This document shows, one piece after another, positions 1 through 64,000 of a stretch of 64,000 bases of DNA. Origin of the DNA: an uncultured Litoreibacter sp. Its GTDB lineage: Bacteria; Pseudomonadota; Alphaproteobacteria; Rhodobacterales; Rhodobacteraceae. The DNA is taken from positions 302,359 through 366,358 of the forward strand of contig CANLVO010000002.1 of assembly GCA_947494645.1 (NCBI GenBank). The letters run 5' to 3'. The notes under the pieces were generated by a model. It saw nothing but the letters and a program-made list of their open reading frames with translations, searched no databases and was not told the DNA's origin. The translations under genes were made by a program, and so were the position numbers. Position 1 is the stretch's first letter, and each line of letters begins with the position of its first letter.

Positions 1-1099
1 TCTGATCTTCCACCATTGGATCAGAGATATGCAGCGGGTCGGGGCCGCGGCCGCGGGTCAACTGAGGCTCCGGGCGTGGGCCGGTATCCGCTTCGAGCAC
101 TGGCACGCGGCGCGCGCGGTTCTTGATCACATCGGTGATGCGGGACTTGATGCGGTCTTCGGGGTCCAGTTCGTGGACGGTGACGTCCTGCAGCTCGAGT
201 TCTTGCGGCTCGGTCACGCGTTTGACCAGCATGGGGACGCGGGCAAGCAAGCCGGGTTTGGGCTGCTCTTGCGGCTCGGTTTCCTCAAAGGCGGGCGCGT
301 GCATGACGGGCGTGCGGCGCAGCGCGGGACCTTCGATTGGGAGGTCGTCGTAAGGCAGATCAGCTTGGGCGGCCAGTTTGGCCTCCCGGCGCTCAACGCG
401 TGCATTATGTGCTTTTTGCGCAGCGGCATAGGCCCCCCGCGCAGCCCCTTTGGACGCCGCGCCAAACAATTTGGCAATGCCTGCATAGCAGAGGACCAAG
501 CCGATGAATGATGTCCGCGCGACGGTGCGCAGCTCTTCGCGGTCGAAGCCCAACACGAAAAGCGATAGTGGCAGAAGCATCAAAAACACAATGAAAGCCA
601 CAACTTTCAGGCCGAACATGGCGCTGACGGGGGCGACGCCCACAATCGCGCCAAGGACCGTGTCCCCGAAAAGGCCACCGAGGCCGAAGGAATGGGTCCA
701 TTCGGACAACGGCAAATGCGAAGAGGCGTAGACAGAGGCCAGCGCGACGGCGAGAGGCGCGAACATCATGCGAGACAGAGCGCGGTCCTCGCCCCGGTGC
801 AGCAGGAAGCGCAGCCCCCAGACGATTGTGACAAAGGGAATGGCCCATGCGCCAAAGCCCACAATGACAAAGAGCGGCGAGGCCAGCGAGGCGCCAAACC
901 GGCCCAGCCAGTTCTTGGCAGGCTCATCCGTGGCGGACAGCCAGCTTGGGTCTTCGGGCACGTAGGAGAGCAGCATCAGGGTGACGAGAATGCCGACACT
1001 AAAGAGGGCCAGACCGAACAGCTCTTTGCCGCGCTGCTCGATTGCCGCCTGCGTGTCGCTGTCCAGAAATGGATCGCGCCGTCTTGCCTGAAATGCCAT
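1..1099 (-). CDS. ftsK: DNA translocase FtsK, N-terminal membrane part (partial; C-terminus lies beyond the window start)
   Basis: Absent from the ORF track because there is no stop in the window. Reverse translation from CAT at 1097-1099 gives MAFQARRRDPFLDSDTQAAIEQRGKELFGLALFSVGILVTLMLLSYVPEDPSWLSATDEPAKNWLG... The stretches I translated (about 901-1099) contain no stop and show hydrophobic helices typical of the FtsK N-terminus; the remainder down to position 1 was read less rigorously. Confidence 0.8.
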   Translation of the reverse strand, partial: MAFQARRRDPFLDSDTQAAIEQRGKELFGLALFSVGILVTLMLLSYVPEDPSWLSATDEPAKNWLGRFGASLASPLFVIVGFGAWAIPFVTIVWGLRFLLHRGEDRALSRMMFAPLAVALASVYASSHLPLSEWTHSFGLGGLFGDTVLGAIVGVAPVSAMFGLKVVAFIVFLMLLPLSLFVLGFDREELRTVARTSFIGLVLCYAGIAKLFGAASKGAARGAYAAAQKAHNARVERREAKLAAQADLPYDDLPIEGPALRRTPVMHAPAFEETEPQEQPKPGLLARVPMLVKRVTEPQELELQDVTVHELDPEDRIKSRITDVIKNRARRVPVLEADTGPRPEPQLTRGRGPDPLHISDPMVEDQ

Positions 1100-1115
1100 A
1101 TGCTCGTTCCTCGCC

Positions 1116-2309
1116 TTAGCCGTAGATGCAGTTCTTCAGGGCTTTGAGCCCCGGCTGCAATTCGTTCATGGGGGCCACCAGAGCGGCCCTGATATAAGTG
1201 TCGCCGGGGTTGCCGCCGCCAATTTTCTTGCCGCCGTCGCGGCCCAGATAACCACCGGGCAGGACTTTGACGCCCTTTTCTACCCAGAGTTTCTTGGTTG
1301 CTTCCTCGCCATCCGCGACCGGCAGCCAAAGGAAGAAGCCTGCTTGGGGAGCGGAGAAGCCCTGAATGCCGGCAAACAGCTCTTCGGCGTAGGCCAGCTT
1401 TTCGCGGTAGAGGGCGCGGTTGGCCTCGACATGTTCCTCGTCGGCCCAGATTTTCTCTGCCACGCGCTGAAGGGGCAGGGCCAAGGGGGCGCCTGCGTAG
1501 TTGCGCAGGGATTTCATTGCTTTGATGTTTTCCGGGCCTGAAGCGCAAAAGCCCGAGCGCAGACCAGCCAGGTTGGAGCGTTTGGAGAGCGAATTGAACA
1601 ACATCACCCGCTCAGGGTCTGCACCGACCTCCTTGGCGACGGTAAGCACGCCCGTGGGTGCGGTATCGCGGTAAATCTCGGAGTAGCACTCGTCGGCGAA
1701 GATGGTGAAGTCATATTCTTCGGCCAGTGCCAGCAAATCCGCCCAATAGTCGCGGGTCGCCACCGCGCCTTGGGGGTTTGACGGTGAGCAGATGTAGCAG
1801 ATCGTGGTGCGGTTCAGGATGTCCTTGGGCAAGGCGCGGTAGTCGGGCAGAAAGCCGGTTTGGCGCGTTGCGGGGACATAGACGGGCTCAGCCTCCACCG
1901 CCAGCGCGGCCACGGCGTAGACCTGGTAGAACGGGTTCGGGGTTAGCACGACCGGCTTTTCGCCGTTCTTTTGTTCTGCACAGAGCGCGAGGGATGCGTT
2001 GAACAGCCCCTCGCGGGTGCCGTTCAGCGGCAGGATGTTGGTGTCAGGCGACATGCCGACGCCGTAGCGGCGCATGATCCAGTCAGAGATCGCGCTGCGC
2101 AGCTCGGGCGTGCCGTCATTTGGGGGATAGCCGCCAAAACCCTTGGCGTTCTGGGCCACAATGTCGCCGACCCAATGCGGAAATGGATGCAACGGCGAGC
2201 CGATGGTCATGTCCGCAACCGGACCGCCCGGCTCAAGTCCGGCGAGCAGGCTCCGCAAACGCGGAAACGCATATGGGGGCAGGTTCGAAAACCGCTCAGG
2301 ATGGGTCAT
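1116..2309 (-). CDS. class I/II PLP-dependent aminotransferase (succinyldiaminopimelate/alanine aminotransferase-like)
   Basis: 397 aa ORF with fold-type I aminotransferase features: NLPPYAFPRL at the N-terminus and SLSKRSNLAGLRSGF, the PLP-lysine region. Confidence 0.8.
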   Translation of the reverse strand: MTHPERFSNLPPYAFPRLRSLLAGLEPGGPVADMTIGSPLHPFPHWVGDIVAQNAKGFGGYPPNDGTPELRSAISDWIMRRYGVGMSPDTNILPLNGTREGLFNASLALCAEQKNGEKPVVLTPNPFYQVYAVAALAVEAEPVYVPATRQTGFLPDYRALPKDILNRTTICYICSPSNPQGAVATRDYWADLLALAEEYDFTIFADECYSEIYRDTAPTGVLTVAKEVGADPERVMLFNSLSKRSNLAGLRSGFCASGPENIKAMKSLRNYAGAPLALPLQRVAEKIWADEEHVEANRALYREKLAYAEELFAGIQGFSAPQAGFFLWLPVADGEEATKKLWVEKGVKVLPGGYLGRDGGKKIGGGNPGDTYIRAALVAPMNELQPGLKALKNCIYG

Positions 2310-2485
2310 GGACCGGGTACACTGCTCTTTAATGGCCCCATTCGGGGTCTTTACTGCCTCAGATCGGGGTCATTGCGCCCCGTTTTACCTGAAAGTAGCC
2401 GTGCTGCGCCGCCCGGTCCAGCAAAACCACGGCAGATTTTGCAATCGGGTCAGGTGGTTGTGACTTTTTGGTCCTTTGACAGGAT

Positions 2486-3817
2486 TTAGGCCAGCGCAGC
2501 CTCGGCGGCGGCCCCCAGACGGAGCAGCTTTTCTTCGGAATTTGGCGCACCCAAGAACATAATACCGGCGGATGGCGTGCCCGTGGGCAAGGTCAGCCCC
2601 GCGAGCCCCATAAGATTACCGATGCGGGTGTTGCGCAGCGCCAGAAGGTTTTCGGTCACGTAATAATCGCTGTCGGTCATGAGGCGTTCGAGATTGGGCG
2701 GCAAGATGGGAGAGCTGGGCAGAATAACGGCATCAAAAGCAGCAGTTTTCTCAACCCAAATCTCTTGGAGCGCGTGCAATTTGTGCCAAGCGCCGAGGAA
2801 GTCGCGAGCGAGCGTGTCCTTGCCAGAGCGGAACCGGTCGAGGATTTCCGGGAACATGGCGCTTGGGTTGGCCTCGATCTCTGTTTGCCATTGGGCGTAG
2901 GCCTCTGTCGCGAACAACACCCCGGAGAGCGCCAGCGCGTCCGCCACCTCGGGGATCTCGGCCCGGGTGATCTGGGCGCCCGCGCGTTTCAGCCGTTTGG
3001 CAGCGCTGCGGAAGGCTTTGTTTGGAGCATCCCGGATGTCGTCGAACGCAGCGGTTTCGAGCACCAGAAGGCGGGCACCGTCAAGTGAGCTTCCGCGCAG
3101 ATCGGCAGGCCTGGTGCCTTCGAGCGCGGCCAGCAGGTGGGCGGCATCCTCAACGGAGCGACAGAGCGGGCCGACCGTATCAAACCGCGCGCAGAGCGGC
3201 ACGGAGCCTTTGACCGAGACCCGGCCAATGGTGGTTTTGAGGCCAACCAGATCGTTCCACGCAGACGGGATACGCACCGAGCCGCCTGTGTCAGAGCCGA
3301 TGCTGCCCGCCGCCAGCCCGAAAGCGACGGAAGCGGCAGAACCAGAAGACGACCCGCCCGGCACCGCATCATAATCATTGACGCAGGGCGGCGTGGCGGT
3401 GGATGGGTTCAGGCCAAGGCCGGAAAAGGCCAGCTCGGAAAGATGCGTTTTGCCAAGGCAAACCAGCCCTTGCCCGGTGGCGTTGCGCAGCACCTCGGCA
3501 TCGGCGTCAGGCACCCGGTCTTTCAGCAGCTTGGAGCCCGCTTCAGTCGCCACACCCGCGCTGTCAAACAGGTCTTTCCAGGAGATCGGCACGCCGTCCA
3601 GAAGGCTGCGACGCAGGCCGAGCTTGGCGCGTTCAGAGGCCGCTTTGGCCTCGGCGATGGCCCGGTCTTCGGTCAGCGTGGTGTAGATGCGGTGGGTAAA
3701 CTCATGGTCGCGGGCGGCGTCGAGATAGGTTTGCGTCAGCGCGACCGGGTCAATGTCACCCTTGCCGATGCCACGGCCCAGATCGGTGGCGGTCATGGTA
3801 AGCCAAGTGTCAGACAT
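2486..3817 (-). CDS. amidase-signature family amidase
   Basis: 443 aa ORF carrying the amidase signature GGSSSGSAASVAFGLAAGSIGSDTGGSVRIPSAWN. Confidence 0.85.
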   Translation of the reverse strand: MSDTWLTMTATDLGRGIGKGDIDPVALTQTYLDAARDHEFTHRIYTTLTEDRAIAEAKAASERAKLGLRRSLLDGVPISWKDLFDSAGVATEAGSKLLKDRVPDADAEVLRNATGQGLVCLGKTHLSELAFSGLGLNPSTATPPCVNDYDAVPGGSSSGSAASVAFGLAAGSIGSDTGGSVRIPSAWNDLVGLKTTIGRVSVKGSVPLCARFDTVGPLCRSVEDAAHLLAALEGTRPADLRGSSLDGARLLVLETAAFDDIRDAPNKAFRSAAKRLKRAGAQITRAEIPEVADALALSGVLFATEAYAQWQTEIEANPSAMFPEILDRFRSGKDTLARDFLGAWHKLHALQEIWVEKTAAFDAVILPSSPILPPNLERLMTDSDYYVTENLLALRNTRIGNLMGLAGLTLPTGTPSAGIMFLGAPNSEEKLLRLGAAAEAALA

Positions 3818-3902
3818 CTGCGCGCTCCCTCATGTGCTTTTGGCGACGGTAGCGGCGGTTGGGCGCATGGACAATCCCGACAGTGGACGCATATAGCAAG
3901 CT

Positions 3903-5126
3903 ATGAGCATCAAGAGCGATATTGCCATTGTCGGCGGCGGTTTGAACGGCACCGGGTTGGCGTTGGCGCTGGCCAGCAGCGGGCTGACCGTGACCCTGAT
4001 TGACGCCCATGCGCCTGATGCGCGGCGGGACGCTGAATTTGACGGCCGGTCTTATGCGTTGGCGCTGGCCTCCACCCGGATGTTGGACGCGATTGGTGTG
4101 TGGGACGTGCTGGCGCCCGATGCGCAGCCGATGCTGGAGATCAAGGTCACCGACGGGCGGGCGGGCGAAGGCCCCTCCCCGTTCTGGATGCATTTCGACC
4201 ATGCAGAGCTGGGCGAAGGACCGATGGGCTATATGGTCGAAGACCGGCATTTGCGGCGGGCCTATCTGGATGCCGTGGCCGCGCATGAGGGTATCACCCA
4301 TATCGCGCCCGCTTTGGTGACGGAGCAGCGGGTGGACGGGCCTTGGGCGACCGTTCTGGCGGATGGCCAAGAGGTGCAAGCGCGGGTGATTGTGGGCTGC
4401 GACGGGCGCAAATCTGGCGTGGCGGAGCGGGCCGGGATCAAGCGCAGCTTCAAGGATTATGGTCAGACCGCGCTGGTGGCTGCGATTGGCCACGAAAAGC
4501 CACATGGCGGCGTGGCGCATCAGTTTTTCATGCCTGCGGGACCGTTGGCGATCTTGCCTTTGACCGGCAACCGCAGCGCGATTGTATGGGCGGAGGAAAC
4601 GGAGCGGGCGGAGGCTTTGGCCGCTCTGGATGACGACGCGTTTATCGCCGCACTCAGGCCAGCCTTCGGCGATTTTCTGGGGGCGTTGCATGTGGCGGGG
4701 GCGCGCTTTTCATACCCGTTGAACCTGACGGAGGCGGAAAGCCTTGTAGGCGAGAGGGTCGCTTTGGTGGGCGACGCCGCGCATGGTATTCACCCGATTG
4801 CGGGTCAGGGACTGAACCAGGGGCTGCGGGACGCCGCCGCTTTGGCTGAGGTGCTGACCGACGCCATGCGGCGGGGCGAAGATATTGGCGCGCCGGACGT
4901 CTTGGAGCGCTATGCGGCGTGGCGGCGGTTTGACGCGACGCTGTTGGCGCGCGCGACAGATTCTTTCAACACATTGTTTTCAAACGATAATAGCACGTTG
5001 CGCGCGGTGCGCGATATCGGCTTGGGTATCGTCAATGCAACGCCGGCGTTGCGGCGCGGTTTCATGCGGGAAGCAGCGGGGCTGACCGGTGATCTGCCAA
5101 AGCTGCTGAAAGGTATGCCACTTTAA
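3903..5126 (+). CDS. UbiH/UbiF/Coq6-family FAD-dependent ubiquinone biosynthesis hydroxylase
   Basis: 407 aa ORF with an N-terminal dinucleotide-binding motif ([18 protein letters not shown]) and the [23 protein letters not shown] motif of this hydroxylase family. Confidence 0.85.
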
Positions 5127-5311
5127 TTGCCGTCTTCGAGGGACCGGGCTTCCTCTTGCAGCATGATCGGTATGCCGTCGCGGATCGGAAAGGCAATCTT
5201 GCCCGCCTTCGAGACCAACTCCTGGCGGTCTGCATCATAGCTTAGAGGACCTTGCGACACGGGGCAGACCAGCCCGTCAAGCATGCGGCGGTCGAACTTG
5301 TTCTCGGTCAT
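5123..5311 (-). CDS. Trm112/UPF0434-family small protein
   Basis: 62 aa [13 protein letters not shown]...[13 protein letters not shown] is the typical Trm112-like pattern. It overlaps its neighbours by 4 nt at each end. Confidence 0.75.
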
Positions 5312-5949
5312 TGCAGGATATCCTCACTGTTGCCACCGCGCAGGGCGAACTCGATCAGGGTGACCAGCGTTTCGCGGCGGGTCGAGAGGGAGGGGGCCTC
5401 CATCAGCGCCTGCTTTTCTTCGGGATCGAACGGACAGAGCATCGACAGAGAGTTGATCAACAGCTCGTCTTCCGCCTCTTTCAGGCTGTCCCAGTCGGTT
5501 TTCAGGTCATGCTCTATGAAGAATTTCTCGAGCAGGGTCATGAATCGATCGCGGTCGAAATGCTCGTCTTTCTCGACGAAGCCCAGGTCGCGCTCGAACC
5601 CGGACCAGCTGACGCGCGCTTTGCGATATGGGCTGAAGCCGGTGATTTCTTCCTGCAGCCGGAACCGGGAAATGCCTGACAGGGTGATCATGTAGCGGCC
5701 ATCTTCTGTCTCGGAAAATTGCGTGACCCGGCCTGCGCAGCCGATGGAATGCAGCTGGCCCTTGCCGCCCGGGCCGTCATGGGGTTGCACCATGCCGATC
5801 AGCCGAGACTGGGTTTTGAGCGTATCCTCGAACATCTGCAAGTAGCGCGGCTCGAACAGGTGCAGGGGCAACCGGGTGCGCGGCAGCAGCAAAGCGCCCG
5901 GCAACGGGAAGATCGGGATCGTGTCGGGCAGGTCAGCGGCTGAGAACAT
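5308..5949 (-). CDS. LON N-terminal (substrate-binding) domain protein
   Basis: 213 aa [32 protein letters not shown] is the hallmark start of stand-alone Lon N-domain proteins. Confidence 0.8.
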
Positions 5950-5975
5950 AACCTGTACCTAGCCCATGCGCCCGA

Positions 5976-6890
5976 TCAGGCAAATATCATGGAGGACAGT
6001 TTGCGCCGACCGGCCAGCACGATGGGGTCATCGGCCTTAAGTGCGTCAAAGACTGTAAAGAGCTGCGTCTTGGCCGCGCCGTCATTCCATTCGCGGTCGC
6101 GGCGGAACAGCTCGAGCAAGTGGTCAATCGCAGCTTCGGCATTGCCGTTGGCATGCAGCGCGATCGCAAGATCGAGCCGGGCTTGGTGATCGTTCTCATC
6201 CTTGGCCAAAGCGGCCTCAAGTTCAGCCACGGGGCCTGCCTGTTCGGCTTGTTTGGACAGGTCGATTTGCGCCTTGGCCGTTTCGAATTCGGGAGAGGCC
6301 TTGATCTCATCCGGCGCGTTGTCGATCAGGGCCTGGGCCTGATCCAGCTCCCCTGCGGCCAGATAGGCGCGGATCATCCCACCATAAGCGGCGGCACTTG
6401 TCGGGTCTTCGCCCAAGATGGCTGCGAAGGTTTGGGCAGCATCCACGGCGGCACCCTCTTCGAGCATGGATTCAGCCGCTTCAAGCGCGTCGGCCAACCC
6501 GCCATCGGCTTCGCCGCCAGAGAGCGTGACCAGCTTGTCGATGAAGGCCTTGATCTCGCTGCCGGGCAACGCGCCTTGGAAGGCGTCCACGGGCTTACCC
6601 TGGTAGAAGGCGTAGACTGTCGGGATGGACTGGATTTGCAGCTGGCCTGCGATGCCCTGGTTCTGATCGACGTCGATCTTGACCATTTTTACCGCGCCTT
6701 TGGCCTCCGTCACTGCCTGTTCCAGCGCAGGGCCGAGCGTTTTGCAGGGGCCGCACCAAGGAGCCCAGAAATCGACGATCACCGGGACATCTTGCGAGGC
6801 CTGGATCACGTCCTCCATGAAGGTCGCTTCTGATCCGTCTTTGATCAGGTCGCCTGCGGGGGCGGCGTTGCCGGTGTTCAGTTCAAGCAT
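5976..6890 (-). CDS. thioredoxin-domain plus TPR co-chaperone (YbbN/CnoX-like)
   Basis: 304 aa ORF with a thioredoxin fold and WCGPC active site (VIVDFWAPWCGPCKTL), followed by a helical TPR-like C-terminal half. Confidence 0.8.
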   Translation of the reverse strand: MLELNTGNAAPAGDLIKDGSEATFMEDVIQASQDVPVIVDFWAPWCGPCKTLGPALEQAVTEAKGAVKMVKIDVDQNQGIAGQLQIQSIPTVYAFYQGKPVDAFQGALPGSEIKAFIDKLVTLSGGEADGGLADALEAAESMLEEGAAVDAAQTFAAILGEDPTSAAAYGGMIRAYLAAGELDQAQALIDNAPDEIKASPEFETAKAQIDLSKQAEQAGPVAELEAALAKDENDHQARLDLAIALHANGNAEAAIDHLLELFRRDREWNDGAAKTQLFTVFDALKADDPIVLAGRRKLSSMIFA

Positions 6891-6939
6891 GTTGGCCTCA
6901 TTTCGCGCATCTGTTGACGCCTATATGAGGGCGCAGGGC

Positions 6940-7728
6940 TCAAAGATCAAATGTCGCAAAGACCGGCGCGTGATCCGAGGGCTTTTCCCAGCCGCGTGCA
7001 TGACGCAGAACGCGGGACCCGTGGCCGGAGGCAGCGATATCGCCTGTGGCCCAGACATGATCAAGACGGCGGCCTTTATCGGCAGCGTCCCAATCGCGGG
7101 CGCGGTAGGACCACCATGAATAAAGCTGGCCCTCTGGAATATCTGCGCGTGTGACATCGACCCAATTACCGGCCTCCATCGTGTCGCCGAGATGTTCAAC
7201 CTCGATGGGGGTGTGGCTGACCACTTTAAGCAGCTGTTTGTGCGACCAGACGTCATCCTCGCGTGGGGCGATGTTGAGATCACCCACAAGGATGGATTTC
7301 TTCGGCGCATCGGCGCGGTAGGCGTCGCGCATGTCGGTGAGGTAGTCGAGCTTCTGGCCGAATTTCTCGTTTACCGTGCGGTCGGCCACATCGCCGCCAG
7401 CGGGGACATAGTGATTGTGGATGGTGACGCCGTTTTCCAGCCGCCCGGCGATGTGGCGGGCATGGCCTAGCTGGGCGTAATCCTCCGCGCCCGCTTCAGT
7501 GATCGGCAGTTTTGAGAGGATCGCCACGCCATTATAGCCCTTCTGCCCGCGCGCCAGCATGTGGGTGTAGCCAAGCGCCGCGAAGCCTTCGGTGGGGATT
7601 TTCTCGACCGGGCTTTTGCACTCCTGCAGGCACAGGATGTCGGGGGCCTCTTCCTCAAGCAGCTTGAGCACGATGGGCTCGCGCAGGCGGACCGAGTTGA
7701 TGTTCCAGGTGCAAAGGGTGAAGGACAT
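6940..7728 (-). CDS. xthA: exodeoxyribonuclease III
   Basis: ORF 6940-7758. The internal ATG at 7728 gives MSFTLCTWNINSVR..LCLQE.., matching the XthA N-terminus, and the C-terminus has SDHAPV. The upstream start at 7758 is also possible. Confidence 0.85.
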   Translation of the reverse strand: MSFTLCTWNINSVRLREPIVLKLLEEEAPDILCLQECKSPVEKIPTEGFAALGYTHMLARGQKGYNGVAILSKLPITEAGAEDYAQLGHARHIAGRLENGVTIHNHYVPAGGDVADRTVNEKFGQKLDYLTDMRDAYRADAPKKSILVGDLNIAPREDDVWSHKQLLKVVSHTPIEVEHLGDTMEAGNWVDVTRADIPEGQLYSWWSYRARDWDAADKGRRLDHVWATGDIAASGHGSRVLRHARGWEKPSDHAPVFATFDL

Positions 7729-7802
7729 GGGCGCGGCTCCGGTTTGACTTTGGGGCACGTTAGTCCGACGCTTGGGCCATTGCCAGCAGAGGTTCGGGCC
7801 GT

Positions 7803-9050
7803 ATGTCGCTTATCGCAAGAAACCGCAATTTCCGGATGCTGTTTTCGGCCGCGGCGGTGTCCAATCTCGGCGACGGGATCGCGATGCTGGCTTTCCCGTG
7901 GCTGGCCACGCTGATCACCCGGGACGCCACGTTGATCGCCTTGGTCGCCGCCGCAACGCGCTTACCATGGCTCTTGTTTTCGTTGCCTGCCGGCGTGATC
8001 ACCGACCAGTTTGACCGACGCCGTCTGATGGTTCAGGCGGATGTGTTTCGTACGCTGTTGACGATTGGTGTTGTGGGACTGGTCTTGTCGGCCCCTGCCC
8101 TGCCGCTGGCGAACGGGTCTTCGCAGGTCTTGCCGTTGATTGCCGGACTTTGCGCAGCGGCGTTTCTGTTGGGCAGCGCTGAGGTGGTGCGGGACAATGC
8201 GGCGCAGACGGCGATGCCCTCAATCGTCGAGCCGGGCCAGTTGGAGACCGCCAATGGCCAGCTCTGGAGCATCGAACAGATCATGGGCCAGTTTGTCGGG
8301 CCGCCTGTGGCGGGCCTGTTGATCGCGATGGCTGTGCCGGTGCCGTTTGTGGTGGACGCGGTGATGTTCGCGCTGGCGGCGTGGTTCATGTGGCAGGTGC
8401 GGCTGGCGCCCAAGGCGGCGATTGTCTTGCCGGAGGGGTTCTGGCGGCAAATGCGCGAAGGCATCGACTGGATGCGCGGGCACGTTTTGATCTTGCGGTT
8501 GGCGGTGATGCTGGGGGTGTTGAACTTCGCCACAATGATGTCCGCCACGATTTTGGTGCTTCTGTCGCAAGAAGTGTTCGGGCTGTCCGCCGCAGGCTAC
8601 GGCATCTTGTTGACTGCCGGGGCCGCAGGCGGGGTACTGGGCGGGTTGGCAGGGCCGTTCATTGCCAAGCGGCTGGGCGGACAACGGACGGTGCTGTTGA
8701 CGCTATTTATGTTCCCCCTGCCCTTCCTGGTGTTGGCGTTGACGGGCAACGCATGGATCGCCGGAGCAGCGCTGTTTCTGGAAATGTTCATGGGGATGAC
8801 GTGGAACGTGGTGACGGTGTCGCTCAGGCAGCGGCTGATCCCGGATGGTTTGCTGGGGCGGGTGAACTCCATTTACCGCTTCTTCGGCTGGGGCACGATC
8901 CCGTTAGGTGCGGTGCTGGCAGGCGTGATGGTGTCTGGCCTTGAGGCGGAGTGGGGCCGGGAGGCCGCATTGCGTGCGCCCTACTGGTTCGGCGCGGTGA
9001 TCACGTCGGGATTGGCGCTTTACGGCGCGTGGCGGCTAAAACTGCCCTAG
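7803..9050 (+). CDS. MFS transporter
   Basis: 415 aa ORF, highly hydrophobic with about 12 predicted TM helices. An FDRRRLMV loop motif lies between TM2 and TM3. Confidence 0.8.
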   Translation: MSLIARNRNFRMLFSAAAVSNLGDGIAMLAFPWLATLITRDATLIALVAAATRLPWLLFSLPAGVITDQFDRRRLMVQADVFRTLLTIGVVGLVLSAPALPLANGSSQVLPLIAGLCAAAFLLGSAEVVRDNAAQTAMPSIVEPGQLETANGQLWSIEQIMGQFVGPPVAGLLIAMAVPVPFVVDAVMFALAAWFMWQVRLAPKAAIVLPEGFWRQMREGIDWMRGHVLILRLAVMLGVLNFATMMSATILVLLSQEVFGLSAAGYGILLTAGAAGGVLGGLAGPFIAKRLGGQRTVLLTLFMFPLPFLVLALTGNAWIAGAALFLEMFMGMTWNVVTVSLRQRLIPDGLLGRVNSIYRFFGWGTIPLGAVLAGVMVSGLEAEWGREAALRAPYWFGAVITSGLALYGAWRLKLP

Positions 9051-9998
9051 CGTGTCGAGCAGGGCTTTCTGGAAGGCTGCAGGGTCCTCGATCTGGGGGA
9101 TATGACCCAGCCCCGGTAGCACAGTCAGCGTCGCACCGTTGATCAGGGTTCGCAGCTCAATGCCCTGTTCCAGCGGTGTCGCAGTGTCTTCAGCGCCCCA
9201 GATAATGCCCGTTGGCAAGGTGAGGTTCGCGTAGCTTTCCGGCAGGATGCTGAGCGCGTCGCGTGGCGGCAGCAAAAGCGTCGGCAACCATTGAGCCAGT
9301 TCTTCGGTGGTACCATCGAGATGAAACGGGCGCTTCAGCAGGTCCATATAGGGTTCGGTCGCGGCCTCTTTGCGGTGCAGGAACATTTGCACCAGCGGTT
9401 TCAGCAAAAGCGGGTTGGTGATGGTGGCAGAGACCGCAGCCTCCCGGATCATCTTGGAGCGCAAGGGTAGCGGGAGGGTGGCGGTGTCATCTTTCGTGCC
9501 GAGCCCGATGGCGCCGTCGACAATGACAAACGCCGCGAATTTGTCTTGTGCGCGCATGACCGCTTCGGCGCCCGGGCCTGCCCCAAAGGAATGGGCGACC
9601 AGCACGGGTTTGATCCTCATCGCGTCGACCAAGGCGGTGATGCGGTCGGCTTGTTTAATGCGGTTGTAATCACCTTCAGGGTCGCGCTCTGAATACCCCA
9701 TGGGGGAGAGGTCGAAAGCAATGGCCCGGTAGCCCGCTTGAGCCAAGGCTTCGGTGGTTTCAAACCAGAAGCGCGACCAGCCAACTGAGCCATGGACGAG
9801 CAGAACCGGGATGCCGTCTGGCGGGCCCGATTGCTCGATATAGACCTCGCCCAAGGCCGTCTGCACCGTGCTGCCCTCGTCGGGCATGTGCAGAACGCGG
9901 TCCTCGTTCTCGCGCCAAAGGGCTGCGATGCGGAAGGCGGCGAGCACCAGCGCCAAGGCAATGGACAGCCAGACAAAAAAGCGAATGATCCTGCGCAT
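9036..9998 (-). CDS. alpha/beta-fold hydrolase with N-terminal membrane anchor
   Basis: 320 aa ORF. It has an N-terminal TM helix, an HG oxyanion motif (LLVHGSVG) and the nucleophile elbow AHSFG. Confidence 0.8.
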   Translation of the reverse strand: MRRIIRFFVWLSIALALVLAAFRIAALWRENEDRVLHMPDEGSTVQTALGEVYIEQSGPPDGIPVLLVHGSVGWSRFWFETTEALAQAGYRAIAFDLSPMGYSERDPEGDYNRIKQADRITALVDAMRIKPVLVAHSFGAGPGAEAVMRAQDKFAAFVIVDGAIGLGTKDDTATLPLPLRSKMIREAAVSATITNPLLLKPLVQMFLHRKEAATEPYMDLLKRPFHLDGTTEELAQWLPTLLLPPRDALSILPESYANLTLPTGIIWGAEDTATPLEQGIELRTLINGATLTVLPGLGHIPQIEDPAAFQKALLDTLGQF

Positions 9999-10053
9999 AC
10001 CCGCCCATTACATGCCCTTGGCGGCAGGGCTGTCTACCCAAAAGCTTCAGTGC

Positions 10054-10084
10054 AAAAAAAAACGCCCGGGCACGAAGCCCGGGC
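10054..10084 (-). terminator. intrinsic terminator downstream of the response-regulator gene
   Basis: 8-bp GC stem (gcccgggc, 10064-10071, pairs with 10077-10084) and a 5-nt loop. A 9-A run at 10054-10062 gives a U-tract on the minus strand. Confidence 0.75.
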
Positions 10085-10186
10085 AGTCCAACAGGGAGGT
10101 TGCCACATCATGACCCCGATGTGACCAGGGGAACTTTCTGTCTAACGACGCGGCGGCGGATTTGGTTCCCGCCATCGCGAAATATT

Positions 10187-10873
10187 TTAGACGTTCAATC
10201 TATAGCCGCCCGATTCGGTCACAAGAAGGCGGGCATTGGACGGTTCTGGTTCTATTTTCTGGCGAAGACGGTAGATATGTGTCTCCAATGTGTGCGTGGT
10301 CACGCCCGCATTATAGCCCCAGACCTCGTGCAGCAGCACATCGCGGGCGACGACATTGTCGGTGGAGCGATAAAGGAACTTCAGAATATTCGTCTCTTTC
10401 TCCGTCAGGCGAACCTTCTTTTCGTCCTCTGTCATGAGCATCTTCATGGACGGTTTGAACGTATATGGTCCAAGCTGGAACACGGCATCCTCAGACTGCT
10501 CGTGCTGGCGAAGTTGCGCACGGACACGGGCCAGAAGCACCGGGAATTTGAACGGTTTTGAGATATAGTCGTTGGCGCCTGCATCGAGGCCCAAAATGGT
10601 GTCAGCGTCGCTGTCATGGCCGGTCAGCATCACAATCGGACACTTTACGCCTTGTTTGCGCATCAGGCGGCACAGCTCACGGCCGTCTGTGTCAGGCAGG
10701 CCTACATCGAGGATCACCAAGTCGTAGATGGCTTCCTTAGCTTTCTCCATCGCATTTGCGCCGTTTTCAGCCTCAAACACATCGAAATCTTCGGTCATGA
10801 CCAACTGTTCAGACAGCGCCTCGCGTAGATCATCGTCATCATCGACAAGCAGGATTTTCTTTAGATTAGCCAT
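10187..10873 (-). CDS. OmpR/PhoB-family response regulator (receiver plus winged-helix)
   Basis: The ATG at 10873 (MANLKKILLVDDDDDL...) is preceded by an AAGGA RBS. It has receiver motifs (DLVILDVGLPDTDG, KPF) and a C-terminal Trans_reg_C pattern (LTEKETNILKFL...THIYRLRQKIE...GGYRL). Confidence 0.85.
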   Translation of the reverse strand: MANLKKILLVDDDDDLREALSEQLVMTEDFDVFEAENGANAMEKAKEAIYDLVILDVGLPDTDGRELCRLMRKQGVKCPIVMLTGHDSDADTILGLDAGANDYISKPFKFPVLLARVRAQLRQHEQSEDAVFQLGPYTFKPSMKMLMTEDEKKVRLTEKETNILKFLYRSTDNVVARDVLLHEVWGYNAGVTTHTLETHIYRLRQKIEPEPSNARLLVTESGGYRLNV

Positions 10874-11035
10874 GTTGGTGTCCTTTTTTAACTTGTGGAC
10901 AAGATGTCCGGCATGCATCGATTGAACAACTCACGGCGCTGTTATTCACGCCGTCGTGTCGCTGGGGCGGCAAATGTTTCAAATTTCATCACTTCGCAGT
11001 AAAGAACGGGTCAGAATGTTACAGATCGGAGCCAG

Positions 11036-12112
11036 ATGAGCCTGCTGCCTGACATAAACGAGCTTTTGGCGCGTGCGCGGGCGGACCTGCGCATGGGCGT
11101 GCCCGTGGTGCTGCGCGACGGTCTGGTTGTTTTGGCGGTTGAGGCCCTGACGCCGGAGCGGTTCGACGACTTTCGTACCCTGAATGACACGCCGGTGCTT
11201 ACAGTGACGGGCTGGCGGGCCAAGACCCTCAAGGCGAGGGCGTATGACGGCGATATTGCCCGAATTGCGGTTCCCTCACATGCCACCTGCGTCTGGGCGC
11301 GCTCGATTGCAGACCCGGCGGGTGATCTGAACCATCCGATGAAAGGCCCGTTGAAAACCCTGCGTGACGGTCCCGCCGGGCCGCACCGGGCGGCCATTAC
11401 GCTTGCTAAAGCGGCACGTCTCTTGCCGGCGGTGCTGTCAATTGAGGTCGACAACCCAGCTGAGTTTGCCGCCACGTATAACCTGACACTGGTCCCGAGC
11501 GCCGCGATTATTGATGATGCACTTTCTCCCCTGCACCGCACGGTACATGCCCGCCTGCCCTTGGAGGTGTCGGAGGCCGGGCGGCTGCATATTTTCCGTC
11601 CCGATGATGGTGGCGAAGAGCATTACGCGGTTGAGATCGGATCACCTGACAGGGGGGCACCATTGCTGACCCGGCTGCATTCCGCGTGCTTTACCGGGGA
11701 TTTGCTGGGATCGCTGAAATGCGATTGCGGGCCTCAGCTGCGCGGCGCCTTGGCGCAGATGGGGCAGGAGGGCGCGGGCGTGCTGCTCTACCTCAACCAG
11801 GAAGGGCGCGGCATTGGGCTCGCCAACAAGATGCGTGCCTATTCGTTGCAGGACCAGGGGTTTGACACGGTCGAGGCCAACCACCGGTTGGGCTTTGAAG
11901 ATGACGAGCGGGATTTTCGGATCGGGGCAGAAATATTGCGGACCATGGGGTTCTCGCAGATCAGGCTGATGACCAATAACCCGAAGAAAGTGGACATGCT
12001 GTCGGATTGCGGTCTGGAGGTTGTTGAACGCGTGCCTTTGAAGGTCGGCGAGAACCGGCATAACAGCGGCTATCTGGCAACCAAAGCTGCCAAGTCAGGC
12101 CATCTTCTGTGA
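11036..12112 (+). CDS. ribA: GTP cyclohydrolase II (long form with N-terminal extension)
   Basis: 358 aa ORF. The C-terminal half has the RibA zinc and catalytic motifs HSACFTGDLLGSLKCDCGPQL and GRGIGLANKMRAYSLQDQGFDTVEAN. Confidence 0.85.
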   Translation: MSLLPDINELLARARADLRMGVPVVLRDGLVVLAVEALTPERFDDFRTLNDTPVLTVTGWRAKTLKARAYDGDIARIAVPSHATCVWARSIADPAGDLNHPMKGPLKTLRDGPAGPHRAAITLAKAARLLPAVLSIEVDNPAEFAATYNLTLVPSAAIIDDALSPLHRTVHARLPLEVSEAGRLHIFRPDDGGEEHYAVEIGSPDRGAPLLTRLHSACFTGDLLGSLKCDCGPQLRGALAQMGQEGAGVLLYLNQEGRGIGLANKMRAYSLQDQGFDTVEANHRLGFEDDERDFRIGAEILRTMGFSQIRLMTNNPKKVDMLSDCGLEVVERVPLKVGENRHNSGYLATKAAKSGHLL

Positions 12113-12606
12113 CGCCGTTTGATCTGGTTGTCACGCTTTGGGGATGCCGGTTCATGGGGCGGCAGTTTCCCTGCAGCATCGGCAAGGGTGGCATCAGCGC
12201 GCGCAAACGCGAGGGGGACGGGGCCACACCTGTCGGCACGCACCGGATCGTTGGGATGCTTTACCGCCATGACCGGATGACCCGTCCTGCGGATTGGGCG
12301 CTGCCCATCGGGCCAGGGGATCTGTGGTCAGACGATGTGGGCGACGCCGACTATAATATGATGGTAAGGGCCCCTTACGCGCCGAGCCATGAGCGGCTGG
12401 CGCGTGCGGATCCGCTTTATGATCTGGTGATGCTGACGGATTGGAATTGGCCTTACCCTATCAAGGGTCGGGGCTCGGCGATCTTCATTCATGCCTGGCG
12501 CAAACCCCGGCATCCAACGGAGGGGTGCGTCGCGTTCCGGCCAGATCATTTGCGGTGGATTGCCCAGCGGGTGCGGCACCAGACAAGGTTGATCGTGCTG
12601 CCCTGA
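12109..12606 (+). CDS. L,D-transpeptidase (YkuD) catalytic-domain family protein
   Basis: 165 aa ORF whose GTG start overlaps the ribA stop (GTGA). GSAIFIHAWRKPRHPTEGCVAF resembles the YkuD His/Cys active-site motif. Confidence 0.65.
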   Translation: MTPFDLVVTLWGCRFMGRQFPCSIGKGGISARKREGDGATPVGTHRIVGMLYRHDRMTRPADWALPIGPGDLWSDDVGDADYNMMVRAPYAPSHERLARADPLYDLVMLTDWNWPYPIKGRGSAIFIHAWRKPRHPTEGCVAFRPDHLRWIAQRVRHQTRLIVLP

Positions 12607-12609
12607 GGC

Positions 12610-13263
12610 CTAGCCGTAATCACGTTCCCCGAAAATGGCGGAGCCCACGCGGATATGGGTGGCACCTTGTGCTATGGCCGTCTCAAAGTCGCCGCTCATC
12701 CCCATGGAGAGCCCCGTGAGCTTGTTGCGTTTGGCGACTTTGGCGAGCAGAGCGAAATGCAGCGACGGCTCCTCGTAAGCGGGTGGGATGCACATCAGCC
12801 CAATGACGGGCAGTTTCAGCGCAAGGCAATCGGCAATGAATTGATCGGCCTGCGCCGGAGGGATGCCTGCCTTCTGCTCCTCTTCACCGGTGTTGATCTG
12901 GATAAAGAGGTCAGGGCAATGGCCCAATTCCGCGCTGAGCGTGGCAAGCTTGTTGGCCAGTTTCATACGGTCAAGGCTGTGGATGACGTCAAACAGTTCC
13001 ATTGCCTGTTTGGTCTTGTTGGTTTGCAGCGGGCCCAGCAGGTGCAGCTCGATACCATTGAACTGTTCCTGGAAGGCGGGCCATTTGCCTTGCGCCTCCT
13101 GCACCTTGTTCTCGCCAAAGATGCGGTGGCCTTGCTCCAACACGGCCTGCACCCGCTCGTTAGGTTGGACTTTGGAGACCGCGATCAGCTTGGTGCTGCT
13201 TTTGGCGCGACCTGTGCTGGCCTCGGTTTTTTCGATGCGGTTGATGATGTCTTGCAGGGACAT
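12610..13263 (-). CDS. yggS: YggS-family pyridoxal-phosphate homeostasis protein
   Basis: 217 aa ORF. LIAVSKVQP (PLP lysine) and HLLGPLQTNK/SMGMSGDFE motifs are typical of YggS/PROSC. Confidence 0.85.
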   Translation of the reverse strand: MSLQDIINRIEKTEASTGRAKSSTKLIAVSKVQPNERVQAVLEQGHRIFGENKVQEAQGKWPAFQEQFNGIELHLLGPLQTNKTKQAMELFDVIHSLDRMKLANKLATLSAELGHCPDLFIQINTGEEEQKAGIPPAQADQFIADCLALKLPVIGLMCIPPAYEEPSLHFALLAKVAKRNKLTGLSMGMSGDFETAIAQGATHIRVGSAIFGERDYG

Positions 13264-13320
13264 GGGCGCGCGAGCTCCTGAGGGATGCGGTTCGTGTCCC
13301 TGATCACCACAAAGACGCGC

Positions 13321-13351
13321 AAAAGAAAAGAGCGGACCCGGGGGCCCGCTC
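13321..13351 (-). terminator. intrinsic terminator downstream of the porin gene
   Basis: GC-rich hairpin gagcgg...ccgctc (13330-13351). On the minus strand it is followed by CTTTTCTTTT, the complement of 13321-13329. Confidence 0.7.
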
Positions 13352-13378
13352 TCTCCAATTCTTCTGAGAAGGGTAAGC

Positions 13379-14314
13379 TTAGAAGCTCAGGCCCAGACCC
13401 AGCGAGAACGAGTCAACTGCGTCGTCGTCGCGGTAACCGAAGTGTACCACTGCACCGCCGCCGAGGTCGTAAGCTGCTGCGACACCGAAGCCGTCAACAT
13501 CTGTACCGTCGTCGAACTCAACTTCGCCGTAGTTGGCGTGAATTGTGAAGGCGCCAGTTGTGTAGCCAAGGCCAATGCCCAGGTTGGAGTCTGGACCAAC
13601 TGCTGCTGCGTCATCGTCGTCCCAGTCAGCATATACAACACCAGCGGAGAAGCCGCCGGCGAAGGTTGCTGTCGCGGAGACACCAGTTGCGGAAGCGGTT
13701 GCGCCTGGAGTTGCCGAAGCAGCTTCCTGGTGACCAATACCCAGAGCAACGGTTGTGCCGCCCAGGTCAAGGTTGTAGCGCAGACCAACAGCGTAGCCAA
13801 CTTCGCCAGCGCCGTTGTCGTCTTCGATGGAGACTGCAACGCCTACGTCACCGAAAGAATAATCCCAACGCAGGATTTGGCCGTCGTTGCCGCCGTCCAG
13901 GTAGGAACCAACGTAACCAGCGTGCGATGTTTCGTCATCCGCGATGGAACCTGGGTTACCAACGTTACCAGCTTCGGTCAGGGCCCAGTCCAGAGCGCCG
14001 TCTGTGTCACCCATGGTGACTGTACCGAAAGAACCGGAGATGAAGATGGTCGCGCCACCGTCGTCGGAGTTGTCTGCAACAGCAGCGGCACCGGAGCCGC
14101 CTTCGTCCAGATCAACAGATGCGCCGAAAGTCAGACCGTTGTCTGTCTCGCCGGACATTGTGAATGTGACGTCGATGTCTGTGAAGAACTGAGTGCCAGC
14201 AACGGCATCAGAGTCGAAGATACCCATTTCGGCACGGCCGGACAGGGCAACATCAGCAACTGCGGCGCCAGAGAAGGCTACCAGAGCGGTCGATGCGAAG
14301 AGAACTTTTTTCAT
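13379..14314 (-). CDS. outer-membrane general porin (Rhodobacter-type)
   Basis: 311 aa ORF with a signal peptide (MKKVLFASTALVAFSGAAVA), a Gly/Asp/Ala-rich alternating beta-strand composition and a C-terminal Phe. Biased codon usage and a long 5' leader suggest high expression. Confidence 0.85.
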   Translation of the reverse strand: MKKVLFASTALVAFSGAAVADVALSGRAEMGIFDSDAVAGTQFFTDIDVTFTMSGETDNGLTFGASVDLDEGGSGAAAVADNSDDGGATIFISGSFGTVTMGDTDGALDWALTEAGNVGNPGSIADDETSHAGYVGSYLDGGNDGQILRWDYSFGDVGVAVSIEDDNGAGEVGYAVGLRYNLDLGGTTVALGIGHQEAASATPGATASATGVSATATFAGGFSAGVVYADWDDDDAAAVGPDSNLGIGLGYTTGAFTIHANYGEVEFDDGTDVDGFGVAAAYDLGGGAVVHFGYRDDDAVDSFSLGLGLSF

Positions 14315-14594
14315 CGTTTTCCCTCGAAGGTTATTAATGTTTCCACCTCAATTCAGGGAATCCGAACTGAGTACGCACTCTGTCTCTGCCTTTCCCGGGC
14401 ACTTTGCAAGAATTCGACCAGCCTCTCATTTTGAAGCATTGGAACTGGTGCACTCATGTCACACCGCTGTGTGCCGCCGTTACTGCACTATACTATGTCG
14501 TCACGCCGCGCGGCTGCCTTGATTATTCTTGTGGACATGGGGCGGCGAGGGTATGACTGCACAAAGCCTTAAGTAAATAAGGGGTCGGGGCACG

Positions 14595-15125
14595 ATGCCA
14601 GTCACTCGAATAGCAAAATACGGCGTGGTCGCGCTCAGCCTGCTGGCCTTGTCAGCTTGTGGAAACAGCGTAAGCGGGCCTTTCAGCGGAGGCGGTAATC
14701 AAGACCGCCGGGAAAATGACAATAACGGATTCTCCCGCGACTTCGACAGCGCCGCGCGTCAGGCAGCGGTGGAACGTGGTGATTCCATTTTCGACCTGTT
14801 CCGTAACAATGACGATCCCAATGTCACGCTAGAGGTTAACAAGTATCTCTGGAACGCATCGCTGGACGTGTTGAATTTCATGCCGGTGCAGCGCGCCGAT
14901 CCGTTCACGGGTACTATTTCTATGGGCTACGGCCGTCCGCAGGGCTCTAGCCGTGCGTATCGCGCCACTGTCTTTATCACAGACCCGGCGCTTGATGCCC
15001 GTTCTTTGCGGGTTGCTGTTCAGGGGGCTGGTGGTGCGTCTGTGAGTACGGAGACCGTGCGTGCCATTGAAGATGCCATCCTGACACGTGCGCGGCAGCT
15101 GCGGATTCGCGACACCAAACTCTAG
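14595..15125 (+). CDS. lipoprotein (DUF3576-like)
   Basis: 176 aa ORF with a lipobox (LLALSAC). The DUF3576 call is from memory of alphaproteobacterial genes found upstream of leuS. Confidence 0.6.
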   Translation: MPVTRIAKYGVVALSLLALSACGNSVSGPFSGGGNQDRRENDNNGFSRDFDSAARQAAVERGDSIFDLFRNNDDPNVTLEVNKYLWNASLDVLNFMPVQRADPFTGTISMGYGRPQGSSRAYRATVFITDPALDARSLRVAVQGAGGASVSTETVRAIEDAILTRARQLRIRDTKL

Positions 15126-15155
15126 ACCCTGCGTCTCATCACCCATAAGAAAAGC

Positions 15156-15185
15156 GCCGGGCCTTATTGCCCGGCCTTTTTGTTT
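15156..15185 (+). terminator. intrinsic terminator after the lipoprotein gene
   Basis: Stem gccgggc (15156-15162) pairs with gcccggc (15169-15175), followed by CTTTTTGTTT. Confidence 0.75.
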
Positions 15186-15199
15186 CTAAGGAAGACACC

Positions 15200-17746
15200 A
15201 TGTCCCGCTACAACGCCCGCACCACAGAACCCAAATGGCAAAAGGCCTGGGATGAGGCTGAGGCATTTCTGGCCAAGCGCGACCCTGACAAGCCGAAATA
15301 CTACGTGTTGGAGATGTTTCCCTACCCGTCCGGGCGCATCCATATCGGCCATGTGCGCAACTATACGATGGGCGACGTGATTGCGCGTTATAAGGCATCG
15401 TGCGGATTTTCTGTTTTGCACCCAATGGGTTGGGACGCGTTCGGAATGCCTGCGGAGAACGCGGCGATGGCCAGTGGAGGCCACCCCAAGGAATGGACCT
15501 ACGGCAACATCGCTGCAATGAAAGAGCAGATGAAACCGCTGGGGCTGTCGATCGACTGGACCCGCGAGTTTGCCACATGTGACCCTGAATATTATGGGCA
15601 GCAGCAGGCTTTGTTCCTCGATATGCTCGACGCGGATCTGGTGTACCGCAAGAACGCGATGGTCAACTGGGACCCTGTCGATATGACCGTGTTGGCCAAT
15701 GAGCAGGTGATCGACGGTAAGGGGTGGCGGTCGGATGCGCCTGTCGAACGACGGGAGCTAACCCAATGGTTTTTCAACATTTCTTCTATGGCCGAGGAGC
15801 TTTTGAGCGCGATTGACGGGCTTGATAACTGGCCGGCCAAGGTCAAGCTGATGCAGTCCAACTGGATCGGCAAATCGCGTGGGCTTCAATTTAGCTTTGA
15901 ACGCAGCGATGGCGGAAAGGCCGTTGAGGTTTATACCACCCGTCCTGACACGTTGATGGGCGCGTCTTTTGTGGGCATCTCACCGGATCATCCTTTGGCC
16001 AAGGAGTTAGAGGCAGGCGATCCGCAAGCTGCTGAATTCATTGCGGAATGCCGGAAGGGCGGCACCACAGCGGAGGCTTTGGAAACAGGCGAGAAGCTGG
16101 GCTATGACACCGGGCTGACGGTCAAACATCCCTTGAACCCTGAGTGGGAATTGCCTGTCTGGGTCGCCAATTTCATTTTGATGGATTACGGGACCGGGGC
16201 GATTTTTGGCTGTCCTGCGCATGACCAGAGGGACCTCGATTTCTGCCGGAAATACGAGTTGCCAGTGATCTCGACTTTCGTGCCAAAAGACGACGCCGGG
16301 TTTGTGCGGCCAGAGACCAGCGGGGAGGCTTATGTGCCTCCAAAAGACGAAATTGTACAATTTGTACAAAATTTAGAGGGCCTAAACCCATTTTGTACAG
16401 GAAATGAGGCAGTCGATCACGCCATCTCCAAGGCGGAGGCCGAGGGGTGGGGGATCGGTCAGACCAAATTCCGGCTCCGTGACTGGGGTCTGTCGCGACA
16501 ACGCTATTGGGGGTGCCCGATTCCGGTGGTCCATTGCGACGACTGCGGCGTGGTGCCGGAGAAGAAAGAGAACCTGCCGGTCGAGCTGCCCGACGATGTG
16601 AGCTTTGACATTCCCGGCAACCCGCTGGACCGTCATCAGACATGGCGCGACACACCCTGCCCGTCCTGTGGCAAGCCTGCGAAACGGGAAACCGACACGA
16701 TGGACACATTCGTCGATTCGTCATGGTATTTCGCGCGGTTTACGTCGCCGCGCGCGGAGACGCCGACGGATATTGATGACGCCGCCTATTGGATGAATGT
16801 CGATCAGTATATCGGCGGCATTGAGCATGCGATCTTGCACCTCTTGTATTCGCGCTTCTTTGCCCGGGCGATGGGTCAAACCGGGCATTTGCCGCAAGGC
16901 ACCGAAGAGCCGTTTGACGCGCTCTTTACCCAAGGGATGGTGACGCACGCGATTTACCAGACCCGCGACGACAAGGGCCGCGCCGTTTACCATCTTCCTG
17001 ACGATGTGGATCCGGAGAAGAATGTGCTGCGTGCCACGGGAGACCCGGTGGAGGTGATCCCGTCAGCCAAGATGTCCAAGTCCAAGAAGAACGTGGTCGA
17101 CCCTGACGACATCATCGACCAATACGGCGCGGATACGGCGCGGTGGTTTGTGCTGTCGGATTCGCCTCCGGAGCGGGATGTGGAATGGACGGCGTCGGGC
17201 GCGGAGGCGGCTTGGAAGTTTTTGGGCCGGGTTTGGCGGCTGGCCGCTGATCTGGAAGATGGCACCGATACGGACGAGGCCTTGGAGCGTGAAACCGCAA
17301 AGGCAATCCACGAGGTCACGATGGGGATCGAGACGTTCGGGTTCAACAAATCCGTGGCCAAGCTTTATGAGTTCACCAATGCGATCAGCAAATCCAAGGC
17401 GGGCCCCGGCGCGAAACGGCGGGCGGTGAAGGTTTTGGCGCAGCTTATGTCTCCGATGACGCCGCATCTGGCCGAAGAGATCTGGGCGCATCTGGGCGGC
17501 GAAGGTCTGGTTGCGCAAGCTGTATGGCCCGAGGCCGATGAAAGCCTGCTGAAAGAGGATAGCGTGACGCTGCCCATTCAGATCAATGGCAAGCGGCGCT
17601 CTGAAATTCAGGTGCCTGCGGACCTGCCGAAGGAAGAGGTTGAAAAGCTAGCCCTCGCCGATCAAGCTGTGATCAAGGCTTTGGACGGCGGCACGCCGAA
17701 AAAGCTGATCGTGGTTCCGGGGCGCATCATCAATGTTGTTATCTAA
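15200..17746 (+). CDS. leuS: leucine--tRNA ligase
   Basis: Has HIGH ([11 protein letters not shown]) and KMSKS motifs. The ATG at 15200 (MSRYNART..) is preceded by AAGGA. The ORF-track start at 15167 lies inside the upstream terminator. Confidence 0.95.
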
Positions 17747-18212
17747 ACGGCACTTCCTGATTGGCCTCGCGGCGCTTGGTGGCTGCGGGTTTGAACCGGT
17801 GTTTGGCACCAACGGATCGGCGAGCGCATTGCGTGGCGCGGTTCAGATGGACGAGCCACAGACGCGTGACGAATTTCGCCTCAACGAGCAGTTGGAATTG
17901 CGGCTGGGCCGTGCCTCTGCGCCGCGATACGGGCTGGCGGTGGGGTTGCAGACCTTTGAGGAAGGGTTGGCGATCTCTGGCTCGAACGACATTGAACGGT
18001 TCAACATCATTGGTGCGGCCGAGTTTGCGTTGCGCGATCTGAGCACGGGCCAGGTTGTGCTGCGCGACAAGGTGAATACATTCACCGCCTATTCCGCGTC
18101 GGAGCAGCCGGTGGCCACGTTGGCTGCGCAACGCGATGCGCAGGCCCGGCTGATGACCGCACTGGCCGACAAGATCGTCACGCAATTGCTGCTGAACGCG
18201 GACCAACTGTGA
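17733..18212 (+). CDS. lptE: LPS-assembly lipoprotein LptE
   Basis: 159 aa ORF with a lipobox (LAALGGC). It sits in the conserved leuS-lptE-holA position and overlaps the leuS end by 14 nt. Confidence 0.7.
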
Positions 18213-18213
18213 A

Positions 18214-19236
18214 ATGAAGCTGAACGCCCGGGACGCGCGAGGATTTTTTGCCAAACCAGACCCTAAACGAGCGGGACTGCTGATTTACGGCCCCGACCCG
18301 ATGCGCACAGCGATACGCCGCCAAGAAGTGATTGCGGCGCTTGTGGGCCCGGATGGCGACGACGAGATGCGATTGACCCGGATCCCCGCATCAGAATTGC
18401 GCCGCGAGCCTGCGATGTTGATGGACGCGATGACCGCGCAGGGGTTTTTCCCGGGCCAACGCGTGGCCTTTGTGGAAGAGGCCAATGACACGGTGATCAA
18501 ATCGGTCGAGGCCGCGATGAAGGACTGGCGGGAGGGCGACGCGTTTATCGTGGTGACCGCCGGGCAGCTGAAACCAGCCTCAAAACTGCGCAAACTGTTC
18601 GAAGGGCATAACAACGCCTATGCCGCCGCGATCTATGCCGACCCCCCCGGACGCGACGAGATCGAGGAAATTTTGCAGAAGGCCGGGCTGCGGGATGTCT
18701 CTTTGGATGCCATGTCGGACCTGCTGGATCTGGGGCGTGCGCTTGACCCGGGTGACTTTCGCCAAACGGTCGAGAGGCTGGGGCTGTATAAGCATGGGGA
18801 TGAGACGCCCGTGAGCTCGGACGATGTGGCCAATTGTGCGCCGCTGACAATGGAGGCCGGGCTGGACGACGCCTTGGATATTGTCGCCGAAGGGCGGTTT
18901 GCCGAGATCGGGCCGATCCTGACCAAGCTGGAGGGCCAAGGGGTGCAGCCTGTGCGGCTGTGCATCGGGGCGAACCAGCATTTCCGAAAGCTCTATGCGG
19001 CGGCCTCTGATCCCGGCGGGCCTGAGGCGGGGTTGGCGCGGGCGCGGCCTCCGGTGCCGTACATGCGCAAGGACCGGCTGGCCAAGCAGGCCCGCGGCTG
19101 GGGCGCAGCGAAGCTGGAACAGGCGCTGCGGCTGTTGACAGATACCGACCTGCAGCTGCGTTCCGCGCAGCCTGTGCCGCAGATGGCACTGGTGGAACGC
19201 GCGATGATCCGGCTGGCGATGATGGCCCGGAATTAG
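18214..19236 (+). CDS. holA: DNA polymerase III delta subunit
   Basis: 340 aa ORF starting 2 nt after lptE. The N-terminus (LLIYGPD) and overall helical pattern fit HolA, as does the conserved synteny. Confidence 0.8.
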   Translation: MKLNARDARGFFAKPDPKRAGLLIYGPDPMRTAIRRQEVIAALVGPDGDDEMRLTRIPASELRREPAMLMDAMTAQGFFPGQRVAFVEEANDTVIKSVEAAMKDWREGDAFIVVTAGQLKPASKLRKLFEGHNNAYAAAIYADPPGRDEIEEILQKAGLRDVSLDAMSDLLDLGRALDPGDFRQTVERLGLYKHGDETPVSSDDVANCAPLTMEAGLDDALDIVAEGRFAEIGPILTKLEGQGVQPVRLCIGANQHFRKLYAAASDPGGPEAGLARARPPVPYMRKDRLAKQARGWGAAKLEQALRLLTDTDLQLRSAQPVPQMALVERAMIRLAMMARN

Positions 19237-19260
19237 ACCCTAACTACGGAGGAACTGCCC

Positions 19261-19854
19261 ATGTACACAGTGATCGGGGGGCTCGCGAGCCGCACGTTTC
19301 GGGTGCTTTGGATGCTGGAAGAGCTGGGCGTGCCCTTCACCCATGTCAAAGCCGGGCCGCGCAGTGACGAGGTGACCGCGCATAGCGCGTTGGGCAAGAT
19401 ACCGGTGCTGTTGGACGGCGACGTGGCGGTGAGCGACTCGGTCGCGATCATGACCTATCTGGCGGACAAGCATGGCGGGCTGACCGCGCCTGCGGGCACG
19501 TTGGAGCGCGCACGGCAAGATGCAATGACGCAGCGGATTGTGGACGAGTTTGACGGCCCCCTTTGGCTCGCCGCGCGGCACAGCTTTGTGCTGCCCGAAG
19601 AGCACCGGGTGCCCGAGGTGAAGCCGTCGGCCAAGTGGGAATTCGCGCGGGCGGAGGCCTCGTTGGTGCGCGACATGGGCGACGGGCCGTTCCTGATGGG
19701 CGCGCAGATTTCGATCCCGGATATTATCCTGACGCATTGTCTGGGCTGGGCGATTGTCGCGAAATTTGGCGTAACAGAGCCTGTTATGTCCGCATACCTG
19801 GACCGACTGCGCAACCGCGACGCCTATAAGCTGTCGCGGGAGAAGGCGGCTTAG
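19261..19854 (+). CDS. glutathione S-transferase
   Basis: 197 aa ORF with an N-terminal thioredoxin-like GST motif (GKIPVLLDGDVAVSDSVAIMTYL). Confidence 0.8.
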   Translation: MYTVIGGLASRTFRVLWMLEELGVPFTHVKAGPRSDEVTAHSALGKIPVLLDGDVAVSDSVAIMTYLADKHGGLTAPAGTLERARQDAMTQRIVDEFDGPLWLAARHSFVLPEEHRVPEVKPSAKWEFARAEASLVRDMGDGPFLMGAQISIPDIILTHCLGWAIVAKFGVTEPVMSAYLDRLRNRDAYKLSREKAA

Positions 19855-21026
19855 CGCAGGGCGTAGCGGGCGGCGGCTTTGCCAGCCCACGCGCCGGTCG
19901 CCATGCAGGCAGTGATCAGATAGCCGCCGGTGGGCGCGTCCCAATCGAGCATTTCGCCCGCGATGAATGTGCCCGGGCGGGCGCGGAGCATCAGATCATT
20001 ATTCACCGCGTCGCCGGTCAGCCCACCGACAGTCGAGATTGCCTGATCGAGCGGCGCGAGGGCGTCATAGGGGATGGGCAGGGCCTTGATGAGGGCGGCG
20101 AGCTTGGCCCCCTCAGGCAGCGGCCTGCCGCATTCGTTGAGCAGCCCGATTTTGGCGGGGTCGAGTTTGAGCGCCTTGCGCAGATAGGTGCCCATGCTAG
20201 CCTTGCCGCGCGGGCGTTTGAGGCGGGTGGTAGTCGCGTTCTCTGACAGGTCAGGCAGCAGGTCGACGCTAAGCCGCGCCTGATCGCGAAGCGCTGGGGT
20301 CAGCTGGTAGATGCCCCCGCCCTCGATGCCTGCGCTGGTCAGGATGATTTCCCCTCGGCTGGTCTGGTTGCCTGCGTGTAGCGCGATGTTCTTGACCGGG
20401 GTACCGAAATGGCGGGCCATGTGAGGGCTCCAAGGGACCAACAGGCCCGCATTTGAAGGCGCGAATGGTTTTGTAGGGTGGCCGTCCTTGCTGAAGGCGT
20501 CGAGCCATGCTCCATCAGACCCTAACCTTGCCCAAGAGCCGCCACCAAGGGCAAAGATAGTGACATCCGCAGCGATGGTTTGTGGGCCGTCTGGCGTATC
20601 GAATAGCGTGCTATCGGCGTCCCAGCCGGTCCAGCGCCAGCGGGTTTTGCGTTCCACCCTGAGCGTATCGAGGCGTGCAAGTGCTGCGCGCAAAAGCGGC
20701 GAGGCCTTCATGGCTTTGGGGAAGACGCGTTTGGTGGACCCGGTGAAAATCTCTTGCCCGAGATCTTCGGCCCAGGCCATGACCTCTGCTGGACCGAAGG
20801 CGTCGAGCATGGGGGCGAGCCATGCGGAGGACGGGCCGAAAGCCTTTAGGAAGTCGGCGTCTTTCTCGTCTTTTGTCAGGTTTAGACCCGATTTTCCGGC
20901 CATCAGGAATTTGCGGGCGACGGACGGTTTGTGCTCGGTCATGGTGACCGACAGCCCGGCCTGCGCCATGACCTCGGCTGCCATCAGGCCTGCGGGGCCG
21001 CTGCCCACGACCAAGGCGCTAGGCAT
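19851..21026 (-). CDS. BaiN/HI0933-like NAD(P)/FAD-dependent flavoprotein
   Basis: 391 aa ORF with a GxGxxG motif (VVGSGPAGLMAA) and a C-terminal GEMLDWDAPTGGY motif characteristic of the HI0933/TIGR03862-like family. Confidence 0.8.
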   Translation of the reverse strand: MPSALVVGSGPAGLMAAEVMAQAGLSVTMTEHKPSVARKFLMAGKSGLNLTKDEKDADFLKAFGPSSAWLAPMLDAFGPAEVMAWAEDLGQEIFTGSTKRVFPKAMKASPLLRAALARLDTLRVERKTRWRWTGWDADSTLFDTPDGPQTIAADVTIFALGGGSWARLGSDGAWLDAFSKDGHPTKPFAPSNAGLLVPWSPHMARHFGTPVKNIALHAGNQTSRGEIILTSAGIEGGGIYQLTPALRDQARLSVDLLPDLSENATTTRLKRPRGKASMGTYLRKALKLDPAKIGLLNECGRPLPEGAKLAALIKALPIPYDALAPLDQAISTVGGLTGDAVNNDLMLRARPGTFIAGEMLDWDAPTGGYLITACMATGAWAGKAAARYALR

Positions 21027-21642
21027 GGATCATTTGCTTGATGGCGGCGACATGCGAGGGGTCGGCGGTGAGGCAATCTGAGGCGAGGGTTTCAACCGTT
21101 TCGGACAAGGCATCCGGCGCGACGGCGCGGTCGAAGAGGCCGCAATCGAGCGCCTCTTGCGTTGTGAATTTCGCGCCGGCCATAAGGATCAGCTTGGCTT
21201 TCGCAGGACCGACAAGCGCGGTGAGGCGGATGGGGTCGCTGGGTTGAGGCAGGAAGCCCAGCTTCATCACAGGGTAGAAAACCTTGGCGCCGTCAACAGC
21301 GACGCGCAGGTCGCAGGCCAAGACCATGCCGCAAGCGCCGCCCGCGACCGTACCGTTCAAAGCGGCGATGGTGAGGCCCGGGAAATTGGCGATTGCGGAA
21401 GAAAGCCGTTCCCATAGTGGGCTGGTGGCAAGACCTGCGCGGGCAGCGTCAAGATCGGCCCCGGCGCTGAACACTTTGCCCTGCCCGGTCAGCACCAACA
21501 CCTTGGCGGCGCAGGTCTCGACGGCCTCCGCCAGTTGTTCCAGCATCTCGGCGGTCAGCGCGTTGGCCTTGTCGGGGCGGTTTATGGTCACCCAGCAGAT
21601 GCCGTCGGTTTGGCTTGTCTCAATCATGATCTGTCTTCCCAT
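21019..21642 (-). CDS. enoyl-CoA hydratase/isomerase (crotonase) family protein
   Basis: 207 aa ORF with the crotonase oxyanion motifs NRPDKANAL and VFSAGADL...GGACGM. Confidence 0.8.
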   Translation of the reverse strand: MGRQIMIETSQTDGICWVTINRPDKANALTAEMLEQLAEAVETCAAKVLVLTGQGKVFSAGADLDAARAGLATSPLWERLSSAIANFPGLTIAALNGTVAGGACGMVLACDLRVAVDGAKVFYPVMKLGFLPQPSDPIRLTALVGPAKAKLILMAGAKFTTQEALDCGLFDRAVAPDALSETVETLASDCLTADPSHVAAIKQMIHA

Positions 21643-21737
21643 GTCAGCGCCCGGGCAGGGCTACACCAAAAGATGCGTGCTTGCACCACCCTGCGCACCG
21701 CACTACCTCTGGCGGGTCACAATGAAAGGCCCGGCCC

Positions 21738-23084
21738 ATGACCCATTCTTTGTCCGATCTGGCGCAGTCCCTGCTTGCGGCGGCCAAACGTGCAGGCGCG
21801 GACGGGGCGGACGTAGTGGCGGTGGACGGACGGTCGGTGTCGATCGACGTTCTGGACGGCAAGCTGGAACACGCGGAACGCTCCGAAGGCACGGAAGTCG
21901 GGCTGCGTGTGCTCGTAGGACAGCGGCAATCCTGCGTGTCGTCTTCGCTGATTGACGCGGGCACAATCGAGACCATGGCTGAACGCGCGGTGTTCATGGC
22001 GCGGGAAGCGCCGGAAGACCCTTTTATCGGATTGGCTTCAGCGGATCAGTTTTCTGATGTGCGTGATGCGGCGGCCCTTGATCTGGCCGATCCGGCGCCC
22101 GAGCCAGAGGCCAGCACGCTGGAGGAAGACGCCCGGCGGGCGGAGGCTGCGGCTTTGGCTGTAAAAGGTGTGTCGCAAGTGCAATCGGCCAGCGCGGGCT
22201 ATGGCAGCAAGCACATCCATCTGGCGACGTCTGAAGGGTTCAGCGGTGGTTATGCGCGGACCAGTCGGTCGAATTCCTGCGTGGCCATTACAGGTGAAGG
22301 CACCGGGATGGAGCGGGACTATTTTGGCGAAAGCAGGGTCTATCAAGGGGATTTGACGTCTCCGGAAGAGATCGGGCGTATTGCGGGGGAGCGCACTGTG
22401 GAACGCCTTGGCGCGCGCAAACCCAAGACTGGGGCCTATCCGGTGATCTTTGACGAGCGGGTGGCGTCTGGCCTGATCGGGCATTTGCTGACGGCCACCA
22501 ATGGCGCGATGATTGCGCGCGGGTCGAGCTGGTTGAAAGACGCGATGGGGGAGCAGGTTTTGCCGAAAGGGCTGGACCTGATCGAAGACCCGCACCGGGT
22601 GCGCATCTCGGGATCGAAGCCGTTTGACGGCGAGGGGCTGGCCACCGCGCCGCGCCATATCGTGAAGGACGGCGTGCTGCAAAGCTGGACGCTTGATCTG
22701 GCGAATGCGCGCAAGCTCGGCATGAGCAGCACCGCGAATGCCGCAAGGGGGACGTCGAGCCCGCCTTCGCCGTCGCTTGGGAATGTCGCGCTGACGCAAG
22801 GGGCGCAGAGTTTGGAAGAGATGCTTGCGGATATGGGCACGGGGCTTTTGGTGACCTCAATGATTGGCTCGACGATCAATCCCAACACCGGGGAGTATTC
22901 GCGCGGGGCGTCAGGGTTCTGGGTCGAAGGCGGGCAGCTGGCCTACCCGGTGAATGAATGCACGCTGGCGGGTAATCTGCGCGATATGCTGCTGAGTATC
23001 CGGCCAGCCAATGACGCGCGAGACTACCTGAACCGTGTGGTGCCGAGCCTCGCCGTTGAAGGGCTGATCCTTGCCGGAGAATGA
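21738..23084 (+). CDS. pmbA: TldD/PmbA-family metalloprotease
   Basis: 448 aa ORF. C-terminal motifs (GNVALTQG, GEYSRGASGFWVEGG) fit PmbA. Confidence 0.8.
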   Translation: MTHSLSDLAQSLLAAAKRAGADGADVVAVDGRSVSIDVLDGKLEHAERSEGTEVGLRVLVGQRQSCVSSSLIDAGTIETMAERAVFMAREAPEDPFIGLASADQFSDVRDAAALDLADPAPEPEASTLEEDARRAEAAALAVKGVSQVQSASAGYGSKHIHLATSEGFSGGYARTSRSNSCVAITGEGTGMERDYFGESRVYQGDLTSPEEIGRIAGERTVERLGARKPKTGAYPVIFDERVASGLIGHLLTATNGAMIARGSSWLKDAMGEQVLPKGLDLIEDPHRVRISGSKPFDGEGLATAPRHIVKDGVLQSWTLDLANARKLGMSSTANAARGTSSPPSPSLGNVALTQGAQSLEEMLADMGTGLLVTSMIGSTINPNTGEYSRGASGFWVEGGQLAYPVNECTLAGNLRDMLLSIRPANDARDYLNRVVPSLAVEGLILAGE

Positions 23085-23856
23085 TGGCGACCTCAGCCTG
23101 TTGCGCGACGCCGCGAAAGCCAGCGCGGAGATTGCCCTGCGGTATTTTCGCGAGGACCCGGAAACCTGGGACAAGGGCGGCAGCCAAGGCCCGGTGACAG
23201 AGGCCGATCTGGCGATTGACACGATGCTGAAGGCGGAGCTGCGGGCGGCGCGGCCGGATTACGGCTGGCTGTCGGAGGAGACCGAAGATAGCGGCGACAG
23301 GTTGCACCGGGAGCGCGTTTTCATTGTCGATCCGATTGACGGGACGCGAGCGTTTATCGCAGGGGAGAAGACCTGGTCGCATTCGCTAGCGATTGCCGAA
23401 GACGGTGTGATCACAAAAGCGGTGGTCTTTGCGCCGGTGATAAACAGGCTCTATTCCGCAGAAATTGGTGCCTCATCGATGTTGAACGGGGACGCGATTG
23501 CGGCGACCGCCCAGCCCGAGATGGACGGCGCGACGGTGCTGGCGGCGAAGTCCAATCTGGAAGATCGCTTTTGGCACGGGGCCGTCCCGCCCATTGCACG
23601 GCACTTCCGGCCATCGCTGGCCTACCGCATGTCGCTGGTCGCGCATGGCCGGTTTGACGCGATGCTGACCCTGCGGCCCTGCTGGGAATGGGACATCGCT
23701 GCGGGGACTTTGATCGTGCAGCAGGCGGGTGGATTGGCGACTGAAGTTTCGGGCGACCCGCTGCAGTTCAACAACCCGAACGCGCAGACCTCAGGGTGCC
23801 TGGCGGCGGGGCCAGAGCTACATGGCGCATTGCTGCCCCGGCTGAGGCCACTTTGA
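23071..23856 (+). CDS. inositol monophosphatase/CysQ-family phosphatase
   Basis: 261 aa ORF with the IMPase motifs WLSEE, VDPIDGT and WEWDIAAG. Confidence 0.8.
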   Translation: MPENDGDLSLLRDAAKASAEIALRYFREDPETWDKGGSQGPVTEADLAIDTMLKAELRAARPDYGWLSEETEDSGDRLHRERVFIVDPIDGTRAFIAGEKTWSHSLAIAEDGVITKAVVFAPVINRLYSAEIGASSMLNGDAIAATAQPEMDGATVLAAKSNLEDRFWHGAVPPIARHFRPSLAYRMSLVAHGRFDAMLTLRPCWEWDIAAGTLIVQQAGGLATEVSGDPLQFNNPNAQTSGCLAAGPELHGALLPRLRPL

Positions 23857-23935
23857 TCCTGAGATGACGAAATCTCCTCTGTTGCGCGCCCTGCGCTTCC
23901 CGTAAACTTGGGCAAAGGACAATGGGAGCTTCGAG

Positions 23936-24181
23936 ATGACACAACGCCTGCATCTGGTCTTTGGCGGCGAGCTGATTGACCCGACAAAGAACGCCTTCAA
24001 GGATGTCGACGACATTCATATCGTGGGCATGTTCCCGGATTATGACAGCGCTTATAACGCGTGGAAATCGGAAGCGCAGCGGACCGTGGACAACGCCCAT
24101 ATGCGCTATTTCATCGCGCATATTCACCGCCTGCGCGACGAGGAAGCAGCGGCGAGCCCGACCGAAGAGCTCGACAGCTAG
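23936..24181 (+). CDS. small conserved protein (DUF4170-like)
   Basis: 81 aa ORF with coding-like composition. The family call is from memory only. Confidence 0.55.
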   Translation: MTQRLHLVFGGELIDPTKNAFKDVDDIHIVGMFPDYDSAYNAWKSEAQRTVDNAHMRYFIAHIHRLRDEEAAASPTEELDS

Positions 24182-24196
24182 GGCTGGACCGGGGGC

Positions 24197-25489
24197 GTGG
24201 GGTTCTCTTTCGGGTTGCAGGCTTATCTGACGGTGTCGAACCGGCTGATGGGTTTCGCTGAGCGCAAGCTGCAGACGAGGCTTGAAGAGGGCAAGGAAGA
24301 CCCTGACCGGGTTGGTGAACGTCGTGGCTTGGCGTCGCAGGACCGGCCCAAGGGTGTGCTGGTCTGGTTTCACGCGGCATCGGTTGGGGAATCGCTGTCG
24401 CTACTGCTGCTGATAGACCAAATACTGGACGAGTTCCCGGACCTGAACATATTGGTGACCACTGGCACCCGCACCTCAGCGGAAGTGCTGGAGGCGCGTT
24501 TGCCTGCGCAGATCATCCACCAGTTTGTGCCGCTGGATGTGGGGCCGTATGTGCAGCGGTTTCTGGATCATTGGAAACCGGATGTCGCGATCTGGACAGA
24601 GAGCGAGCTGTGGCCGACCTTGATTACCCAAACGGCGGCGCGCGGCACCAAGATGATGCTGCTGAACGCGCGGATGTCGCGGACCTCGCATGACCGTTGG
24701 CGGTGGCTGCCCTCGGCGGCGAAGGCCGTTTTGGCGCGGTTTTCCTGTATCTTTGCGCAGGATGAGGCGACCGCGAAGTTCTTGCGCCGGCTTGGGGCCA
24801 AGCGGGACACGTTGCATGTCATCGGGTCGCTCAAGGAGAGCAGCGGCGCGTTGCCACATGATGAGAGCGAACGGCTGCATTTTGTAGAGTTGTTGAAGAC
24901 GCGGCCTGTTTGGCTGGCGGCTTCGACCCATCCGGGCGAGGAAGAGATTGCCGCAGACGCGCATTTAACCGCGTTGAAATCAGCGCATCGGTTGCTCTTG
25001 ATCCTCGCGCCGCGCCACCCGGACCGGGCACCGGAGATCGCCGAGATGCTGCGCAAACGTGGCCTCAGCGTTGCTGTCCGCTCGGAAGGGCGCGAACCTG
25101 ACCCTTCCACGCAGGTCTATCTGGTCGACACCCTGGGCGAGATGGGGCTGTGGTACCGGTTGGCACCGGCCACGTTTTTGGGCGGCTCGTTGGTCAATAT
25201 CGGGGGGCATAACCCTTATGAGCCCGCCGCCCTTGGTTCGGCAATTATTCATGGGCCGCATGTGGCCAATGCGCCGGATATCTATTCCCGGCTCGACGAG
25301 GCGGATGCCGCAGTGCAGGTGCGCAACGCCAAGGAACTGGGCCGCGCGGTGATTGAGACGCTGGAGCCGCATAAGGCGGCTGCGCTGGCGCATGCCGCGT
25401 GGGAGGTGACGTCGAGCGGCGCAGGCGCGACGGAGCGGGCCTTGGCCGAGATCACAGAGATGATCGACGCGCTTGAGGTGACGGCGTGA
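24197..25489 (+). CDS. waaA: 3-deoxy-D-manno-octulosonic acid (Kdo) transferase
   Basis: 430 aa ORF. WFHAASVGES and GGSLVNIGGHNPYEPA motifs are typical of WaaA/KdtA. Its end overlaps the lpxK start by 4 nt. Confidence 0.85.
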   Translation: MGFSFGLQAYLTVSNRLMGFAERKLQTRLEEGKEDPDRVGERRGLASQDRPKGVLVWFHAASVGESLSLLLLIDQILDEFPDLNILVTTGTRTSAEVLEARLPAQIIHQFVPLDVGPYVQRFLDHWKPDVAIWTESELWPTLITQTAARGTKMMLLNARMSRTSHDRWRWLPSAAKAVLARFSCIFAQDEATAKFLRRLGAKRDTLHVIGSLKESSGALPHDESERLHFVELLKTRPVWLAASTHPGEEEIAADAHLTALKSAHRLLLILAPRHPDRAPEIAEMLRKRGLSVAVRSEGREPDPSTQVYLVDTLGEMGLWYRLAPATFLGGSLVNIGGHNPYEPAALGSAIIHGPHVANAPDIYSRLDEADAAVQVRNAKELGRAVIETLEPHKAAALAHAAWEVTSSGAGATERALAEITEMIDALEVTA

Positions 25490-26469
25490 AGGCACCGAGG
25501 TTCTGGAACCGCCCTGCCGGATTTGCCGCCGCTTTGCTTTCTCCACTCGCCGCGATTTACGCCAAGGGGACCGCGCGACGCATCGCCAATGCCGTGCCCG
25601 AAAAGCTGGGCGTGCCCGTGATCTGCGTGGGCAATATCAATGTGGGCGGCACTGGCAAAACGCCCACGGTGGTGGCGTTGGTCGAGCGCCTGACCGCGCA
25701 GGGGCTGAAGCCGCATGTCGTGAGCCGAGGACATGGTGGATCGCTGGCCGGACCGGTGCGGGTCGACGAGCGCAATCACGGCGCGGACGAGGTTGGCGAT
25801 GAGCCGCTGCTGCTGTCAGCTTTTGCGCCGGTTTGGGTGTCGAAGGACCGTGCCGCTGGCGCACGGGCGGCGGAGGCAGAAGGCGCGGAGGTCATCGTGC
25901 TTGACGACGGGCACCAGAACCCGAGCGTGCACAAGAATATCTCGATCGTGGTGGTGGATGCGGTGCGCGGCTTTGGTAATAAACGGGTTCTGCCCGCAGG
26001 CCCGTTGCGCGAGCCGCTGGATGTCGGGTTGGCGCGGGCCGATCTGCTGCTGAGTATCGGCACCCCTAAGGCACAGGCGCGGTTTGGCGGATTGAACGAC
26101 CTGCCGGAGGGATTGCCGCATCTGGAGGGGCAACTGTCCCCGTTGCAGATGGGCATGGATTGGCAGGGGCTGCGCGTCTTGGCCTTTGCGGGCATCGGCA
26201 TGCCCGAGAAATTCTTCGCCACGCTCAAATCGCAAGGTGCGGAGATCGTGAAATCCGAGGCATTGGACGACCACCAGCCGCTGTCGGACAGTCTGATGGC
26301 GCGGCTGTCGGCGGAGGCGCAAAAGCTGGGCGCACAGCTGGTCACAACAGAAAAGGACGCGGTGCGTTTGCCCGCGTCCTACCGCACCGAAGTGCTTGTT
26401 TTGCCAGTTCGGCTGAACATCGAGGATTGGAGCGGTTTCGACGCGCTCCTCTCCCGGATCAGACCCTAA
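25486..26469 (+). CDS. lpxK: tetraacyldisaccharide 4'-kinase
   Basis: 327 aa ORF with the P-loop VGNINVGGTGKTP and SRGHGG motif of LpxK. Confidence 0.85.
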   Translation: MKAPRFWNRPAGFAAALLSPLAAIYAKGTARRIANAVPEKLGVPVICVGNINVGGTGKTPTVVALVERLTAQGLKPHVVSRGHGGSLAGPVRVDERNHGADEVGDEPLLLSAFAPVWVSKDRAAGARAAEAEGAEVIVLDDGHQNPSVHKNISIVVVDAVRGFGNKRVLPAGPLREPLDVGLARADLLLSIGTPKAQARFGGLNDLPEGLPHLEGQLSPLQMGMDWQGLRVLAFAGIGMPEKFFATLKSQGAEIVKSEALDDHQPLSDSLMARLSAEAQKLGAQLVTTEKDAVRLPASYRTEVLVLPVRLNIEDWSGFDALLSRIRP

Positions 26470-26470
26470 C

Positions 26471-27133
26471 TTAGAGCTTTGCGTCCAGCAGAGCCTTCAG
26501 CTCTGCGTAAGACATGTTGGATTCGAGCTTGCCGTCGATCACGAAGCTTGGCGTCGCGCGAACGCCGTCACGCTCTGCATTCTCCTGAAACACTGCCGTT
26601 AAAGCGCGCGCCTTGTCACCATCTTGCAAGCAAGCGTCGAGCTGCTCGTCCGTCATGCCCGCCAGCTTGCCCATCCGCTTGAGATTGCCCGCAATCTGCG
26701 CAGGTGCACCTTGGGTCCATTCACGCTGGTTCTCATAAATCAGGTCGACCATGCCGAAAAAGCGGTCCTCGCCGCCGCAACGTGCGGTCATCCCGGCCCA
26801 GAGGCCCGGCCCGTCAAAGTAGACCTCGCGGTAGACGAATTTCACCTTTCCGGTGTCGATATAGTCGGCCTTCAACTGTGGAAAGACGTCTTTGTGGAAC
26901 CGCTGGCAGTGCGGGCAGGTGTAGGACGCGTATTCGATCAGGGTGATCGGCGCGTTCTCGTCGCCCAGCGTCATTTCCTGCACGATAGAGGTGTCAACAT
27001 CACCGGCGGTCTGCGCCTGGGCCGGACCGGAAATGCCGGGCAGCTCAGTGGAAGAGGGCCGGTCCATCATGAAGAAGCCGCCGATTGCGACGGCCACCAC
27101 GGCCAGACCAGCGAGCAGTAGGTTACGGTTCAT
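26471..27133 (-). CDS. DsbA-family thiol:disulfide oxidoreductase
   Basis: The ATG at 27133 (MNRNLLLAGLAVVAV..) has an AAGGA RBS. There is a signal anchor and a CPHC active site (YTCPHCQRF). Confidence 0.8.
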   Translation of the reverse strand: MNRNLLLAGLAVVAVAIGGFFMMDRPSSTELPGISGPAQAQTAGDVDTSIVQEMTLGDENAPITLIEYASYTCPHCQRFHKDVFPQLKADYIDTGKVKFVYREVYFDGPGLWAGMTARCGGEDRFFGMVDLIYENQREWTQGAPAQIAGNLKRMGKLAGMTDEQLDACLQDGDKARALTAVFQENAERDGVRATPSFVIDGKLESNMSYAELKALLDAKL

Positions 27134-27134
27134 A

Positions 27135-27695
27135 TCAGTTCCTTTCAGGCGCATCCTTGCGCGATAAAACATTTTGGGCGAGCAGGTCCAGCGCCTTGCG
27201 CAGCCCCTCGTCGGCGACCCCGTCCGCCAGATCGGCAGAGGCCTTTTTCACATCCGCCGTCACAGGCGGCTTTTCTTTCTTCGCAGGGCCGTCAAAGGGC
27301 GTGCGCCCCTCGTGGAACCCTGTCGGCGCCGTCTGGGTGATCGCCACCCGGCTGACGGCGGCATATCCGTAGCACCCGTTCACCCGCTCCCTGATCTGGG
27401 GGAGCTGCATTTGCACCATCGGTGCGTTGGCCCCGGTGACCAGAATTGTCAGCGTTGCCCCGAACCCGTCGCGGGCGTAGCCCATCTTCACCGGCGTCGC
27501 GAGCTTGGCCATATCAGGGCCGACGATCTCCTCCCAGTGGGTCAAAAGTCGCATCACCGCGAAGCCGCGTTTTTCGCCGGCGCCTTTGACCCGGTTCTGG
27601 ATCAGCCCCGACATTGCGGTGAACCCGTAGCCACGCTTTCGGGCCGCAGACCTTGGCGCTGCGCCTCGCTTGGCATATGTCGGTTTCTGGGCCAT
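27135..27695 (-). CDS. DUF721/DciA-like protein
   Basis: Internal ATG at 27695 (MAQKPTYAKRG...) of ORF 27135-27929. The basic N-terminus and WEEIVGPDMA motif resemble DciA-type proteins; the family call is from memory. Confidence 0.6.
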   Translation of the reverse strand: MAQKPTYAKRGAAPRSAARKRGYGFTAMSGLIQNRVKGAGEKRGFAVMRLLTHWEEIVGPDMAKLATPVKMGYARDGFGATLTILVTGANAPMVQMQLPQIRERVNGCYGYAAVSRVAITQTAPTGFHEGRTPFDGPAKKEKPPVTADVKKASADLADGVADEGLRKALDLLAQNVLSRKDAPERN

Positions 27696-27779
27696 GTCGC
27701 CTTTCGCTAAAGCTTGTGCGGATATTACGTGAAAGCTGCGTTGCGCACAGCATAAACCAAGCCGCAGGAGACATAAACT

Positions 27780-28832
27780 TTGCGTGAGACCCCGGACCCT
27801 CAGAGCTTGCTTGACTGGTATGACGCCCATGCCCGCGCGATGCCGTGGCGGGTGCCGCCCGCCGACAAGCAGGCAGGCGTCCGGCCCGACCCTTACCGCG
27901 TCTGGCTGTCTGAGATCATGCTGCAACAAACCACCGTGGCGGCGGTGAAGGACTATTTCATCAAGTTCACCACGCTTTGGCCCGATGTCAGAGCCCTAGC
28001 TGCCGCCGAGGACGCCGACGTCATGGCCGCCTGGGCCGGGCTTGGCTATTACGCCCGCGCCCGCAACCTGCTGAAATGCGCCCGCGCGGTGATGGCGGAT
28101 CACGGCGGGCAGTTTCCTGATACGGTCGAGGCGTTGCAAACCCTTCCGGGCATCGGGCCCTATACTTCGGCGGCCATTGCCTCCATCGCCTTTGACCGGC
28201 AGGCAACGGTGGTGGACGGCAATGTGGAACGCGTTATGTCGCGGCTCTACGCGGTGGACACGCCCCTGCCGACCGCGAAACCTGAGCTGACCGCATTGGC
28301 CACCGTGCTGACACCGGACGCGCGGCAAGGCGACTACAACCAGGCGGTGATGGATCTGGGGGCCACGATCTGCACGCCCAAATCGCCCGCCTGCGGCATT
28401 TGCCCGTGGATGGCAGGCTGCATGGCGCGGTCCCAAGGCATCGCCGCCACTTTGCCGCGCAAGCTGCCCAAGAAGCAGAAACCCACCCGGCTGGGGATCG
28501 CCTATGTCGCGCGGCGGGCCGACGGCGCGTGGCTTCTGGAGACCCGGCCCGAAAAGGGGCTGTTGGGGGGCATGCTTGGCTGGCCCGGCTCGGATTGGTC
28601 AGAGGCCCCTGCCCCTGCCCAACCAATGGAGGCCAAGTGGCAAGAGACAGGCGTCGAGGTGCGGCACACATTCACGCATTTCCACCTCAAGCTGCAGGTT
28701 CTGACGGCGGTGACTGATAGCGAGCCGAATCGTGGCCAGTTCATCGCCCATAGCCAGTTTCGCCCCGCCGACCTGCCCACGGTGATGCGCAAGGTCTATG
28801 ACGTGGCGTCGCCCGCGCTGGACCTTGATTGA
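27780..28832 (+). CDS. mutY: A/G-specific adenine DNA glycosylase
   Basis: 350 aa ORF with a helix-hairpin-helix region (LPGIGPYTSAAIASIAF) and a 4Fe-4S Cys cluster (CTPKSPACGICPWMAGC). Confidence 0.85.
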   Translation: MRETPDPQSLLDWYDAHARAMPWRVPPADKQAGVRPDPYRVWLSEIMLQQTTVAAVKDYFIKFTTLWPDVRALAAAEDADVMAAWAGLGYYARARNLLKCARAVMADHGGQFPDTVEALQTLPGIGPYTSAAIASIAFDRQATVVDGNVERVMSRLYAVDTPLPTAKPELTALATVLTPDARQGDYNQAVMDLGATICTPKSPACGICPWMAGCMARSQGIAATLPRKLPKKQKPTRLGIAYVARRADGAWLLETRPEKGLLGGMLGWPGSDWSEAPAPAQPMEAKWQETGVEVRHTFTHFHLKLQVLTAVTDSEPNRGQFIAHSQFRPADLPTVMRKVYDVASPALDLD

Positions 28833-28880
28833 GCGGGTCGCGGCGTTAGGCTGCGGCAAAGGTCTTTTTCGCAGGTTGTC

Positions 28881-30020
28881 ATGGCTACGCTCACCCGATC
28901 TCAGGTCACGTCTCTTAGCGCTGCTGCGCCGTTCTGGCTTTCACTGGCTCTGATCCCGCTGGTGGTCCTTGCAGCCACGCAAGGCGGATGGACCATCGCG
29001 CTGATTCCGCTCTTCGGCTGGGGGATGTTTTCCGTGCTTGATGCGTTTGTGGGCTCGAACACCGACAACGCGGACCCGGAAACAGAAGAGGGCGACCTGT
29101 TTTGGTACACGGCGATCACGCTGATCTGGTTCCCTGTGCAGTTCGTGACCATTTTCGGCACCATGGCCTACGCGTTGAATGCGCCGCATTTGTCGACGTC
29201 AGAGGTGATCTGGCTGTTCTTCGGCATCGGCGTGGTCACAGGTTCGGTGGGGATCAATTATTCCCACGAGCTGATGCATCAGAAAAACCGTTTGGAACGC
29301 TGGCTGGCCGACCTGCTTCTGGCCTCGGTGCTCTACAGCCACTTCCGGTCTGAGCATCTGCTGAACCACCACCGCTACGTGGCCACCCCCAAAGACCCGG
29401 TGACGGCGCGCTACAATGAGGGGTTCCACCGCTACTTCCCCCGCGTCCTGCATCAATGCGTGGCATCAGCCTGGGGGGCTGAGAAAGCGCTGCTGGCCCG
29501 CAAGAACCTGCCCGTCACTGACAGCCGCAACCCGTTCTGGCGCTACGCCGGGCTACAAGCCGGTTTCCTGTTCCTTGCTGCACTTATCGGCGGCTGGGCC
29601 GGGGTTGGATTGTTCATCTTTCAGGCCTTTGTGGCGATCTGGCAGCTGGAGCTGGTCAACTATATCGAGCACTACGGCCTGACCCGAAAGCATCTGGGCG
29701 GCGGCAAATATGAGCATGTGCAGCCGCGCCATTCATGGAATGCGGCGCAGCGGGCATCCAATTGGTTCCTGATCAATCTGCAGCGCCATTCGGACCATCA
29801 CTACAAACCCGACCGCCGCTTTCCTCTGCTGCAAAACTACACAGAGCAGGACGCGCCGCAATTGCCGCATGGCTATCCGGTGATGACGATCGTGGCGATG
29901 ATCCCGCCCCTGTTTCGCCGCATCATGAACCCGCGGGTGCGCAAATGGCGGGCGATGTATTACCCGGAGATCACCGACTGGGCGCCTTACAAAGCCGCCT
30001 CAAACCCGATGCCGCGCTAA
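28881..30020 (+). CDS. alkB: AlkB-type integral-membrane alkane 1-monooxygenase / fatty-acid desaturase family
   Basis: 379 aa ORF with the histidine boxes HELMH, EHLLNHH and LQRHSDHH plus NYIEHYGL. Confidence 0.75.
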   Translation: MATLTRSQVTSLSAAAPFWLSLALIPLVVLAATQGGWTIALIPLFGWGMFSVLDAFVGSNTDNADPETEEGDLFWYTAITLIWFPVQFVTIFGTMAYALNAPHLSTSEVIWLFFGIGVVTGSVGINYSHELMHQKNRLERWLADLLLASVLYSHFRSEHLLNHHRYVATPKDPVTARYNEGFHRYFPRVLHQCVASAWGAEKALLARKNLPVTDSRNPFWRYAGLQAGFLFLAALIGGWAGVGLFIFQAFVAIWQLELVNYIEHYGLTRKHLGGGKYEHVQPRHSWNAAQRASNWFLINLQRHSDHHYKPDRRFPLLQNYTEQDAPQLPHGYPVMTIVAMIPPLFRRIMNPRVRKWRAMYYPEITDWAPYKAASNPMPR

Positions 30021-30122
30021 CTTCTTCTTATGTTCAGAAATATCCTGAGGGGTTTGCCCGTGCGGCTGGGGAGCAAAGCTCCCCAAAGAGCACACTAAAA
30101 CAAGCGTGCGGCACGCACTCGA

Positions 30123-31151
30123 TTAAGGATCGTCTCCGACCCGCACCAATTGCTTGCCAAAATTGCCGCCCTTCAGTAGCGCCATGAAGGCCTCGGGCGC
30201 GTTTTCCAGACCGTCTGTGACGCTTTCTTTCACCTTGATCGTGCCGCCCCCCACCAATGGGCCGACCTCGCGTTGAAACGCGCCCATCAGGTGGAAATGA
30301 TCAAAGATGATGAACCCCTGTACCCGCAGACGGCGGGTCAGGATGTTGCGCCAGACCGCGGGCAAGGGCTGTGCCTCGGCGATGCCTTGGCCAGAATACC
30401 ACGCGATCGCGCCACACACAGCGATCCGGCCGCCAGTGTTCATGCGGGTCAGGACGGCCTCCAGCGTCTTGCCTCCGACATTCTCAAAGTAGCAATCCAC
30501 GCCGTCCGGTGCCGCGTCTTTCAGGGCGGCGGCGAGCCCTTTGGCGTCATGGGCGCGGTGATCAAGGCAGATGTCGCAGCCCAGTTCTTCCTGCGCGAAG
30601 GCGCATTTCTCAGGTCCGCCCGCCACACCAATGACGCGCATGCCCTTGGCGCGGGCCAGCTGGCAGACCATGCCGCCGACAGCGCCCGTGGCGGCAGAGA
30701 CGACGATGGTTTCGCCGGATTTGGCTTGCAGGATCTCGTTCAAACCAACCCATGCGGTGATCCCCGGCATGCCCAACACCCCAAGGGCTGTCGAGATCGG
30801 CGCAACTTTCGGATCCACTTTTCGCACACCCTCGCCGTCCGAGAGCGCGTGAGACGTCCAGCCGAACTGCCCTGTAACAATGTCGCCAACGGAGAAATCC
30901 GGATGTTCCGAGGCCATCACTTCGCCAACCGCGCCGCCTTCCATAATGCCGCCAATGGCCACAGGCTCGGCGTAGGATTTCGCATCATCCATGCGCCCGC
31001 GCATGTAAGGGTCAAGCGACAGCCAAATCATGCGGACCAGAAACTGGCCCCCGCCGGGAGCGGGCAGATCGGTCTCGGTCAGGGCGAAATTCTCAGCCGT
31101 GGGCTGCCCTTTGGGGCGCGAGGCAAGGGTGATGGATCGGGTTCTGGTCAT
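30123..31151 (-). CDS. NADP-dependent medium-chain oxidoreductase (YncB/leukotriene-B4 dehydrogenase-like)
   Basis: 342 aa ORF with the cofactor motif VVSAATGAVGGMVCQLAK and a C-terminal GKQLVRV motif. Confidence 0.85.
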   Translation of the reverse strand: MTRTRSITLASRPKGQPTAENFALTETDLPAPGGGQFLVRMIWLSLDPYMRGRMDDAKSYAEPVAIGGIMEGGAVGEVMASEHPDFSVGDIVTGQFGWTSHALSDGEGVRKVDPKVAPISTALGVLGMPGITAWVGLNEILQAKSGETIVVSAATGAVGGMVCQLARAKGMRVIGVAGGPEKCAFAQEELGCDICLDHRAHDAKGLAAALKDAAPDGVDCYFENVGGKTLEAVLTRMNTGGRIAVCGAIAWYSGQGIAEAQPLPAVWRNILTRRLRVQGFIIFDHFHLMGAFQREVGPLVGGGTIKVKESVTDGLENAPEAFMALLKGGNFGKQLVRVGDDP

Positions 31152-31204
31152 GTCACGAGGACTCCTTTTGGGCAGAGGTCCAAGCTTATCCCAGCCCGCC
31201 GCAT

Positions 31205-31243
31205 AAAAAAACGCCCTGTCGCTCTTGGGGAGACGACAGGGCG
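31205..31243 (-). terminator. intrinsic terminator downstream of ccrM
   Basis: 10-bp stem (cgccctgtcg, 31212-31221, pairs with cgacagggcg, 31234-31243). A 7-A run at 31205-31211 gives a U-tract on the minus strand. Confidence 0.75.
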
Positions 31244-31306
31244 GAGGTATGTGCCTGCGGTTATGGCCACAGGCACGGGCGGTAACTCGTATTTATTGGT
31301 GTTGGA

Positions 31307-32455
<1,149 letters not shown>

Positions 32456-32464
32456 CTACAGGAT

Positions 32465-32479
32465 GAGTCAAAGTGATTC
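32465..32479. promoter_or_regulatory. pair of GANTC (CcrM target) sites in the ccrM upstream region
   Basis: GAGTC at 32465-32469 and GATTC at 32475-32479. They are 10 bp apart and 55-70 bp upstream of the ccrM start. Confidence 0.5.
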
Positions 32480-32518
32480 GCCAGTCAAAAACTATAAATT
32501 TCAAATGCTTAGATAAAA

Positions 32519-33127
32519 TCATCGACACAAGATGTTGTGGACCGGTTTATAGGAACGCCGATGATGTGGTGTCACCCCGTGTTGCTCTAATGCACTGAGA
32601 TGCTCTTTGGTGGGGTATCCCATATTTTTGCCCCAATTGAAGGCGGGATATTGTTGCGCCAATGCACACATGATCCGGTCACGGGTCACTTTTGCCAAAA
32701 TCGAGGCCGCCGCGATGGACTGAGACCGGCCATCGCCCTTGACCAAAGGGGTTGCCGGCTGCGTCAGGTCGCGCGGCACCTTGTTGCCGTCAACCAGCAC
32801 GTGATCCACATCGCTGATCCCCGCCACTGCCCGGCACATGGCCAGATGGGACGCGTGATAGATGTTGAGCGTGTCGATCTCCTCGACGCTGGCTTCGGCG
32901 ATACAATATTTTGCCCGCAGCTTGATCTGTTCGAACAGAGCCTCGCGTCTGGCGGCGCTGAGTTTCTTTGAGTCGTTCAGCCCTTCGGGGATGTCATTTG
33001 GGTTCAGCACCACAGCGGCGGCCACAACCGGGCCAGACAAAGGCCCGCGCCCGGCCTCGTCGACGCCTGCGACATGCGACATGCCTTGCGCGATCAAATC
33101 GGCCTCGAATGAAAAATCTGGGGTCAT
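32519..33127 (-). CDS. rnhB: ribonuclease HII
   Basis: Internal ATG at 33127 (MTPDFSFE...). VAGVDEAGRGPLSGPVV and DSKKL are RNase HII catalytic motifs. Confidence 0.9.
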   Translation of the reverse strand: MTPDFSFEADLIAQGMSHVAGVDEAGRGPLSGPVVAAAVVLNPNDIPEGLNDSKKLSAARREALFEQIKLRAKYCIAEASVEEIDTLNIYHASHLAMCRAVAGISDVDHVLVDGNKVPRDLTQPATPLVKGDGRSQSIAAASILAKVTRDRIMCALAQQYPAFNWGKNMGYPTKEHLSALEQHGVTPHHRRSYKPVHNILCR

Positions 33128-33216
33128 GGGCCTTTCAAACACCGGCCAGCCAGGAAAGGCAAAGAGAAAGGGGGCGACCTGTGCGGTCACCCCCGACTGT
33201 GCGCACTCGTTACGCA

Positions 33217-33663
33217 TTACGCGCGCCACCCTTGCTGGCGCAGACAGCGCGGCGCATAGAAATAACGCGGACCGCTATTGGTCTGGTTTTGGCGCAGGCA
33301 GGTTTGCGGCAACTGCGCCTGAGCGTGGCGCTGCATGCAGCGTGCGCCATACACCTGACGATTGCCGCGATGGGTCCATTGCTCGCGAATACAGCGCTGC
33401 GGCGCCACGCGGGCCCGGTCGATGCGTGTTGCCCGGCGGTTCTTCTGATATAGCGGCGTTGGATGCTCGACCCGGCGGTTGACCTGTGCCGCCCGTGCGC
33501 GTTCCCGGTCACGCTTCTTGTTGGCCGCATTGGCCAGGGCCCCGATGACAACCAACCCTGCGATGACTTTGAATACATCTTCATCCGCACGGGCAGGAGC
33601 GGCGGTGAAGCTGGTCGCCACAAGGGCGATGCTCAGGATACTTGCTAGAATTGGGCGTCTCAT
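33217..33663 (-). CDS. hypothetical secreted Arg/Cys-rich protein
   Basis: The ATG at 33663 has a GGAGGA RBS. A signal peptide (MRRPILASILSIALVATSFTAAPARA) is followed by a hydrophobic segment and a basic C-terminal region with 4 Cys. Confidence 0.5.
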   Translation of the reverse strand: MRRPILASILSIALVATSFTAAPARADEDVFKVIAGLVVIGALANAANKKRDRERARAAQVNRRVEHPTPLYQKNRRATRIDRARVAPQRCIREQWTHRGNRQVYGARCMQRHAQAQLPQTCLRQNQTNSGPRYFYAPRCLRQQGWRA

Positions 33664-33817
33664 TGGGGGTCCTCCGAATGGATGTTGATGGATGGTCGCT
33701 TGGACCTGCCCCACAAACCTGACCCCGACCCCGGTGCTAGACAATTTCAGCGCGGTGATAGGCGTTATCGCCACTTTGATATTGAATAACAGCGCCAAGC
33801 AGCCCCATCTGTCGGGC

Positions 33818-34111
33818 ATGAAACACAGAGCCCTCTTTATCGCTGCGCTGATCGCGCTGAGCCTCGGCAGCACGGCCGCCCATGCAGGCTGTTACGCCGA
33901 TTACAAAGCCAAGAAAGACAATCCGTTGCAGCTGCATTACGGTGTCATTGAGCTGCCGCAATCCCTGTGCGACGGCGGAAACGTGGCTGCCGCCATTGCG
34001 CCCCGTCTGGCGCGCGAGGGCTGGACGCTGCTCAATGTGCTCAGCGTCTTTGAGGATGCCGGGCTTGAAAGAAGGAAAGCCAGTGCCGGGCCATTCTACC
34101 TCCGTTTCTAA
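33818..34111 (+). CDS. hypothetical small secreted protein
   Basis: Internal ATG at 33818. The 97 aa product has a signal peptide, MKHRALFIAALIALSLGSTAAHA. Confidence 0.5.
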   Translation: MKHRALFIAALIALSLGSTAAHAGCYADYKAKKDNPLQLHYGVIELPQSLCDGGNVAAAIAPRLAREGWTLLNVLSVFEDAGLERRKASAGPFYLRF

Positions 34112-34781
34112 GCTGACGCCCGCGCGGGTCATCTTGATCGGGGTCGCCGCCATCGTGGTGATCCTGACCCTCGCCGCCGTGGTCCTGTTCGCCAGCCTGC
34201 CCGACGCCAATGCGTTCAACGCGCGGGTCGAACAACTGTTCATGGAGAACGACTCCCTGACCGGGCAGGCCGAGATCAAGCTGCTGGAAATTCTCGCAGG
34301 CTCAGGCACCGCGTTTTCGGAAACGCTGGCCTCTTATCGGTTCATCATCTTCGTGCTGATGGTGTTCGCCACCGCTTTGCTGATCGCGACCTTGGTGTCG
34401 ATGGTCTCGCTCGTTGGTTTGGCGCGACGCATGGCAGAGGTTGAGAAATCCGGCATTCAGGTGAACGCCCTGACCGTGCACCGCGACGCACGGGTGGTGC
34501 AGATCAACGACATGGAGTTCAAACTGACCGCCGCCGCATTGGAGACCCTGTCCGTTCTGGCAGAGGCGCGTCTGGACGACGACATCCTGTCCGGACTGGA
34601 GATAGAGAGCGTGATTTCCGGCAAACCCGCCGCGGACTGCGACGAGGCCGCAGGCGCCGTCCGCATCAAACGCCTGCGTGACCATCTGGGCAACCAGCTG
34701 ATGAGCGAGCTGTTGATCAAGAACATCGCCCGCAAAGGCTACATGCTCGCCGTTGAGCCCGGTGCCATCCGCATGCTCTAG
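34083..34781 (+). CDS. membrane-anchored protein with C-terminal OmpR/PhoB-type winged-helix DNA-binding domain
   Basis: The GTG at 34083 is preceded by AGGAA; an alternative ATG lies at 34056. There are two TM helices (VILIGVAAIVVILTLAAVVLFA and FIIFVLMVFATALLIATLVSMVSLVGLA). The C-terminus shows LTAAALETLSVLA...VRIKRLRDHLG...IARKGYML. Confidence 0.5.
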   Translation: MPGHSTSVSKLTPARVILIGVAAIVVILTLAAVVLFASLPDANAFNARVEQLFMENDSLTGQAEIKLLEILAGSGTAFSETLASYRFIIFVLMVFATALLIATLVSMVSLVGLARRMAEVEKSGIQVNALTVHRDARVVQINDMEFKLTAAALETLSVLAEARLDDDILSGLEIESVISGKPAADCDEAAGAVRIKRLRDHLGNQLMSELLIKNIARKGYMLAVEPGAIRML

Positions 34782-34812
34782 CGCCGCGACAGCTTTGTCT
34801 GGGACTGAAAAC

Positions 34813-34889
34813 TGGCGACCCCGGCAGGATTCGAACCTGCAACCTGCCCCTTAGGAGGGGGCTGCTCTATCCAGTTGAGCCACGGGACC
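34813..34889 (-). tRNA. tRNA-Arg (anticodon CCT)
   Basis: Hand-folded 77-nt cloverleaf: acceptor GGTCCCG/CGGGGTC (two G-U pairs), D arm GCTC..GAGC, anticodon stem GCCCC/GGGGC with loop CTCCTAA, T arm GCAGG-TTCGAAT-CCTGC, and an encoded CCA. Confidence 0.9.
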
Positions 34890-34929
34890 ACGGGGGCTTT
34901 TGTGGGGAATTCTTGGGTGATAGGCAACA

Positions 34930-34970
34930 AAAAAGGGGATGCGCAATTGGCCCAAGCGCGTCCCCTTTTC
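34930..34970. terminator. orphan terminator-like hairpin between divergent tRNA-Arg and the LacI-family gene
   Basis: 10-bp stem (ggggatgcgc pairs with gcgcgtcccc; one G-U on the + strand, which is a C-A mismatch on the - strand) with an 11-nt loop. It is flanked by AAAAAA and TTTT. No CDS ends here on either strand. Confidence 0.35.
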
Positions 34971-35010
34971 AGTGGCTTGATCCGACGTCTCCGACGGGCA
35001 AACCGATCTT

Positions 35011-35025
35011 TGTTAGCGGTAACGT
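35011..35025. promoter_or_regulatory. candidate LacI-family operator (imperfect palindrome TGTTAGCGGTAACG)
   Basis: Half-sites TGTTA/TAAC around a central CG-containing core, about 80 bp upstream of the LacI-family gene. It resembles gluconate-type LacI operators as I recall them. Confidence 0.3.
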
Positions 35026-35104
35026 AGCGGCACATTACGGTTTGGACAAGCCCATGAATGCGGGTTAAGAAAGGGGACCTCATCCTTGGACAAGGGCCGC
35101 CCAT

Positions 35105-36136
35105 TTGACCAGCAGATCCGACCCGGATTACCGGCCTAACCTGACCCTTCGTGACGTCTCTGAGGCGTCTGGTGTTTCTGAGATGACCGTCAGCCGGGTG
35201 TTGCGCAATCGTGGCGAGGTCTCCGAGAAGACCCGCGAGAAGGTGCTGACTGCGGCGCGGGAGATGGGTTACGTGCCCAACAAGATCGCGGGCGCCTTGG
35301 CGTCGAACAGCGTCAATCTTGTCGGCGTGATCATCCCATCGCTGTCAAACATGGTCTTTCCCGAGGTCATGATGGGCATTTCCAGCGTGCTGGACGACAC
35401 CCCGTTGCAACCTGTGGTGGGCGTCAGCGGCTACGAGCCCGAAAAGGAAGAACAGGTTATTTTCGAAATGCTGTCCTGGCGTCCGACCGGGCTGATCGTC
35501 GCAGGGCTTGAGCATACCGAAGCCGCCCGCAAGATGATGAAGAACTCGGGCGTCCCGATTGTCGAGATCATGGATGTGGACGGACCCGCCATTGATGCCT
35601 GCGTGGGTATCAGCCATGAACGCGCCGGGCGGGAAACCGCGAAGGAAATCCTGAAACGCGGCTATCGCAAGATCGGATTTCTGGGCACCAAAATGCCGCT
35701 CGATCACCGGGCCCGGAAACGGTTTGAAGGCTTCAAGGCAGTGCTTGAGGAGGCCGGGCTGTCTTTGGCGGATGAGGAATATTACTCCGGCGGCTCTGCA
35801 TTGGCCAAGGGCCGGGAGATGACCGAGGCGATTTTGACGCGCTCCAAGGACCTCGATTTTCTGTATTATTCCAACGATATGATCGGCGCGGGCGGGCTGC
35901 TCTATTGCACTGACGCAGGCTATGACGTGCCAGGAGATATTGGGCTGGCGGGCTTCAACGGCCTGGAATTGCTGGACGGGATGTCCAAACAGCTGGCGAC
36001 GATGGACAGCTGCCGGGTGGAAATTGGCCAGAAAGCCGCCGAGCTGATCGCGGATGCGCTTAGCAAACCCAGCACAATCGAGAACCGATTTATTGAGCTG
36101 TCCCCGGTCTTTGCGCCCGGACAAACTGTCCGCTAG
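35105..36136 (+). CDS. LacI-family transcriptional regulator (gluconate/sugar-acid type)
   Basis: 343 aa ORF with a TTG start. It has an N-terminal HTH (LTLRDVSEASGVSEMTVSRVLRN) and a periplasmic-binding-protein-like sugar-binding core. Confidence 0.85.
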   Translation: MTSRSDPDYRPNLTLRDVSEASGVSEMTVSRVLRNRGEVSEKTREKVLTAAREMGYVPNKIAGALASNSVNLVGVIIPSLSNMVFPEVMMGISSVLDDTPLQPVVGVSGYEPEKEEQVIFEMLSWRPTGLIVAGLEHTEAARKMMKNSGVPIVEIMDVDGPAIDACVGISHERAGRETAKEILKRGYRKIGFLGTKMPLDHRARKRFEGFKAVLEEAGLSLADEEYYSGGSALAKGREMTEAILTRSKDLDFLYYSNDMIGAGGLLYCTDAGYDVPGDIGLAGFNGLELLDGMSKQLATMDSCRVEIGQKAAELIADALSKPSTIENRFIELSPVFAPGQTVR

Positions 36137-36230
36137 GGTCGAAAACCCAGCAAGTCTTACCGATTTATTCATCTCTGAGCGCTATGGCTGCGGCACCCCC
36201 CGAAATCGGTGCGAAAGTTGAGGCATTCAG

Positions 36231-37007
36231 ATGGCCAAAGGCGCCCGGCGCGCAGCAGGAGATATTCTTGACGCGGCCATGCCCTTTCTGCGGCGCTATG
36301 GGCGTGCGCTGACCGGACATCAACAAGGCGGCGACACATTGGCCGCAAAGGCCCGGCTGTCCACCCGACCTGAGATGAACGCGATCTCGGCGATAGATAT
36401 TCGGGTGCGGCTATTCGCCAATCTCAACACCTCGTGGAATGCGCTGCGCACCTGTTCGCTGAGCCAGACGGCAGCGCGGCGGCAAATTCTGGCGCTGACG
36501 CCGGGGTCACGGGAAACGCTGCTGTTGCGAGCCGTCGAGGAATTTTCTTTCCCGCAGATTGCCAACATCCTTGGGGTGTCGCAGCAGATTGTGCCGGACC
36601 TGTTCGAGACCGCGTTGCAGGAGATGCCTTACCGCACGGGCAGTCGCGTGTTGATCATCGAAGACGACCCGATGGTCGCGATGGATATGTCGAGCTGCCT
36701 GGGGGATATGGGATGCACCGTCACGGGCGTCGCGCGGACCGCGTCGGAGGCCGTTTCTCTGGCCAGCACCTCGCCGCCGGAATTGATCCTTACCGCGTTG
36801 AGCCTAGCGGACGACTCCTCGGGACTTGAGGCCGCGCGCCGGATCAGCGCCGCGCACCCTGCCGTGTCATCCGTCTTTGTGACGCCGTACCCGGAAAAAC
36901 TGTTGACCGGCACCGCGGGGGAGCCGGTCTTCATCATTGCGAAACCCTATCTTGAAGAGCAGGTGCGCAGCGCCGTCAGCCAGGCGTTTATTCTCAGCAG
37001 CCACTAG
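36231..37007 (+). CDS. phyR: PhyR-like anti-anti-sigma regulator (sigma-like N-domain plus receiver) lacking the phospho-acceptor Asp
   Basis: LRRYGRALTG at the N-terminus and VLIIEDDPMV...PELILTALSLADDSSG...FVTPYPEKLLTG...IAKPY align with Caulobacter PhyR (LVLADIQLADGSSG). The expected Asp codon is GCG (Ala) at 36795-36797. Confidence 0.75.
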   Translation: MAKGARRAAGDILDAAMPFLRRYGRALTGHQQGGDTLAAKARLSTRPEMNAISAIDIRVRLFANLNTSWNALRTCSLSQTAARRQILALTPGSRETLLLRAVEEFSFPQIANILGVSQQIVPDLFETALQEMPYRTGSRVLIIEDDPMVAMDMSSCLGDMGCTVTGVARTASEAVSLASTSPPELILTALSLADDSSGLEAARRISAAHPAVSSVFVTPYPEKLLTGTAGEPVFIIAKPYLEEQVRSAVSQAFILSSH

Positions 37008-37183
37008 GTGGTTGTGTTGCCCCGGGGTCCTGCGAAGAACCAGATCAGGAAGCCGATCAACGGAAGGATTAGCACCAGCAGGATCCACAGGATCTTGGTG
37101 CCTGTCTCGACCTTGGAATTGAAGATGGATGCGATTGCCCAGATATCGAGGACAAAAATCAGAAGGCCGCCTATCGTTTGCAT
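37004..37183 (-). CDS. small membrane protein, PLD-nuclease N-terminal (PLDc_N)-like, 59 aa
   Basis: Below the ORF-track cutoff. Hand translation gives MQTIGGLLIFVLDIWAIASIFNSKVETGTKILWILLVLILPLIGFLIWFFAGPRGNTTT. An AGGAAAG RBS lies upstream and there are two TM helices. Confidence 0.5.
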   Translation of the reverse strand: MQTIGGLLIFVLDIWAIASIFNSKVETGTKILWILLVLILPLIGFLIWFFAGPRGNTTT

Positions 37184-37341
37184 AGCATGTCTTTCCTGTT
37201 GAACCTGTCGGCGGGGACCGACTATCTCGCATGGTTTAACACTTTTCGACGGGCAGTGGAAACGAGAAGCCTCGGCTTTGCCCTCGACAGCGGGGATGAC
37301 TTACGGTCAAGTCGCCCCGAAAAACGGAAGGATCACAGGTC

Positions 37342-38238
37342 ATGGCGCGCAAACTGATCGGTATTGGCGAATGCATGGTAGAGCTGTCGCAGGCCGAGGG
37401 CGGCTTGATGCGGAAGTCTTTCGCGGGTGATGTGTTCAATTCGCTGTGGTACGCGCGGGCGGCCTTGTCTGAAGACTGGTCTGTGGGGTTCCTATCCGCC
37501 GTTGGGACGGACCCAACCTCCGAGGAGATGGTGACGTTTATCGAGGCCGCTGGCATTTCATGCGACCCGGTGCGGCGTCTGCCGGACCGCCGCCCCGGGC
37601 TTTATATGATCCATCTCGACGGGGCGGAACGCAGCTTTTCGTATTGGCGCGACACCTCAGCGGCCCGGATGTTGGCAGCTGACCCTGCGCATCTGGCGCA
37701 AGTGCTTGGCGAGGCGGATGTGGCGTATCTGTCGGGCATCACATTGGCGATCTTGTCGGATGAGGATTTGGCGCATCTGCATGACGCTTTGGCCATGGCC
37801 CGCGCCAACGGGTGTTTCGTGGCATTTGACCCCAATATCCGCCCGGCCCTTTGGCGCAGTTCGGACCATCTGAAAGCCACGATTGCCAAGACGGCCTCGG
37901 TCGCTTCTTTGGTCTTCCCGAGTTTTGACGACGAGCAAGCCGCGTTTGGAGACACCTCGCCGCAAGCCAGTCTGGAGCGGTATCGCGGCTACGGCGCAGA
38001 GCAGGTCGTGGTCAAGAATGGCGCAGACGATGTGCTGTGCTTTCTGGGGGGTGAAACTCAGCTTTATAACACGCCGCCTGTCGCCTCCCCGGTGGACACC
38101 ACCGGGGCGGGGGACTCGTTTAATGGCGCTTTTCTGGCAAGCTACCTGCAGCATGCTGATGGAGGCCAAGCGGTTCAGGCCGGCCAAAGCTGCGCGGCTC
38201 AGGTGATCTGCCACCATGGGGCGTTGGTTGCGCTGTAG
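37342..38238 (+). CDS. kdgK: PfkB-family sugar kinase, 2-dehydro-3-deoxygluconokinase-like
   Basis: 298 aa ORF. The N-terminus (IGIGECMVELS...FAGDVFNS) parallels E. coli KdgK, and the C-terminus has the PfkB motif DTTGAGDSFNGAF. Confidence 0.75.
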   Translation: MARKLIGIGECMVELSQAEGGLMRKSFAGDVFNSLWYARAALSEDWSVGFLSAVGTDPTSEEMVTFIEAAGISCDPVRRLPDRRPGLYMIHLDGAERSFSYWRDTSAARMLAADPAHLAQVLGEADVAYLSGITLAILSDEDLAHLHDALAMARANGCFVAFDPNIRPALWRSSDHLKATIAKTASVASLVFPSFDDEQAAFGDTSPQASLERYRGYGAEQVVVKNGADDVLCFLGGETQLYNTPPVASPVDTTGAGDSFNGAFLASYLQHADGGQAVQAGQSCAAQVICHHGALVAL

Positions 38239-38354
38239 AATTTTTGCAACAAGCGGACCGAACAGACATCACATCAAATTTCTGACCCCTCTGTGGACCT
38301 TAGCCCGGCGGTTGTTTAGGGATTGCGCCAAACAGCATAAAGGTTCCTTGCGTC

Positions 38355-40571
38355 ATGGCAGATATGAAAACTCCCGACATTGTTTATACCAAAGTGGACG
38401 AAGCTCCTGAGCTGGCTTCTGCTTCGTTTCTGCCGATCATCCAGAGCTTCACCTCTGCTGCTGGCGTGACGGTCGGACAAAGGGACATTTCACTGGCCGG
38501 GCGCATCATTGCGGCATTCCCAGAAAACCTGACCGAAGAGCAGCGGCAGAGCGACGACCTTGCCGCCCTTGGCCAACTGGTGAAGACACCGGACGCCAAC
38601 GTGATCAAGCTGCCCAATATCTCGGCCTCCGTGCCGCAGTTGGTGGACGCCGTGACCGAGCTGCAAGGCAAAGGCTACGCGCTGCCCGACTACCCGGAAG
38701 CGCCGGAAACAGCGGCCGAGAAAGATGTCCGTGCGCGCTATGACGCGATCAAGGGCTCTGCAGTGAACCCGGTGCTGCGGGAAGGCAACTCCGACCGCCG
38801 TGCGGCGGCCGCTGTGAAGAACTATGCGCAGGCCAACCCGCACCGGATGGGTGCGTGGTCGGCAGACAGCAAGACCCGCGTTTCGACAATGAACGCAAAC
38901 GATTTCCGGTCGAACGAAACCTCTGTGACGCTGGTAGGTGAAGCCACCGCACGGATCGAACTGGTGGGCAAGGATGGGTCAACGAGTGTCTTGAAAGAAG
39001 GTATCGCCTTCCCTGCGGGCACCATTGTGGACGCCTCCTTCATGTCAGCAAAAGCGTTGAGCGCATTTCTGCAAAGCCAGGTGGAAGCGACCAAAGCCGA
39101 GGGCACGCTGTTTTCGATCCATATGAAGGCCACGATGATGAAGGTCTCTGACCCGATCATTTTCGGCCATGCGGTCCGTGCTTTCCTGAAGCCGGTCTTC
39201 GAGACCTATGCCAGCGAACTGGACGCTGTTGGCGCGAACCCAAACTCTGGTCTGGGCGCGGTGCTGGAGGCGGTTGCAACCTCGCCGAAAGCGGACGAAA
39301 TTCTCGCAGCCATTGACAAGACCATGGCCGATAACCCGCCGCTTTACATGGTCAATTCCGACAAAGGTATCACCAACCTGCATGTGCCATCCGACGTGAT
39401 CATCGATGCGTCCATGCCTGCATTGATCCGAGCTGGTGGCAAAGGCTGGGGGCCGGATGGCAAAGAGGCCGACACGAATTGTGTGATCCCAGACAGCTCT
39501 TATGCAGCCGTTTATGACGCCTCTATTGAGGACTGTAAGGCCAATGGTGCGCTTGACCCGTCGACGGCCGGCACAGTTCAGAACGTAGGGCTGATGGCGC
39601 AGAAGGCCGAAGAGTACGGCTCCCATCCGACGACGTTTGAGATCCCGCATGACGGCACCGTGCGCATGGTGTTGGACAATGGCGACGTGATCCACGAGCA
39701 CGCTGTTGAGGCGGGCGATATCTGGCGTTCCGCCTCCACCCGTCAGGCCCCGATTGAAGACTGGGTGCAGTTGGCCATCGACCGTCAGGCGCTGGAAAAC
39801 TGCGAAGCCATCTTCTGGCTGGACGAGACCCGCGCCCATGACGCCGAGCTGTTGAAATACGTGCGGCCGCTGCTGGAGAAAGCAGGCGTGTCCGCGAAGT
39901 TCCAGATCCTGAACCCTGAGGAGGCAACAAAAGTCAGCTTTGCCACGATCCGGGCGGGCAAAACCTCGATTGCGGTGACGGGTAACGTGCTGCGCGACTA
40001 CCTCACCGACCTGTTCCCGATCCTTGAGCTGGGCACGTCGGCCAAGATGCTTTCCATCGTCAAGCTGATGCAGGGCGGCGGATTGTTTGAAACCGGCGCA
40101 GGCGGCTCCGCACCCAAGCATGTGCAGCAACTGATGGAAGAAAACCACCTGCGGTGGGACAGTCTGGGTGAATTCTGTGCCCTGGGCGAAAGCCTAAAAT
40201 ATTTGGGCCAGGTCAAGGGCAACAAGAAAGCGCATGTGCTAGGTGCCGCCGTGGACGCGGCAACGCAAGGCATCTTGGACCACGACAGATCACCGGGCCG
40301 TAAGGTAGGCCAACCGGACAACCGCGACAGTCATTTCTACTTTGCTCTCTACTGGGCTCAGGCGCTGGCGGCACAATCAGAGGATGCGGATCTGGCGGCG
40401 CATTTTGCCCCGATTGCGGAAAGCCTTGCCGCGGCGGAAGACAAGATCGTTGCAGAGCTGGCCGCTGTTCAGGGCAAACCGGCTGACACTGGCGGCTATT
40501 TCCGGGCTGATCCGGCGAAGACCGCTGCGGTGATGCGGCCCTCGGCCACGCTGAATGCGATCATTGGTTAG
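38355..40571 (+). CDS. icd: NADP-dependent isocitrate dehydrogenase, monomeric type
   Basis: 738 aa ORF. The N-terminus ([14 protein letters not shown]) and the size are diagnostic of monomeric IDH. Confidence 0.9.
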
Positions 40572-40574
40572 TCC

Positions 40575-41258
40575 ATGACAGGTTTCGTCATCCCCGCCCC
40601 CGCCCAAGCGCAGCTGCCGGTTCAAGGGGGCGGGGCCTTTCCGGTGCGGCGGGTCTATTGCATCGGCCGCAACTACGCCGCCCATGCGGTCGAGATGGGG
40701 CATGACCCGGACCGCGAACCGCCGTTTTTCTTTCAGAAGAACCCCGACAGCCTCGATGCGAGCGGGCAGTTCCCCTACCCGGCAAAAACGAGCGACGTGC
40801 ATCACGAAGCAGAGCTGCTGGTGGCCCTGAAATCGGGCGGCACCGATATTGCCTTTGAGGATGCATTGGATCACGTCTGGGGCTACGCGCCCTGCCTCGA
40901 CATGACGCGGCGCGACCTGCAGGGGGACGCCAAGAAAATGGGGCGCCCTTGGGAGATCGGGAAGTCATTCGAACGCTCTGCTCCTGTGGGGCCATTGCAT
41001 CAGGTTTCCGAGGTTGGACATCCGAAAACGGGGGAGATCGCTCTGACCGTGAACGGCGAGCTGCGACAAAGCGGTGATCTGAGCCAGATGATCTGGAAAG
41101 TGCCGGAAATGATCGCGTATTTGTCGGAGTATTTTGAGCTTGCCGCAGGCGACGTGATCCTCTCTGGCACGCCCGCTGGCGTGGGTCCGATTGTGCGCGG
41201 CGACGTCATGGTGGTCTCCATCGCGGGTTTGAACCCGCTGCAGGTCGAAGTCGTCTGA
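40575..41258 (+). CDS. fumarylacetoacetate hydrolase (FAH) family protein
   Basis: 227 aa ORF with FAH-fold motifs (IGRNYAAHAVEMG, HEAELLV, GDVILSGTPAGVG). Confidence 0.85.
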   Translation: MTGFVIPAPAQAQLPVQGGGAFPVRRVYCIGRNYAAHAVEMGHDPDREPPFFFQKNPDSLDASGQFPYPAKTSDVHHEAELLVALKSGGTDIAFEDALDHVWGYAPCLDMTRRDLQGDAKKMGRPWEIGKSFERSAPVGPLHQVSEVGHPKTGEIALTVNGELRQSGDLSQMIWKVPEMIAYLSEYFELAAGDVILSGTPAGVGPIVRGDVMVVSIAGLNPLQVEVV

Positions 41259-41455
41259 AACTGGCCTCGAATTTATGCTGATTTACCGGCCCCGCAGTTG
41301 GGCCGATCTGCCGGATAAAGACCCGCTCCGAGACTCAATGTTTCCGTCCTAGAAACACCCAACACCTGCCCAGATTTAGACAGAATTAATTGAGATGGTT
41401 TCGTCAGAGGCGTGTGGGATTGCTGCGTGCTGTGTGATGAAGGGTGAGGTTTGCT

Positions 41456-43648
41456 ATGGGCAACGCACATATTCAAATGGATGAGTCCGAGAGTTATCTC
41501 GATGAACTGAAGCCGGGCACGAAGCTGCTGCACGGCCAATATACCATTAACTGTTTCCTTAACTCTGGTGGCTTCGGGATCACATATCTTGCGACCAACA
41601 GCCTTGATCGCAAGGTGGTTATCAAGGAATGCTTCCCGTCATCCTTCTGTCACCGCAGCCGCGCCATCGTTCAGGCACGCTCCGACGCGCATATCAGTGA
41701 GCTGGAAGCCATTGTGGCGCTGTTCATTCAGGAAGCCCGCAGTCTTGCGAAACTGGATCACCCGAATATCGTTGGCGTGCATGAGGTGTTTGAAGAGAAT
41801 CAGACCGCCTACATGGTGCTCGACTTTGTCGAAGGGCGCGACCTTCTGGATACGCTTGATGACCCGGATCACGGCCTGACCGGCTTGCAGGTCCAAGGCA
41901 TTCTGCGCGACGTGCTGGGCGCGGTTCAATATATCCACGACCGCGGCATTCTGCACCGCGATATCTCCCCAGATAACATCTTGCTCGACGCCGATATGCG
42001 CCCGGTTCTGATCGACTTTGGTGCGGCCCGCGAAGAGGCCAGCAAACAGACCCGCGTTCTGTCGGCCCTGCGTGTCGTCAAAGACGGGTACTCCCCGCAA
42101 GAATTCTATGTCCAAGGCAGCCCACAGACGCCATCGAGCGATCTTTATGCGCTGGCCGCCAGCTTCTACCACCTGATCGACGGCGAACTGCCACCCAACA
42201 GCCAGGCCCGTCTGGCCGCGATTGCTGCGGGCGAAAAAGATACATACGAGCCGCTGGTTGACCGGATCAAGGGCTTCGACCGTAAGTTCCTCGCGTCTAT
42301 CGACAAGGCGCTCGCCATCCTTCCCAAGGACCGTCTGCAATCTGCCGACGAATGGGTCGAGATGCTCGACAAATCCCGCCGCCTGTCCCGCGTGCCGACC
42401 CAGAACGCTCCGCTGTCATCGGCAGCGGCTGCGACATTGGAAGCGCAACGCAAGCCGAGCCTGATGCCATTGCTGAGCTCTGTCGCCGCTGTTGCGCTGC
42501 TTGCTGTCGGCGGTCTTTATCTTGCAGGTTACCTGCCTGCAGGTTCGGGTGCTGAGGAAACGGCGCAAGCGCCAATTGAAACACTTGAGCCATCGCCATC
42601 CGTTTTGGAAGCAGCGCCAGAGGCGTTGAGCGTCGAGACAGCCGAGGCCACTCCGGCGATTGAATGGACCGAATTGCAAAGCGTTGATGCCGCCACCCGG
42701 TTCGCCGCCGCTGAGCAGATCAGAAACGCTGAGGCCGCATCTCAGGTCGCCATTGCACAAGCTGAGGCCGAAACTGAAGCGCGTCTCGCAGAAGAGGCCG
42801 CAGCTGCAGAGCTGGCCGCGGCACAGGAAGCTGAAGCCGCCGAATTGGCTGCTGCTGAGGCGGAGGCAGAAGCCGCGCGTCTTGCTGCTGCTGAGGCCGA
42901 AGCTGCTGCAGAAGCACAGCGTCAGGCCGAATTGGCGGAAGCAGAGGCTGCTGCCGAAGCAGAACGCTTGGCCGCCGCAGAAGCGGAAGCCGCAGCTGCC
43001 GCTGAAGCACAGCGGTTGGCTGAAGCGGAAGCCGCAGCCGAAGCAGAACGCCTGGCCGCTGCTGAAGCGGAAGCCGCAGCAGCGGTGCCACAGCTACCCA
43101 TCATGCAATCAAACTGGAGCGTGGAGAAACCCTTCACCACCGGCGCGGATAATACGCGTATTGCAGAGGTGACCGGTGACGGCCCAAACTGGCTTCGCGT
43201 CGGTACAGAGATTGTTGCGGTGAACGGCACCCCGGTGTCGACCATGACCGAGTTTGACGAAGCCCTTCGCGCCAGCGCCACACCCGGTGACGAGATTTCG
43301 CAGCCCATGGAGCTGACAGTGCGCAGCGGCGGTTCCGAGACCACCGTAGAGTGGGAGCCCGCAATCATTCAGGAAACCCAGCTGGCCAACGGCACGACCT
43401 TCATGACCCGCTTTAGCGGCGAGGTCTGGACCACAAGCGTGACGTCCGTCGCGGAGGGCGAGACGGAGCTGCAGGTGGGTGACGAGGTGATTGCCTATAT
43501 GAGCACGTCAGAGCCGATCATCGAACGGGAAACGCTCTCCAGCATTTTCACGCGGGAGCTGCAGAACGGCACTGACGAGTTCAGCTTTGCGGTCTCCCGC
43601 GACGGCTCGATGTGGGTCGCTTCCTTTACCTATAACGGCAACGTTTAG
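41456..43648 (+). CDS. membrane-spanning Hanks-type Ser/Thr protein kinase with Ala/Glu-rich coiled-coil and C-terminal PDZ-like extracytoplasmic region
   Basis: The ATG at 41456 has a GGGTGAGG RBS. Kinase motifs are GGFGITY, VVIKE, HRDISPDNIL and DFGAA. One TM helix (SLMPLLSSVAAVALLAVGGLYLAGYL) is followed by about 365 aa. Confidence 0.85.
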   Translation: MGNAHIQMDESESYLDELKPGTKLLHGQYTINCFLNSGGFGITYLATNSLDRKVVIKECFPSSFCHRSRAIVQARSDAHISELEAIVALFIQEARSLAKLDHPNIVGVHEVFEENQTAYMVLDFVEGRDLLDTLDDPDHGLTGLQVQGILRDVLGAVQYIHDRGILHRDISPDNILLDADMRPVLIDFGAAREEASKQTRVLSALRVVKDGYSPQEFYVQGSPQTPSSDLYALAASFYHLIDGELPPNSQARLAAIAAGEKDTYEPLVDRIKGFDRKFLASIDKALAILPKDRLQSADEWVEMLDKSRRLSRVPTQNAPLSSAAAATLEAQRKPSLMPLLSSVAAVALLAVGGLYLAGYLPAGSGAEETAQAPIETLEPSPSVLEAAPEALSVETAEATPAIEWTELQSVDAATRFAAAEQIRNAEAASQVAIAQAEAETEARLAEEAAAAELAAAQEAEAAELAAAEAEAEAARLAAAEAEAAAEAQRQAELAEAEAAAEAERLAAAEAEAAAAAEAQRLAEAEAAAEAERLAAAEAEAAAAVPQLPIMQSNWSVEKPFTTGADNTRIAEVTGDGPNWLRVGTEIVAVNGTPVSTMTEFDEALRASATPGDEISQPMELTVRSGGSETTVEWEPAIIQETQLANGTTFMTRFSGEVWTTSVTSVAEGETELQVGDEVIAYMSTSEPIIERETLSSIFTRELQNGTDEFSFAVSRDGSMWVASFTYNGNV
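42953..43080 (+). repeat. in-frame 84-bp-period tandem repeat inside the kinase gene (Ala/Glu-rich)
   Basis: A 44-nt block, gccgaagcagaacgcYtggccgcYgcWgaagcggaagccgcagc, occurs at 42953-42996 and again at 43037-43080 with 3 mismatches. The surrounding 42.72-43.09 kb is degenerate GCN/GAR repeat encoding AEAEAAAEAERLAAAEAEAAAA. Confidence 0.8.
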
Positions 43649-43684
43649 CGCCAGCGCGCGCCCAAGACACGCAGAGGCAGGACA

Positions 43685-44536
43685 ATGAAATACATCCGCG
43701 ATCTACTTTCTCGCAAATCTGGTGGGGCGACCAAGCCCGATCCGGTTGAGCCAACCCCGGTTGATCTGGCGCCCCATGAGGAGCTGCCGCAAGATACCGG
43801 CCCCGTCATGCTGAGCGCCAAAGAACTGCGCGCCCAAGAGGCCGAGAGAGAGCGCAAATTTGCAGAAGTTGAAGCCGCTGCATTGGCCCAAGCCGCCGAA
43901 GAGGAGGCAAAAGCCGCCGCAGATATCCTAGAGAAAATCAACGCCAGCGTCGTCGAAGAAGCTGCCACGCCCGCAGCCCCAGTGAACATCTGGGACATCG
44001 AAGATGATGAGACCGAGGTGGCCGAAGCGCCTGAGCCCGCACCAACGCCGCGCCGTCGTCGCAACCAGACCCGTGTTCTGGGCTTTGACAATGCCGAAGG
44101 CGACGTCGTCTCGATGTTTGACAAGGCAGAGAAGACCAGCGGTGCTGTGCGTGCCAAATTCCCTGTCGGCTGGATGCTTGTGGTAGAGGGTCCGGGTCGC
44201 GGTGAATGTTTCGCGCTCGAGGCCGGGATGTCGCAAATTGGCCGTGGTGATGACCAGGCCATCAAGCTGGATTTTGGCGACAATTCGATTTCCCGAGTAA
44301 ACCATGCCGCGGTTGTCTATGACCCTGAGACCCACAACTTTATGCTGGGCCACGGCGGCAAGAAGAACATTGTTCGTCTGAACGGTGCGCCTGTCATCTC
44401 GAACGAGACGCTGAGCACCGGCGATCGGATCAAGCTGGGTGAAACGACGCTCCACTTCGTTGCCTTGTGCACTGAGGAGTTCAACTGGAACGACGATTCC
44501 AACCCGGAGGAGAGCGAAGATGTGGCGATCGCCTGA
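43685..44536 (+). CDS. FHA-domain protein
   Basis: 283 aa ORF with an acidic, Ala-rich disordered N-terminal half. The C-terminal FHA pattern is IGRGDDQAIKLDFGDNSISRVNHAAVVYD...NIVRLNG...L..GD.I.LGET.L.F. Confidence 0.85.
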   Translation: MKYIRDLLSRKSGGATKPDPVEPTPVDLAPHEELPQDTGPVMLSAKELRAQEAERERKFAEVEAAALAQAAEEEAKAAADILEKINASVVEEAATPAAPVNIWDIEDDETEVAEAPEPAPTPRRRRNQTRVLGFDNAEGDVVSMFDKAEKTSGAVRAKFPVGWMLVVEGPGRGECFALEAGMSQIGRGDDQAIKLDFGDNSISRVNHAAVVYDPETHNFMLGHGGKKNIVRLNGAPVISNETLSTGDRIKLGETTLHFVALCTEEFNWNDDSNPEESEDVAIA

Positions 44537-45488
44537 ACCAAGATTTGACGTCGCCTCCGCCATTTGCCAGGGCGGGCGCGATTACCAAGAAGACGCCATC
44601 ATCACCGATTTCCCGTTTGGAACCGACACCGGCATGGTTGTGCTGGCTGATGGCATGGGCGGCCATGCTGCCGGCGATGTCGCCTCGAAGATCGTGGTGA
44701 CGGAGGTTTTCTCGGAGCTGAAGTTCCAGAGCGCCAACTTTGTGCAGCAGGAAAAGAAGATCCCCAGCCTAATGGCCAATGCCGCCTCGCAGGCCAATCT
44801 CGCGGTGAGCGAGCACGTGTCCCATAACCCTGCCGTGCGTGGCATGGGGGCCACTTTGGTCTCATTGGTCTTGGTCGAAAACCGGATGTTCTGGATGTCG
44901 ATTGGCGACAGCCCGCTTTATCATTTCCGGTCCGGCAAAATGAAACAGCTGAACGAAGACCATTCGATGGCGCCGCAGATCGACTTCATGGCCAAGCAGG
45001 GCCTTTTGGACGCCGAAGCCGCCAAGAACCACCCGGATCGCAACGCGCTGACTTCCGTCATTCTGGGCGGGCGTGTGGCCAAGTCAGATTGCCCCGGCAC
45101 ACCGTTCGAGGTGCAGGTTGGCGATATCATCGTGGTGTCGAGCGACGGGCTGCAATATCTGGAAGAGGCGAAAATTCAGCAGATCCTGCATCGCTACCGT
45201 CGTCGCAAGAGCGCCGAGATTGCTGGCCACCTGCTTGCCGCCATCGAGACACTCGCGGACCCGGATCAGGACAACGTATCGCTGGCGGTCATCAAACTGA
45301 ACCACAACAAACCGATGGAACGTGCTATCGCGCCGAAGCCTGTCGACGCCGCGGACCATAGCGCCGCCAACTCGACCCGCGTGGTCAATCTTGATGAGGT
45401 CAAGAAAGATCAAACAGATCGCGTATCGGCGGAGACGTCCCAAGCTGACGGATCGCCCTCCAAAGTGGCGGCTGGCTCGTCAAGATGA
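44520..45488 (+). CDS. PP2C-family Ser/Thr phosphatase
   Basis: The ATG at 44520 has a GGAGGA RBS and overlaps the FHA gene by 17 nt. PP2C motifs are RDYQEDA, VLADGMGGHAAGDVAS and VVSSDGL. Confidence 0.85.
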   Translation: MWRSPEPRFDVASAICQGGRDYQEDAIITDFPFGTDTGMVVLADGMGGHAAGDVASKIVVTEVFSELKFQSANFVQQEKKIPSLMANAASQANLAVSEHVSHNPAVRGMGATLVSLVLVENRMFWMSIGDSPLYHFRSGKMKQLNEDHSMAPQIDFMAKQGLLDAEAAKNHPDRNALTSVILGGRVAKSDCPGTPFEVQVGDIIVVSSDGLQYLEEAKIQQILHRYRRRKSAEIAGHLLAAIETLADPDQDNVSLAVIKLNHNKPMERAIAPKPVDAADHSAANSTRVVNLDEVKKDQTDRVSAETSQADGSPSKVAAGSSR

Positions 45489-46720
45489 TGGACCAAGCTG
45501 ATAGCCGCGACGGTGTCAGTGAACTTCGCAGCGCCATCGCGCATGCTGGCCTGAGCGAGCCGCTCAAAGCCCGTGCACAAGCCATTCTGGAGCAGATCGA
45601 ACGCCCCGTGCGGCTGGCCTTGTTTGGCCTGCCGGGGAGCGGAAAATCCCAGATCCTCAACTTTCTGGCGGGCGCTGATGTGCTGCCAAAGGACACGCCG
45701 CTTCCAACCCTGCAGTTGAGCTATGGAGCAGAAGCCGTCGCCGAATGCACGCTTCCTGATGGGACTGTTCAGATCTTGCCGATGGACGACATGCAGGCAA
45801 TTTCAGCGCTCAAGCCCGCTTTTATCAACGCCAAGATGCCGCTTCCTGCGCTGAGAAAGATCTCTATTCTCGAGGTCCGCGCTGGTGCCTCCCCGACGGA
45901 GCAGAAACGCGCCATGGGATGGGCCTCCAAGCGAAGCGATGTCGCCCTTTGGTGCACCAAGGGCCCGTTCGGGCGCGATGAACATGCCCTTTGGGTACAG
46001 ATGCCCGCAGCCTTGCAAGACCACGCCTTCCTGATCATGACCCATGCGGACAAGCCCTCCGTCGAAGAGGCCTATCCGGGCCGAGCGGAACATGCTGAGC
46101 GTACGATGCGGGATCACTTCCAGAAGGTTTTGCCGATTGGGACGCAAAAAGCGATCTCTGCCCGCAACAAAGATGGCACGGTCGATAAAGAGACACTGCG
46201 TGGCTCTGGCGGCATGGCGCTGATCGCGGCAATCCTGCGGGTGGTAGAAGCCGGGCAGCAGGGCGCGCGCGACCAGGCGGATGTCTTCCTTCGTCAGATC
46301 GAGTTCACCCCGCCCCAACAAACGCCAACCGCCCCACCGCCGCCGGAACCGCCCAAGGTTGAGGCCACCCAAGAGCCGCAATCCACAACACTTGGAGCGG
46401 CGTCTCGGGAGGCGTGCGAACAGGCGGTCGCCCAACTGACCGCCGAAGGCACGATGATGGCGGAGGCACTGGGCAGCGTCGGTTTGGATGATGCGGAGGT
46501 TGTGGACATCTGCGTCGACACCGTTGTCTGGCTTGCCGACTTTCTGGCAGAGAGCGGTGAACCCGGTGATCAGGCCATGTCGAAGCTTCGCGCAACGGCC
46601 GTGGATGCCGCCGATTTGGTACAGTTGATCCAGCTTGAAACCAGCGAAACCGTCGCCAGCGACAGCGTCAGTATCATGGTTCAGGTGAAGCAGGAAATGC
46701 AGCAAACACTGGCGGCTTAG
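45485..46720 (+). CDS. short dynamin-like P-loop GTPase paralog with degenerate G3 motif
   Basis: ATGA overlap with the PP2C stop. G1 is GLPGSGKS and G4-like is THAD. It is collinear with the 49060 paralog (..LWCT.....E..W..P......L.T..DK). EVRAG replaces DFPG. A Pro/Thr-rich linker, FTPPQQTPTAPPPPEPP, is present. Confidence 0.6.
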   Translation: MMDQADSRDGVSELRSAIAHAGLSEPLKARAQAILEQIERPVRLALFGLPGSGKSQILNFLAGADVLPKDTPLPTLQLSYGAEAVAECTLPDGTVQILPMDDMQAISALKPAFINAKMPLPALRKISILEVRAGASPTEQKRAMGWASKRSDVALWCTKGPFGRDEHALWVQMPAALQDHAFLIMTHADKPSVEEAYPGRAEHAERTMRDHFQKVLPIGTQKAISARNKDGTVDKETLRGSGGMALIAAILRVVEAGQQGARDQADVFLRQIEFTPPQQTPTAPPPPEPPKVEATQEPQSTTLGAASREACEQAVAQLTAEGTMMAEALGSVGLDDAEVVDICVDTVVWLADFLAESGEPGDQAMSKLRATAVDAADLVQLIQLETSETVASDSVSIMVQVKQEMQQTLAA

Positions 46721-46888
46721 CACCTCGTTGCGCCTTGGTTTCCAATAAATATCAAAATGTCGCCGCATTATTGTCGCGTTGGAGGAGCCATTATCCTCTG
46801 GACCAGAACAATCTCGGCTTCTGCGCTGCACTTTGCCGACATGTACGAAACGTAACCTAGAAAGACCTTGTTTGAGGGTGGTGATTTT

Positions 46889-49063
46889 ATGATCGAAGAT
46901 GTTCAGGCAGACGCCTCAGAAAGCGTGGATGCCAACCCGACCCCTCAGCAGCCTGCCCTGACCCCGGCTTTTGCCAAACACGGTCTGGAGCAGATGGACG
47001 GCTTTGCCGAAAGCATGCACAACCTAGAAGAGGCGCTGCTCGACATTGAAAGCTTCGGTGGTCGCGAGGCCGAGAAGAAGGCCGAAACCCTCATCCAATC
47101 CGCACATGAGTTCGAACCCTCGATTACCATGATCGGGCAGATCAAGTCGGGGAAGACCTCCTTGGTCAACGCCATGGCCGGACGGCCAGAGCTGCTTCCT
47201 GCTGATGTGAACCCTTGGACTTCCGTCGTGACGTCGCTGCACCTCAACAGCTTGCGCAAGTCGGATGACCCTGTCGCGTCCTTCCGGTTCTTTGACCAGG
47301 GCGAGTGGGACTTCCTTGTGGAAAACGGTGGCCGCATTGGCGAATTGTCCAGCCGCGCCGGCGCTGATGACGAGCTGGTAAAGGTCCGCGAACAAATCGC
47401 TGAGATGCGGGAAAAGACGAAAACCCGCCTTGGCAAGAAGTTCGAACTGCTTCTGGGTCAAACCCATAATTACCGCCACCTCGATGAAGAGCTGATGCAG
47501 CGCTACGTCTGCATGGGTGACGATTTTGGCGACCCTGAGATGCTGGATGCCCAAGGGCAGTTTGCCGACATCACGAAATCGGCTGACCTGTATCTTGATG
47601 CGCCATCCATCCCGATGCCGCTGTGCATCCGCGACACGCCCGGCGTGAACGACACGTTCATGATGCGAGAGCAGATCACGATCAATGCGCTGCGTGGCAG
47701 CCGGATCTGTGTGGTCGTGCTGTCTGCCAACCAAGCACTGAGCTCGATGGATATGGGCTTGATCCGACTGATCGCCAATATCGATTCCCGCGAAGTTGTG
47801 GTCTTCGTCAACCGCATCGACGAGCTGCCAAACCCGGCGGAACAGATTGACGAAATTCGCGAATCCATCCTCAAGACGCTGGCCGACAATAACGGCCCAA
47901 GCGGGCTGCATCTGGTCTTTGGATCCGCCTATTGGGCGAACATGGCATTGCAGGAAACGATCGACGATCTGGTCCCTGATAGCGCCGCGTCACTTGCAAA
48001 CTACGCAAAAACCAAGCTGGCGGATGGGGCAGATATCACCCCTGCCGACGTCTGGGATATGTCTGGCCTGCCCGCCCTGTTTGACGCCATTTCCGAGCGG
48101 ATCAATGTGGGCGAAGGCGCGCAGGTGATCACTGGCTTGCGCAAACGTGCGCTGAACCATCTGCACGGCTTGAAAGCATCGAGTAATATCGTGTCGATGC
48201 GGATCGAGAACCAAGACCTGAAGATGATGGACCCGGCCGTTTTGGCCGAACGTCTTGACGAGATTGAAGACCGCAACATGGCCGCGTTGGACACGGCGCT
48301 GAAGCCGTTGTTCGAAAATTACACAGCGCGGATCGATCAGGCCCATAAACGGTTCCTGGATCGTGCTCTGGAGTCGCTGCTTCAGCATCTCGAGAAGCAT
48401 GGCGACAAAGAGCTTTGGCAGTACTCCCCTGAAGGGCTGCGCATGCTGTTGCGCTCGAGCTACCACTCGATGTGCAAGAAGACCGCCAATACCTGCGTTC
48501 AAGCGTTGAGCACCGCCGCCGACGATCTGTCTTCGACCTATTGCGATCTTTTGTCGATCGAGGTGGAAGGGTTCTCTGTTTCTGCGCCGGAAGCGCCAAG
48601 CTTCCCGCCACCGGTGGCATTGGGTCAGACCATCGCGCTGGATCTGCAAAGCTCATGGTGGAAAGGCTGGTGGCAACGCCGCAAGGGCTACCGTGCCTAT
48701 GCCGACAGCTTTTACGAGCTGATCGAGGCCGAAACCGCGCCGATCCTCAACGACATGAAAAGCGTGCAGGTCGACGAAATTCGTCGCATTGCGATGGCAC
48801 AGCTGCAGGACTTCCTGCTGGAGCAAGGCGGCATCCTGACCGATGTCAGCAACAAGTCGCAAATCTCGGTTGGCGAGCTGAAAGGCTTGTTTGGCATCAC
48901 CGCGCAGGAAGAGCGCGAAGCAATTTTTGACGTCCTGTTCGACGAATTTGCCGTGGATGACGAGACCCCGGACGGGCCTGAGCCCGATAGCGGACCTGCG
49001 CGTCCGACCCGGCCAACGCGTCCACAATCGACAGGATCATTCAACAAAGGAGAGGCGGCATGA
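46889..49063 (+). CDS. dynamin-family large GTPase (bacterial dynamin-like protein)
   Basis: The ATG at 46889 follows GAGGGTGGTGA. G1 is GQIKSGKTS, G3 is DTPGVND and G4 is NRID. A long helical stalk of about 450 aa contains the Trp/Arg-rich motif SSWWKGWWQRRKG. Confidence 0.75.
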   Translation: MIEDVQADASESVDANPTPQQPALTPAFAKHGLEQMDGFAESMHNLEEALLDIESFGGREAEKKAETLIQSAHEFEPSITMIGQIKSGKTSLVNAMAGRPELLPADVNPWTSVVTSLHLNSLRKSDDPVASFRFFDQGEWDFLVENGGRIGELSSRAGADDELVKVREQIAEMREKTKTRLGKKFELLLGQTHNYRHLDEELMQRYVCMGDDFGDPEMLDAQGQFADITKSADLYLDAPSIPMPLCIRDTPGVNDTFMMREQITINALRGSRICVVVLSANQALSSMDMGLIRLIANIDSREVVVFVNRIDELPNPAEQIDEIRESILKTLADNNGPSGLHLVFGSAYWANMALQETIDDLVPDSAASLANYAKTKLADGADITPADVWDMSGLPALFDAISERINVGEGAQVITGLRKRALNHLHGLKASSNIVSMRIENQDLKMMDPAVLAERLDEIEDRNMAALDTALKPLFENYTARIDQAHKRFLDRALESLLQHLEKHGDKELWQYSPEGLRMLLRSSYHSMCKKTANTCVQALSTAADDLSSTYCDLLSIEVEGFSVSAPEAPSFPPPVALGQTIALDLQSSWWKGWWQRRKGYRAYADSFYELIEAETAPILNDMKSVQVDEIRRIAMAQLQDFLLEQGGILTDVSNKSQISVGELKGLFGITAQEEREAIFDVLFDEFAVDDETPDGPEPDSGPARPTRPTRPQSTGSFNKGEAA

Positions 49064-50175
49064 GCGCCACCACCCGCAAGCCCCGCATTGCCCTGATGGG
49101 CGAGTTCAGCGCCGGGAAAAGCACGCTTTCAAACCTCTTGCTGGGTGCACGCCCCCTGCCTGAGAAGGTGACGGCCACGCGTCTGTCTCCGGTCTGGATG
49201 TCAGAAGGCACCGATGACCCTTACCGCATCGACATTGACGGCACCCAAGAGTCCGTCTCGCTGGATGCGCTTGAAGGTATTTCAGTCGAGGAAACCCGCG
49301 TGATCCGGCTGTTCTTCGAAGCCGACATTCTGGGCGCATGTGATCTGATCGACTTCCCGGGCATTTCTGACCCGAACATGTCTGCCGAGGTGTGGCAGCG
49401 CATGTTGGATGAGGTGGATGCGGTTTTGTGGTGCACCCACGCAACCCAAGCCTGGCGTCAGTCCGAGGCTGCCGTTTGGGACACTATCCCAGAGGCCGTC
49501 CGCGAGAAATCCATCCTGCTGGTCACCCGTTTTGACAAGCTCACCACGGAGCGCGACAGGTACCGCGTGATGGCCCGGCTGAACAAAGAGACACAAGGCC
49601 TGTTCGGGGCGACGTTCCCGATCTCTCTGACCCAAGCTTTGGCCGCGGGCGACGACAGCGAAGCGTTTGAAGCCAGTGGCGGCGGCGCATTCCTTGAGCA
49701 CTTCATCAGCATGATTGAAGAGCTGAGCAAGACCGTCGAGCATTCGTCGAAATCCCTTTTTGCAACAACCACCGCCAGCAGTGTGTTGGTTGCACCGAAC
49801 GAGCCTGTCTCTTTGGACGATGAACCAGAGGTCGACGCAGATATCGACGTTGCGACTCCGGAGCCCGCGATGGCGGAGCTTCGCTCGGTTCCTGATGAGC
49901 CAACGGACATCGGACAGCCGGAAGAGGTTGCACCACAAGCTGAGCCAGCACCGGAGCAATCCGACGACGAACTTCGTGTCATCCCACGTCGCATTCAACA
50001 TGCGTCCGGCGCACGTTCTGAACGCCCCTCCCGCCCGCAGACAAAAGAGCAGGTGATGGAAATGATGCGTGCAAGCCGGCCGGTGCCCAAGCCGACCGCA
50101 TCGAATGAGAGCCTCAACTCCATTTTCCACAGCAAGGGGTCCGCGGCTGCTGAAGATGAGGCCACCTCAATTTAA
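49060..50175 (+). CDS. short dynamin-like GTPase paralog
   Basis: ATGA overlap with the preceding gene and an AAAGGAGAGG RBS. G1 is GEFSAGKST, G3 is DFPGISD and G4-like is TRFD. The C-terminal 120 aa or so are acidic and Pro/Ser/Thr-rich (disordered). Confidence 0.7.
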   Translation: MSATTRKPRIALMGEFSAGKSTLSNLLLGARPLPEKVTATRLSPVWMSEGTDDPYRIDIDGTQESVSLDALEGISVEETRVIRLFFEADILGACDLIDFPGISDPNMSAEVWQRMLDEVDAVLWCTHATQAWRQSEAAVWDTIPEAVREKSILLVTRFDKLTTERDRYRVMARLNKETQGLFGATFPISLTQALAAGDDSEAFEASGGGAFLEHFISMIEELSKTVEHSSKSLFATTTASSVLVAPNEPVSLDDEPEVDADIDVATPEPAMAELRSVPDEPTDIGQPEEVAPQAEPAPEQSDDELRVIPRRIQHASGARSERPSRPQTKEQVMEMMRASRPVPKPTASNESLNSIFHSKGSAAAEDEATSI

Positions 50176-50252
50176 CGTGCTATGATTGATCTTCCAAAAA
50201 GCCGCCACTTGGATTACCCAGTGGGGACGGCCTCTTTTGGTATGGGATCACG

Positions 50253-50588
50253 ATGGTTCAAGACGCTCTGAACGCAGTGTGCGATGATATCGAAGGATGC
50301 GAATCCCTCGCCTTTGTCGACTTGTCGACGCGCATGGTGCTGGTGTCGAACGCTTCCACCCGCGAAAGCCAGGACACGCTGAACACGCTGTGCGCGGAAG
50401 CCGCGCTGCTGCTGGAAACGGGCCAGATCGCGATGGCTGCCAGCTCGGATCACGTGCACCTCTTTATGCGCTCTCCAACAGAGCCTTCGGACGCTTTGTG
50501 CTGCATCTGCGCGCCCGGCACGAATTTTTCGGCTCTCGTCCCCGCAGCGCAAGCTTGTCTTTCCACAATCAGCGGTGACGGTTCATGA
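50253..50588 (+). CDS. small protein, possibly Roadblock/LC7 (MglB-like) fold
   Basis: 111 aa ORF. The pattern IEGCESLAFVDLSTRMVLVSNA....LCAEAALLL......MAASSDHVHLFM resembles the Roadblock/LC7 alpha-beta-alpha core. The call rests on pattern recognition only. Confidence 0.35.
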   Translation: MVQDALNAVCDDIEGCESLAFVDLSTRMVLVSNASTRESQDTLNTLCAEAALLLETGQIAMAASSDHVHLFMRSPTEPSDALCCICAPGTNFSALVPAAQACLSTISGDGS

Positions 50589-51361
50589 CCGACGACAACC
50601 AGCTGACAGGCAAGATCGACGCACTGATCCGCGACGAGGCGTTTGAAGACGGCGCGATGCTTCTTGGCGACGCCGGCACGCCCGAGGTTACCACCGCGAT
50701 GCTGGAGAGCATCGACATGACGATGCTGCCCCGTGACATGGTGTTTTCCGTGGGCGCGTCCTTTGTGACATTGGCCGTCAGCGGCAAACGTGTGCGTCAC
50801 GTCACGGCGGCCTCGGATGATTTGGAGGCGCAGGAATTGATCGGGCAGCCGGTGAATGTCGATGATGCTGACACGTTGCAGAAACTTGCCTCTGTCCTGC
50901 TGGCGCTGGCCGCGATGAACGGAAAGATGACCATGGCCCGGCAGCCTGTTTCAGCGGCGCTGGATGTTGGAAATGTGGGCGTCGGATTGCGCGGGTTGAG
51001 CAAGGCGTTGGGGCCGAAACCTGCAAAGGTGACAAGCTCTGTGTCGACCCTGATGGGCGATCTAAACGACGTGCTTGGCGGGTATGCTCAGATAAACGAC
51101 GGCTCCATCACCCCGGTGAAGGGCGAGGCCGCTTTGGCAGAGGCGTTTGCCGCTCTGGAGCCGAAATGGTCAGAGCTTTCGCGCTCCCACGACAGGCTTC
51201 GTGGCTGGGCAGACAAGGACAGATTGCTGACGCTGGATGGCGTCTTGCCAGATGACGCGTTGGCACATTTTGTTTCCCTTAAGGGATCGCAAGTTGTGAT
51301 GGCGACGGCGAAAGGCAGCCTGGCGGATGTGGCCACGGCATGGGCCCGCGCGACGGAATAG
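50585..51361 (+). CDS. hypothetical protein translationally coupled to the Roadblock-like ORF
   Basis: 258 aa ORF with ATGA overlap to the upstream gene and coding-like composition. I recognise no family motif. Confidence 0.55.
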   Translation: MTDDNQLTGKIDALIRDEAFEDGAMLLGDAGTPEVTTAMLESIDMTMLPRDMVFSVGASFVTLAVSGKRVRHVTAASDDLEAQELIGQPVNVDDADTLQKLASVLLALAAMNGKMTMARQPVSAALDVGNVGVGLRGLSKALGPKPAKVTSSVSTLMGDLNDVLGGYAQINDGSITPVKGEAALAEAFAALEPKWSELSRSHDRLRGWADKDRLLTLDGVLPDDALAHFVSLKGSQVVMATAKGSLADVATAWARATE

Positions 51362-51550
51362 CAAAACAAGCCGATTCCCGCCGACCAAAACAATCCACAA
51401 GACACTAAAAATACAACAATCCTCCCTAAATTTTGCCACTTTTCTGATGAATTTTGACGGCACTAAAAACCAGTGCGCCCCTGACTTGGGGCTTTTCAAA
51501 GTAGCGCCGGCCCGGACCGCGCCATCCGCCAAGATGCAGAGGAAAACGAT

Positions 51551-53119
51551 ATGCCGATCTCCCCATTCAAGAATTCGACTTTGCGCGCATTGACGCTGCT
51601 TGGTGCAGCGATGCTGCCAACATATGGCATCGCAGATGGTATCGCCCTGACGACCACCGATGGCAGCGTGAATGTGGTTGGTGAATTCGTGAAGTTTGAA
51701 GAGGGCTACTACATCGTGAAAACCGATCTGGGCGAAATGCGCATCGCCGCATCGCAGGTTCTGTGCGAGGGCGAAGACTGCCTGCCGCTGGCCCCCCAGA
51801 TCAAAATCGCCGGATCAGACATCATCGGCCTTGAGCTGATGCCACAGCTGATCGCAGGCTACGCAAGTTCCATGAACGCCACCGCTGACATGCAAGCCGA
51901 AGACGCGCAGACCACTCTGTCGATTGTCGAGCCAAACGGCGCAACGCGTGCCAGCTATCAGGTGACGTCGACCACATCCAACGACGCGTTTGAAGCGCTG
52001 AGCGCCGGTGAAGCAGAGATCGGGATGACGTCGCGCAAGATCTCCCCCGCGGAAGCACGTGTCCTGAACCGGGCGGGCGCAGGAGATATGGCTGACCCAG
52101 AGCGTGAGCATATCGTCGCCGTCGACAGCGTCGTGGCAATCACCCATCCCGATAACCCTGTTGACACATTGAGCGTCGACGATCTTGAAAAAATCTACTC
52201 TGGCCAGATCAGAAACTGGTCGCGTCTGGGTGGCCCTGATCTTCCGATCGTCTTGGTGTCGCGCGAAGATGGGTCCGGTATTCGCAGCGCCCTTGAAGAA
52301 GGGCTGTTTGCAGGCAAGCGTGCACGCGTTGCCAACGGTGCTTTGATCGCGACGGATACAAAAACTGCCGTCTCTATGGTGAACAAGAACCCCGGTGCGT
52401 TGGGCTATGTCAGCTCTGCGTTCAAGGGTGACACCAAACCGATGTCGCTTGTGAATGAGTGCGGTATGACCCTAACGCCAGATGCGTTCTCTGCCAAAAC
52501 AGAAGAATACGCCTTTCAGCGCCGCCTGTACCTTTACAACCGTGGCGACAATCTGAGCGAAGACGCGGCAAGTTTCCTAGACTACGCGACATCCGCCGAA
52601 GCTGACGCGCTTGTCAGCGAAGCCGGGTTCACAAATTTTGGCGTTGCCGTGCGCGAACAGCCGCTTGATGGCGCCCGTGCCCGCGCGATGTTCAATCCGA
52701 ACGTCCAAGGCTACGAGATGGAAACCATCCACAAGATGCTGCTGTCGATGATGGATCATGACCGTTTGTCGACAACGTTCCGGTTCCGCACAGGGTCTAC
52801 TACACTGGACGCCCGTGGGCAGGTCGATATGGATCGCCTTACGACTTATCTGGAAGAGATGCCGGCCGGCACCAAAGTCGTCTTTGTCGGGTTTTCTGAC
52901 AATGTTGGCTCGTTCTCCAAGAACCGCGACCTGTCTGAGGGCCGCGCCGAGCAGGTCAAGAAAGCTCTGGCTGCCTTTGCCGGTGACCGCCTGAAGGGCA
53001 TCTCTTTGGCACATACAGGCTACGGCGAGGTTGCGCCGACCGCGTGCAATACCGCTGAAAAAGGTCGCCGTATGAACCGCCGCGTCGAGGTCTGGATCCA
53101 GAAATCCGCCAACAGCTGA
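51551..53119 (+). CDS. periplasmic PstS-like (type 2 PBP) domain fused to C-terminal OmpA-like peptidoglycan-binding domain, paralog 1
   Basis: GAGGAAA RBS and a signal peptide (LRALTLLGAAMLPTYGIA). It has a PstS-family pattern (IYSGQIRNWSRLGG..I..VSREDGSGIRS, GALGYVS) and an OmpA_C pattern (GFSDNVGS...NRRVEVWIQ). Confidence 0.75.
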   Translation: MPISPFKNSTLRALTLLGAAMLPTYGIADGIALTTTDGSVNVVGEFVKFEEGYYIVKTDLGEMRIAASQVLCEGEDCLPLAPQIKIAGSDIIGLELMPQLIAGYASSMNATADMQAEDAQTTLSIVEPNGATRASYQVTSTTSNDAFEALSAGEAEIGMTSRKISPAEARVLNRAGAGDMADPEREHIVAVDSVVAITHPDNPVDTLSVDDLEKIYSGQIRNWSRLGGPDLPIVLVSREDGSGIRSALEEGLFAGKRARVANGALIATDTKTAVSMVNKNPGALGYVSSAFKGDTKPMSLVNECGMTLTPDAFSAKTEEYAFQRRLYLYNRGDNLSEDAASFLDYATSAEADALVSEAGFTNFGVAVREQPLDGARARAMFNPNVQGYEMETIHKMLLSMMDHDRLSTTFRFRTGSTTLDARGQVDMDRLTTYLEEMPAGTKVVFVGFSDNVGSFSKNRDLSEGRAEQVKKALAAFAGDRLKGISLAHTGYGEVAPTACNTAEKGRRMNRRVEVWIQKSANS

Positions 53120-53176
53120 ACGCGCGCACCTGTCCCGCGCCCCCAAAGGCGCGGTTCACACCGTCAATCGCCATAT

Positions 53177-53207
53177 CAAAACAGGCCAGAAATGGCCTGT
53201 TATTGTG
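53177..53207 (+). terminator. weak hairpin terminator after PBP-OmpA paralog 1
   Basis: 8-bp stem (acaggcca, 53181-53188, pairs with tggcctgt, 53193-53200) and a 4-nt loop. The following TATTGTG is a poor U-tract. Confidence 0.4.
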
Positions 53208-53369
53208 ATCAGAGCACTGTTGACGTCTTAGATTCGCCATAATGCCCCGGGGATTCGCGGCATTTGATCGAAAACAAAGTTAATATTCCCTAAATCAACA
53301 GATTGGTGCCCCAGAAGAGACGGATTCTGACGCGAGATTTTCCCCGTACCAATGATTGGGGATACACCA

Positions 53370-54350
53370 ATGAAGAATTTGACAAGACGAGACGCGGTAT
53401 TCGGTGTCGCGACATTCGCAGCCGCAGGGATGATGACAAGCTCCCTTGCTGCGCAAACCGCCCGACGCGCCGCGAAATTTCAAGTTGCTGGCCAAGAGCC
53501 AGAACCCGAAGTTGTAAAAGAAGAGATTTTGGTTCCGCCGCTGCTGGGCGCGGAAGACCTGAAGACGCTGATCGAGATTGGCGATCCACAGATCGTAGAC
53601 ATCCGTCAGCCAAAGGCTTTCCTGTGGAACTATAGCTACGCGGCAGGGCATATCCCGAACGCCGTGAACGTACCATTCGCCAAGTTCCGCAAGCTTTGGA
53701 ACGATCCGCTGGCGACGCCTTCGGAAGAAGATTTCACCAATTTGGTACAATCGATGGGTCTGACCTATGACCGCCCCGTGGTGCTGGTGCATTCCAGCGG
53801 CGCGAAAGGGAATTTCGGTTTTGCCACTTTCGCCTATTGGACCCTGAAGACCGCGGGTTTCACCAACATGGCCATCCTGAACGGCGGTATTGCCGAATGG
53901 AAAGCCTCTGGCGGCGAGATGACCCAAGACAAGGTCAAAATCGTCAAGTCTGACACGGTGGCCTTCGTCAACGACGAATGGCTGGCGACGCATGAAGATG
54001 TGGACGCGGTTCTTGATGGAACCAGCACCGCGCAGCTTCTGGACGCCCGGCCGTTGCATCAGATCATGGAAGACGCCTCCCTTGAGGGCTCCTTTACTCT
54101 GAACGCCGAAGACCTTGTCGCTGGCGAAAACGGACAAGCCGCAGATGATCTTTCGATCTTCATCAAGATCAAACAGGCCGGTCTGGATTGGGAATATGAT
54201 GAGGTCATCACCTACTGCAACAACGGCGCTCTCGCGACTGTTGACTGGTTCATGGCCAACGAAATCGCGGGCATCCCGAATGTCAAAGTCTATGGCCATT
54301 CGCTGAAAGCCCGTCGGAAGGCAGAGAAGGCGAGGCAGCAAAATGGATAA
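53370..54350 (+). CDS. Tat-exported tandem-rhodanese sulfurtransferase
   Basis: The ATG at 53370 gives MKNLTRRDAVFGVATFAAAGMMTSSLAAQ, a twin-arginine signal. There are two rhodanese repeats, and the second carries the active-site loop YCNNGALAT. Confidence 0.8.
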   Translation: MKNLTRRDAVFGVATFAAAGMMTSSLAAQTARRAAKFQVAGQEPEPEVVKEEILVPPLLGAEDLKTLIEIGDPQIVDIRQPKAFLWNYSYAAGHIPNAVNVPFAKFRKLWNDPLATPSEEDFTNLVQSMGLTYDRPVVLVHSSGAKGNFGFATFAYWTLKTAGFTNMAILNGGIAEWKASGGEMTQDKVKIVKSDTVAFVNDEWLATHEDVDAVLDGTSTAQLLDARPLHQIMEDASLEGSFTLNAEDLVAGENGQAADDLSIFIKIKQAGLDWEYDEVITYCNNGALATVDWFMANEIAGIPNVKVYGHSLKARRKAEKARQQNG

Positions 54351-54420
54351 GTCCGTTACAAAAAATACCCGAGCAATGAGCGAAAACGCCCCGAAACGCG
54401 GGCAAGCATGGAGACGCAAT

Positions 54421-56004
54421 ATGTCCCTGAAATCTTTATCCCTCCTTTTGTCCAGCGCCTCGATGAGCGTGCTGCTGGCGGCGACCCCTTCAATGGCGGG
54501 CACCGTTACCCTGACGTCCCCGAACTCGGACACCAGCCTGCGTGGCGAGCTGGTCGCAGTTGAGGACGACAAATACGTCATCGAGACGTCGATCGGTACG
54601 ATGCGTGTCGCAATGGACATGGTGACCTGCGAAGGCGAGTCTTGCCCGGTCATCGAGATCAACAACGAGATCAACCTCGTCGGGTCTCCGACGCTGACAG
54701 ATCGTCTGATGCCTGCGCTCTTGGCTGGTTACTCCTTGGCGATTGGCGGCTCTGCCGACATGACCGAGGGTGATGAGAAGAAGCGCGTCTACGCTTTGAA
54801 CTCTGAGCGGGTCGGCGAAGGTGCACTAACGCTGACATCAAGCGGCGCCACTTCGGCTTTTGAAGCTCTGGCGAAACGTGAAGTGAGCCTGGCGCTTACA
54901 ACACGCCCTGCAAGCGACGCGGAAGCTCAGGCGGCCAAGGCCACCGGCATTCCTGCCTTGCGCGGTGTCGGCCATGAGCATGTGATCGGCTATGACGGTC
55001 TGCTTCTTGTGACCAACAACTCAAACGGTATCCGCGCAATCTCTGAGGCCGCCGCAGCACAGATTTTCTCAGGCAAGATCAAGAACTGGTCCGAGCTGGG
55101 CGGCGAAGACGCCCCGATCAACGTCTATGTTCGCGAAGAAGGCAGCGGTGCCCGCAGCCTGTTTGACGAGATGCTGATGCGGTCGAACCGCGAGCGTGTG
55201 TCTGCTGATGCGAACCAAATGCTGACGGATGCTGATGTGGCCGCAGCGGTTGCCAGCGACCCGAACGGTTTTGGCTTTACGTCCATGGTTTATGCCAGCG
55301 ACACCGTTAAGCCACTGGCCATTGAAGGCGTCTGCGGTCTGCGGACACCTCCAACCAGCTTCACCATCAAGACCGGTGAGTACCCGCTGACACGTCCGCT
55401 CTATCTGTATTCCGCAAGCGGCACGACCAACGGCCACACCGAGGAGTTCGTGAAATACGTGACCTCCGAGGAAGGCCAGAAGATGGTCGCAGCAGCCGGT
55501 TTCGTGGGACAGACGATCTCCAGCGAGGCGCTCAATGCGCAGGGCACACGTGTGGCCTCTACCTTGCTGCTTCACGAAGACAAGAACGGTGATATCGGCT
55601 CGATCCGCAACATGCTGTCGATGCTGATGGCCTCTGACCGCCTCAGCACCACGGTGCGCTTCACCCAAGGCAACAGCCGTCTGGACGCCAGCGCTCAGGC
55701 AGATGTGGAACGCCTTGGCGAGATGCTGACAACCGCGGAATATGCCGACAAGGAGTTCTACTTCATGGGCTTCTCCGACTCGGTTGGCCGCGCAGACCTG
55801 AACCAGCTGCTGGCGCTGCAACGTGCCGAGCTGGTGCGCAAAGCACTGCTTGAGAAGCACCCTGAGCTTGCAGGTCGCATCAAAGCGCGCTCGGTCGGCT
55901 TCGGCGAAATCTCTCCGTTGGGTTGCAACGAGACCCGCGCCGGACGTAGCATCAACCGCCGCGTTGAGGTCTGGATGCAGGATATCGCAAGCAAGCGCTC
56001 CTAA
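54421..56004 (+). CDS. periplasmic PstS-like domain fused to OmpA-like domain, paralog 2
   Basis: The ATG at 54421 gives the signal peptide MSLKSLSLLLSSASMSVLLAATPSMAG. It is collinear with the 51551 paralog (IFSGKIKNWSELGG..I..YVREEGSGARS; GFSDSVGR...NRRVEVWMQ). Confidence 0.75.
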   Translation: MSLKSLSLLLSSASMSVLLAATPSMAGTVTLTSPNSDTSLRGELVAVEDDKYVIETSIGTMRVAMDMVTCEGESCPVIEINNEINLVGSPTLTDRLMPALLAGYSLAIGGSADMTEGDEKKRVYALNSERVGEGALTLTSSGATSAFEALAKREVSLALTTRPASDAEAQAAKATGIPALRGVGHEHVIGYDGLLLVTNNSNGIRAISEAAAAQIFSGKIKNWSELGGEDAPINVYVREEGSGARSLFDEMLMRSNRERVSADANQMLTDADVAAAVASDPNGFGFTSMVYASDTVKPLAIEGVCGLRTPPTSFTIKTGEYPLTRPLYLYSASGTTNGHTEEFVKYVTSEEGQKMVAAAGFVGQTISSEALNAQGTRVASTLLLHEDKNGDIGSIRNMLSMLMASDRLSTTVRFTQGNSRLDASAQADVERLGEMLTTAEYADKEFYFMGFSDSVGRADLNQLLALQRAELVRKALLEKHPELAGRIKARSVGFGEISPLGCNETRAGRSINRRVEVWMQDIASKRS

Positions 56005-56026
56005 GCGTAAGCAGATGAAAATACAG

Positions 56027-56061
56027 ATGGCCGTCCCTGTCCGGGGCGGCCATTTTCTTTT
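56027..56061 (+). terminator. intrinsic terminator closing the 41.4-56.0 kb cluster
   Basis: 11-bp stem (atggccgtccc pairs with ggggcggccat, one G-U) and a 5-nt loop, followed by TTTCTTTT. Confidence 0.8.
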
Positions 56062-56142
56062 GCGTCGGGCCGCAATTCGATCCGCTGCAGGTATCGACGC
56101 CGCACGGACGAAAAGTTAGGCTCCCGCAGCAAGGGAGGCGAC

Positions 56143-56973
56143 ATGACCGGCTACAATCCAGAGGATGACGGGGCGCAAATGTCGTTCGCCAAGGACATGT
56201 CCTATACCGACTATCTGTCGTTGGACCCGATCCTGGGCGCGCAGAATCTGCAATCCACCGCGCATGATGAGATGCTGTTCATCATCCAGCATCAGACGTC
56301 GGAACTTTGGATGCGGCTGTGCCTGCACGAGCTGTCGGTGGCCCGCGCGTCTCTGTCGCAAGGTGCGTTTCAGGAAAGTTTCAAAATGCTGACCCGTGTG
56401 GCGCGGATATTCGAGCAGCTCAATAACGCGTGGGATGTTTTGCGGACGATGACGCCCAGCGAATATACAGAATTCCGCGACGATCTTGGCGCATCTTCCG
56501 GCTTTCAGTCGCACCAATACCGGTTGATCGAGTTCATCCTCGGAAACCGTAATCGCGCCATGATGAAGGTGCATGAACACCGCCCCGAACTGCACCACAT
56601 GCTGGGGCAGGAGCTGACGACCAAATCGCTTTACCATGTCGTTCTGGACCGGCTGGGGGACGCGATGGGCGAACCGTTTCCGGACGATGCCTACCGCATG
56701 GACGCGCCGCATCAGGCGCATGACGACGTGGCTGCCGCATGGATCAAGGTCTATGAGGATCCGCATGCCCATTGGCACCTCTATGAGCTGGCGGAAAAGC
56801 TAGTCGACCTGGAGGACTACTTTCGCCGCTGGCGCTTCAACCACGTCACCACCGTGGAACGCATCATCGGTTTCAAACGCGGCACTGGCGGCACATCAGG
56901 GGTAAAATACCTGCGGCGCATGCTTGAGGTCGAACTTTTCCCAGAACTCTGGAACATACGAGGCGCATTGTGA
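56143..56973 (+). CDS. kynA: tryptophan 2,3-dioxygenase
   Basis: 276 aa ORF with an AGGGAGG RBS. Motifs [28 protein letters not shown] and GTGGTSG are typical of bacterial TDO. Confidence 0.9.
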
Positions 56974-58160
56974 CGAAACTTCCCATGAAACACCGGTTCT
57001 CCCTGCCCGAGGGGATGATCTATCTGGACGGCAACTCGTTGGGGCCGCTGCCTTTGGGCGTTAAGGAGCGTGTCGCCTCCATGCTGCAAGACGAATGGGG
57101 GGCACACCTGATCAAGGGGTGGAATGTCGACAACTGGATGGGTCAGCCCGCCAGCGTCGGCAACAAGATCGCCCGGCTGATCGGCGCGGCGCAGGGCACT
57201 GTTACTATGGGCGACACGTTGTCGGTGAAGGTCTACCAGGCCTTGTCGGCAGCGCTGAAGATGCGGCCCGACCGGCGAGTCATCCTGTCTGACAGCGGCA
57301 ATTTTCCATCTGATCTGTACATGGCCGAAGGCCTGATCCGTCAGCTTGACCGCGATTACGAGCTGCGGATCGTCGCCCCTGAAGAGGTCGCAACGTCAAT
57401 GACTGATGACGTGGCCGTCGCGATGATCACGCAGGTGGATTACCGCACCGGGCGGTTGCATGACATGGCGGGCCTCACGAAAGCGGCGCATGACGCGGGC
57501 GCGGTGATGCTGTGGGATCTGGCCCATACCGCGGGCGCGGTGCCGATCGACCTGACCGGGTGCAGCGCGGAATTTGCGGTGGGTTGTACTTACAAATACC
57601 TCAATGGCGGCCCCGGCGCCCCCGCCTTCATCTACGCGCGGCCCGACATTGTGGGGGGCATTGAACCGGCGCTGGCGGGCTGGTTGGGTCATGACGCGCC
57701 CTTTGCGTTTGAACAGAGCTACCGCCCCGCCGGGGATATCGAACGCATGCGCGTGGGCACGCCTCCTGTGATCCAGATGACCGCTTTGGACGAGGCTTTG
57801 AAAGTCTGGGAAGAGGTCGAAATGGAAGACATCCGCGCGGCTTCCATCCGGCTGTGCGACCTGTTCATCTCGGAAGTCGAGGCGCGCTGCCCCGAGTTGA
57901 CGCTGGTCAGCCCCCGGAACGGCGCTGAGCGCGGCAGCCAAGTCTCCTTCGCGTTTGAGCATGGCTATCCCGCGATGCAGGCACTCATCGCCCGGGATGT
58001 GATTGGCGACTTTCGCGCGCCCAACATCATGCGCTTCGGGTTCACTCCGCTCTATATCGACGAGGAAGACGTGCGGGGGGCGGTCGATATTCTGGCCGAC
58101 ATTTTGTCAAACCGGCTTTGGGACAAGCCGGAATATCATCAGAAAAGCCGCGTCACGTGA
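56970..58160 (+). CDS. kynU: kynureninase
   Basis: 396 aa ORF whose GTG start overlaps the kynA stop; an alternative ATG lies at 56985. It has YLDGNSLGP and the PLP-lysine region [15 protein letters not shown]. Confidence 0.9.
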
Positions 58161-59269
58161 CCCAAACCAAGCCAGATCACATCACACAAGCAGAGGTCTA
58201 CTTGCCGGTAGACGATCTGAAAGAAGAGCTTCCCTTCTTTCTGACCCAGCTTGGGTTCCGGCTAGACGAAATATTTCCCGCCGATGATCCGGCGGTTGCC
58301 CTTATCTCTGGTCATGGGGTGCGCATCAGGCTGGACCGGGATGCGGACCAGACGCCCGGCAAACTGAGGCTACGATGCGAAGACCCGGACGCTTTCGCGG
58401 GTGGTCAAACGCAACTCAAAACCCCGAGCGGCAACATCATCGAAATTGCCCATGCCGACCCGCCGCTTGATATGCCCGAGACGCAGCATTCCTTCATGGT
58501 GCGCCATCTCCGCGACAGCGATGCCTGGGTGATTGGCCGCGCAGGCATGCGCTACCGCGACCTGATTCCCGACCGCTTGGGCGGGTCGATCATTGCGTCG
58601 CATATCCGCATCCCCGATGGCGGACCCGTGCCCGACATGGTGCACTACCACACGGTCGGGTTTCAGCTGATCTTTTGCCTCAAGGGCTGGGTCCGGCTGG
58701 TTTACGAGGATCAGGGTGAGCCGTTCATTCTGGAGGCCGGCAACTGTGTCATCCAGCCGCCGATGATCCGCCACCGGGTGCTGGAGGCCTCTGACAATGT
58801 CGAGGTGCTCGAGATCGGGGTGCCTGCGGAACACATCACCACGATTGATCATGAGATGGAACTGCCCAACGGCACGGTGAACCCGGACCGGGACTGGCAG
58901 GGCACCAAATTCGTTCATCACAAGCTGGAAGACGCGAACTGGTCTGACTGGCGGATACCGGGTTGGCACAGCCGGGACACGGGGATTGGTGCGGCAACAC
59001 GTGGCGTTGCGGGCGTTCACGTCGCGCGGCCCGCAGGGACACATGGTAGATGGACCAGCCACGATACCGACATTCTGTTCACCTTCGTCAAAGAAGGAAC
59101 GATGACGCTTGAGGTTGCCGGGCATGACCCGCAACTGCTGGGCGCAGGGGATGCGTTCGTGCTGCCTCCATTTCTCAAGGCGCGCTACATCGACGCCAGC
59201 GGGGATTGCGAGTTGATCGAAACGGCCCTGCAAGCGACGTTCAACACCGAGATCTCGATTGATCCCTAG
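58157..59269 (+). CDS. bicupin-domain protein of unknown function
   Basis: An in-frame GTG at 58157 overlaps the kynU stop (GTGA). Two cupin-like barrels are visible (HYHTVGFQLIFCLKGWVRLVYEDQGE and SHDTDILFTFVKEGTMTLEVAG). Confidence 0.65.
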   Translation: MTQTKPDHITQAEVYLPVDDLKEELPFFLTQLGFRLDEIFPADDPAVALISGHGVRIRLDRDADQTPGKLRLRCEDPDAFAGGQTQLKTPSGNIIEIAHADPPLDMPETQHSFMVRHLRDSDAWVIGRAGMRYRDLIPDRLGGSIIASHIRIPDGGPVPDMVHYHTVGFQLIFCLKGWVRLVYEDQGEPFILEAGNCVIQPPMIRHRVLEASDNVEVLEIGVPAEHITTIDHEMELPNGTVNPDRDWQGTKFVHHKLEDANWSDWRIPGWHSRDTGIGAATRGVAGVHVARPAGTHGRWTSHDTDILFTFVKEGTMTLEVAGHDPQLLGAGDAFVLPPFLKARYIDASGDCELIETALQATFNTEISIDP

Positions 59270-59272
59270 TTA

Positions 59273-59292
59273 TTGGTTGCAACCGTAACTAA
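59273..59292. promoter_or_regulatory. candidate MarR/HmgR operator upstream of the marR gene
   Basis: The perfect palindrome GGTTGCAACC (59275-59284) is followed by GTAACTAA. The reverse complement (TTAGTTAC) matches the motif repeated upstream of hmgA. Confidence 0.4.
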
Positions 59293-59310
59293 GCAGACTA
59301 GATTTGGGTC

Positions 59311-59736
59311 ATGCCTGATTTTGACCTGAAAGATTTTACGCCGTACCTGCTCAATCTGGCGGCGGAAACCTCAAGCGCTGGGTTTCAGACCTACTACAAA
59401 GACCGCTACGGGATGCTGCGGACGGAATGGCGGGTTCTGTTTCATCTTGGTCGTTACGGCCCAATGACCGCGAAAGAGATCTGCGACCGCGCCCGCATCC
59501 ATAAAACCAAGGTCAGCCGCGCCGTTTCCGCCCTTGAAAACAAGCGCTTTCTGTCACGCAAGGAACAAACAAATGACCGTCGGCTGGAAACCCTGAGCCT
59601 GACCACCAATGGTGAAAACGCGTATCAGGACCTCTTCAGGGAGGCCGCTCGTTTCGATCAGGAAATGATGTCGACTTTCACCGAGAAAGAGCAAGCCATC
59701 CTGCGAAAATGCCTCATTCAGATCGCTGAGCTTTGA
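59311..59736 (+). CDS. MarR-family transcriptional regulator (HmgR-like position)
   Basis: 141 aa ORF with the MarR winged-helix pattern LTAKEICDRARIHKTKVSRAVSALENKRFLSRK....DRR. It lies immediately upstream of hmgA. Confidence 0.85.
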   Translation: MPDFDLKDFTPYLLNLAAETSSAGFQTYYKDRYGMLRTEWRVLFHLGRYGPMTAKEICDRARIHKTKVSRAVSALENKRFLSRKEQTNDRRLETLSLTTNGENAYQDLFREAARFDQEMMSTFTEKEQAILRKCLIQIAEL

Positions 59737-59760
59737 GTGCAGAGCACCTGTTTTGCGCTT

Positions 59761-59800
59761 GTTAGTTACAAATCTAACTTTTAATTAAGGTTAGTTGCAA
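59761..59800. promoter_or_regulatory. candidate operator/promoter region upstream of hmgA
   Basis: Inverted repeat GTTAG-N8-CTAAC (59761-59778), the palindrome TTAATTAA (59781-59788), and a second TTAGTTGC copy (59791-59798). Confidence 0.4.
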
Positions 59801-59811
59801 AGGAAACCAAT

Positions 59812-61173
59812 ATGGATACCCATACCGAATTCCCAAGCCTCACATCTGCGGCCAGCCCGGTTGGCACCACCGAAGGTTACATGCCCGGGTTCGGCAATGA
59901 CTTCGAGACAGAGGCCTTGCCGGGCGCCCTGCCGCAAGGGATGAACTCACCGCAAAAGGTAAATTACGGGCTCTATGGCGAGCAGCTATCGGGCACTGCG
60001 TTTACAGCACCCAGCCACCAGAACGAACGCACGTGGTGCTACCGCATTCGCCCTTCGGTCAAGCACACGCATCGCTTCAAAAAGATCGAACTGCCCTATT
60101 GGAAATCTGCCCCGATCGTGGACCCGGACGTGACGTCCCTTGGGCAATATCGCTGGGACCCGGTGCCGCATACGGCTGAGCAACTGACTTGGTTGACCGG
60201 CATGCGCACGATGACGACGGCGGGTGACGTGAACACCCAAGTTGGCATGGCCAGTCACATCTATCTGGTCACAGCATCCATGGTGGACGCCTATTTCTAC
60301 TCCGCCGATTCCGAACTGCTCGTTGTCCCGCAAGAGGGCCGCTTGCGCTTTTGCACGGAGCTGGGGGTCATTGACGTCGAGCCGCAGGAAATTGCCATCA
60401 TCCCGCGCGGGCTGGTCTACCGGGTCGAGGTGCTTGACGGGCCCTGCCGTGGTTTTGTTTGCGAGAATTATGGGCAGAAATTCGACCTGCCCGGACGCGG
60501 CCCCATCGGTGCGAATTGCATGGCCAACCGCCGCGACTTCAAAACACCCGTTGCAGCCTTTGAAGACCGGGAGACCCCGTCCACCGTGACCATCAAATGG
60601 GCCGGGCAGTTTCATGAAACCAAGATCGGGCACAGCCCGCTTGATGTGGTCGCGTGGCATGGCAATTACGCCCCCTGCAAATACGACCTGCGCACCTATT
60701 GTCCGGTGGGCGCAGTGCTGTTTGACCACCCGGACCCGTCGATCTTTACCGTGCTGACCGCGCCCTCGGGCGTAGAAGGCACCGCGAATATCGACTTCGT
60801 CCTGTTCCGCGACCGCTGGATGGTGGCCGAAGACACGTTCCGCCCGCCTTGGTACCACAAGAACGTCATGTCCGAGCTGATGGGCAACATCTTCGGCATC
60901 TATGACGCCAAGCCAAAGGGGTTCATTCCCGGCGGAATGTCTTTGCATAACATGATGTTACCGCATGGACCGGATAAGAACGCCTTTGAGGGGGCATCCA
61001 ATGCTGACCTGAAGGCCGAGAAGCTGGAAAACACCATGTCCTTCATGTTCGAGACCCGCTTTCCACAGCATCTGACCCCTTTCGCCGCGCAGGAGGCCCC
61101 GTTGCAGGACGACTACATCGATTGCTGGGCCGATATCGAGAAGAAGTTCGACGGAACGCCGGGGAAGAAATAG
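59812..61173 (+). CDS. hmgA: homogentisate 1,2-dioxygenase
   Basis: 453 aa [35 protein letters not shown] and WYH.N.MSE are signature HmgA segments. Confidence 0.9.
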
Positions 61174-61174
61174 C

Positions 61175-61276
61175 ATGCCTGACTACCTTATAGATCTGCT
61201 CAGCTGGGGCGCTTTCTTTGTGTTCTTCGTGATCGGCCTGCGTTGGGTGCAAAACCGCAAGAAGGACAAGGAATAG
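61175..61276 (+). CDS. 33-aa single-TM micro-ORF between hmgA and fahA
   Basis: Hand translation gives MPDYLIDLLSWGAFFVFFVIGLRWVQNRKKDKE. It starts 2 nt after the hmgA stop and ends 2 nt before the fahA GTG. It has a hydrophobic core and a basic tail. Confidence 0.35.
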   Translation: MPDYLIDLLSWGAFFVFFVIGLRWVQNRKKDKE

Positions 61277-61277
61277 C

Positions 61278-62534
61278 GTGGGCCTCATGAAAAGCTGGGT
61301 CACCTCTGCCAATCGCGCGGACACGCCCTTCCCTCTGAACAACCTGCCATATGGCGTGTTTTCTGTTGGCGATGACGAACCGCGCTGCGGCGTGGCCATT
61401 GGCAACATGATCCTCGACATGGCGCAATGTGAAGAGGTCGGGCTGATCTCGCTTGATACCGAACCAAGCTTCGACCTGCCCTTCTGGAACGACGTGATGG
61501 AGCTGGGCCCAGAAATCTGGGCACAACTACGCGCTCGGCTTATGGAGCTTTTGGCTGAGGGCGCGGCTGAACGCACAGCCGTAGAACCTCTGCTGATCCC
61601 GCAGGCGCAGGCCGAGATGCACATGCCCCTGCTCGTTGGCGAGTTCACCGACTTCTACGCTGGCAAGCATCACGCCACCAATGTGGGCACCATGTTCCGT
61701 GGTCCCGAAAACGCACTACCGCCGAATTGGCTGCATATTCCCATCGGCTATAACGGACGCGCCTCAACGGTCGTTGTCTCTGGCACAGAGATCACGCGGC
61801 CCAATGGGCAGACCAAAGCGCCCGACGCGGACATGCCGTCATTTGGGCCCTGCAAGCGGCTCGATATCGAGTTGGAAATGGGGGCTATCATCGGCGGCTC
61901 CTCCGAAATGGGCCACCCTGTCAGCGTACAACAGGCCGATGACATGATCTTCGGCTACGTGCTGCTAAATGATTGGTCCGCGCGCGACATTCAGGCTTGG
62001 GAATACCAGCCACTGGGGCCCTTTCAAGCGAAGGCTTTTGCGACCTCTATCTCGCCCTGGATCGTGACTAAGGCCGCATTAGAGCCTTTTCGCACCTCGA
62101 CGCCACCCCGCGAGAAAGAGCTGCTGCCTTATCTACAAGAGCCCGGCCCGTTGCTCTACGATATCGACCTGCACGTCACCATGGCACCCGCTGGCAAGGA
62201 TGGCACGACCATCGCGCGGACAAATTACAACCAAGTGTATTACTCCGCCGCCCAGCAGCTGGCACATCACGCAAGCTCTGGCTGCGCGATGAATGCGGGT
62301 GACCTGATCGGGTCGGGCACCATCTCCGGCCCCGAGAAATCAGAGCGCGGCTCCCTCTTGGAGCTCACATGGGGCGGCAAAGAGCCGTTGACCCTCGACA
62401 GCGGGGAGACCCGCACCTTCATCGAAGACGGCGACACACTGACCCTGCATGGCGCAGCCAAGGGTGACGGCTATCAGATTGGGTTCGGTTCCTGCACAGG
62501 CACGATCCGCCCCGCCCCGAAATTTCCCGCATAA
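61278..62534 (+). CDS. fahA: fumarylacetoacetase
   Basis: 418 aa ORF; an alternative ATG lies at 61287. Motifs PLNNLPYGVF, DFYAGKHHATNVG and GDLIGSGTISG are typical of FahA. Confidence 0.9.
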   Translation: MGLMKSWVTSANRADTPFPLNNLPYGVFSVGDDEPRCGVAIGNMILDMAQCEEVGLISLDTEPSFDLPFWNDVMELGPEIWAQLRARLMELLAEGAAERTAVEPLLIPQAQAEMHMPLLVGEFTDFYAGKHHATNVGTMFRGPENALPPNWLHIPIGYNGRASTVVVSGTEITRPNGQTKAPDADMPSFGPCKRLDIELEMGAIIGGSSEMGHPVSVQQADDMIFGYVLLNDWSARDIQAWEYQPLGPFQAKAFATSISPWIVTKAALEPFRTSTPPREKELLPYLQEPGPLLYDIDLHVTMAPAGKDGTTIARTNYNQVYYSAAQQLAHHASSGCAMNAGDLIGSGTISGPEKSERGSLLELTWGGKEPLTLDSGETRTFIEDGDTLTLHGAAKGDGYQIGFGSCTGTIRPAPKFPA

Positions 62535-62547
62535 GGACCTAGAGAGC

Positions 62548-63498
62548 ATGGCAAAGGCATTCGCGTCGCAAGGCGACCTGACGGAAAAGAAGATCACCTT
62601 CGACGAGGTGGGCCGCGACCTCTGGGCCTTCACCGCCGAGGGCGACCCGAACTCAGGCGTCATCATCGGCGACGACAGCGTCATGATCGTAGAGGCCCAA
62701 GCGACCCCGCGTCTGGCCGAGAAGGTGATCGAAAAGGTCCGCAGCGTCACCGACAAGCCGATCAGCCATCTGGTGCTGACCCACTACCATGCGGTGCGGG
62801 TGCTGGGTGCCTCCGCCTATGGCGCAGATCAAATCATCATGTCCGACGTGGCCCGCGGCATGGTCGAGGAACGCGGGCAGGAGGATTGGGATAGCGAGTT
62901 TCAACGCTTCCCGCGTCTCTTTGAGGGCCATGAGAGCATCCCCGGCCTCACGTATCCGACTACCACATTCAGCGATGCGATGACCGTCTATCTGGGCAAG
63001 CGTCGGGTCGATATCAAACATGTCGGTCGCGCCCATACCGCCGGGGACGCGGTGATCCATGTGCCCGATGAGAACGTCATGTTCACCGGCGACATCGTCG
63101 AAGACCATTCCGCCTGTTATTGCGGCGACGGGTATTTCGGCGATTGGGGCGGCACGCTTGACAACATCAAGGCCTATGATGTGGACGCCATCGCGCCCGG
63201 GCGTGGCGATGCGCTGGTGGGCAAAGACGCGGTCGAGCGGGCCATTGAAAGCACCCGGGACTTTGTGCACAGCACCTACGCCCCTGCCGCCCGGGTGGCG
63301 GCACGTGGCGGCTCGCTGAAAGAAGCCTGGGACGCTGTGCGCGCCGAATGTGACCCGAAGTTCAAGGACTACGCCATTTACGAGCATTGCCTGCCCTTCA
63401 ACGTGTCCCGCGCCTATGACGAGGCCCGTGGCATCGCGCATCCGCGTATCTGGACCGACAAGCGCGATTTGGAGATGTGGGCGGCGCTGCAAGGCTAG
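62548..63498 (+). CDS. MBL-fold metallo-hydrolase
   Basis: Internal ATG at 62548 (MAKAFASQ...). The metallo-beta-lactamase motif LTHYHAVRV (a HxHxD variant) is followed by HTAGD and D..H ligands. Confidence 0.75.
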   Translation: MAKAFASQGDLTEKKITFDEVGRDLWAFTAEGDPNSGVIIGDDSVMIVEAQATPRLAEKVIEKVRSVTDKPISHLVLTHYHAVRVLGASAYGADQIIMSDVARGMVEERGQEDWDSEFQRFPRLFEGHESIPGLTYPTTTFSDAMTVYLGKRRVDIKHVGRAHTAGDAVIHVPDENVMFTGDIVEDHSACYCGDGYFGDWGGTLDNIKAYDVDAIAPGRGDALVGKDAVERAIESTRDFVHSTYAPAARVAARGGSLKEAWDAVRAECDPKFKDYAIYEHCLPFNVSRAYDEARGIAHPRIWTDKRDLEMWAALQG

Positions 63499-63508
63499 GA
63501 GGACGGCA

Positions 63509-64000
63509 ATGGTCGCCACAAGATATGAGACCGCGTTCAAACTCTACCCTTACGAGGCGGTCGAGAGGTCCGGGGTTGTCCGCCACCCGGTGGTCATTGT
63601 CGGTGGCGGGCCCGTAGGGCTGGCGCTGGCGCTCGATCTGGGTCAACGCGGCACACCTGCGTTGGTGCTGGATGATCACGACGGGGCCGGGCTGGGCTCC
63701 AAAGCAATCTGCTTTGCCAAACGCACGCTTGATATCGCAACGCGGCTTGGGGCCGGCGCGCCAATGGTTGAGAAAGGCGTTGTCTGGAACGTGGGCAAGG
63801 TGTTCCACGGCGCAGGCAAGCTCTTCGAGTTCAATCTCTTGCCAGAAACCGGCCATCGCAACCCGGCCTTCATCAACCTGCAACAGCCCTATTTTGAGAA
63901 ATATCTCGTCGACGCGATCCGCAAAGCGCAGGACCAAGGCGCACCAATCGAGATCCGTGGCCGCAACCGCGTGACGTCCATGACCCGCCACGATGGGTAT
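63509..64000 (+). CDS. FAD-dependent aromatic monooxygenase (partial; continues past the window end)
   Basis: Absent from the ORF track because there is no stop in the window. Hand translation gives MVATRYETAFKLYPYEAVERSGVVRHPVVIVGGGPVGLALALDLGQRGTPALVLDD..., a Rossmann GxGxxG plus acidic residue as in MhpA/PheA-type hydroxylases. Confidence 0.7.
   Translation, partial: MVATRYETAFKLYPYEAVERSGVVRHPVVIVGGGPVGLALALDLGQRGTPALVLDDHDGAGLGSKAICFAKRTLDIATRLGAGAPMVEKGVVWNVGKVFHGAGKLFEFNLLPETGHRNPAFINLQQPYFEKYLVDAIRKAQDQGAPIEIRGRNRVTSMTRHDGY

Follow-up and report, generated by a model that had tools for sequence, protein, structure and literature searches.

A Hanks kinase, FHA and PP2C gene triad joined to dynamin-type GTPases and a Roadblock-fold protein in Rhodobacteraceae

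Organization of the locus

The window analyzed here (64,000 nucleotides of contig CANLVO010000002.1, from assembly GCA_947494645.1 of an uncultured marine Litoreibacter sp.) contains, between positions 41456 and 56004, a cluster of 11 ORFs (g1 to g11), all of them on the + strand (Table 1). A preliminary description of this DNA had recognized its co-directionality and both of its boundaries: an FAH-family gene upstream, ending at 41258, and downstream a strong terminator, with a 13-bp stem (56025-56055) followed by a T tract. A monomeric IDH gene also lies upstream. Its count of 12 genes has to be corrected to 11, and its title left out a 258-aa orphan protein (g8) and a double-rhodanese protein (g10). 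The PP2C gene starts (ATG at 44520) within the FHA gene, which ends at 44536, and ATGA start/stop overlaps are found at 45485 (g3/g4), 49060 (g5/g6) and 50585 (g7/g8); these four junctions had been described previously, and g10/g11 could form a fifth (54343-54350). Judging from its ATGA overlap, g6 is translationally coupled to g5, as g8 is predicted to be to g7.

Three gaps (before g5, g9 and g10) are AT-richer, as had been claimed, with a GC content of 0.51-0.54 versus ~0.59. The g4-g5 gap is likely an internal promoter or operator: it has a similar size in all related loci, contains a partly conserved block in their alignment, and marks exactly the junction at which the system is divided into two operons in Leisingera (locus L084). 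No significant RNA structure (z -0.24) and no Rfam match were found in this gap.

Table 1. Coordinates of the genes and other features of the cluster within the window.
Feature	Description	Position	Strand	Evidence
g1	Bitopic Hanks Ser/Thr kinase	41456..43648	+	Pkinase 109.7 bits
g2	FHA-domain protein	43685..44536	+	FHA 28.6 bits (cut-off 20.7)
g3	PP2C-type Ser/Thr phosphatase	44520..45488	+	PP2C_2 45.4 bits; Stp1/IreP-like 148 bits
g4	Short dynamin-type G-domain protein, G3 degenerate	45485..46720	+	Profile match to Cj-DLP2
g4-g5 gap	Intergenic, AT-richer, loosely conserved block	46721..46888	.	Alignment of related loci
g5	Long dynamin-like protein, 724 aa, DLP1-like	46889..49063	+	Dynamin_N 45.3 bits
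g6	Short dynamin-like G-domain protein, DLP2-like	49060..50175	+	Dynamin_N 38.5 bits
g7	Roadblock/LC7-fold protein, 111 aa	50253..50588	+	AlphaFold2 and Foldseek
g8	Orphan cytoplasmic protein, 258 aa	50585..51361	+	Follows g7 in nearly all loci
g9	Exported protein, PstS-like binding-protein and OmpA-like peptidoglycan-binding domains	51551..53119	+	PBP_like_2 109.6 bits; OmpA 38.7 bits
g10	Tat-exported double-rhodanese protein	53352..54350	+	Rhodanese, two domains, 85.1 bits
g11	Second exported PBP_like_2 and OmpA-like protein	54343..56004	+	PBP_like_2 112.1 bits; OmpA 37.6 bits
Terminator	Intrinsic, closes the cluster	56025..56063	+	13-bp stem (8 GC pairs), then T tract

Signalling, GTPase and Roadblock-fold proteins

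The kinase gene g1, whose start codon is preceded by a ribosome-binding site (GGTGAGG), codes for a protein with the motifs VVIKE, HRD..N and DFG. Its cytoplasmic kinase domain is followed by one predicted TM helix (the lone hydrophobic segment, residues 337-367 of 734), an Ala/Glu-rich low-complexity linker and a C-terminal ectodomain of ~190 aa that is conserved in Yoonia; the ~365 aa placed outside the membrane agree with the topology proposed previously. This ectodomain is weakly PDZ-like and could form a PDZ tandem, with sub-threshold matches to PDZ in Pfam (E 0.002) and, in profile searches, to the PDZ domains of DegP, RseP and DegQ (best E 0.009). In g2, the phospho-threonine pocket residues of the FHA domain (GR, SR, NH and N) do not vary in an alignment of 22 orthologs, and an N-terminal MKFIRDL, an I-W-D motif, a basic RRRxKTR segment and an invariant C-terminal ...DVAIA are also conserved. 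The phosphatase gene g3, the most conserved of the module (median identity 77% across loci), contains the motifs DGMGG, GDS, SDG and DN. Profile matches bear out the kinase, FHA and PP2C identities given in the preliminary description, and the catalytic and phospho-threonine-binding motifs of the triad are, as read from the sequence, intact. A sensor-bearing membrane Hanks kinase is likewise combined with an FHA adaptor and a resetting PP2C enzyme in PpkA/PppA/Fha1 of P. aeruginosa (type VI secretion) and in the mycobacterial PknB/PstP/FhaA, but here the linked output consists of dynamin-like GTPases, genes for type VI secretion and peptidoglycan synthesis are absent, and the ectodomain appears PDZ-like instead of vWA or PASTA.

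Three dynamin-family GTPases had been proposed, an assignment on which the earlier reading was made to depend, and all three are of dynamin type, g5 and g6 through Dynamin_N and g4 through profile searches. The top PDB matches of g5 are Campylobacter jejuni Cj-DLP1 (5owv_A, E 1.1e-10) and Nostoc BDLP (2j68); this protein contains G1 (GQIKSGKTS), G3 (DTPG) and G4 (NRID) motifs, a conserved Trp-rich segment, SWWKGWWxRRKGY, whose WWKGWW portion is a candidate membrane-binding element, and a conserved tail (PxRPxRPxRP), but no TM helix. The closest PDB match of g6 is Cj-DLP2 (5owv_C, E 2.1e-13); it has G1 (GEFSAGKST), G3 (DFPG) and G4 (TRFD) motifs and a disordered tail with a conserved PRRV motif. 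Its paralog g4 (hhalign 99.7%, E 1.6e-25), also closest to the Cj-DLP2 G domain (E 1.8e-10), retains the P-loop (GLPGSGKS) and a G4-like TKAD (THAD in the window), but in alignments has lost DxxG (G3), with E-V-x-[A/T/P] in its place; a variable Pro/Ala/Glu-rich linker then leads to a conserved C-terminal helical domain that ends in ...DLAA. In Campylobacter the genes of the pair are also adjacent and co-directional, and Cj-DLP1 and Cj-DLP2 form a 2:2 tetramer that tethers membranes (PDB 5OWV; PMC6104087). Both g5 and g6 have intact G1-G4 motifs, but g6 (371 aa) and g4 (411 aa) consist only of a G domain and a tail, lacking the full neck and trunk of Cj-DLP2 (614 aa). In addition, a third, G3-degenerate paralog is encoded here, together with kinase, FHA, PP2C, Roadblock and orphan proteins that the Campylobacter operon does not contain.

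The Roadblock-like protein of the preliminary description corresponds to g7, for which AlphaFold2 predicts an alpha-beta-beta-alpha-beta-beta-beta-alpha topology (pLDDT 84.4); the top Foldseek matches of this model are a Streptomyces Roadblock/LC7 protein (3kye), MglC, LAMTOR and MglB (TM 0.66-0.78, probability 1.0), and UniRef labels two orthologs as Roadblock-domain proteins. As in MglA/MglB, the Streptomyces conservons (CvnA-D) and Rag/Ragulator, a small protein of predicted Roadblock fold is encoded beside G proteins, although these are of dynamin type instead of Ras-like, a histidine kinase and a DUF742 protein are absent, and g7 has no Pfam match (Robl_LC7 included) and bears five conserved cysteines. 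The next gene, g8, gave no match in Pfam, NCBIfam, PADLOC or PDB, and its AlphaFold2 model is poor (pLDDT 41), with no recognizable fold.

Conservation, genomic context and periplasmic accessories

A pattern scan found g5 relatives in at least 491 of 185,579 species genomes. Gene neighbourhoods were counted in the best 80 g5-relative loci, 64 of which had enough flank; wherever named to family, the 80 loci belong to Rhodobacteraceae, except for one likely mis-binned MAG. All of g1-g8 are present, in the same order, in 53 of these 64 loci, and because this collinearity persists at protein identities down to ~25-60%, the arrangement is beyond chance. What is conserved as a unit is a core of eight genes, g1-g8 (41456-51361); the neighbourhood is co-conserved for these, and not for the 12 genes given in the preliminary description. 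Within it, g4, g7 and g8 diverge fast (median identity 27-41%, that of g8 being 27%). On replicons of Leisingera and Ruegeria there are copies that are rearranged but hold nearly the same parts, in Leisingera as two convergent operons and in Ruegeria with four DLPs and no annotated g4-type gene. Searches of PADLOC, Pfam, NCBIfam and the literature gave no named system with a kinase/FHA/PP2C, DLP and Roadblock combination, as had been anticipated, and the 8-gene set is an apparently undescribed union of a kinase/phosphatase switch, three DLPs and a Roadblock-fold regulator.

The last three genes had been described as encoding exported proteins, in agreement with signal-like N-termini (judged by eye) and with a Tat-type motif (TRRDAVFG) in g10, and the PBP-OmpA architecture is matched twice, in the paralogs g9 and g11 (34% identity). 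These PBP-OmpA genes are lineage-variable accessories; among the 64 sufficiently flanked loci only 15 have the g9 type, and among all 80 loci 16 do. The rhodanese gene g10 occurs in only 3 related loci, every time beside a g11 homolog, and is probably outside the conserved system; the two genes move as a separate pair, which lies inverted elsewhere in L007. LysM+SBP proteins stand in for g9 in L084, L085 and L003, and non-homologous LysM-fused binding proteins have the same position or role in Leisingera, Ruegeria and some Litoreibacter-like variants. Because such proteins replace PBP-OmpA, periplasmic binding proteins anchored to the cell wall recur as accessories of the module, which strengthens the earlier idea of a periplasmic, cell-wall-linked input. 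An OmpA-like or LysM domain fused to a binding-protein fold recurs beside ectodomain-bearing kinases; a Leisingera module whose kinase has neither TM helix nor ectodomain lacks a peptidoglycan-domain binding protein, and Yoonia/Loktanella modules have the ectodomain kinase without an adjacent binding protein. That the locus is not one system, with an 8-gene cytoplasmic module merely adjoining unrelated periplasmic phosphate or sulfur genes (g9-g11), or with independent halves, is very improbable: most related loci lack g9-g11, and both the separate g10-g11 pair and the AT-richer gaps would fit such a composite, but the signalling and DLP halves stay joined through at least three gene orders, and in Leisingera and Ruegeria analogous wall-anchored binding proteins recur within the signalling half.

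The chromosomal flanks of the module are stable, with GAPDH located upstream in 42 loci of the Yoonia/Loktanella type and IDH a neighbour in this window and in Ruegeria alike. This context gives little support to an anti-phage role. A defence system against phages or GTA, that is, a kinase-gated relative of LeoABC ('Dynamins') in which infection would trigger phospho-signalling and DLPs would seal the membrane or delay lysis, is considered unlikely. Anti-phage effects have reportedly been observed for LeoABC, in which several dynamin-family proteins are also encoded together, and for B. subtilis DynA; g5 and g6 weakly match PADLOC LeoA and LeoBC, the kinase matches the defence-kinase models PD-T4-6 and mad6, g4, g7 and g8 evolve fast, and extra paralogous copies are plasmid-borne, two of them in Leisingera sp. 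S132. However, the matches to LeoA and LeoBC are only partial, with low scores of 37.6 and 25.3 bits, and the gene set is another one. The PD-T4-6 and mad6 matches reflect only the generic kinase domain, and the surroundings of the module are of a conserved housekeeping kind (IDH/FAH, GAPDH, kynurenine genes), mobile elements and defence genes not being found nearby. Moreover, the identity of g5 relatives declines by genus instead of patchily, and none was found in IMG/VR viral contigs.

A proposed envelope-responsive membrane machine

What is observed directly are the domain identities and the integrity of the motifs, the predicted topology, translational coupling, co-conservation and the accessory types that recur; from these we infer a path from periplasmic sensing through phospho-threonine to GTPase-driven membrane work. 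That g1-g8 form one system, in which an envelope cue acts through a phospho-threonine switch on a heteromeric inner-membrane dynamin machine, has in our estimate about an even chance of being correct. Points against it are that the PDZ matches are sub-threshold, that g8 is without a recognizable fold, that in Yoonia/Loktanella the ectodomain kinase has no binding protein beside it, and that g5 lacks a TM helix or proven paddle. The kinase would sense a periplasmic or cell-wall cue by its PDZ-like ectodomain, in many lineages jointly with binding proteins anchored to peptidoglycan (in this window g9 and g11), and would phosphorylate a threonine of a system component, the best acceptor candidates being the invariant Thr in RRRxKTR of g2 or sites in the disordered g4 and g6 tails. 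The FHA protein would bind this phospho-threonine, nucleating or releasing the dynamin machine, and the PP2C phosphatase would reset the switch. The machine comprises g5, the coupled g6 and g4, which without DxxG is probably a nucleotide-binding regulatory subunit, while g7, with the coupled g8, could be a platform for the short G domains or regulate them in a GAP/GEF-like manner, as the analogy to MglB and Ragulator suggests. As the output, the inner membrane would be tethered, fused or repaired in a GTP-dependent way under envelope stress.

It is also rather unlikely that the module acts in cell-envelope morphogenesis (division, polar growth or outer-membrane-vesicle formation) instead of stress repair. 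Streptomyces DynA/DynB act at septa and the actinobacterial PknB/FhaA/PstP control wall synthesis, and the triad, with its intact motifs, resembles such cell-wall growth control modules; peptidoglycan-binding accessories (OmpA-like, LysM) recur, and the module seems vertically inherited, with stable flanks within genera. Nevertheless, none of the variants examined has a linked gene for division, peptidoglycan synthesis or lipid transport, and the module is not universal, as the scarcity of g5 relatives in the pattern scan indicates. That g4, g7 and g8 diverge fast is also compatible with a conflict system, and to that extent counts against an envelope-responsive dynamin machine.

A conserved eight-gene core

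Between a gene of the FAH family (ending at 41258) and an intrinsic terminator lie 11 co-directional ORFs, g1 to g11 in their order, and not the 12 of a preliminary description of this DNA, whose strong terminator, overlapping start/stop junctions and three AT-richer gaps (GC 0.51-0.54 vs ~0.59) are all present. That description is largely correct as an observation, with 11 genes and a core of eight (g1-g8), and its interpretation is plausible but unproven.

Features of the cluster and its surroundings (positions in the window)
Feature	Position	Strand	Description
Isocitrate dehydrogenase (IDH) gene	38355-40571		monomeric, NADP-dependent
g1	41456-43648	+	Hanks kinase
g2	43685-44536	+	FHA protein
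g2 C-terminus	44519-44536		...EDVAIA-COOH
g3	44520-45488	+	PP2C phosphatase
g4	45485-46720	+	P-loop protein, 411 aa
g4 C-terminus	46697-46720		...ELQADLAA-COOH
g4-g5 gap	46721-46888		candidate internal promoter or operator
g5	46889-49063	+	Dynamin_N protein, 724 aa
g5 tail	48990-49063		Pro/Arg-rich, PARPTRPTRPQ
g6	49060-50175	+	Dynamin_N protein, 371 aa
g7	50253-50588	+	111 aa, without Pfam match
g8	50585-51361	+	258 aa, without Pfam match
g9	51551-53119	+	PBP_like_2 + OmpA
g10	53352-54350	+	double rhodanese
g11	54343-56004	+	PBP_like_2 + OmpA
g10-g11 pair	53352-56004		
Intrinsic terminator	56025-56055		13-bp stem, then T tract

A relative of g5 is encoded in at least 491 species genomes, as counted by a pattern scan in which each GTDB species was represented by a single genome. 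Of the best 80 loci, those whose records give a family or genus are from Rhodobacteraceae (Litoreibacter, Yoonia, Loktanella, Cognatiyoonia, Marivita, Jannaschia and others), apart from one MAG that is probably mis-binned; some carry no label beyond Pseudomonadota or Alphaproteobacteria. The window shares ~95% identity with an uncultured Litoreibacter sp. Among the 64 loci with enough flank, g1-g8 are all present and collinear in 53, and the misses mostly concern g8, because this protein diverges to 22-27% identity, below detection. PBP-OmpA genes lie beside the module in 15 of these 64 loci, and the rhodanese in three, each time paired with a g11 homolog. Co-conservation of the genes first described thus holds for g1-g8 but not for the PBP-OmpA and rhodanese genes, and the conserved unit is therefore one of eight genes. 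The Yoonia vestfoldensis module consists of exactly g1-g8 and lies between unrelated metabolic genes; a 431-aa ORF upstream of the module in Yoonia was discarded as an antisense shadow of a GAPDH gene.

Nearly the same part list is found in at least three different gene orders. Plasmid unnamed4 of Leisingera sp. S132 (46% g5 identity) has all eight genes in the order of the window, with a kinase of 438 aa that has neither TM helix nor ectodomain and no binding proteins nearby. Plasmid unnamed5 of the same strain contains two convergent operons, DLP-DLP-g7-g8 and STK-SBP-(LysM+SBP)-FHA-PP2C-g4 (DLP, dynamin-like protein; STK, Hanks Ser/Thr kinase; SBP, binding protein), and its kinase has both TM helix and ectodomain. 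A replicon of Ruegeria sp. AD91A shows the order DLP-DLP-g7-g8-DLP-DLP-STK-FHA-PP2C-SBP-(LysM+SBP), adjoining a monomeric IDH, with no g4-type gene annotated at the locus. In a Litoreibacter-like MAG (L003), g8 is followed by PBP-OmpA, LysM+SBP_bac_3 and a further PBP_like_2 gene. OmpA-like and LysM are two non-homologous peptidoglycan-binding modules, here fused to binding-protein folds, and both types of fusion fill the same role beside the module. A more distant locus on a plasmid of Rhodobacter sp. CZR27 (817-11267; 36% g5 identity) has four tandem dynamin-family genes followed by genes for a sensor histidine kinase, a DUF6781 protein and an AarF/UbiB kinase; no STK, FHA or PP2C gene is found downstream of these dynamins, and the locus opens where the circular record begins. 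The STK/FHA/PP2C triad appears to be specific to the closer clade (judged in CZR27 by the downstream side), and this locus suggests that other signalling layers, too, are coupled to DLP pairs.

The g4-g5 gap is present in every related locus and contains a conserved block, approximately TTCCAAT..ATCAAATTG..GCCACA..TTTGCCG, which is described only as a loose block because it could not be captured as a pattern. No significant RNA fold was found in the gap, and Rfam gave nothing credible over 40000-57000. The two-operon split of Leisingera falls exactly at the g4-g5 junction and, since every related locus keeps the gap, g1-g4 and g5-g8 are likely transcription units. A reading of the module as independent halves is considered very improbable.

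Dynamin-type G proteins and their putative regulators

The preliminary description counted three dynamin-like GTPases, which stands at the level of the G domain. g5 and g6 match Pfam Dynamin_N (45.3 and 38.5 bits, cut-off 27) and contain G1-G4 motifs (GxxxxGKS/T, DxPG and N/TxxD, read from the sequence), and g4 is below the threshold. In profile comparisons, g5 best matches Cj-DLP1 of Campylobacter jejuni (5owv_A, E 1.1e-10), followed by Nostoc BDLP, and both g6 (5owv_C, E 2.1e-13) and g4 (E 1.8e-10) best match Cj-DLP2. g4 and g6 are clear paralogs (hhalign 99.7%, E 1.6e-25, 224 columns), each composed of a G domain (~230-270 aa) and a tail, too short for a dynamin trunk, so that the count does not extend to complete proteins: g5, which at 724 aa has the length for a neck and trunk and also has a conserved WWKGWW segment, is the sole full-length DLP of the trio. 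In g4 the P-loop and a TKAD-type G4 are kept and DxxG is replaced by E-V-x-[A/T/P], for which reason it is probably a nucleotide binder whose catalysis is non-canonical. The g5 and g6 genes overlap by an ATGA at 49060 and are adjacent in all of the best 80 loci. Together, Cj-DLP1 and Cj-DLP2 assemble into a membrane-tethering 2:2 tetramer, and bacterial DLP genes are mostly paired in operons (PMC6104087).

The tail of g5 is conserved and Pro/Arg-rich, with the consensus PxRPxRPxRP; it fits the PxxPxR ligand pattern and brings to mind eukaryotic dynamin, with its proline/arginine-rich domain. The disordered tail of g6 contains an invariant PRR(V/I) motif.

The Roadblock-like protein proposed earlier is g7, whose AlphaFold2 model (pLDDT 84.4, alpha-beta-beta-alpha-beta-beta-beta-alpha) retrieves 3kye (Roadblock/LC7), 7ct3 (MglC), LAMTOR and MglB in Foldseek, with probability 1.0 and TM 0.66-0.78. 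No Pfam Robl_LC7 match was obtained for the window protein and 49 family members, even at E 5, no consistent Pfam family was found for g7 or g8 when all family members were scanned at E 5, and neither of their profiles matched PDB sequences. The g7 family comprises 582 clusters at 50% identity, and the cluster records of its distant relatives carry almost no taxonomy. Five of its cysteines are conserved (C47, C83 and C84 invariant, C16 and C86 present in 90% or more of 49 members); such a set is unusual in a cytoplasmic Roadblock domain and points to a metal site or a redox switch. As for g8, a fused g7+g8 query returned only seven close homologs of it, and this shallow alignment therefore gave a poor model (pLDDT 41), from which the best Foldseek match (E 0.25) is meaningless; tblastn against plasmids found a single partial match. 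That g8 is a tandem Roadblock is not claimed, its sole basis being low-confidence secondary structure, and profile comparisons of g7 with g8, and of the g8 halves with g7 and with each other, were negative. g8 remains an orphan.

The signalling triad is encoded by g1-g3. g1 matches Pfam Pkinase (109.7 bits) and keeps the catalytic motifs VVIKE, HRDISPDN and DFG; g2 matches FHA (28.6 bits, cut-off 20.7), its pocket residues GR, SR, NH and N being invariant in 22/22 aligned orthologs; and g3 matches PP2C_2 (45.4 bits, cut-off 24) and keeps DGMGG, GDS, SDG and DN, including metal-binding Asp motifs (the g1 and g3 motifs were read from the sequence). The kinase is bitopic, as first described, with a single TM segment (residues 337-367); the cluster has no other. 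Past this helix, an Ala/Glu-rich low-complexity linker leads to a conserved ectodomain of ~190 aa, also found in Yoonia, that matches Pfam PDZ_2 and PDZ_6 weakly (E 0.002) and whose profile gives weak matches, mostly to the PDZ of DegP (E 0.009), RseP-type site-2 proteases and DegQ. This ectodomain is likely a PDZ-like tandem.

The C-terminus of g2 is invariant in the 22 FHA orthologs, and that of g4 is near-invariant. The motifs are kept on Leisingera plasmid unnamed5 (FHA ...HVEIA, g4 ...AQLAA) and not in the diverged unnamed4 copy. Both ends resemble ssrA/ClpXP-type degrons or C-terminal peptide ligands.

Known systems and possible function

The earlier statement that no characterised system has this combination agrees with searches of PADLOC, NCBIfam and the full-text literature, which gave no named match. 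PADLOC returned for the cluster only generic kinase matches and weak, partial LeoA and LeoBC ones, NCBIfam names nothing specific for it, the combination is not covered by two Aravind-lab surveys, and the full-text search found no description of a dynamin/FHA/PP2C/kinase/Roadblock neighbourhood, which is not proof of absence. The module is real, widely conserved and apparently uncharacterised. It shares with BDLP pair operons the adjacency of g5 and g6 in one operon and the G domains with G1-G4 motifs, but differs from them in the loss of DxxG in g4 and in the short length of g4 and g6, and extends the theme of paired bacterial dynamins by a novel layer of regulation.

Membership in the LeoABC 'Dynamins' system was rejected, because matches to the LeoA/LeoBC models are weak and partial (37.6/25.3 bits for g5, ~23 bits for g6), none being full-length, the gene content differs, and the defence-island or mobile context is absent. 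The module is flanked by IDH, FAH and kynurenine-pathway genes in the window and by GAPDH and other metabolic genes in Yoonia, and it has no relatives in IMG/VR viral contigs. A role in anti-phage defence would fit the plasmid paralogs and the speed at which g4, g7 and g8 evolve, but the stable housekeeping flanks, the identity gradient that follows genus and the absence of mobile, defence or viral context favour an envelope role, and defence is regarded as unlikely. As in known STK-FHA-PP2C switches, the kinase, FHA and PP2C motifs are all intact; the T6SS threonine-phosphorylation pathway was discarded, since no T6SS families occur among the cluster genes or flanks. The predicted fold of g7 is shared with MglB-type regulators, but g7 has no Robl_LC7 sequence match and no Ras-like partner of MglA or CvnD type, the G proteins of the module being all dynamin-type, so that conservon-type membership was rejected as well.

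In the envelope role that is favoured here, the PDZ-like ectodomain would detect a cue from the envelope, in many cases together with wall-anchored binding proteins, and the kinase would then phosphorylate a threonine. The FHA adaptor would read this mark and control how a g5-g6(-g4) dynamin complex at the inner membrane assembles or how active it is, g7 and g8 would provide a Roadblock-type platform or regulator for the short G domains, and PP2C would reset the switch. The whole mechanism that we infer, envelope-triggered membrane remodelling, stands in our judgement at an even chance, and a function in morphogenesis or vesicle formation has a small one. Wall-binding domains are repeatedly paired with binding-protein folds, which makes these proteins candidate co-sensors of a Hanks kinase. 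Only tentatively can it be proposed that two controls act on the dynamin GTPases, one by Roadblock-fold g7 (with g8) and one by reversible Ser/Thr phosphorylation that FHA reads, with the PDZ-like ectodomain and wall-anchored binding proteins as input. In eukaryotes, Roadblock/longin platforms control G proteins, and kinases control dynamin or Drp1; if the proposal were true, the module would be a prokaryotic counterpart of both principles at once, and the g5 tail a functional analogue of the dynamin proline/arginine-rich domain. For most bacterial DLPs, neither the role in the cell nor the regulators are known so far. This syntenic module, in which a DLP trio comes hard-wired to sensor kinase, FHA, phosphatase and Roadblock protein, offers a genetically tractable route to the signal that activates a bacterial dynamin and to the partners involved, and it defines two protein families without a Pfam model, g7 and g8.

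Exported proteins and neighbouring genes

The products of the last three genes, described as exported, do have signal-like N-termini (read by eye). g9 was rejected as a curated PstS, since it scores 127.9 bits against TIGR02136, below the cut-off of 206.6, and only the superfamily-level PBP_like_2 match passes. g10 contains an active-site CNNGA loop and a Tat-type TRRDAVFG motif, being predicted to be Tat-exported, and its end overlaps the start of g11, which encodes a PstS-like PBP-OmpA protein. Both genes may constitute a separate periplasmic sulfur or anion module, outside the dynamin system. At one related locus (L007) the pair is inverted and located upstream.

One of the best 80 loci lies on a contig of a gammaproteobacterial MAG labelled Luminiphilus sp.; its copy of the module is Yoonia-like, with g5 at 60% identity and the upstream gene that Yoonia also has, and instead of a transfer it most likely reflects mis-binning. 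The monomeric NADP-isocitrate dehydrogenase gene is a neighbour of the module both in the window and in Ruegeria sp. AD91A (3290-5503), despite their differing internal order, which hints at an old common insertion site.

Follow-up and report, generated by a model that had tools for sequence, protein, structure and literature searches.

Three dynamin-superfamily genes at positions 45485-50175 (+ strand) of the window, the whole 64,000-nucleotide stretch of DNA analysed from an uncultured marine Litoreibacter sp. (Rhodobacterales), belong to an eight-gene module that is vertically conserved in the Rhodobacterales and in which a full-length dynamin-like protein (DLP), D731, is accompanied by two truncated G-domain paralogs: G371, which is catalytically complete by its motifs, and G411, whose G3 motif is degenerate throughout its family. 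The original prediction of one long and two short dynamin-like GTPase genes in this region is borne out, and the strings it quoted are present where it placed them. We propose that the G domains of these proteins pair heterotypically and that both the non-canonical G411 and Ser/Thr phosphorylation modulate this pairing, and give the proposal as a whole a probability of about 0.5. The genes of the module, the spacer within it and its downstream neighbor are:

41444..43648, + strand: receptor-type Hanks Ser/Thr kinase (734 aa; Pfam Pkinase 2.2e-31)
43685..44536, + strand: FHA-domain protein (283 aa; FHA domain at residues 166-259, disordered N-terminal half)
44439..45488, + strand: PP2C-type Ser/Thr phosphatase, Stp1-like (Pfam PP2C_2 9e-12)
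45485..46720, + strand: G411 (411 aa; dynamin-superfamily G domain at residues 42-241, N-terminal helices)
46721..46888, + strand: intergenic spacer G411-D731, upstream of the conserved D731 start
46868..49063, + strand: D731 (731 aa; full-length bacterial DLP by its motifs)
49060..50175, + strand: G371 (371 aa; G domain at residues 6-215 plus one helix)
50253..50588, + strand: o111 (predicted Roadblock/LC7 fold, alpha-beta-beta-alpha-beta-beta-beta-alpha)
50585..51361, + strand: o258 (conserved protein)
51551..53119, + strand: fusion protein with an N-terminal signal-like segment, a PstS-like periplasmic binding domain and an OmpA peptidoglycan-binding domain

The order kinase-FHA-PP2C-G411-D731-G371-Roadblock-fold protein (o111)-o258 is found at ~70 of 80 Rhodobacterales loci, spans more than 10 genera and is likewise conserved on Leisingera plasmids. 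In the ORF list, starts and stops overlap by 4 nt at the PP2C/G411 (ATGA), D731/G371 and o111/o258 junctions. The divergence of the module is in step with that of the flanking housekeeping genes (at locus L002, 92% for IDH versus 89% for D731); across genera, D731 and PP2C retain 60-78% identity, PP2C being the most conserved protein of the module (70-78%). No GC anomaly was seen at the module. The order kept across genera, the flank-like divergence and the normal GC point to a vertically inherited cellular function. The same features weigh against the alternative that the module is an anti-phage or abortive-infection defense system, in which an Eleos-like dynamin system would be joined to a defense-type Ser/Thr kinase. 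The PADLOC models LeoA and LeoBC do match D731 (3.6e-10 and 1.9e-6, respectively, reaching residues 495/569) and G371 (~1e-5), the mad6 and PD-T4-6 kinase models match the kinase (1e-47 to 1e-46), and plasmid copies exist. However, these matches are generic and incomplete, extending only over the kinase domain and a portion of the G domain or stalk, while G411, the FHA protein, PP2C, o111 and o258 have no PADLOC match; the carrier plasmids are non-mobilizable, and a search of 50,697 phage records gave no match to D731. With the shared gene order and its vertical pattern also against it, a role in defense is distinctly unlikely, and a vertically inherited cellular function is preferred.

The G411-D731 spacer, which may contain an internal promoter or the 5'UTR of a second transcription unit, is ~157-163 nt long in most orthologous loci and contains conserved blocks; no conserved small ORF was found in it across these loci, and it has no match in Rfam. 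In Leisingera sp. S132, the module is split exactly at the G411/D731 junction into two convergent units, and two other substrate-binding proteins are lodged inside it. The PstS-OmpA fusion (Pfam PBP_like_2 3e-31; OmpA 1.3e-9) adjoins the module in some lineages only: its gene lies 3' of the module in most Litoreibacter-type loci (L002-L005, L008 and L075), Cognatiyoonia, Actibacterium and Aestuariibius, and it precedes the module in Marivita.

The conserved start of D731 is probably the ATG at 46889 (M8), and the protein carries the following motifs and segments:

47135-47161, + strand: G1 GQIKSGKTS (residues 90-98)
47210-47233, + strand: switch I NPWTSVVT
47633-47653, + strand: G3 DTPGVND (residues 256-262)
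47810-47821, + strand: G4 NRID (residues 315-318)
48650-48700, + strand: Trp/Arg-rich segment SSWWKGWWQRRKGYRAY, conserved in the family
48998-49036, + strand: tail ARPTRPTRPQSTG / RPTRPTRPQSTG (residues 711-723), lineage-specific

G1, switch I, G3 and G4 are all invariant in 75 D731 orthologs, in agreement with the canonical G1, G3 and G4 first noted in the 731-aa protein. D731 matches Pfam Dynamin_N above the cut-off (1.2e-11), and its best matches in the PDB are 5owv_A (Cj-DLP1; 1e-9 by profile) and BDLP. Its sequence is that of a motif-complete, full-length DLP of the BDLP/Cj-DLP1 type, with a helical stalk predicted from the partial PADLOC matches. No trans-membrane (TM) helix was found in D731, and the segment SSWWKGWWQRRKGYRAY is a candidate membrane-binding paddle. 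The tail is missing from most orthologs.

The motifs of the two short proteins are:

49099-49125, + strand: G371 G1 GEFSAGKST
49165-49182, + strand: G371 G2 region
49351-49371, + strand: G371 G3 DFPGISD
49525-49539, + strand: G371 G4 TRFDK
49978-49995, + strand: G371 motif V-x-P-[RK]-R-[IV], conserved, within the disordered Pro/Ala-rich tail
45626-45649, + strand: G411 P-loop GLPGSGKS (residues 48-55)
45701-45715, + strand: G411 candidate switch-I Thr
45872-45886, + strand: G411 degenerate G3 EVRAG (residues 130-134)
46040-46051, + strand: G411 G4 THAD (residues 186-189)
residues 243-271: G411 long helix
residues 273-305: G411 disordered linker, Pro/Ala/Glu-rich, FTPPQQTPTAPPPPEPP
residues 305-410: four C-terminal helices of G411, the protein ending in LAA

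The G motifs of G371 are invariant in its family alignment, and they indicate a catalytically complete G domain. The protein matches Pfam Dynamin_N above the cut-off (1.5e-9) and the PDB chain 5owv_C (6e-9 as a single sequence and 4.4e-13 as a profile), and those of its 2469 homologs that are named at NCBI are mostly called 'dynamin family protein'. Its tail is acidic and Pro/Ser-rich in the Litoreibacter protein; the tail motif V-x-P-[RK]-R-[IV] is found in 180 of 184 family members and also in distant plasmid copies. Chance does not account for the collinearity first noted between the two short proteins (BLASTP E=4e-15, 24% identity over 221 aa; hhalign of the family profiles, probability 99.5% and E=6e-23 over 225 columns), with the correction that the first string of each collinear pair belongs to the 411-aa rather than the 371-aa protein. 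D731 is more distant from both than they are from each other, and the profiles of both short proteins align with Campylobacter jejuni DLP2 (5owv_C; ~4e-13) along the entire G domain. G371 and G411 are mutual paralogs and truncated derivatives of a partner-type (Cj-DLP2/LeoA-subtype) G domain.

Pfam MMR_HSR1 also matches G371 above the cut-off (28.6 bits) and G411 weakly, the NCBIfam Era and Der models match weakly, and a few homologs are named '50S ribosome-binding GTPase' in databases, which could mean that the short proteins are ribosome-associated GTPases of the Era/EngA/MMR_HSR1 type that merely adjoin a dynamin gene. This is scarcely credible. The Era and Der matches are confined to the P-loop or to residues 99-196, whereas the Cj-DLP2 match covers the whole G domain with an E-value seven orders of magnitude better; a KH domain and a second G domain are absent, neither Era nor Der is among the best 50 Foldseek matches of the G411 model, and the short genes are strictly syntenic with D731, the G371 start overlapping the D731 stop. 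Profile comparison places all three proteins in the dynamin superfamily, not with Era/EngA, with Dynamin_N above the cut-off for D731 and G371.

The G411 AF2 model (pLDDT 90.2, pTM 0.65) consists of a G domain and a helical bundle, and its best 50 Foldseek matches are dynamin-type large GTPases without exception, including IniA (3.6e-14), BDLP (4.7e-11), mitofusins (MFN1/2 ~1e-10; mini-mitofusin TM up to 0.46), Cj-DLP1/2, Fzo1, EHD, Drp1, OPA1, SynDLP, dynamin and IRG-type GTPases. Instead of packing against the G-proximal helices, the C-terminal helices might form an independent docking domain on the linker ahead of them, a tether that varies from 14 to 549 aa in the family. The P-loop is retained in 250 of 253 members, Thr or Ser stands 20 residues past it in 89%, and G4 is T[KRH]xD in most. 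In contrast, DxxG has become E-[VIL]-x-[ATVM] across ~250 members: G3 begins with Glu in ~239 of 241, and only two members have Gly at the DxxG position. Leisingera plasmid copies with 28-35% identity are in the same motif state, including the missing DxxG. By alignment, then, DxxG has disappeared from essentially every G411 member, while G1, the candidate G2 Thr/Ser and G4 persist. The hhalign register sets E130 of G411 against D98 of G371 and A133 against G101 of DFPG. The degenerate G3 thus survives proper alignment, and EVRAG does replace DFPG as first described; the Gly of EVRAG, however, lies one position off the DxxG glycine and is not conserved. Since the altered G3 is shared by ~250 members, the loss is ancient and not a sign of decay, and such family-wide degeneracy makes a regulatory or non-canonical GTPase a reasonable reading of the G411 sequence.

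Alternatively, G411 could still hydrolyse NTP, using a non-canonical switch II: the Glu that ends beta-3 would take the place of the Walker-B Asp or be the catalytic base, or a partner G domain would complete the site in trans. E130 and V131 are invariant, and selection acts on G1, the Thr/Ser at +20 and G4; activation of dynamin-family enzymes is known to come from G-domain dimerisation, which supplies elements in trans (PMC6104087), and the EHD proteins among the Foldseek matches testify to varied nucleotide chemistry within the superfamily. The glycine whose backbone NH touches the gamma-phosphate is nevertheless missing in more than 99% of members, and no alternative catalytic residue was identified. 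We consider an active enzyme unlikely, though less so than a defense role for the module, and retain G411 as a regulatory or non-canonical GTPase.

The kinase, whose start is possibly the ATG at 41456, is syntenic in ~70 loci and provides the sole TM segment of the whole module:

residues 171-178 and 191-193: HRD and DFG, respectively, in the N-terminal kinase domain
residues ~340-364: single TM helix

Past the TM helix, it continues into a periplasmic Ala/Glu-rich coiled coil with a TolA-like low-complexity match and a C-terminal region that resembles PDZ only weakly (PDZ_2 0.0023, below the cut-off). The FHA protein (Pfam FHA 2e-6, above the cut-off; Yop-YscD_cpl 6e-7) is also syntenic and ends in -IA in 72 of 72 orthologs. 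PP2C matches NCBIfam Stp1_PP2C_phos at 2.9e-43; the overlap of its ORF with the FHA gene leaves the start uncertain. What ties the kinase to the DLPs is the strict conservation of gene order. The Thr/Pro-rich segments of the original prediction are present in the Litoreibacter proteins, but only Pro/Ala richness is a family-wide property of the disordered segments. Thr is not enriched in the linkers and tails (6.2% versus 5.3%; 6.4% versus 7.2%), and no conserved Thr was seen in their alignments. With the D731 tail also mostly absent, conservation lends no support to the suggestion that these segments are kinase substrates and FHA targets.

o111, syntenic in 74 loci, has no match in Pfam, and sequence models fail to recognize its fold. 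Its AF2 model (pLDDT 91.4) is that of a Roadblock-fold protein: the best Foldseek matches are the Roadblock/LC7 protein 3kye (TM 0.77-0.80), MglC, MglB and LAMTOR/Ragulator, with TM of 0.75-0.80 to 3kye, MglB and LAMTOR. o258, present in 53 loci and in plasmid copies, is not related to o111 and has no match in Pfam, NCBIfam, PADLOC or the PDB.

By analogy with bacterial DLP pairs, we propose that D731, its G domain paired with those of G371 and G411, may act on the inner membrane; other such pairs are active only as heterotypic complexes and would be the model for D731 and its short paralogs. G371 would be the hydrolysing partner. G411 would bind guanine nucleotide without the switch-II glycine that senses the gamma-phosphate and could therefore regulate or cap the DLP assembly while cycling slowly or not at all, its level perhaps additionally set by proteolysis through the conserved C-terminal LAA. 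o111, possibly with o258, may form a GTPase-regulating platform, while the TM kinase, FHA protein and PP2C would let a signal from the periplasm or envelope control how the machine assembles, via reversible Thr phosphorylation. The output may be membrane remodelling, such as repair, fusion or vesiculation.

A literature search found no paper in which bacterial DLPs are connected with Roadblock proteins or with an operon for a kinase, FHA protein and PP2C, and none describing the eight-gene combination. The best structurally solved sequence relatives are Cj-DLP1 and Cj-DLP2 of C. jejuni (5OWV/5OXF), neither of which is active alone (PMC6104087). D731 resembles Cj-DLP1 (chain A), and both G371 and G411 match the G domain of Cj-DLP2 (chain C). 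Like the module, the C. jejuni pair consists of adjoining genes for two DLP subtypes that are cytosolic and have no TM helices. Unlike in C. jejuni, the Cj-DLP2-type partner is duplicated and truncated here: G371 is a G domain only, and G411 is a G domain with a helical bundle but without trunk, paddle and DxxG. Most of the 119-aa assembly domain is missing from D731, whose G1 lies ~80 residues nearer the N-terminus. The module further adds the kinase, FHA protein, PP2C, Roadblock-fold protein and o258.

The original prediction likened the trio to LeoA/LeoB/LeoC, an intact DLP plus a second DLP split into two complementary polypeptides; in favor are a similar gene count, with three consecutive dynamin-related genes of which one is long and two are short, and the weak PADLOC matches. 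In enterotoxigenic Escherichia coli (ETEC), LeoC contains the P-loop, switch I and a TM anchor of a DLP whose switch II and stalk lie in LeoB (PMC4159319). G411 and G371, in contrast, are complete paralogous G domains that can be aligned along their whole length; both are without a TM helix, and their genes flank the long gene rather than abut each other. Such identity is rejected on architecture as very improbable. Also unlike the module, kinase, FHA and PP2C are not listed for Leo/Eleos loci (PMC4159319; PADLOC LeoA, LeoBC).

In Nostoc BDLP1, mycobacterial IniA and mini-mitofusin, which rank among the top Foldseek matches, as in G411, the G domain is flanked by helices in a neck-like bundle (the four-helix bundle HD1). 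These proteins keep DxxG, whereas G411 lacks it along with trunk, paddle and TM region and has a disordered linker ahead of its C-terminal helices. Hydrolysis-impaired paralogs of the kind proposed for G411, which keep nucleotide binding and tune active, co-assembled paralogs, are represented by SEPT6-group septins and by GMS-type IRGM, which regulates GKS IRGs; in SEPT6 the defect affects the switch-I Thr, in IRGM the P-loop Lys. These are eukaryotic proteins of other families with defects in other motifs.

MglB-MglA, the Streptomyces conservon CvnA-D and Ragulator-Rag share the Roadblock/LC7 fold with o111, and in conservons the Roadblock gene likewise lies beside GTPases and a membrane sensor kinase. 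Known Roadblock partners are, however, small Ras-like or Rag GTPases, whereas o111 adjoins dynamin-type G domains. A TM Hanks kinase, PP2C and FHA protein are encoded together, as in the module, in PpkA/PppA/Fha1 (T6SS) and PknB/PstP/FhaA-FhaB (actinobacteria), where they gate the assembly of envelope-associated machines post-translationally. A scan of ORFs from 33.8 to 63.5 kb revealed no genes for a T6SS or for cell division, and the co-conserved clients of the module, unlike those of the PpkA and PknB pathways, are dynamin-like GTPases.

The three dynamin-like proteins (DLPs) of the window are a 731-aa full-length DLP (D731), a 371-aa G-domain protein (G371) and a 411-aa protein with a degenerate G3 motif (G411). 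Their genes stand in one row with those encoding a Ser/Thr kinase (STK), an FHA protein, a PP2C phosphatase, a small protein with a predicted Roadblock fold (o111) and a conserved protein of 250-270 aa (o258). The features of this row and its surroundings are:

Before the kinase, forward strand: genes for a PfkB kinase, a monomeric isocitrate dehydrogenase and an FAA hydrolase
41444-43648, forward strand: Ser/Thr kinase
43685-44536, forward strand: FHA protein
44439-45488, forward strand: PP2C phosphatase
45485-46720, forward strand: G411, dynamin-type G domain plus helical bundle
46868-49063, forward strand: D731, full-length DLP (the conserved start is probably the ATG at 46889)
49060-50175, forward strand: G371, dynamin-type G domain with a disordered tail
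50253-50588, forward strand: o111
50585-51361, forward strand: o258
51551-53119, forward strand: PstS-like/OmpA fusion; a second paralog is at 54343-56004, forward strand
53352-54350: rhodanese gene between the two PstS-like/OmpA paralogs, which have signal-like N-termini

When 185,579 species genomes were searched with the G411 profile, 80 loci were found; 79 of them are titled Rhodobacterales or unclassified metagenome-assembled genomes, the exception being binned as Luminiphilus. The genera include Litoreibacter (closest, with 75-85% identity), Marivita, Yoonia, Loktanella, Cognatiyoonia, Albidovulum, Gemmobacter, Actibacterium, Aestuariibius and Marinosulfonomonas. About 70 of the 80 loci, essentially all of those with enough flanking sequence, have the order STK-FHA-PP2C-G411-D731-G371-o111 on one strand; in 74 loci o111 comes right after the dynamin genes, o258 follows in 53, and the genes flanking the module vary by lineage. 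Among the closest genomes, divergence of the module parallels that of the neighbouring housekeeping genes, and the window, with a GC content of about 60%, shows no compositional anomaly. The complete eight-gene module is also found on non-mobilizable plasmids of Leisingera sp. S132 (NZ_CP083558.1) and L. caerulea (NZ_CP081073.1), and G411 homologs are present on Ruegeria plasmids. Models of the defence-system tool PADLOC align to D731 (LeoA to residues 252-495 and LeoBC to residues 325-569), and the module could thus be read as a defence system. This reading is unlikely, as the PADLOC matches are generic, the module is conserved vertically across many genera and no D731 homolog was found in the phage collection searched.

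The genes of the module are closely packed, with 4-nt ATGA overlaps at PP2C/G411, D731/G371 and o111/o258. The longest PP2C open reading frame begins about 100 nt before the FHA gene ends (44439-44536), an overlap that most loci share by tblastn; the FHA protein ends with -IA in all 72 orthologs, and the PP2C start given here is provisional. Between G411 and D731 lies a spacer (46721-46888) that is about 160 nt long in most loci, including 157-163 nt in most Yoonia/Loktanella-type loci, and only 58 nt in L. caerulea. It contains conserved blocks (e.g., GTTTCCATTATGGCAATAAA...ATTTGGCG) with no open reading frame conserved across loci and no Rfam match. A spacer of this length and conservation that lacks a conserved open reading frame fits two transcription units, and it may represent an internal promoter or a 5'UTR. 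In Leisingera sp. S132 the module is broken exactly at G411/D731 into the convergent units STK-SBP-SBP-FHA-PP2C-G411 and D731-G371-o111-o258, with two substrate-binding-protein (SBP) genes after the kinase. A promoter and terminator scan for operon boundaries returned sites no more frequently than in shuffled sequence, and no EcfG-type promoter (GGAAC-N-CGTT) was found near the module.

The only match to the EcfG-type promoter in the window is at 10144-10169 on the reverse strand, a stress-sigma-like motif just upstream of the gene for the sRNA SorX (singlet-oxygen resistance RNA X; Rfam, 75.3 bits; 10058-10131, reverse strand). A PhyR-like anti-anti-sigma response regulator of the general stress response is encoded at 36231-37007 on the forward strand, 4.4 kb upstream of the kinase, with no sign of a link to the module. 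Genes for tryptophan 2,3-dioxygenase, kynureninase, a cupin, homogentisate 1,2-dioxygenase and fumarylacetoacetase (56143-62534, forward strand) belong to aromatic amino-acid catabolism and are unrelated to the dynamin module.

D731 matches Dynamin_N of Pfam with 45.3 bits (cut-off 27) and carries the motifs GQIKSGKTS (G1), NPWTSVVT (switch I), DTPGVND (G3) and NRID (G4). Invariant across 75 orthologs are G1 GQIKSGKTS, switch I LLPADVNPWTSVVT, G3 DTPGVNDT and G4 VNRID. Its closest solved relatives in PDB searches are DLP1 of Campylobacter jejuni (Cj-DLP1; 5owv_A) and the BDLP of Nostoc, with the sequence matches confined to the G domain. The roughly 400 residues C-terminal to G4 are a candidate helical neck/trunk (stalk), into which the PADLOC LeoA and LeoBC alignments extend as far as residues 495 and 569. 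Prediction of transmembrane (TM) helices found none in D731. A Trp/Arg-rich segment, LDLQSSWWKGWWQRRKGYRAY / SSWWKGWWQRRKGYRAY, in which most residues are at least 90% conserved among the 75 orthologs, is a candidate membrane-binding paddle.

The original prediction that the two short proteins are also of the dynamin type is borne out by profile and fold searches. G371 scores 38.5 bits with Dynamin_N (cut-off 27), and its family profile matches C. jejuni DLP2 (Cj-DLP2; 5owv_C) with 4.4e-13 over residues 11-221, while its match to Era is partial (5.6e-6). Searches with the single G411 sequence gave only marginal matches (Dynamin_N, 0.038); the G411 family profile matches 5owv_C with 4.3e-13 over positions 25-222, the entire G domain, and its Der/EngA matches are restricted to the P-loop. 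The AF2 model of G411, built with 29 homologs, is confident (pLDDT 90.2), and its 50 best Foldseek matches in the PDB are without exception dynamin-type large GTPases, aligned over about 450 columns. The relatives found include IniA (3.6e-14), Cj-DLP1 and Cj-DLP2, mitofusins, Fzo1, BDLP, EHD, Drp1, OPA1, SynDLP, dynamin and IRG-type GTPases. An identity of either short protein with Era or EngA (Der) was rejected on these searches, in which the Era/Der matches are partial and weaker than those to DLPs; every NCBIfam score for Era or Der lies far under cut-off, and neither a KH domain nor a second G domain was detected with Pfam.

Every peptide string quoted in the original prediction is present in the window. 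The claimed collinearity of the short proteins stood, with a BLASTP match of 4e-15 (24% identity over 221 residues), but the strings had been attributed the wrong way round, the first of each pair belonging to the 411-aa protein. Comparison of the two family profiles by hhalign gives a probability of 99.5% (E=6e-23, 225 columns). G411 and G371 are paralogs, each with a complete G-domain fold, and neither is a fragment; D731 is far more remote from both (hhalign probability 62%). In the C. jejuni structure 5OWV, chain A is Cj-DLP1, a BDLP1/mitofusin-like protein of 84.5 kDa, and chain C is Cj-DLP2, a protein of the LeoA subtype of 71.2 kDa (PMC6104087). Because D731 matches chain A and both G371 and G411 match chain C, D731 is assigned to the DLP1 type and the two short proteins are derived from a DLP2-type G domain. 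The proposed likeness to a full-length plus split LeoA/LeoB/LeoC architecture is wrong in kind. LeoC, with the P-loop, switch I and a TM anchor, and LeoB, with switch II and the stalk, are complementary parts of one DLP (PMC4159319), whereas G411 and G371 are whole G domains that align with each other over their full length, and no TM helix was found in either.

The G domain of G371 (residues 6-215) is extremely conserved, with GEFSAGKST, T38/T40, DFPGISDPN and T156xxD159K invariant in the family alignment. Past the G domain there is one helix and no helical stalk or GED. As the conserved region ends near residue 235 and the remainder is a variable tail, G371 is a G-domain-only relative, an incomplete DLP. 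The tail, of 25-233 aa across the family, is disordered and Pro/Ala-rich, and its sole conserved feature is V-x-P-[RK]-R-[IV] (49978-49995 in the window), present in 180 of the 184 tails. In its fuller form this motif reads [R]-V-x-P-[RK]-R-[IV], and an RP-x-RP-like stretch frequently comes after it. The motif is kept in the Leisingera plasmid copies, whose G411s are 28-35% identical to that of the window, and looks like a docking motif.

G411 consists of two N-terminal helices, the G domain (residues 42-241), a long helix (residues 243-271), a linker and four C-terminal helices. The degenerate G3 noted in the original prediction was confirmed: E130-V-R-A133 is placed by hhalign opposite D98-F-P-G101 of G371 and is also aligned with DTPG of Cj-DLP2, and by DSSP on the model E130 is at the end of beta-3, the Walker-B position. 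Motifs were counted in 253 family members, collected by a word-indexed search (111 homologs) and an exhaustive HMMER search (585 representatives below 1e-30). The P-loop GxxxxG[KR][ST] is intact in 250 of the 253 and G4 is T[KRH]xD in most members, while Glu occupies the first G3 position in about 239 of 241 and the glycine of DxxG is present in only 2 of about 241. This motif state, including the G3 change, is shared by the distant Leisingera plasmid copies, and the loss of G3 is by its distribution across the sequences a family trait and not a private lesion. A concurrent loss of G2, suggested by a gap in the hhalign alignment, was dropped: residue +20 after the P-loop is Thr in 194 and Ser in 28 of 250 members (89%), and HMMER pairs it with the switch-I Thr of Cj-DLP2, so that the two alignments differ on whether it corresponds to the G2 Thr. 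Since the P-loop and G4 are kept and the DxxG glycine is gone, G411 most likely still binds Mg-GTP but has lost the glycine through which switch II is coupled to the gamma-phosphate, and a pseudo-GTPase is plausible and better grounded than before. The main rival reading, that G411 retains activity through a non-canonical form of catalysis, appears unlikely.

The C-terminus of G411 is -LAA in 147 of 253 family members (46709-46717 in the window), and an -AA ending is found for G411 in 75 of 80 genomic loci versus 14 of 74 for D731. The resemblance of this end to the ssrA/ClpX C-terminal degron suggests that G411 may be turned over by regulated proteolysis.

The Thr/Pro-rich segments of the three proteins had been proposed as targets of the kinase and the FHA protein, a proposal that composition and alignments do not support. 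The G411 linker, 33 aa in the window protein and 14-549 aa across the family, is disordered, and the linkers and tails are enriched in Pro, Ala and Glu but not in Thr: Pro is enriched 2.4- to 4-fold in G411 linkers and G371 tails, whereas Thr accounts for 6.2% of G411 linkers versus 5.3% of the folded parts, and for 6.4% versus 7.2% in G371. No conserved Thr was seen in the aligned linkers and tails of the G411 and G371 families, and the C-terminal tail of D731 is lineage-specific, occurring only in Litoreibacter and Marivita. Conserved Thr-rich target segments were rejected on these grounds.

In the kinase the HRD and DFG motifs are intact. It has a single TM helix (residues 340-364), and its periplasmic part is composed of an Ala/Glu-rich coiled coil and a region of sub-threshold similarity to PDZ. 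In several lineages a periplasmic binding protein is encoded beside the module, the PstS-like/OmpA proteins in the window and another substrate-binding family in Leisingera S132, which hints that the kinase may read a periplasmic ligand. Searches of Pfam, NCBIfam, PADLOC and the PDB with the o111 sequence were all empty, and none of the 21 family members searched had a Pfam Robl_LC7 match at E<=1. The AF2 model (pLDDT 91.4) has the alpha-beta-beta-alpha-beta-beta-beta-alpha order of Roadblock/LC7 topology, and Foldseek matches it to the Streptomyces Roadblock/LC7 protein 3kye (TM 0.77-0.80), MglC, MglB and Ragulator LAMTOR, with overall TM scores, MglB and LAMTOR included, of 0.75-0.80. Judged by its model, o111 is a cryptic Roadblock/LC7-fold protein. 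Sequence searches with o258 in Pfam, NCBIfam, PADLOC and the PDB, including a PDB profile search, were likewise empty; a second Roadblock domain in o258 was rejected, as hhalign against the o111 family also gave nothing.

Alongside the observed homologies, motif states, architectures and gene linkage of the module, we propose a mechanistic picture to which we give about even odds (roughly 0.5), its weight lying mostly on the architecture; any single step deserves clearly lower odds. D731 would work at the inner membrane by heterotypic G-domain pairing, G371 would be its minimal hydrolysing partner, and G411, able to bind nucleotide but cycling poorly, would act as a regulator or a cap. A reversible, envelope-derived signal would come from the kinase together with the FHA protein and PP2C, and o111 might serve as a GTPase-regulating platform. 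The most specific version is doubtful as a whole: a phospho-regulated, three-part dynamin machine in which the periplasm-sensing Hanks kinase, an FHA reader and a PP2C eraser would time D731-G371 pairing, with a non-hydrolysing, nucleotide-binding G411, possibly turned over by ClpXP via its LAA end, and the Roadblock-fold protein as built-in negative/positive regulators.

Bacterial DLPs are widespread, their triggers and regulators are largely obscure and their physiological roles are mostly inferred. NCBI annotates G371 (most homologs) and D731 as 'dynamin family protein', and G411, o111 and o258 mostly as 'hypothetical protein'. A literature search for DLPs with a kinase, FHA protein, PP2C or Roadblock protein found nothing relevant. 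In the literature searched we found no description of a DLP trio with a bare-G-domain member and a family-wide G3-less paralog, of DLPs strictly coupled with a Hanks kinase, an FHA protein and PP2C, or of a cryptic Roadblock-fold protein beside dynamin-class GTPases. The module is present in cultivable strains of the Roseobacter group, such as Yoonia vestfoldensis DSM 16212, Marivita hallyeonensis DSM 29431 and Leisingera caerulea.

Operon-paired bacterial DLPs are already known. In this module the partner DLP occurs in two reduced forms, one with nothing but the G domain and one whose G domain lacks G3 and is joined to a neck-like bundle; this natural experiment makes the minimal needs of heterotypic G-domain pairing testable. 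Phospho-control is central in the regulation of eukaryotic dynamin and Drp1; the module ties dynamins to Ser/Thr phosphorylation by conserved genetic linkage, phospho-control of bacterial DLPs being absent from the literature searched. Roadblock regulators are known from small Ras-like and Rag GTPases, and o111 beside dynamin-class GTPases would extend this regulator family past them. If the proposal is correct, this would be the first bacterial dynamin system shown to combine a signalling input of its own with a conserved pseudo-GTPase subunit and with a Roadblock-type regulator that acts on dynamin-class G domains, and regulatory pseudo-GTPase subunits would have arisen in prokaryotic dynamins, too.
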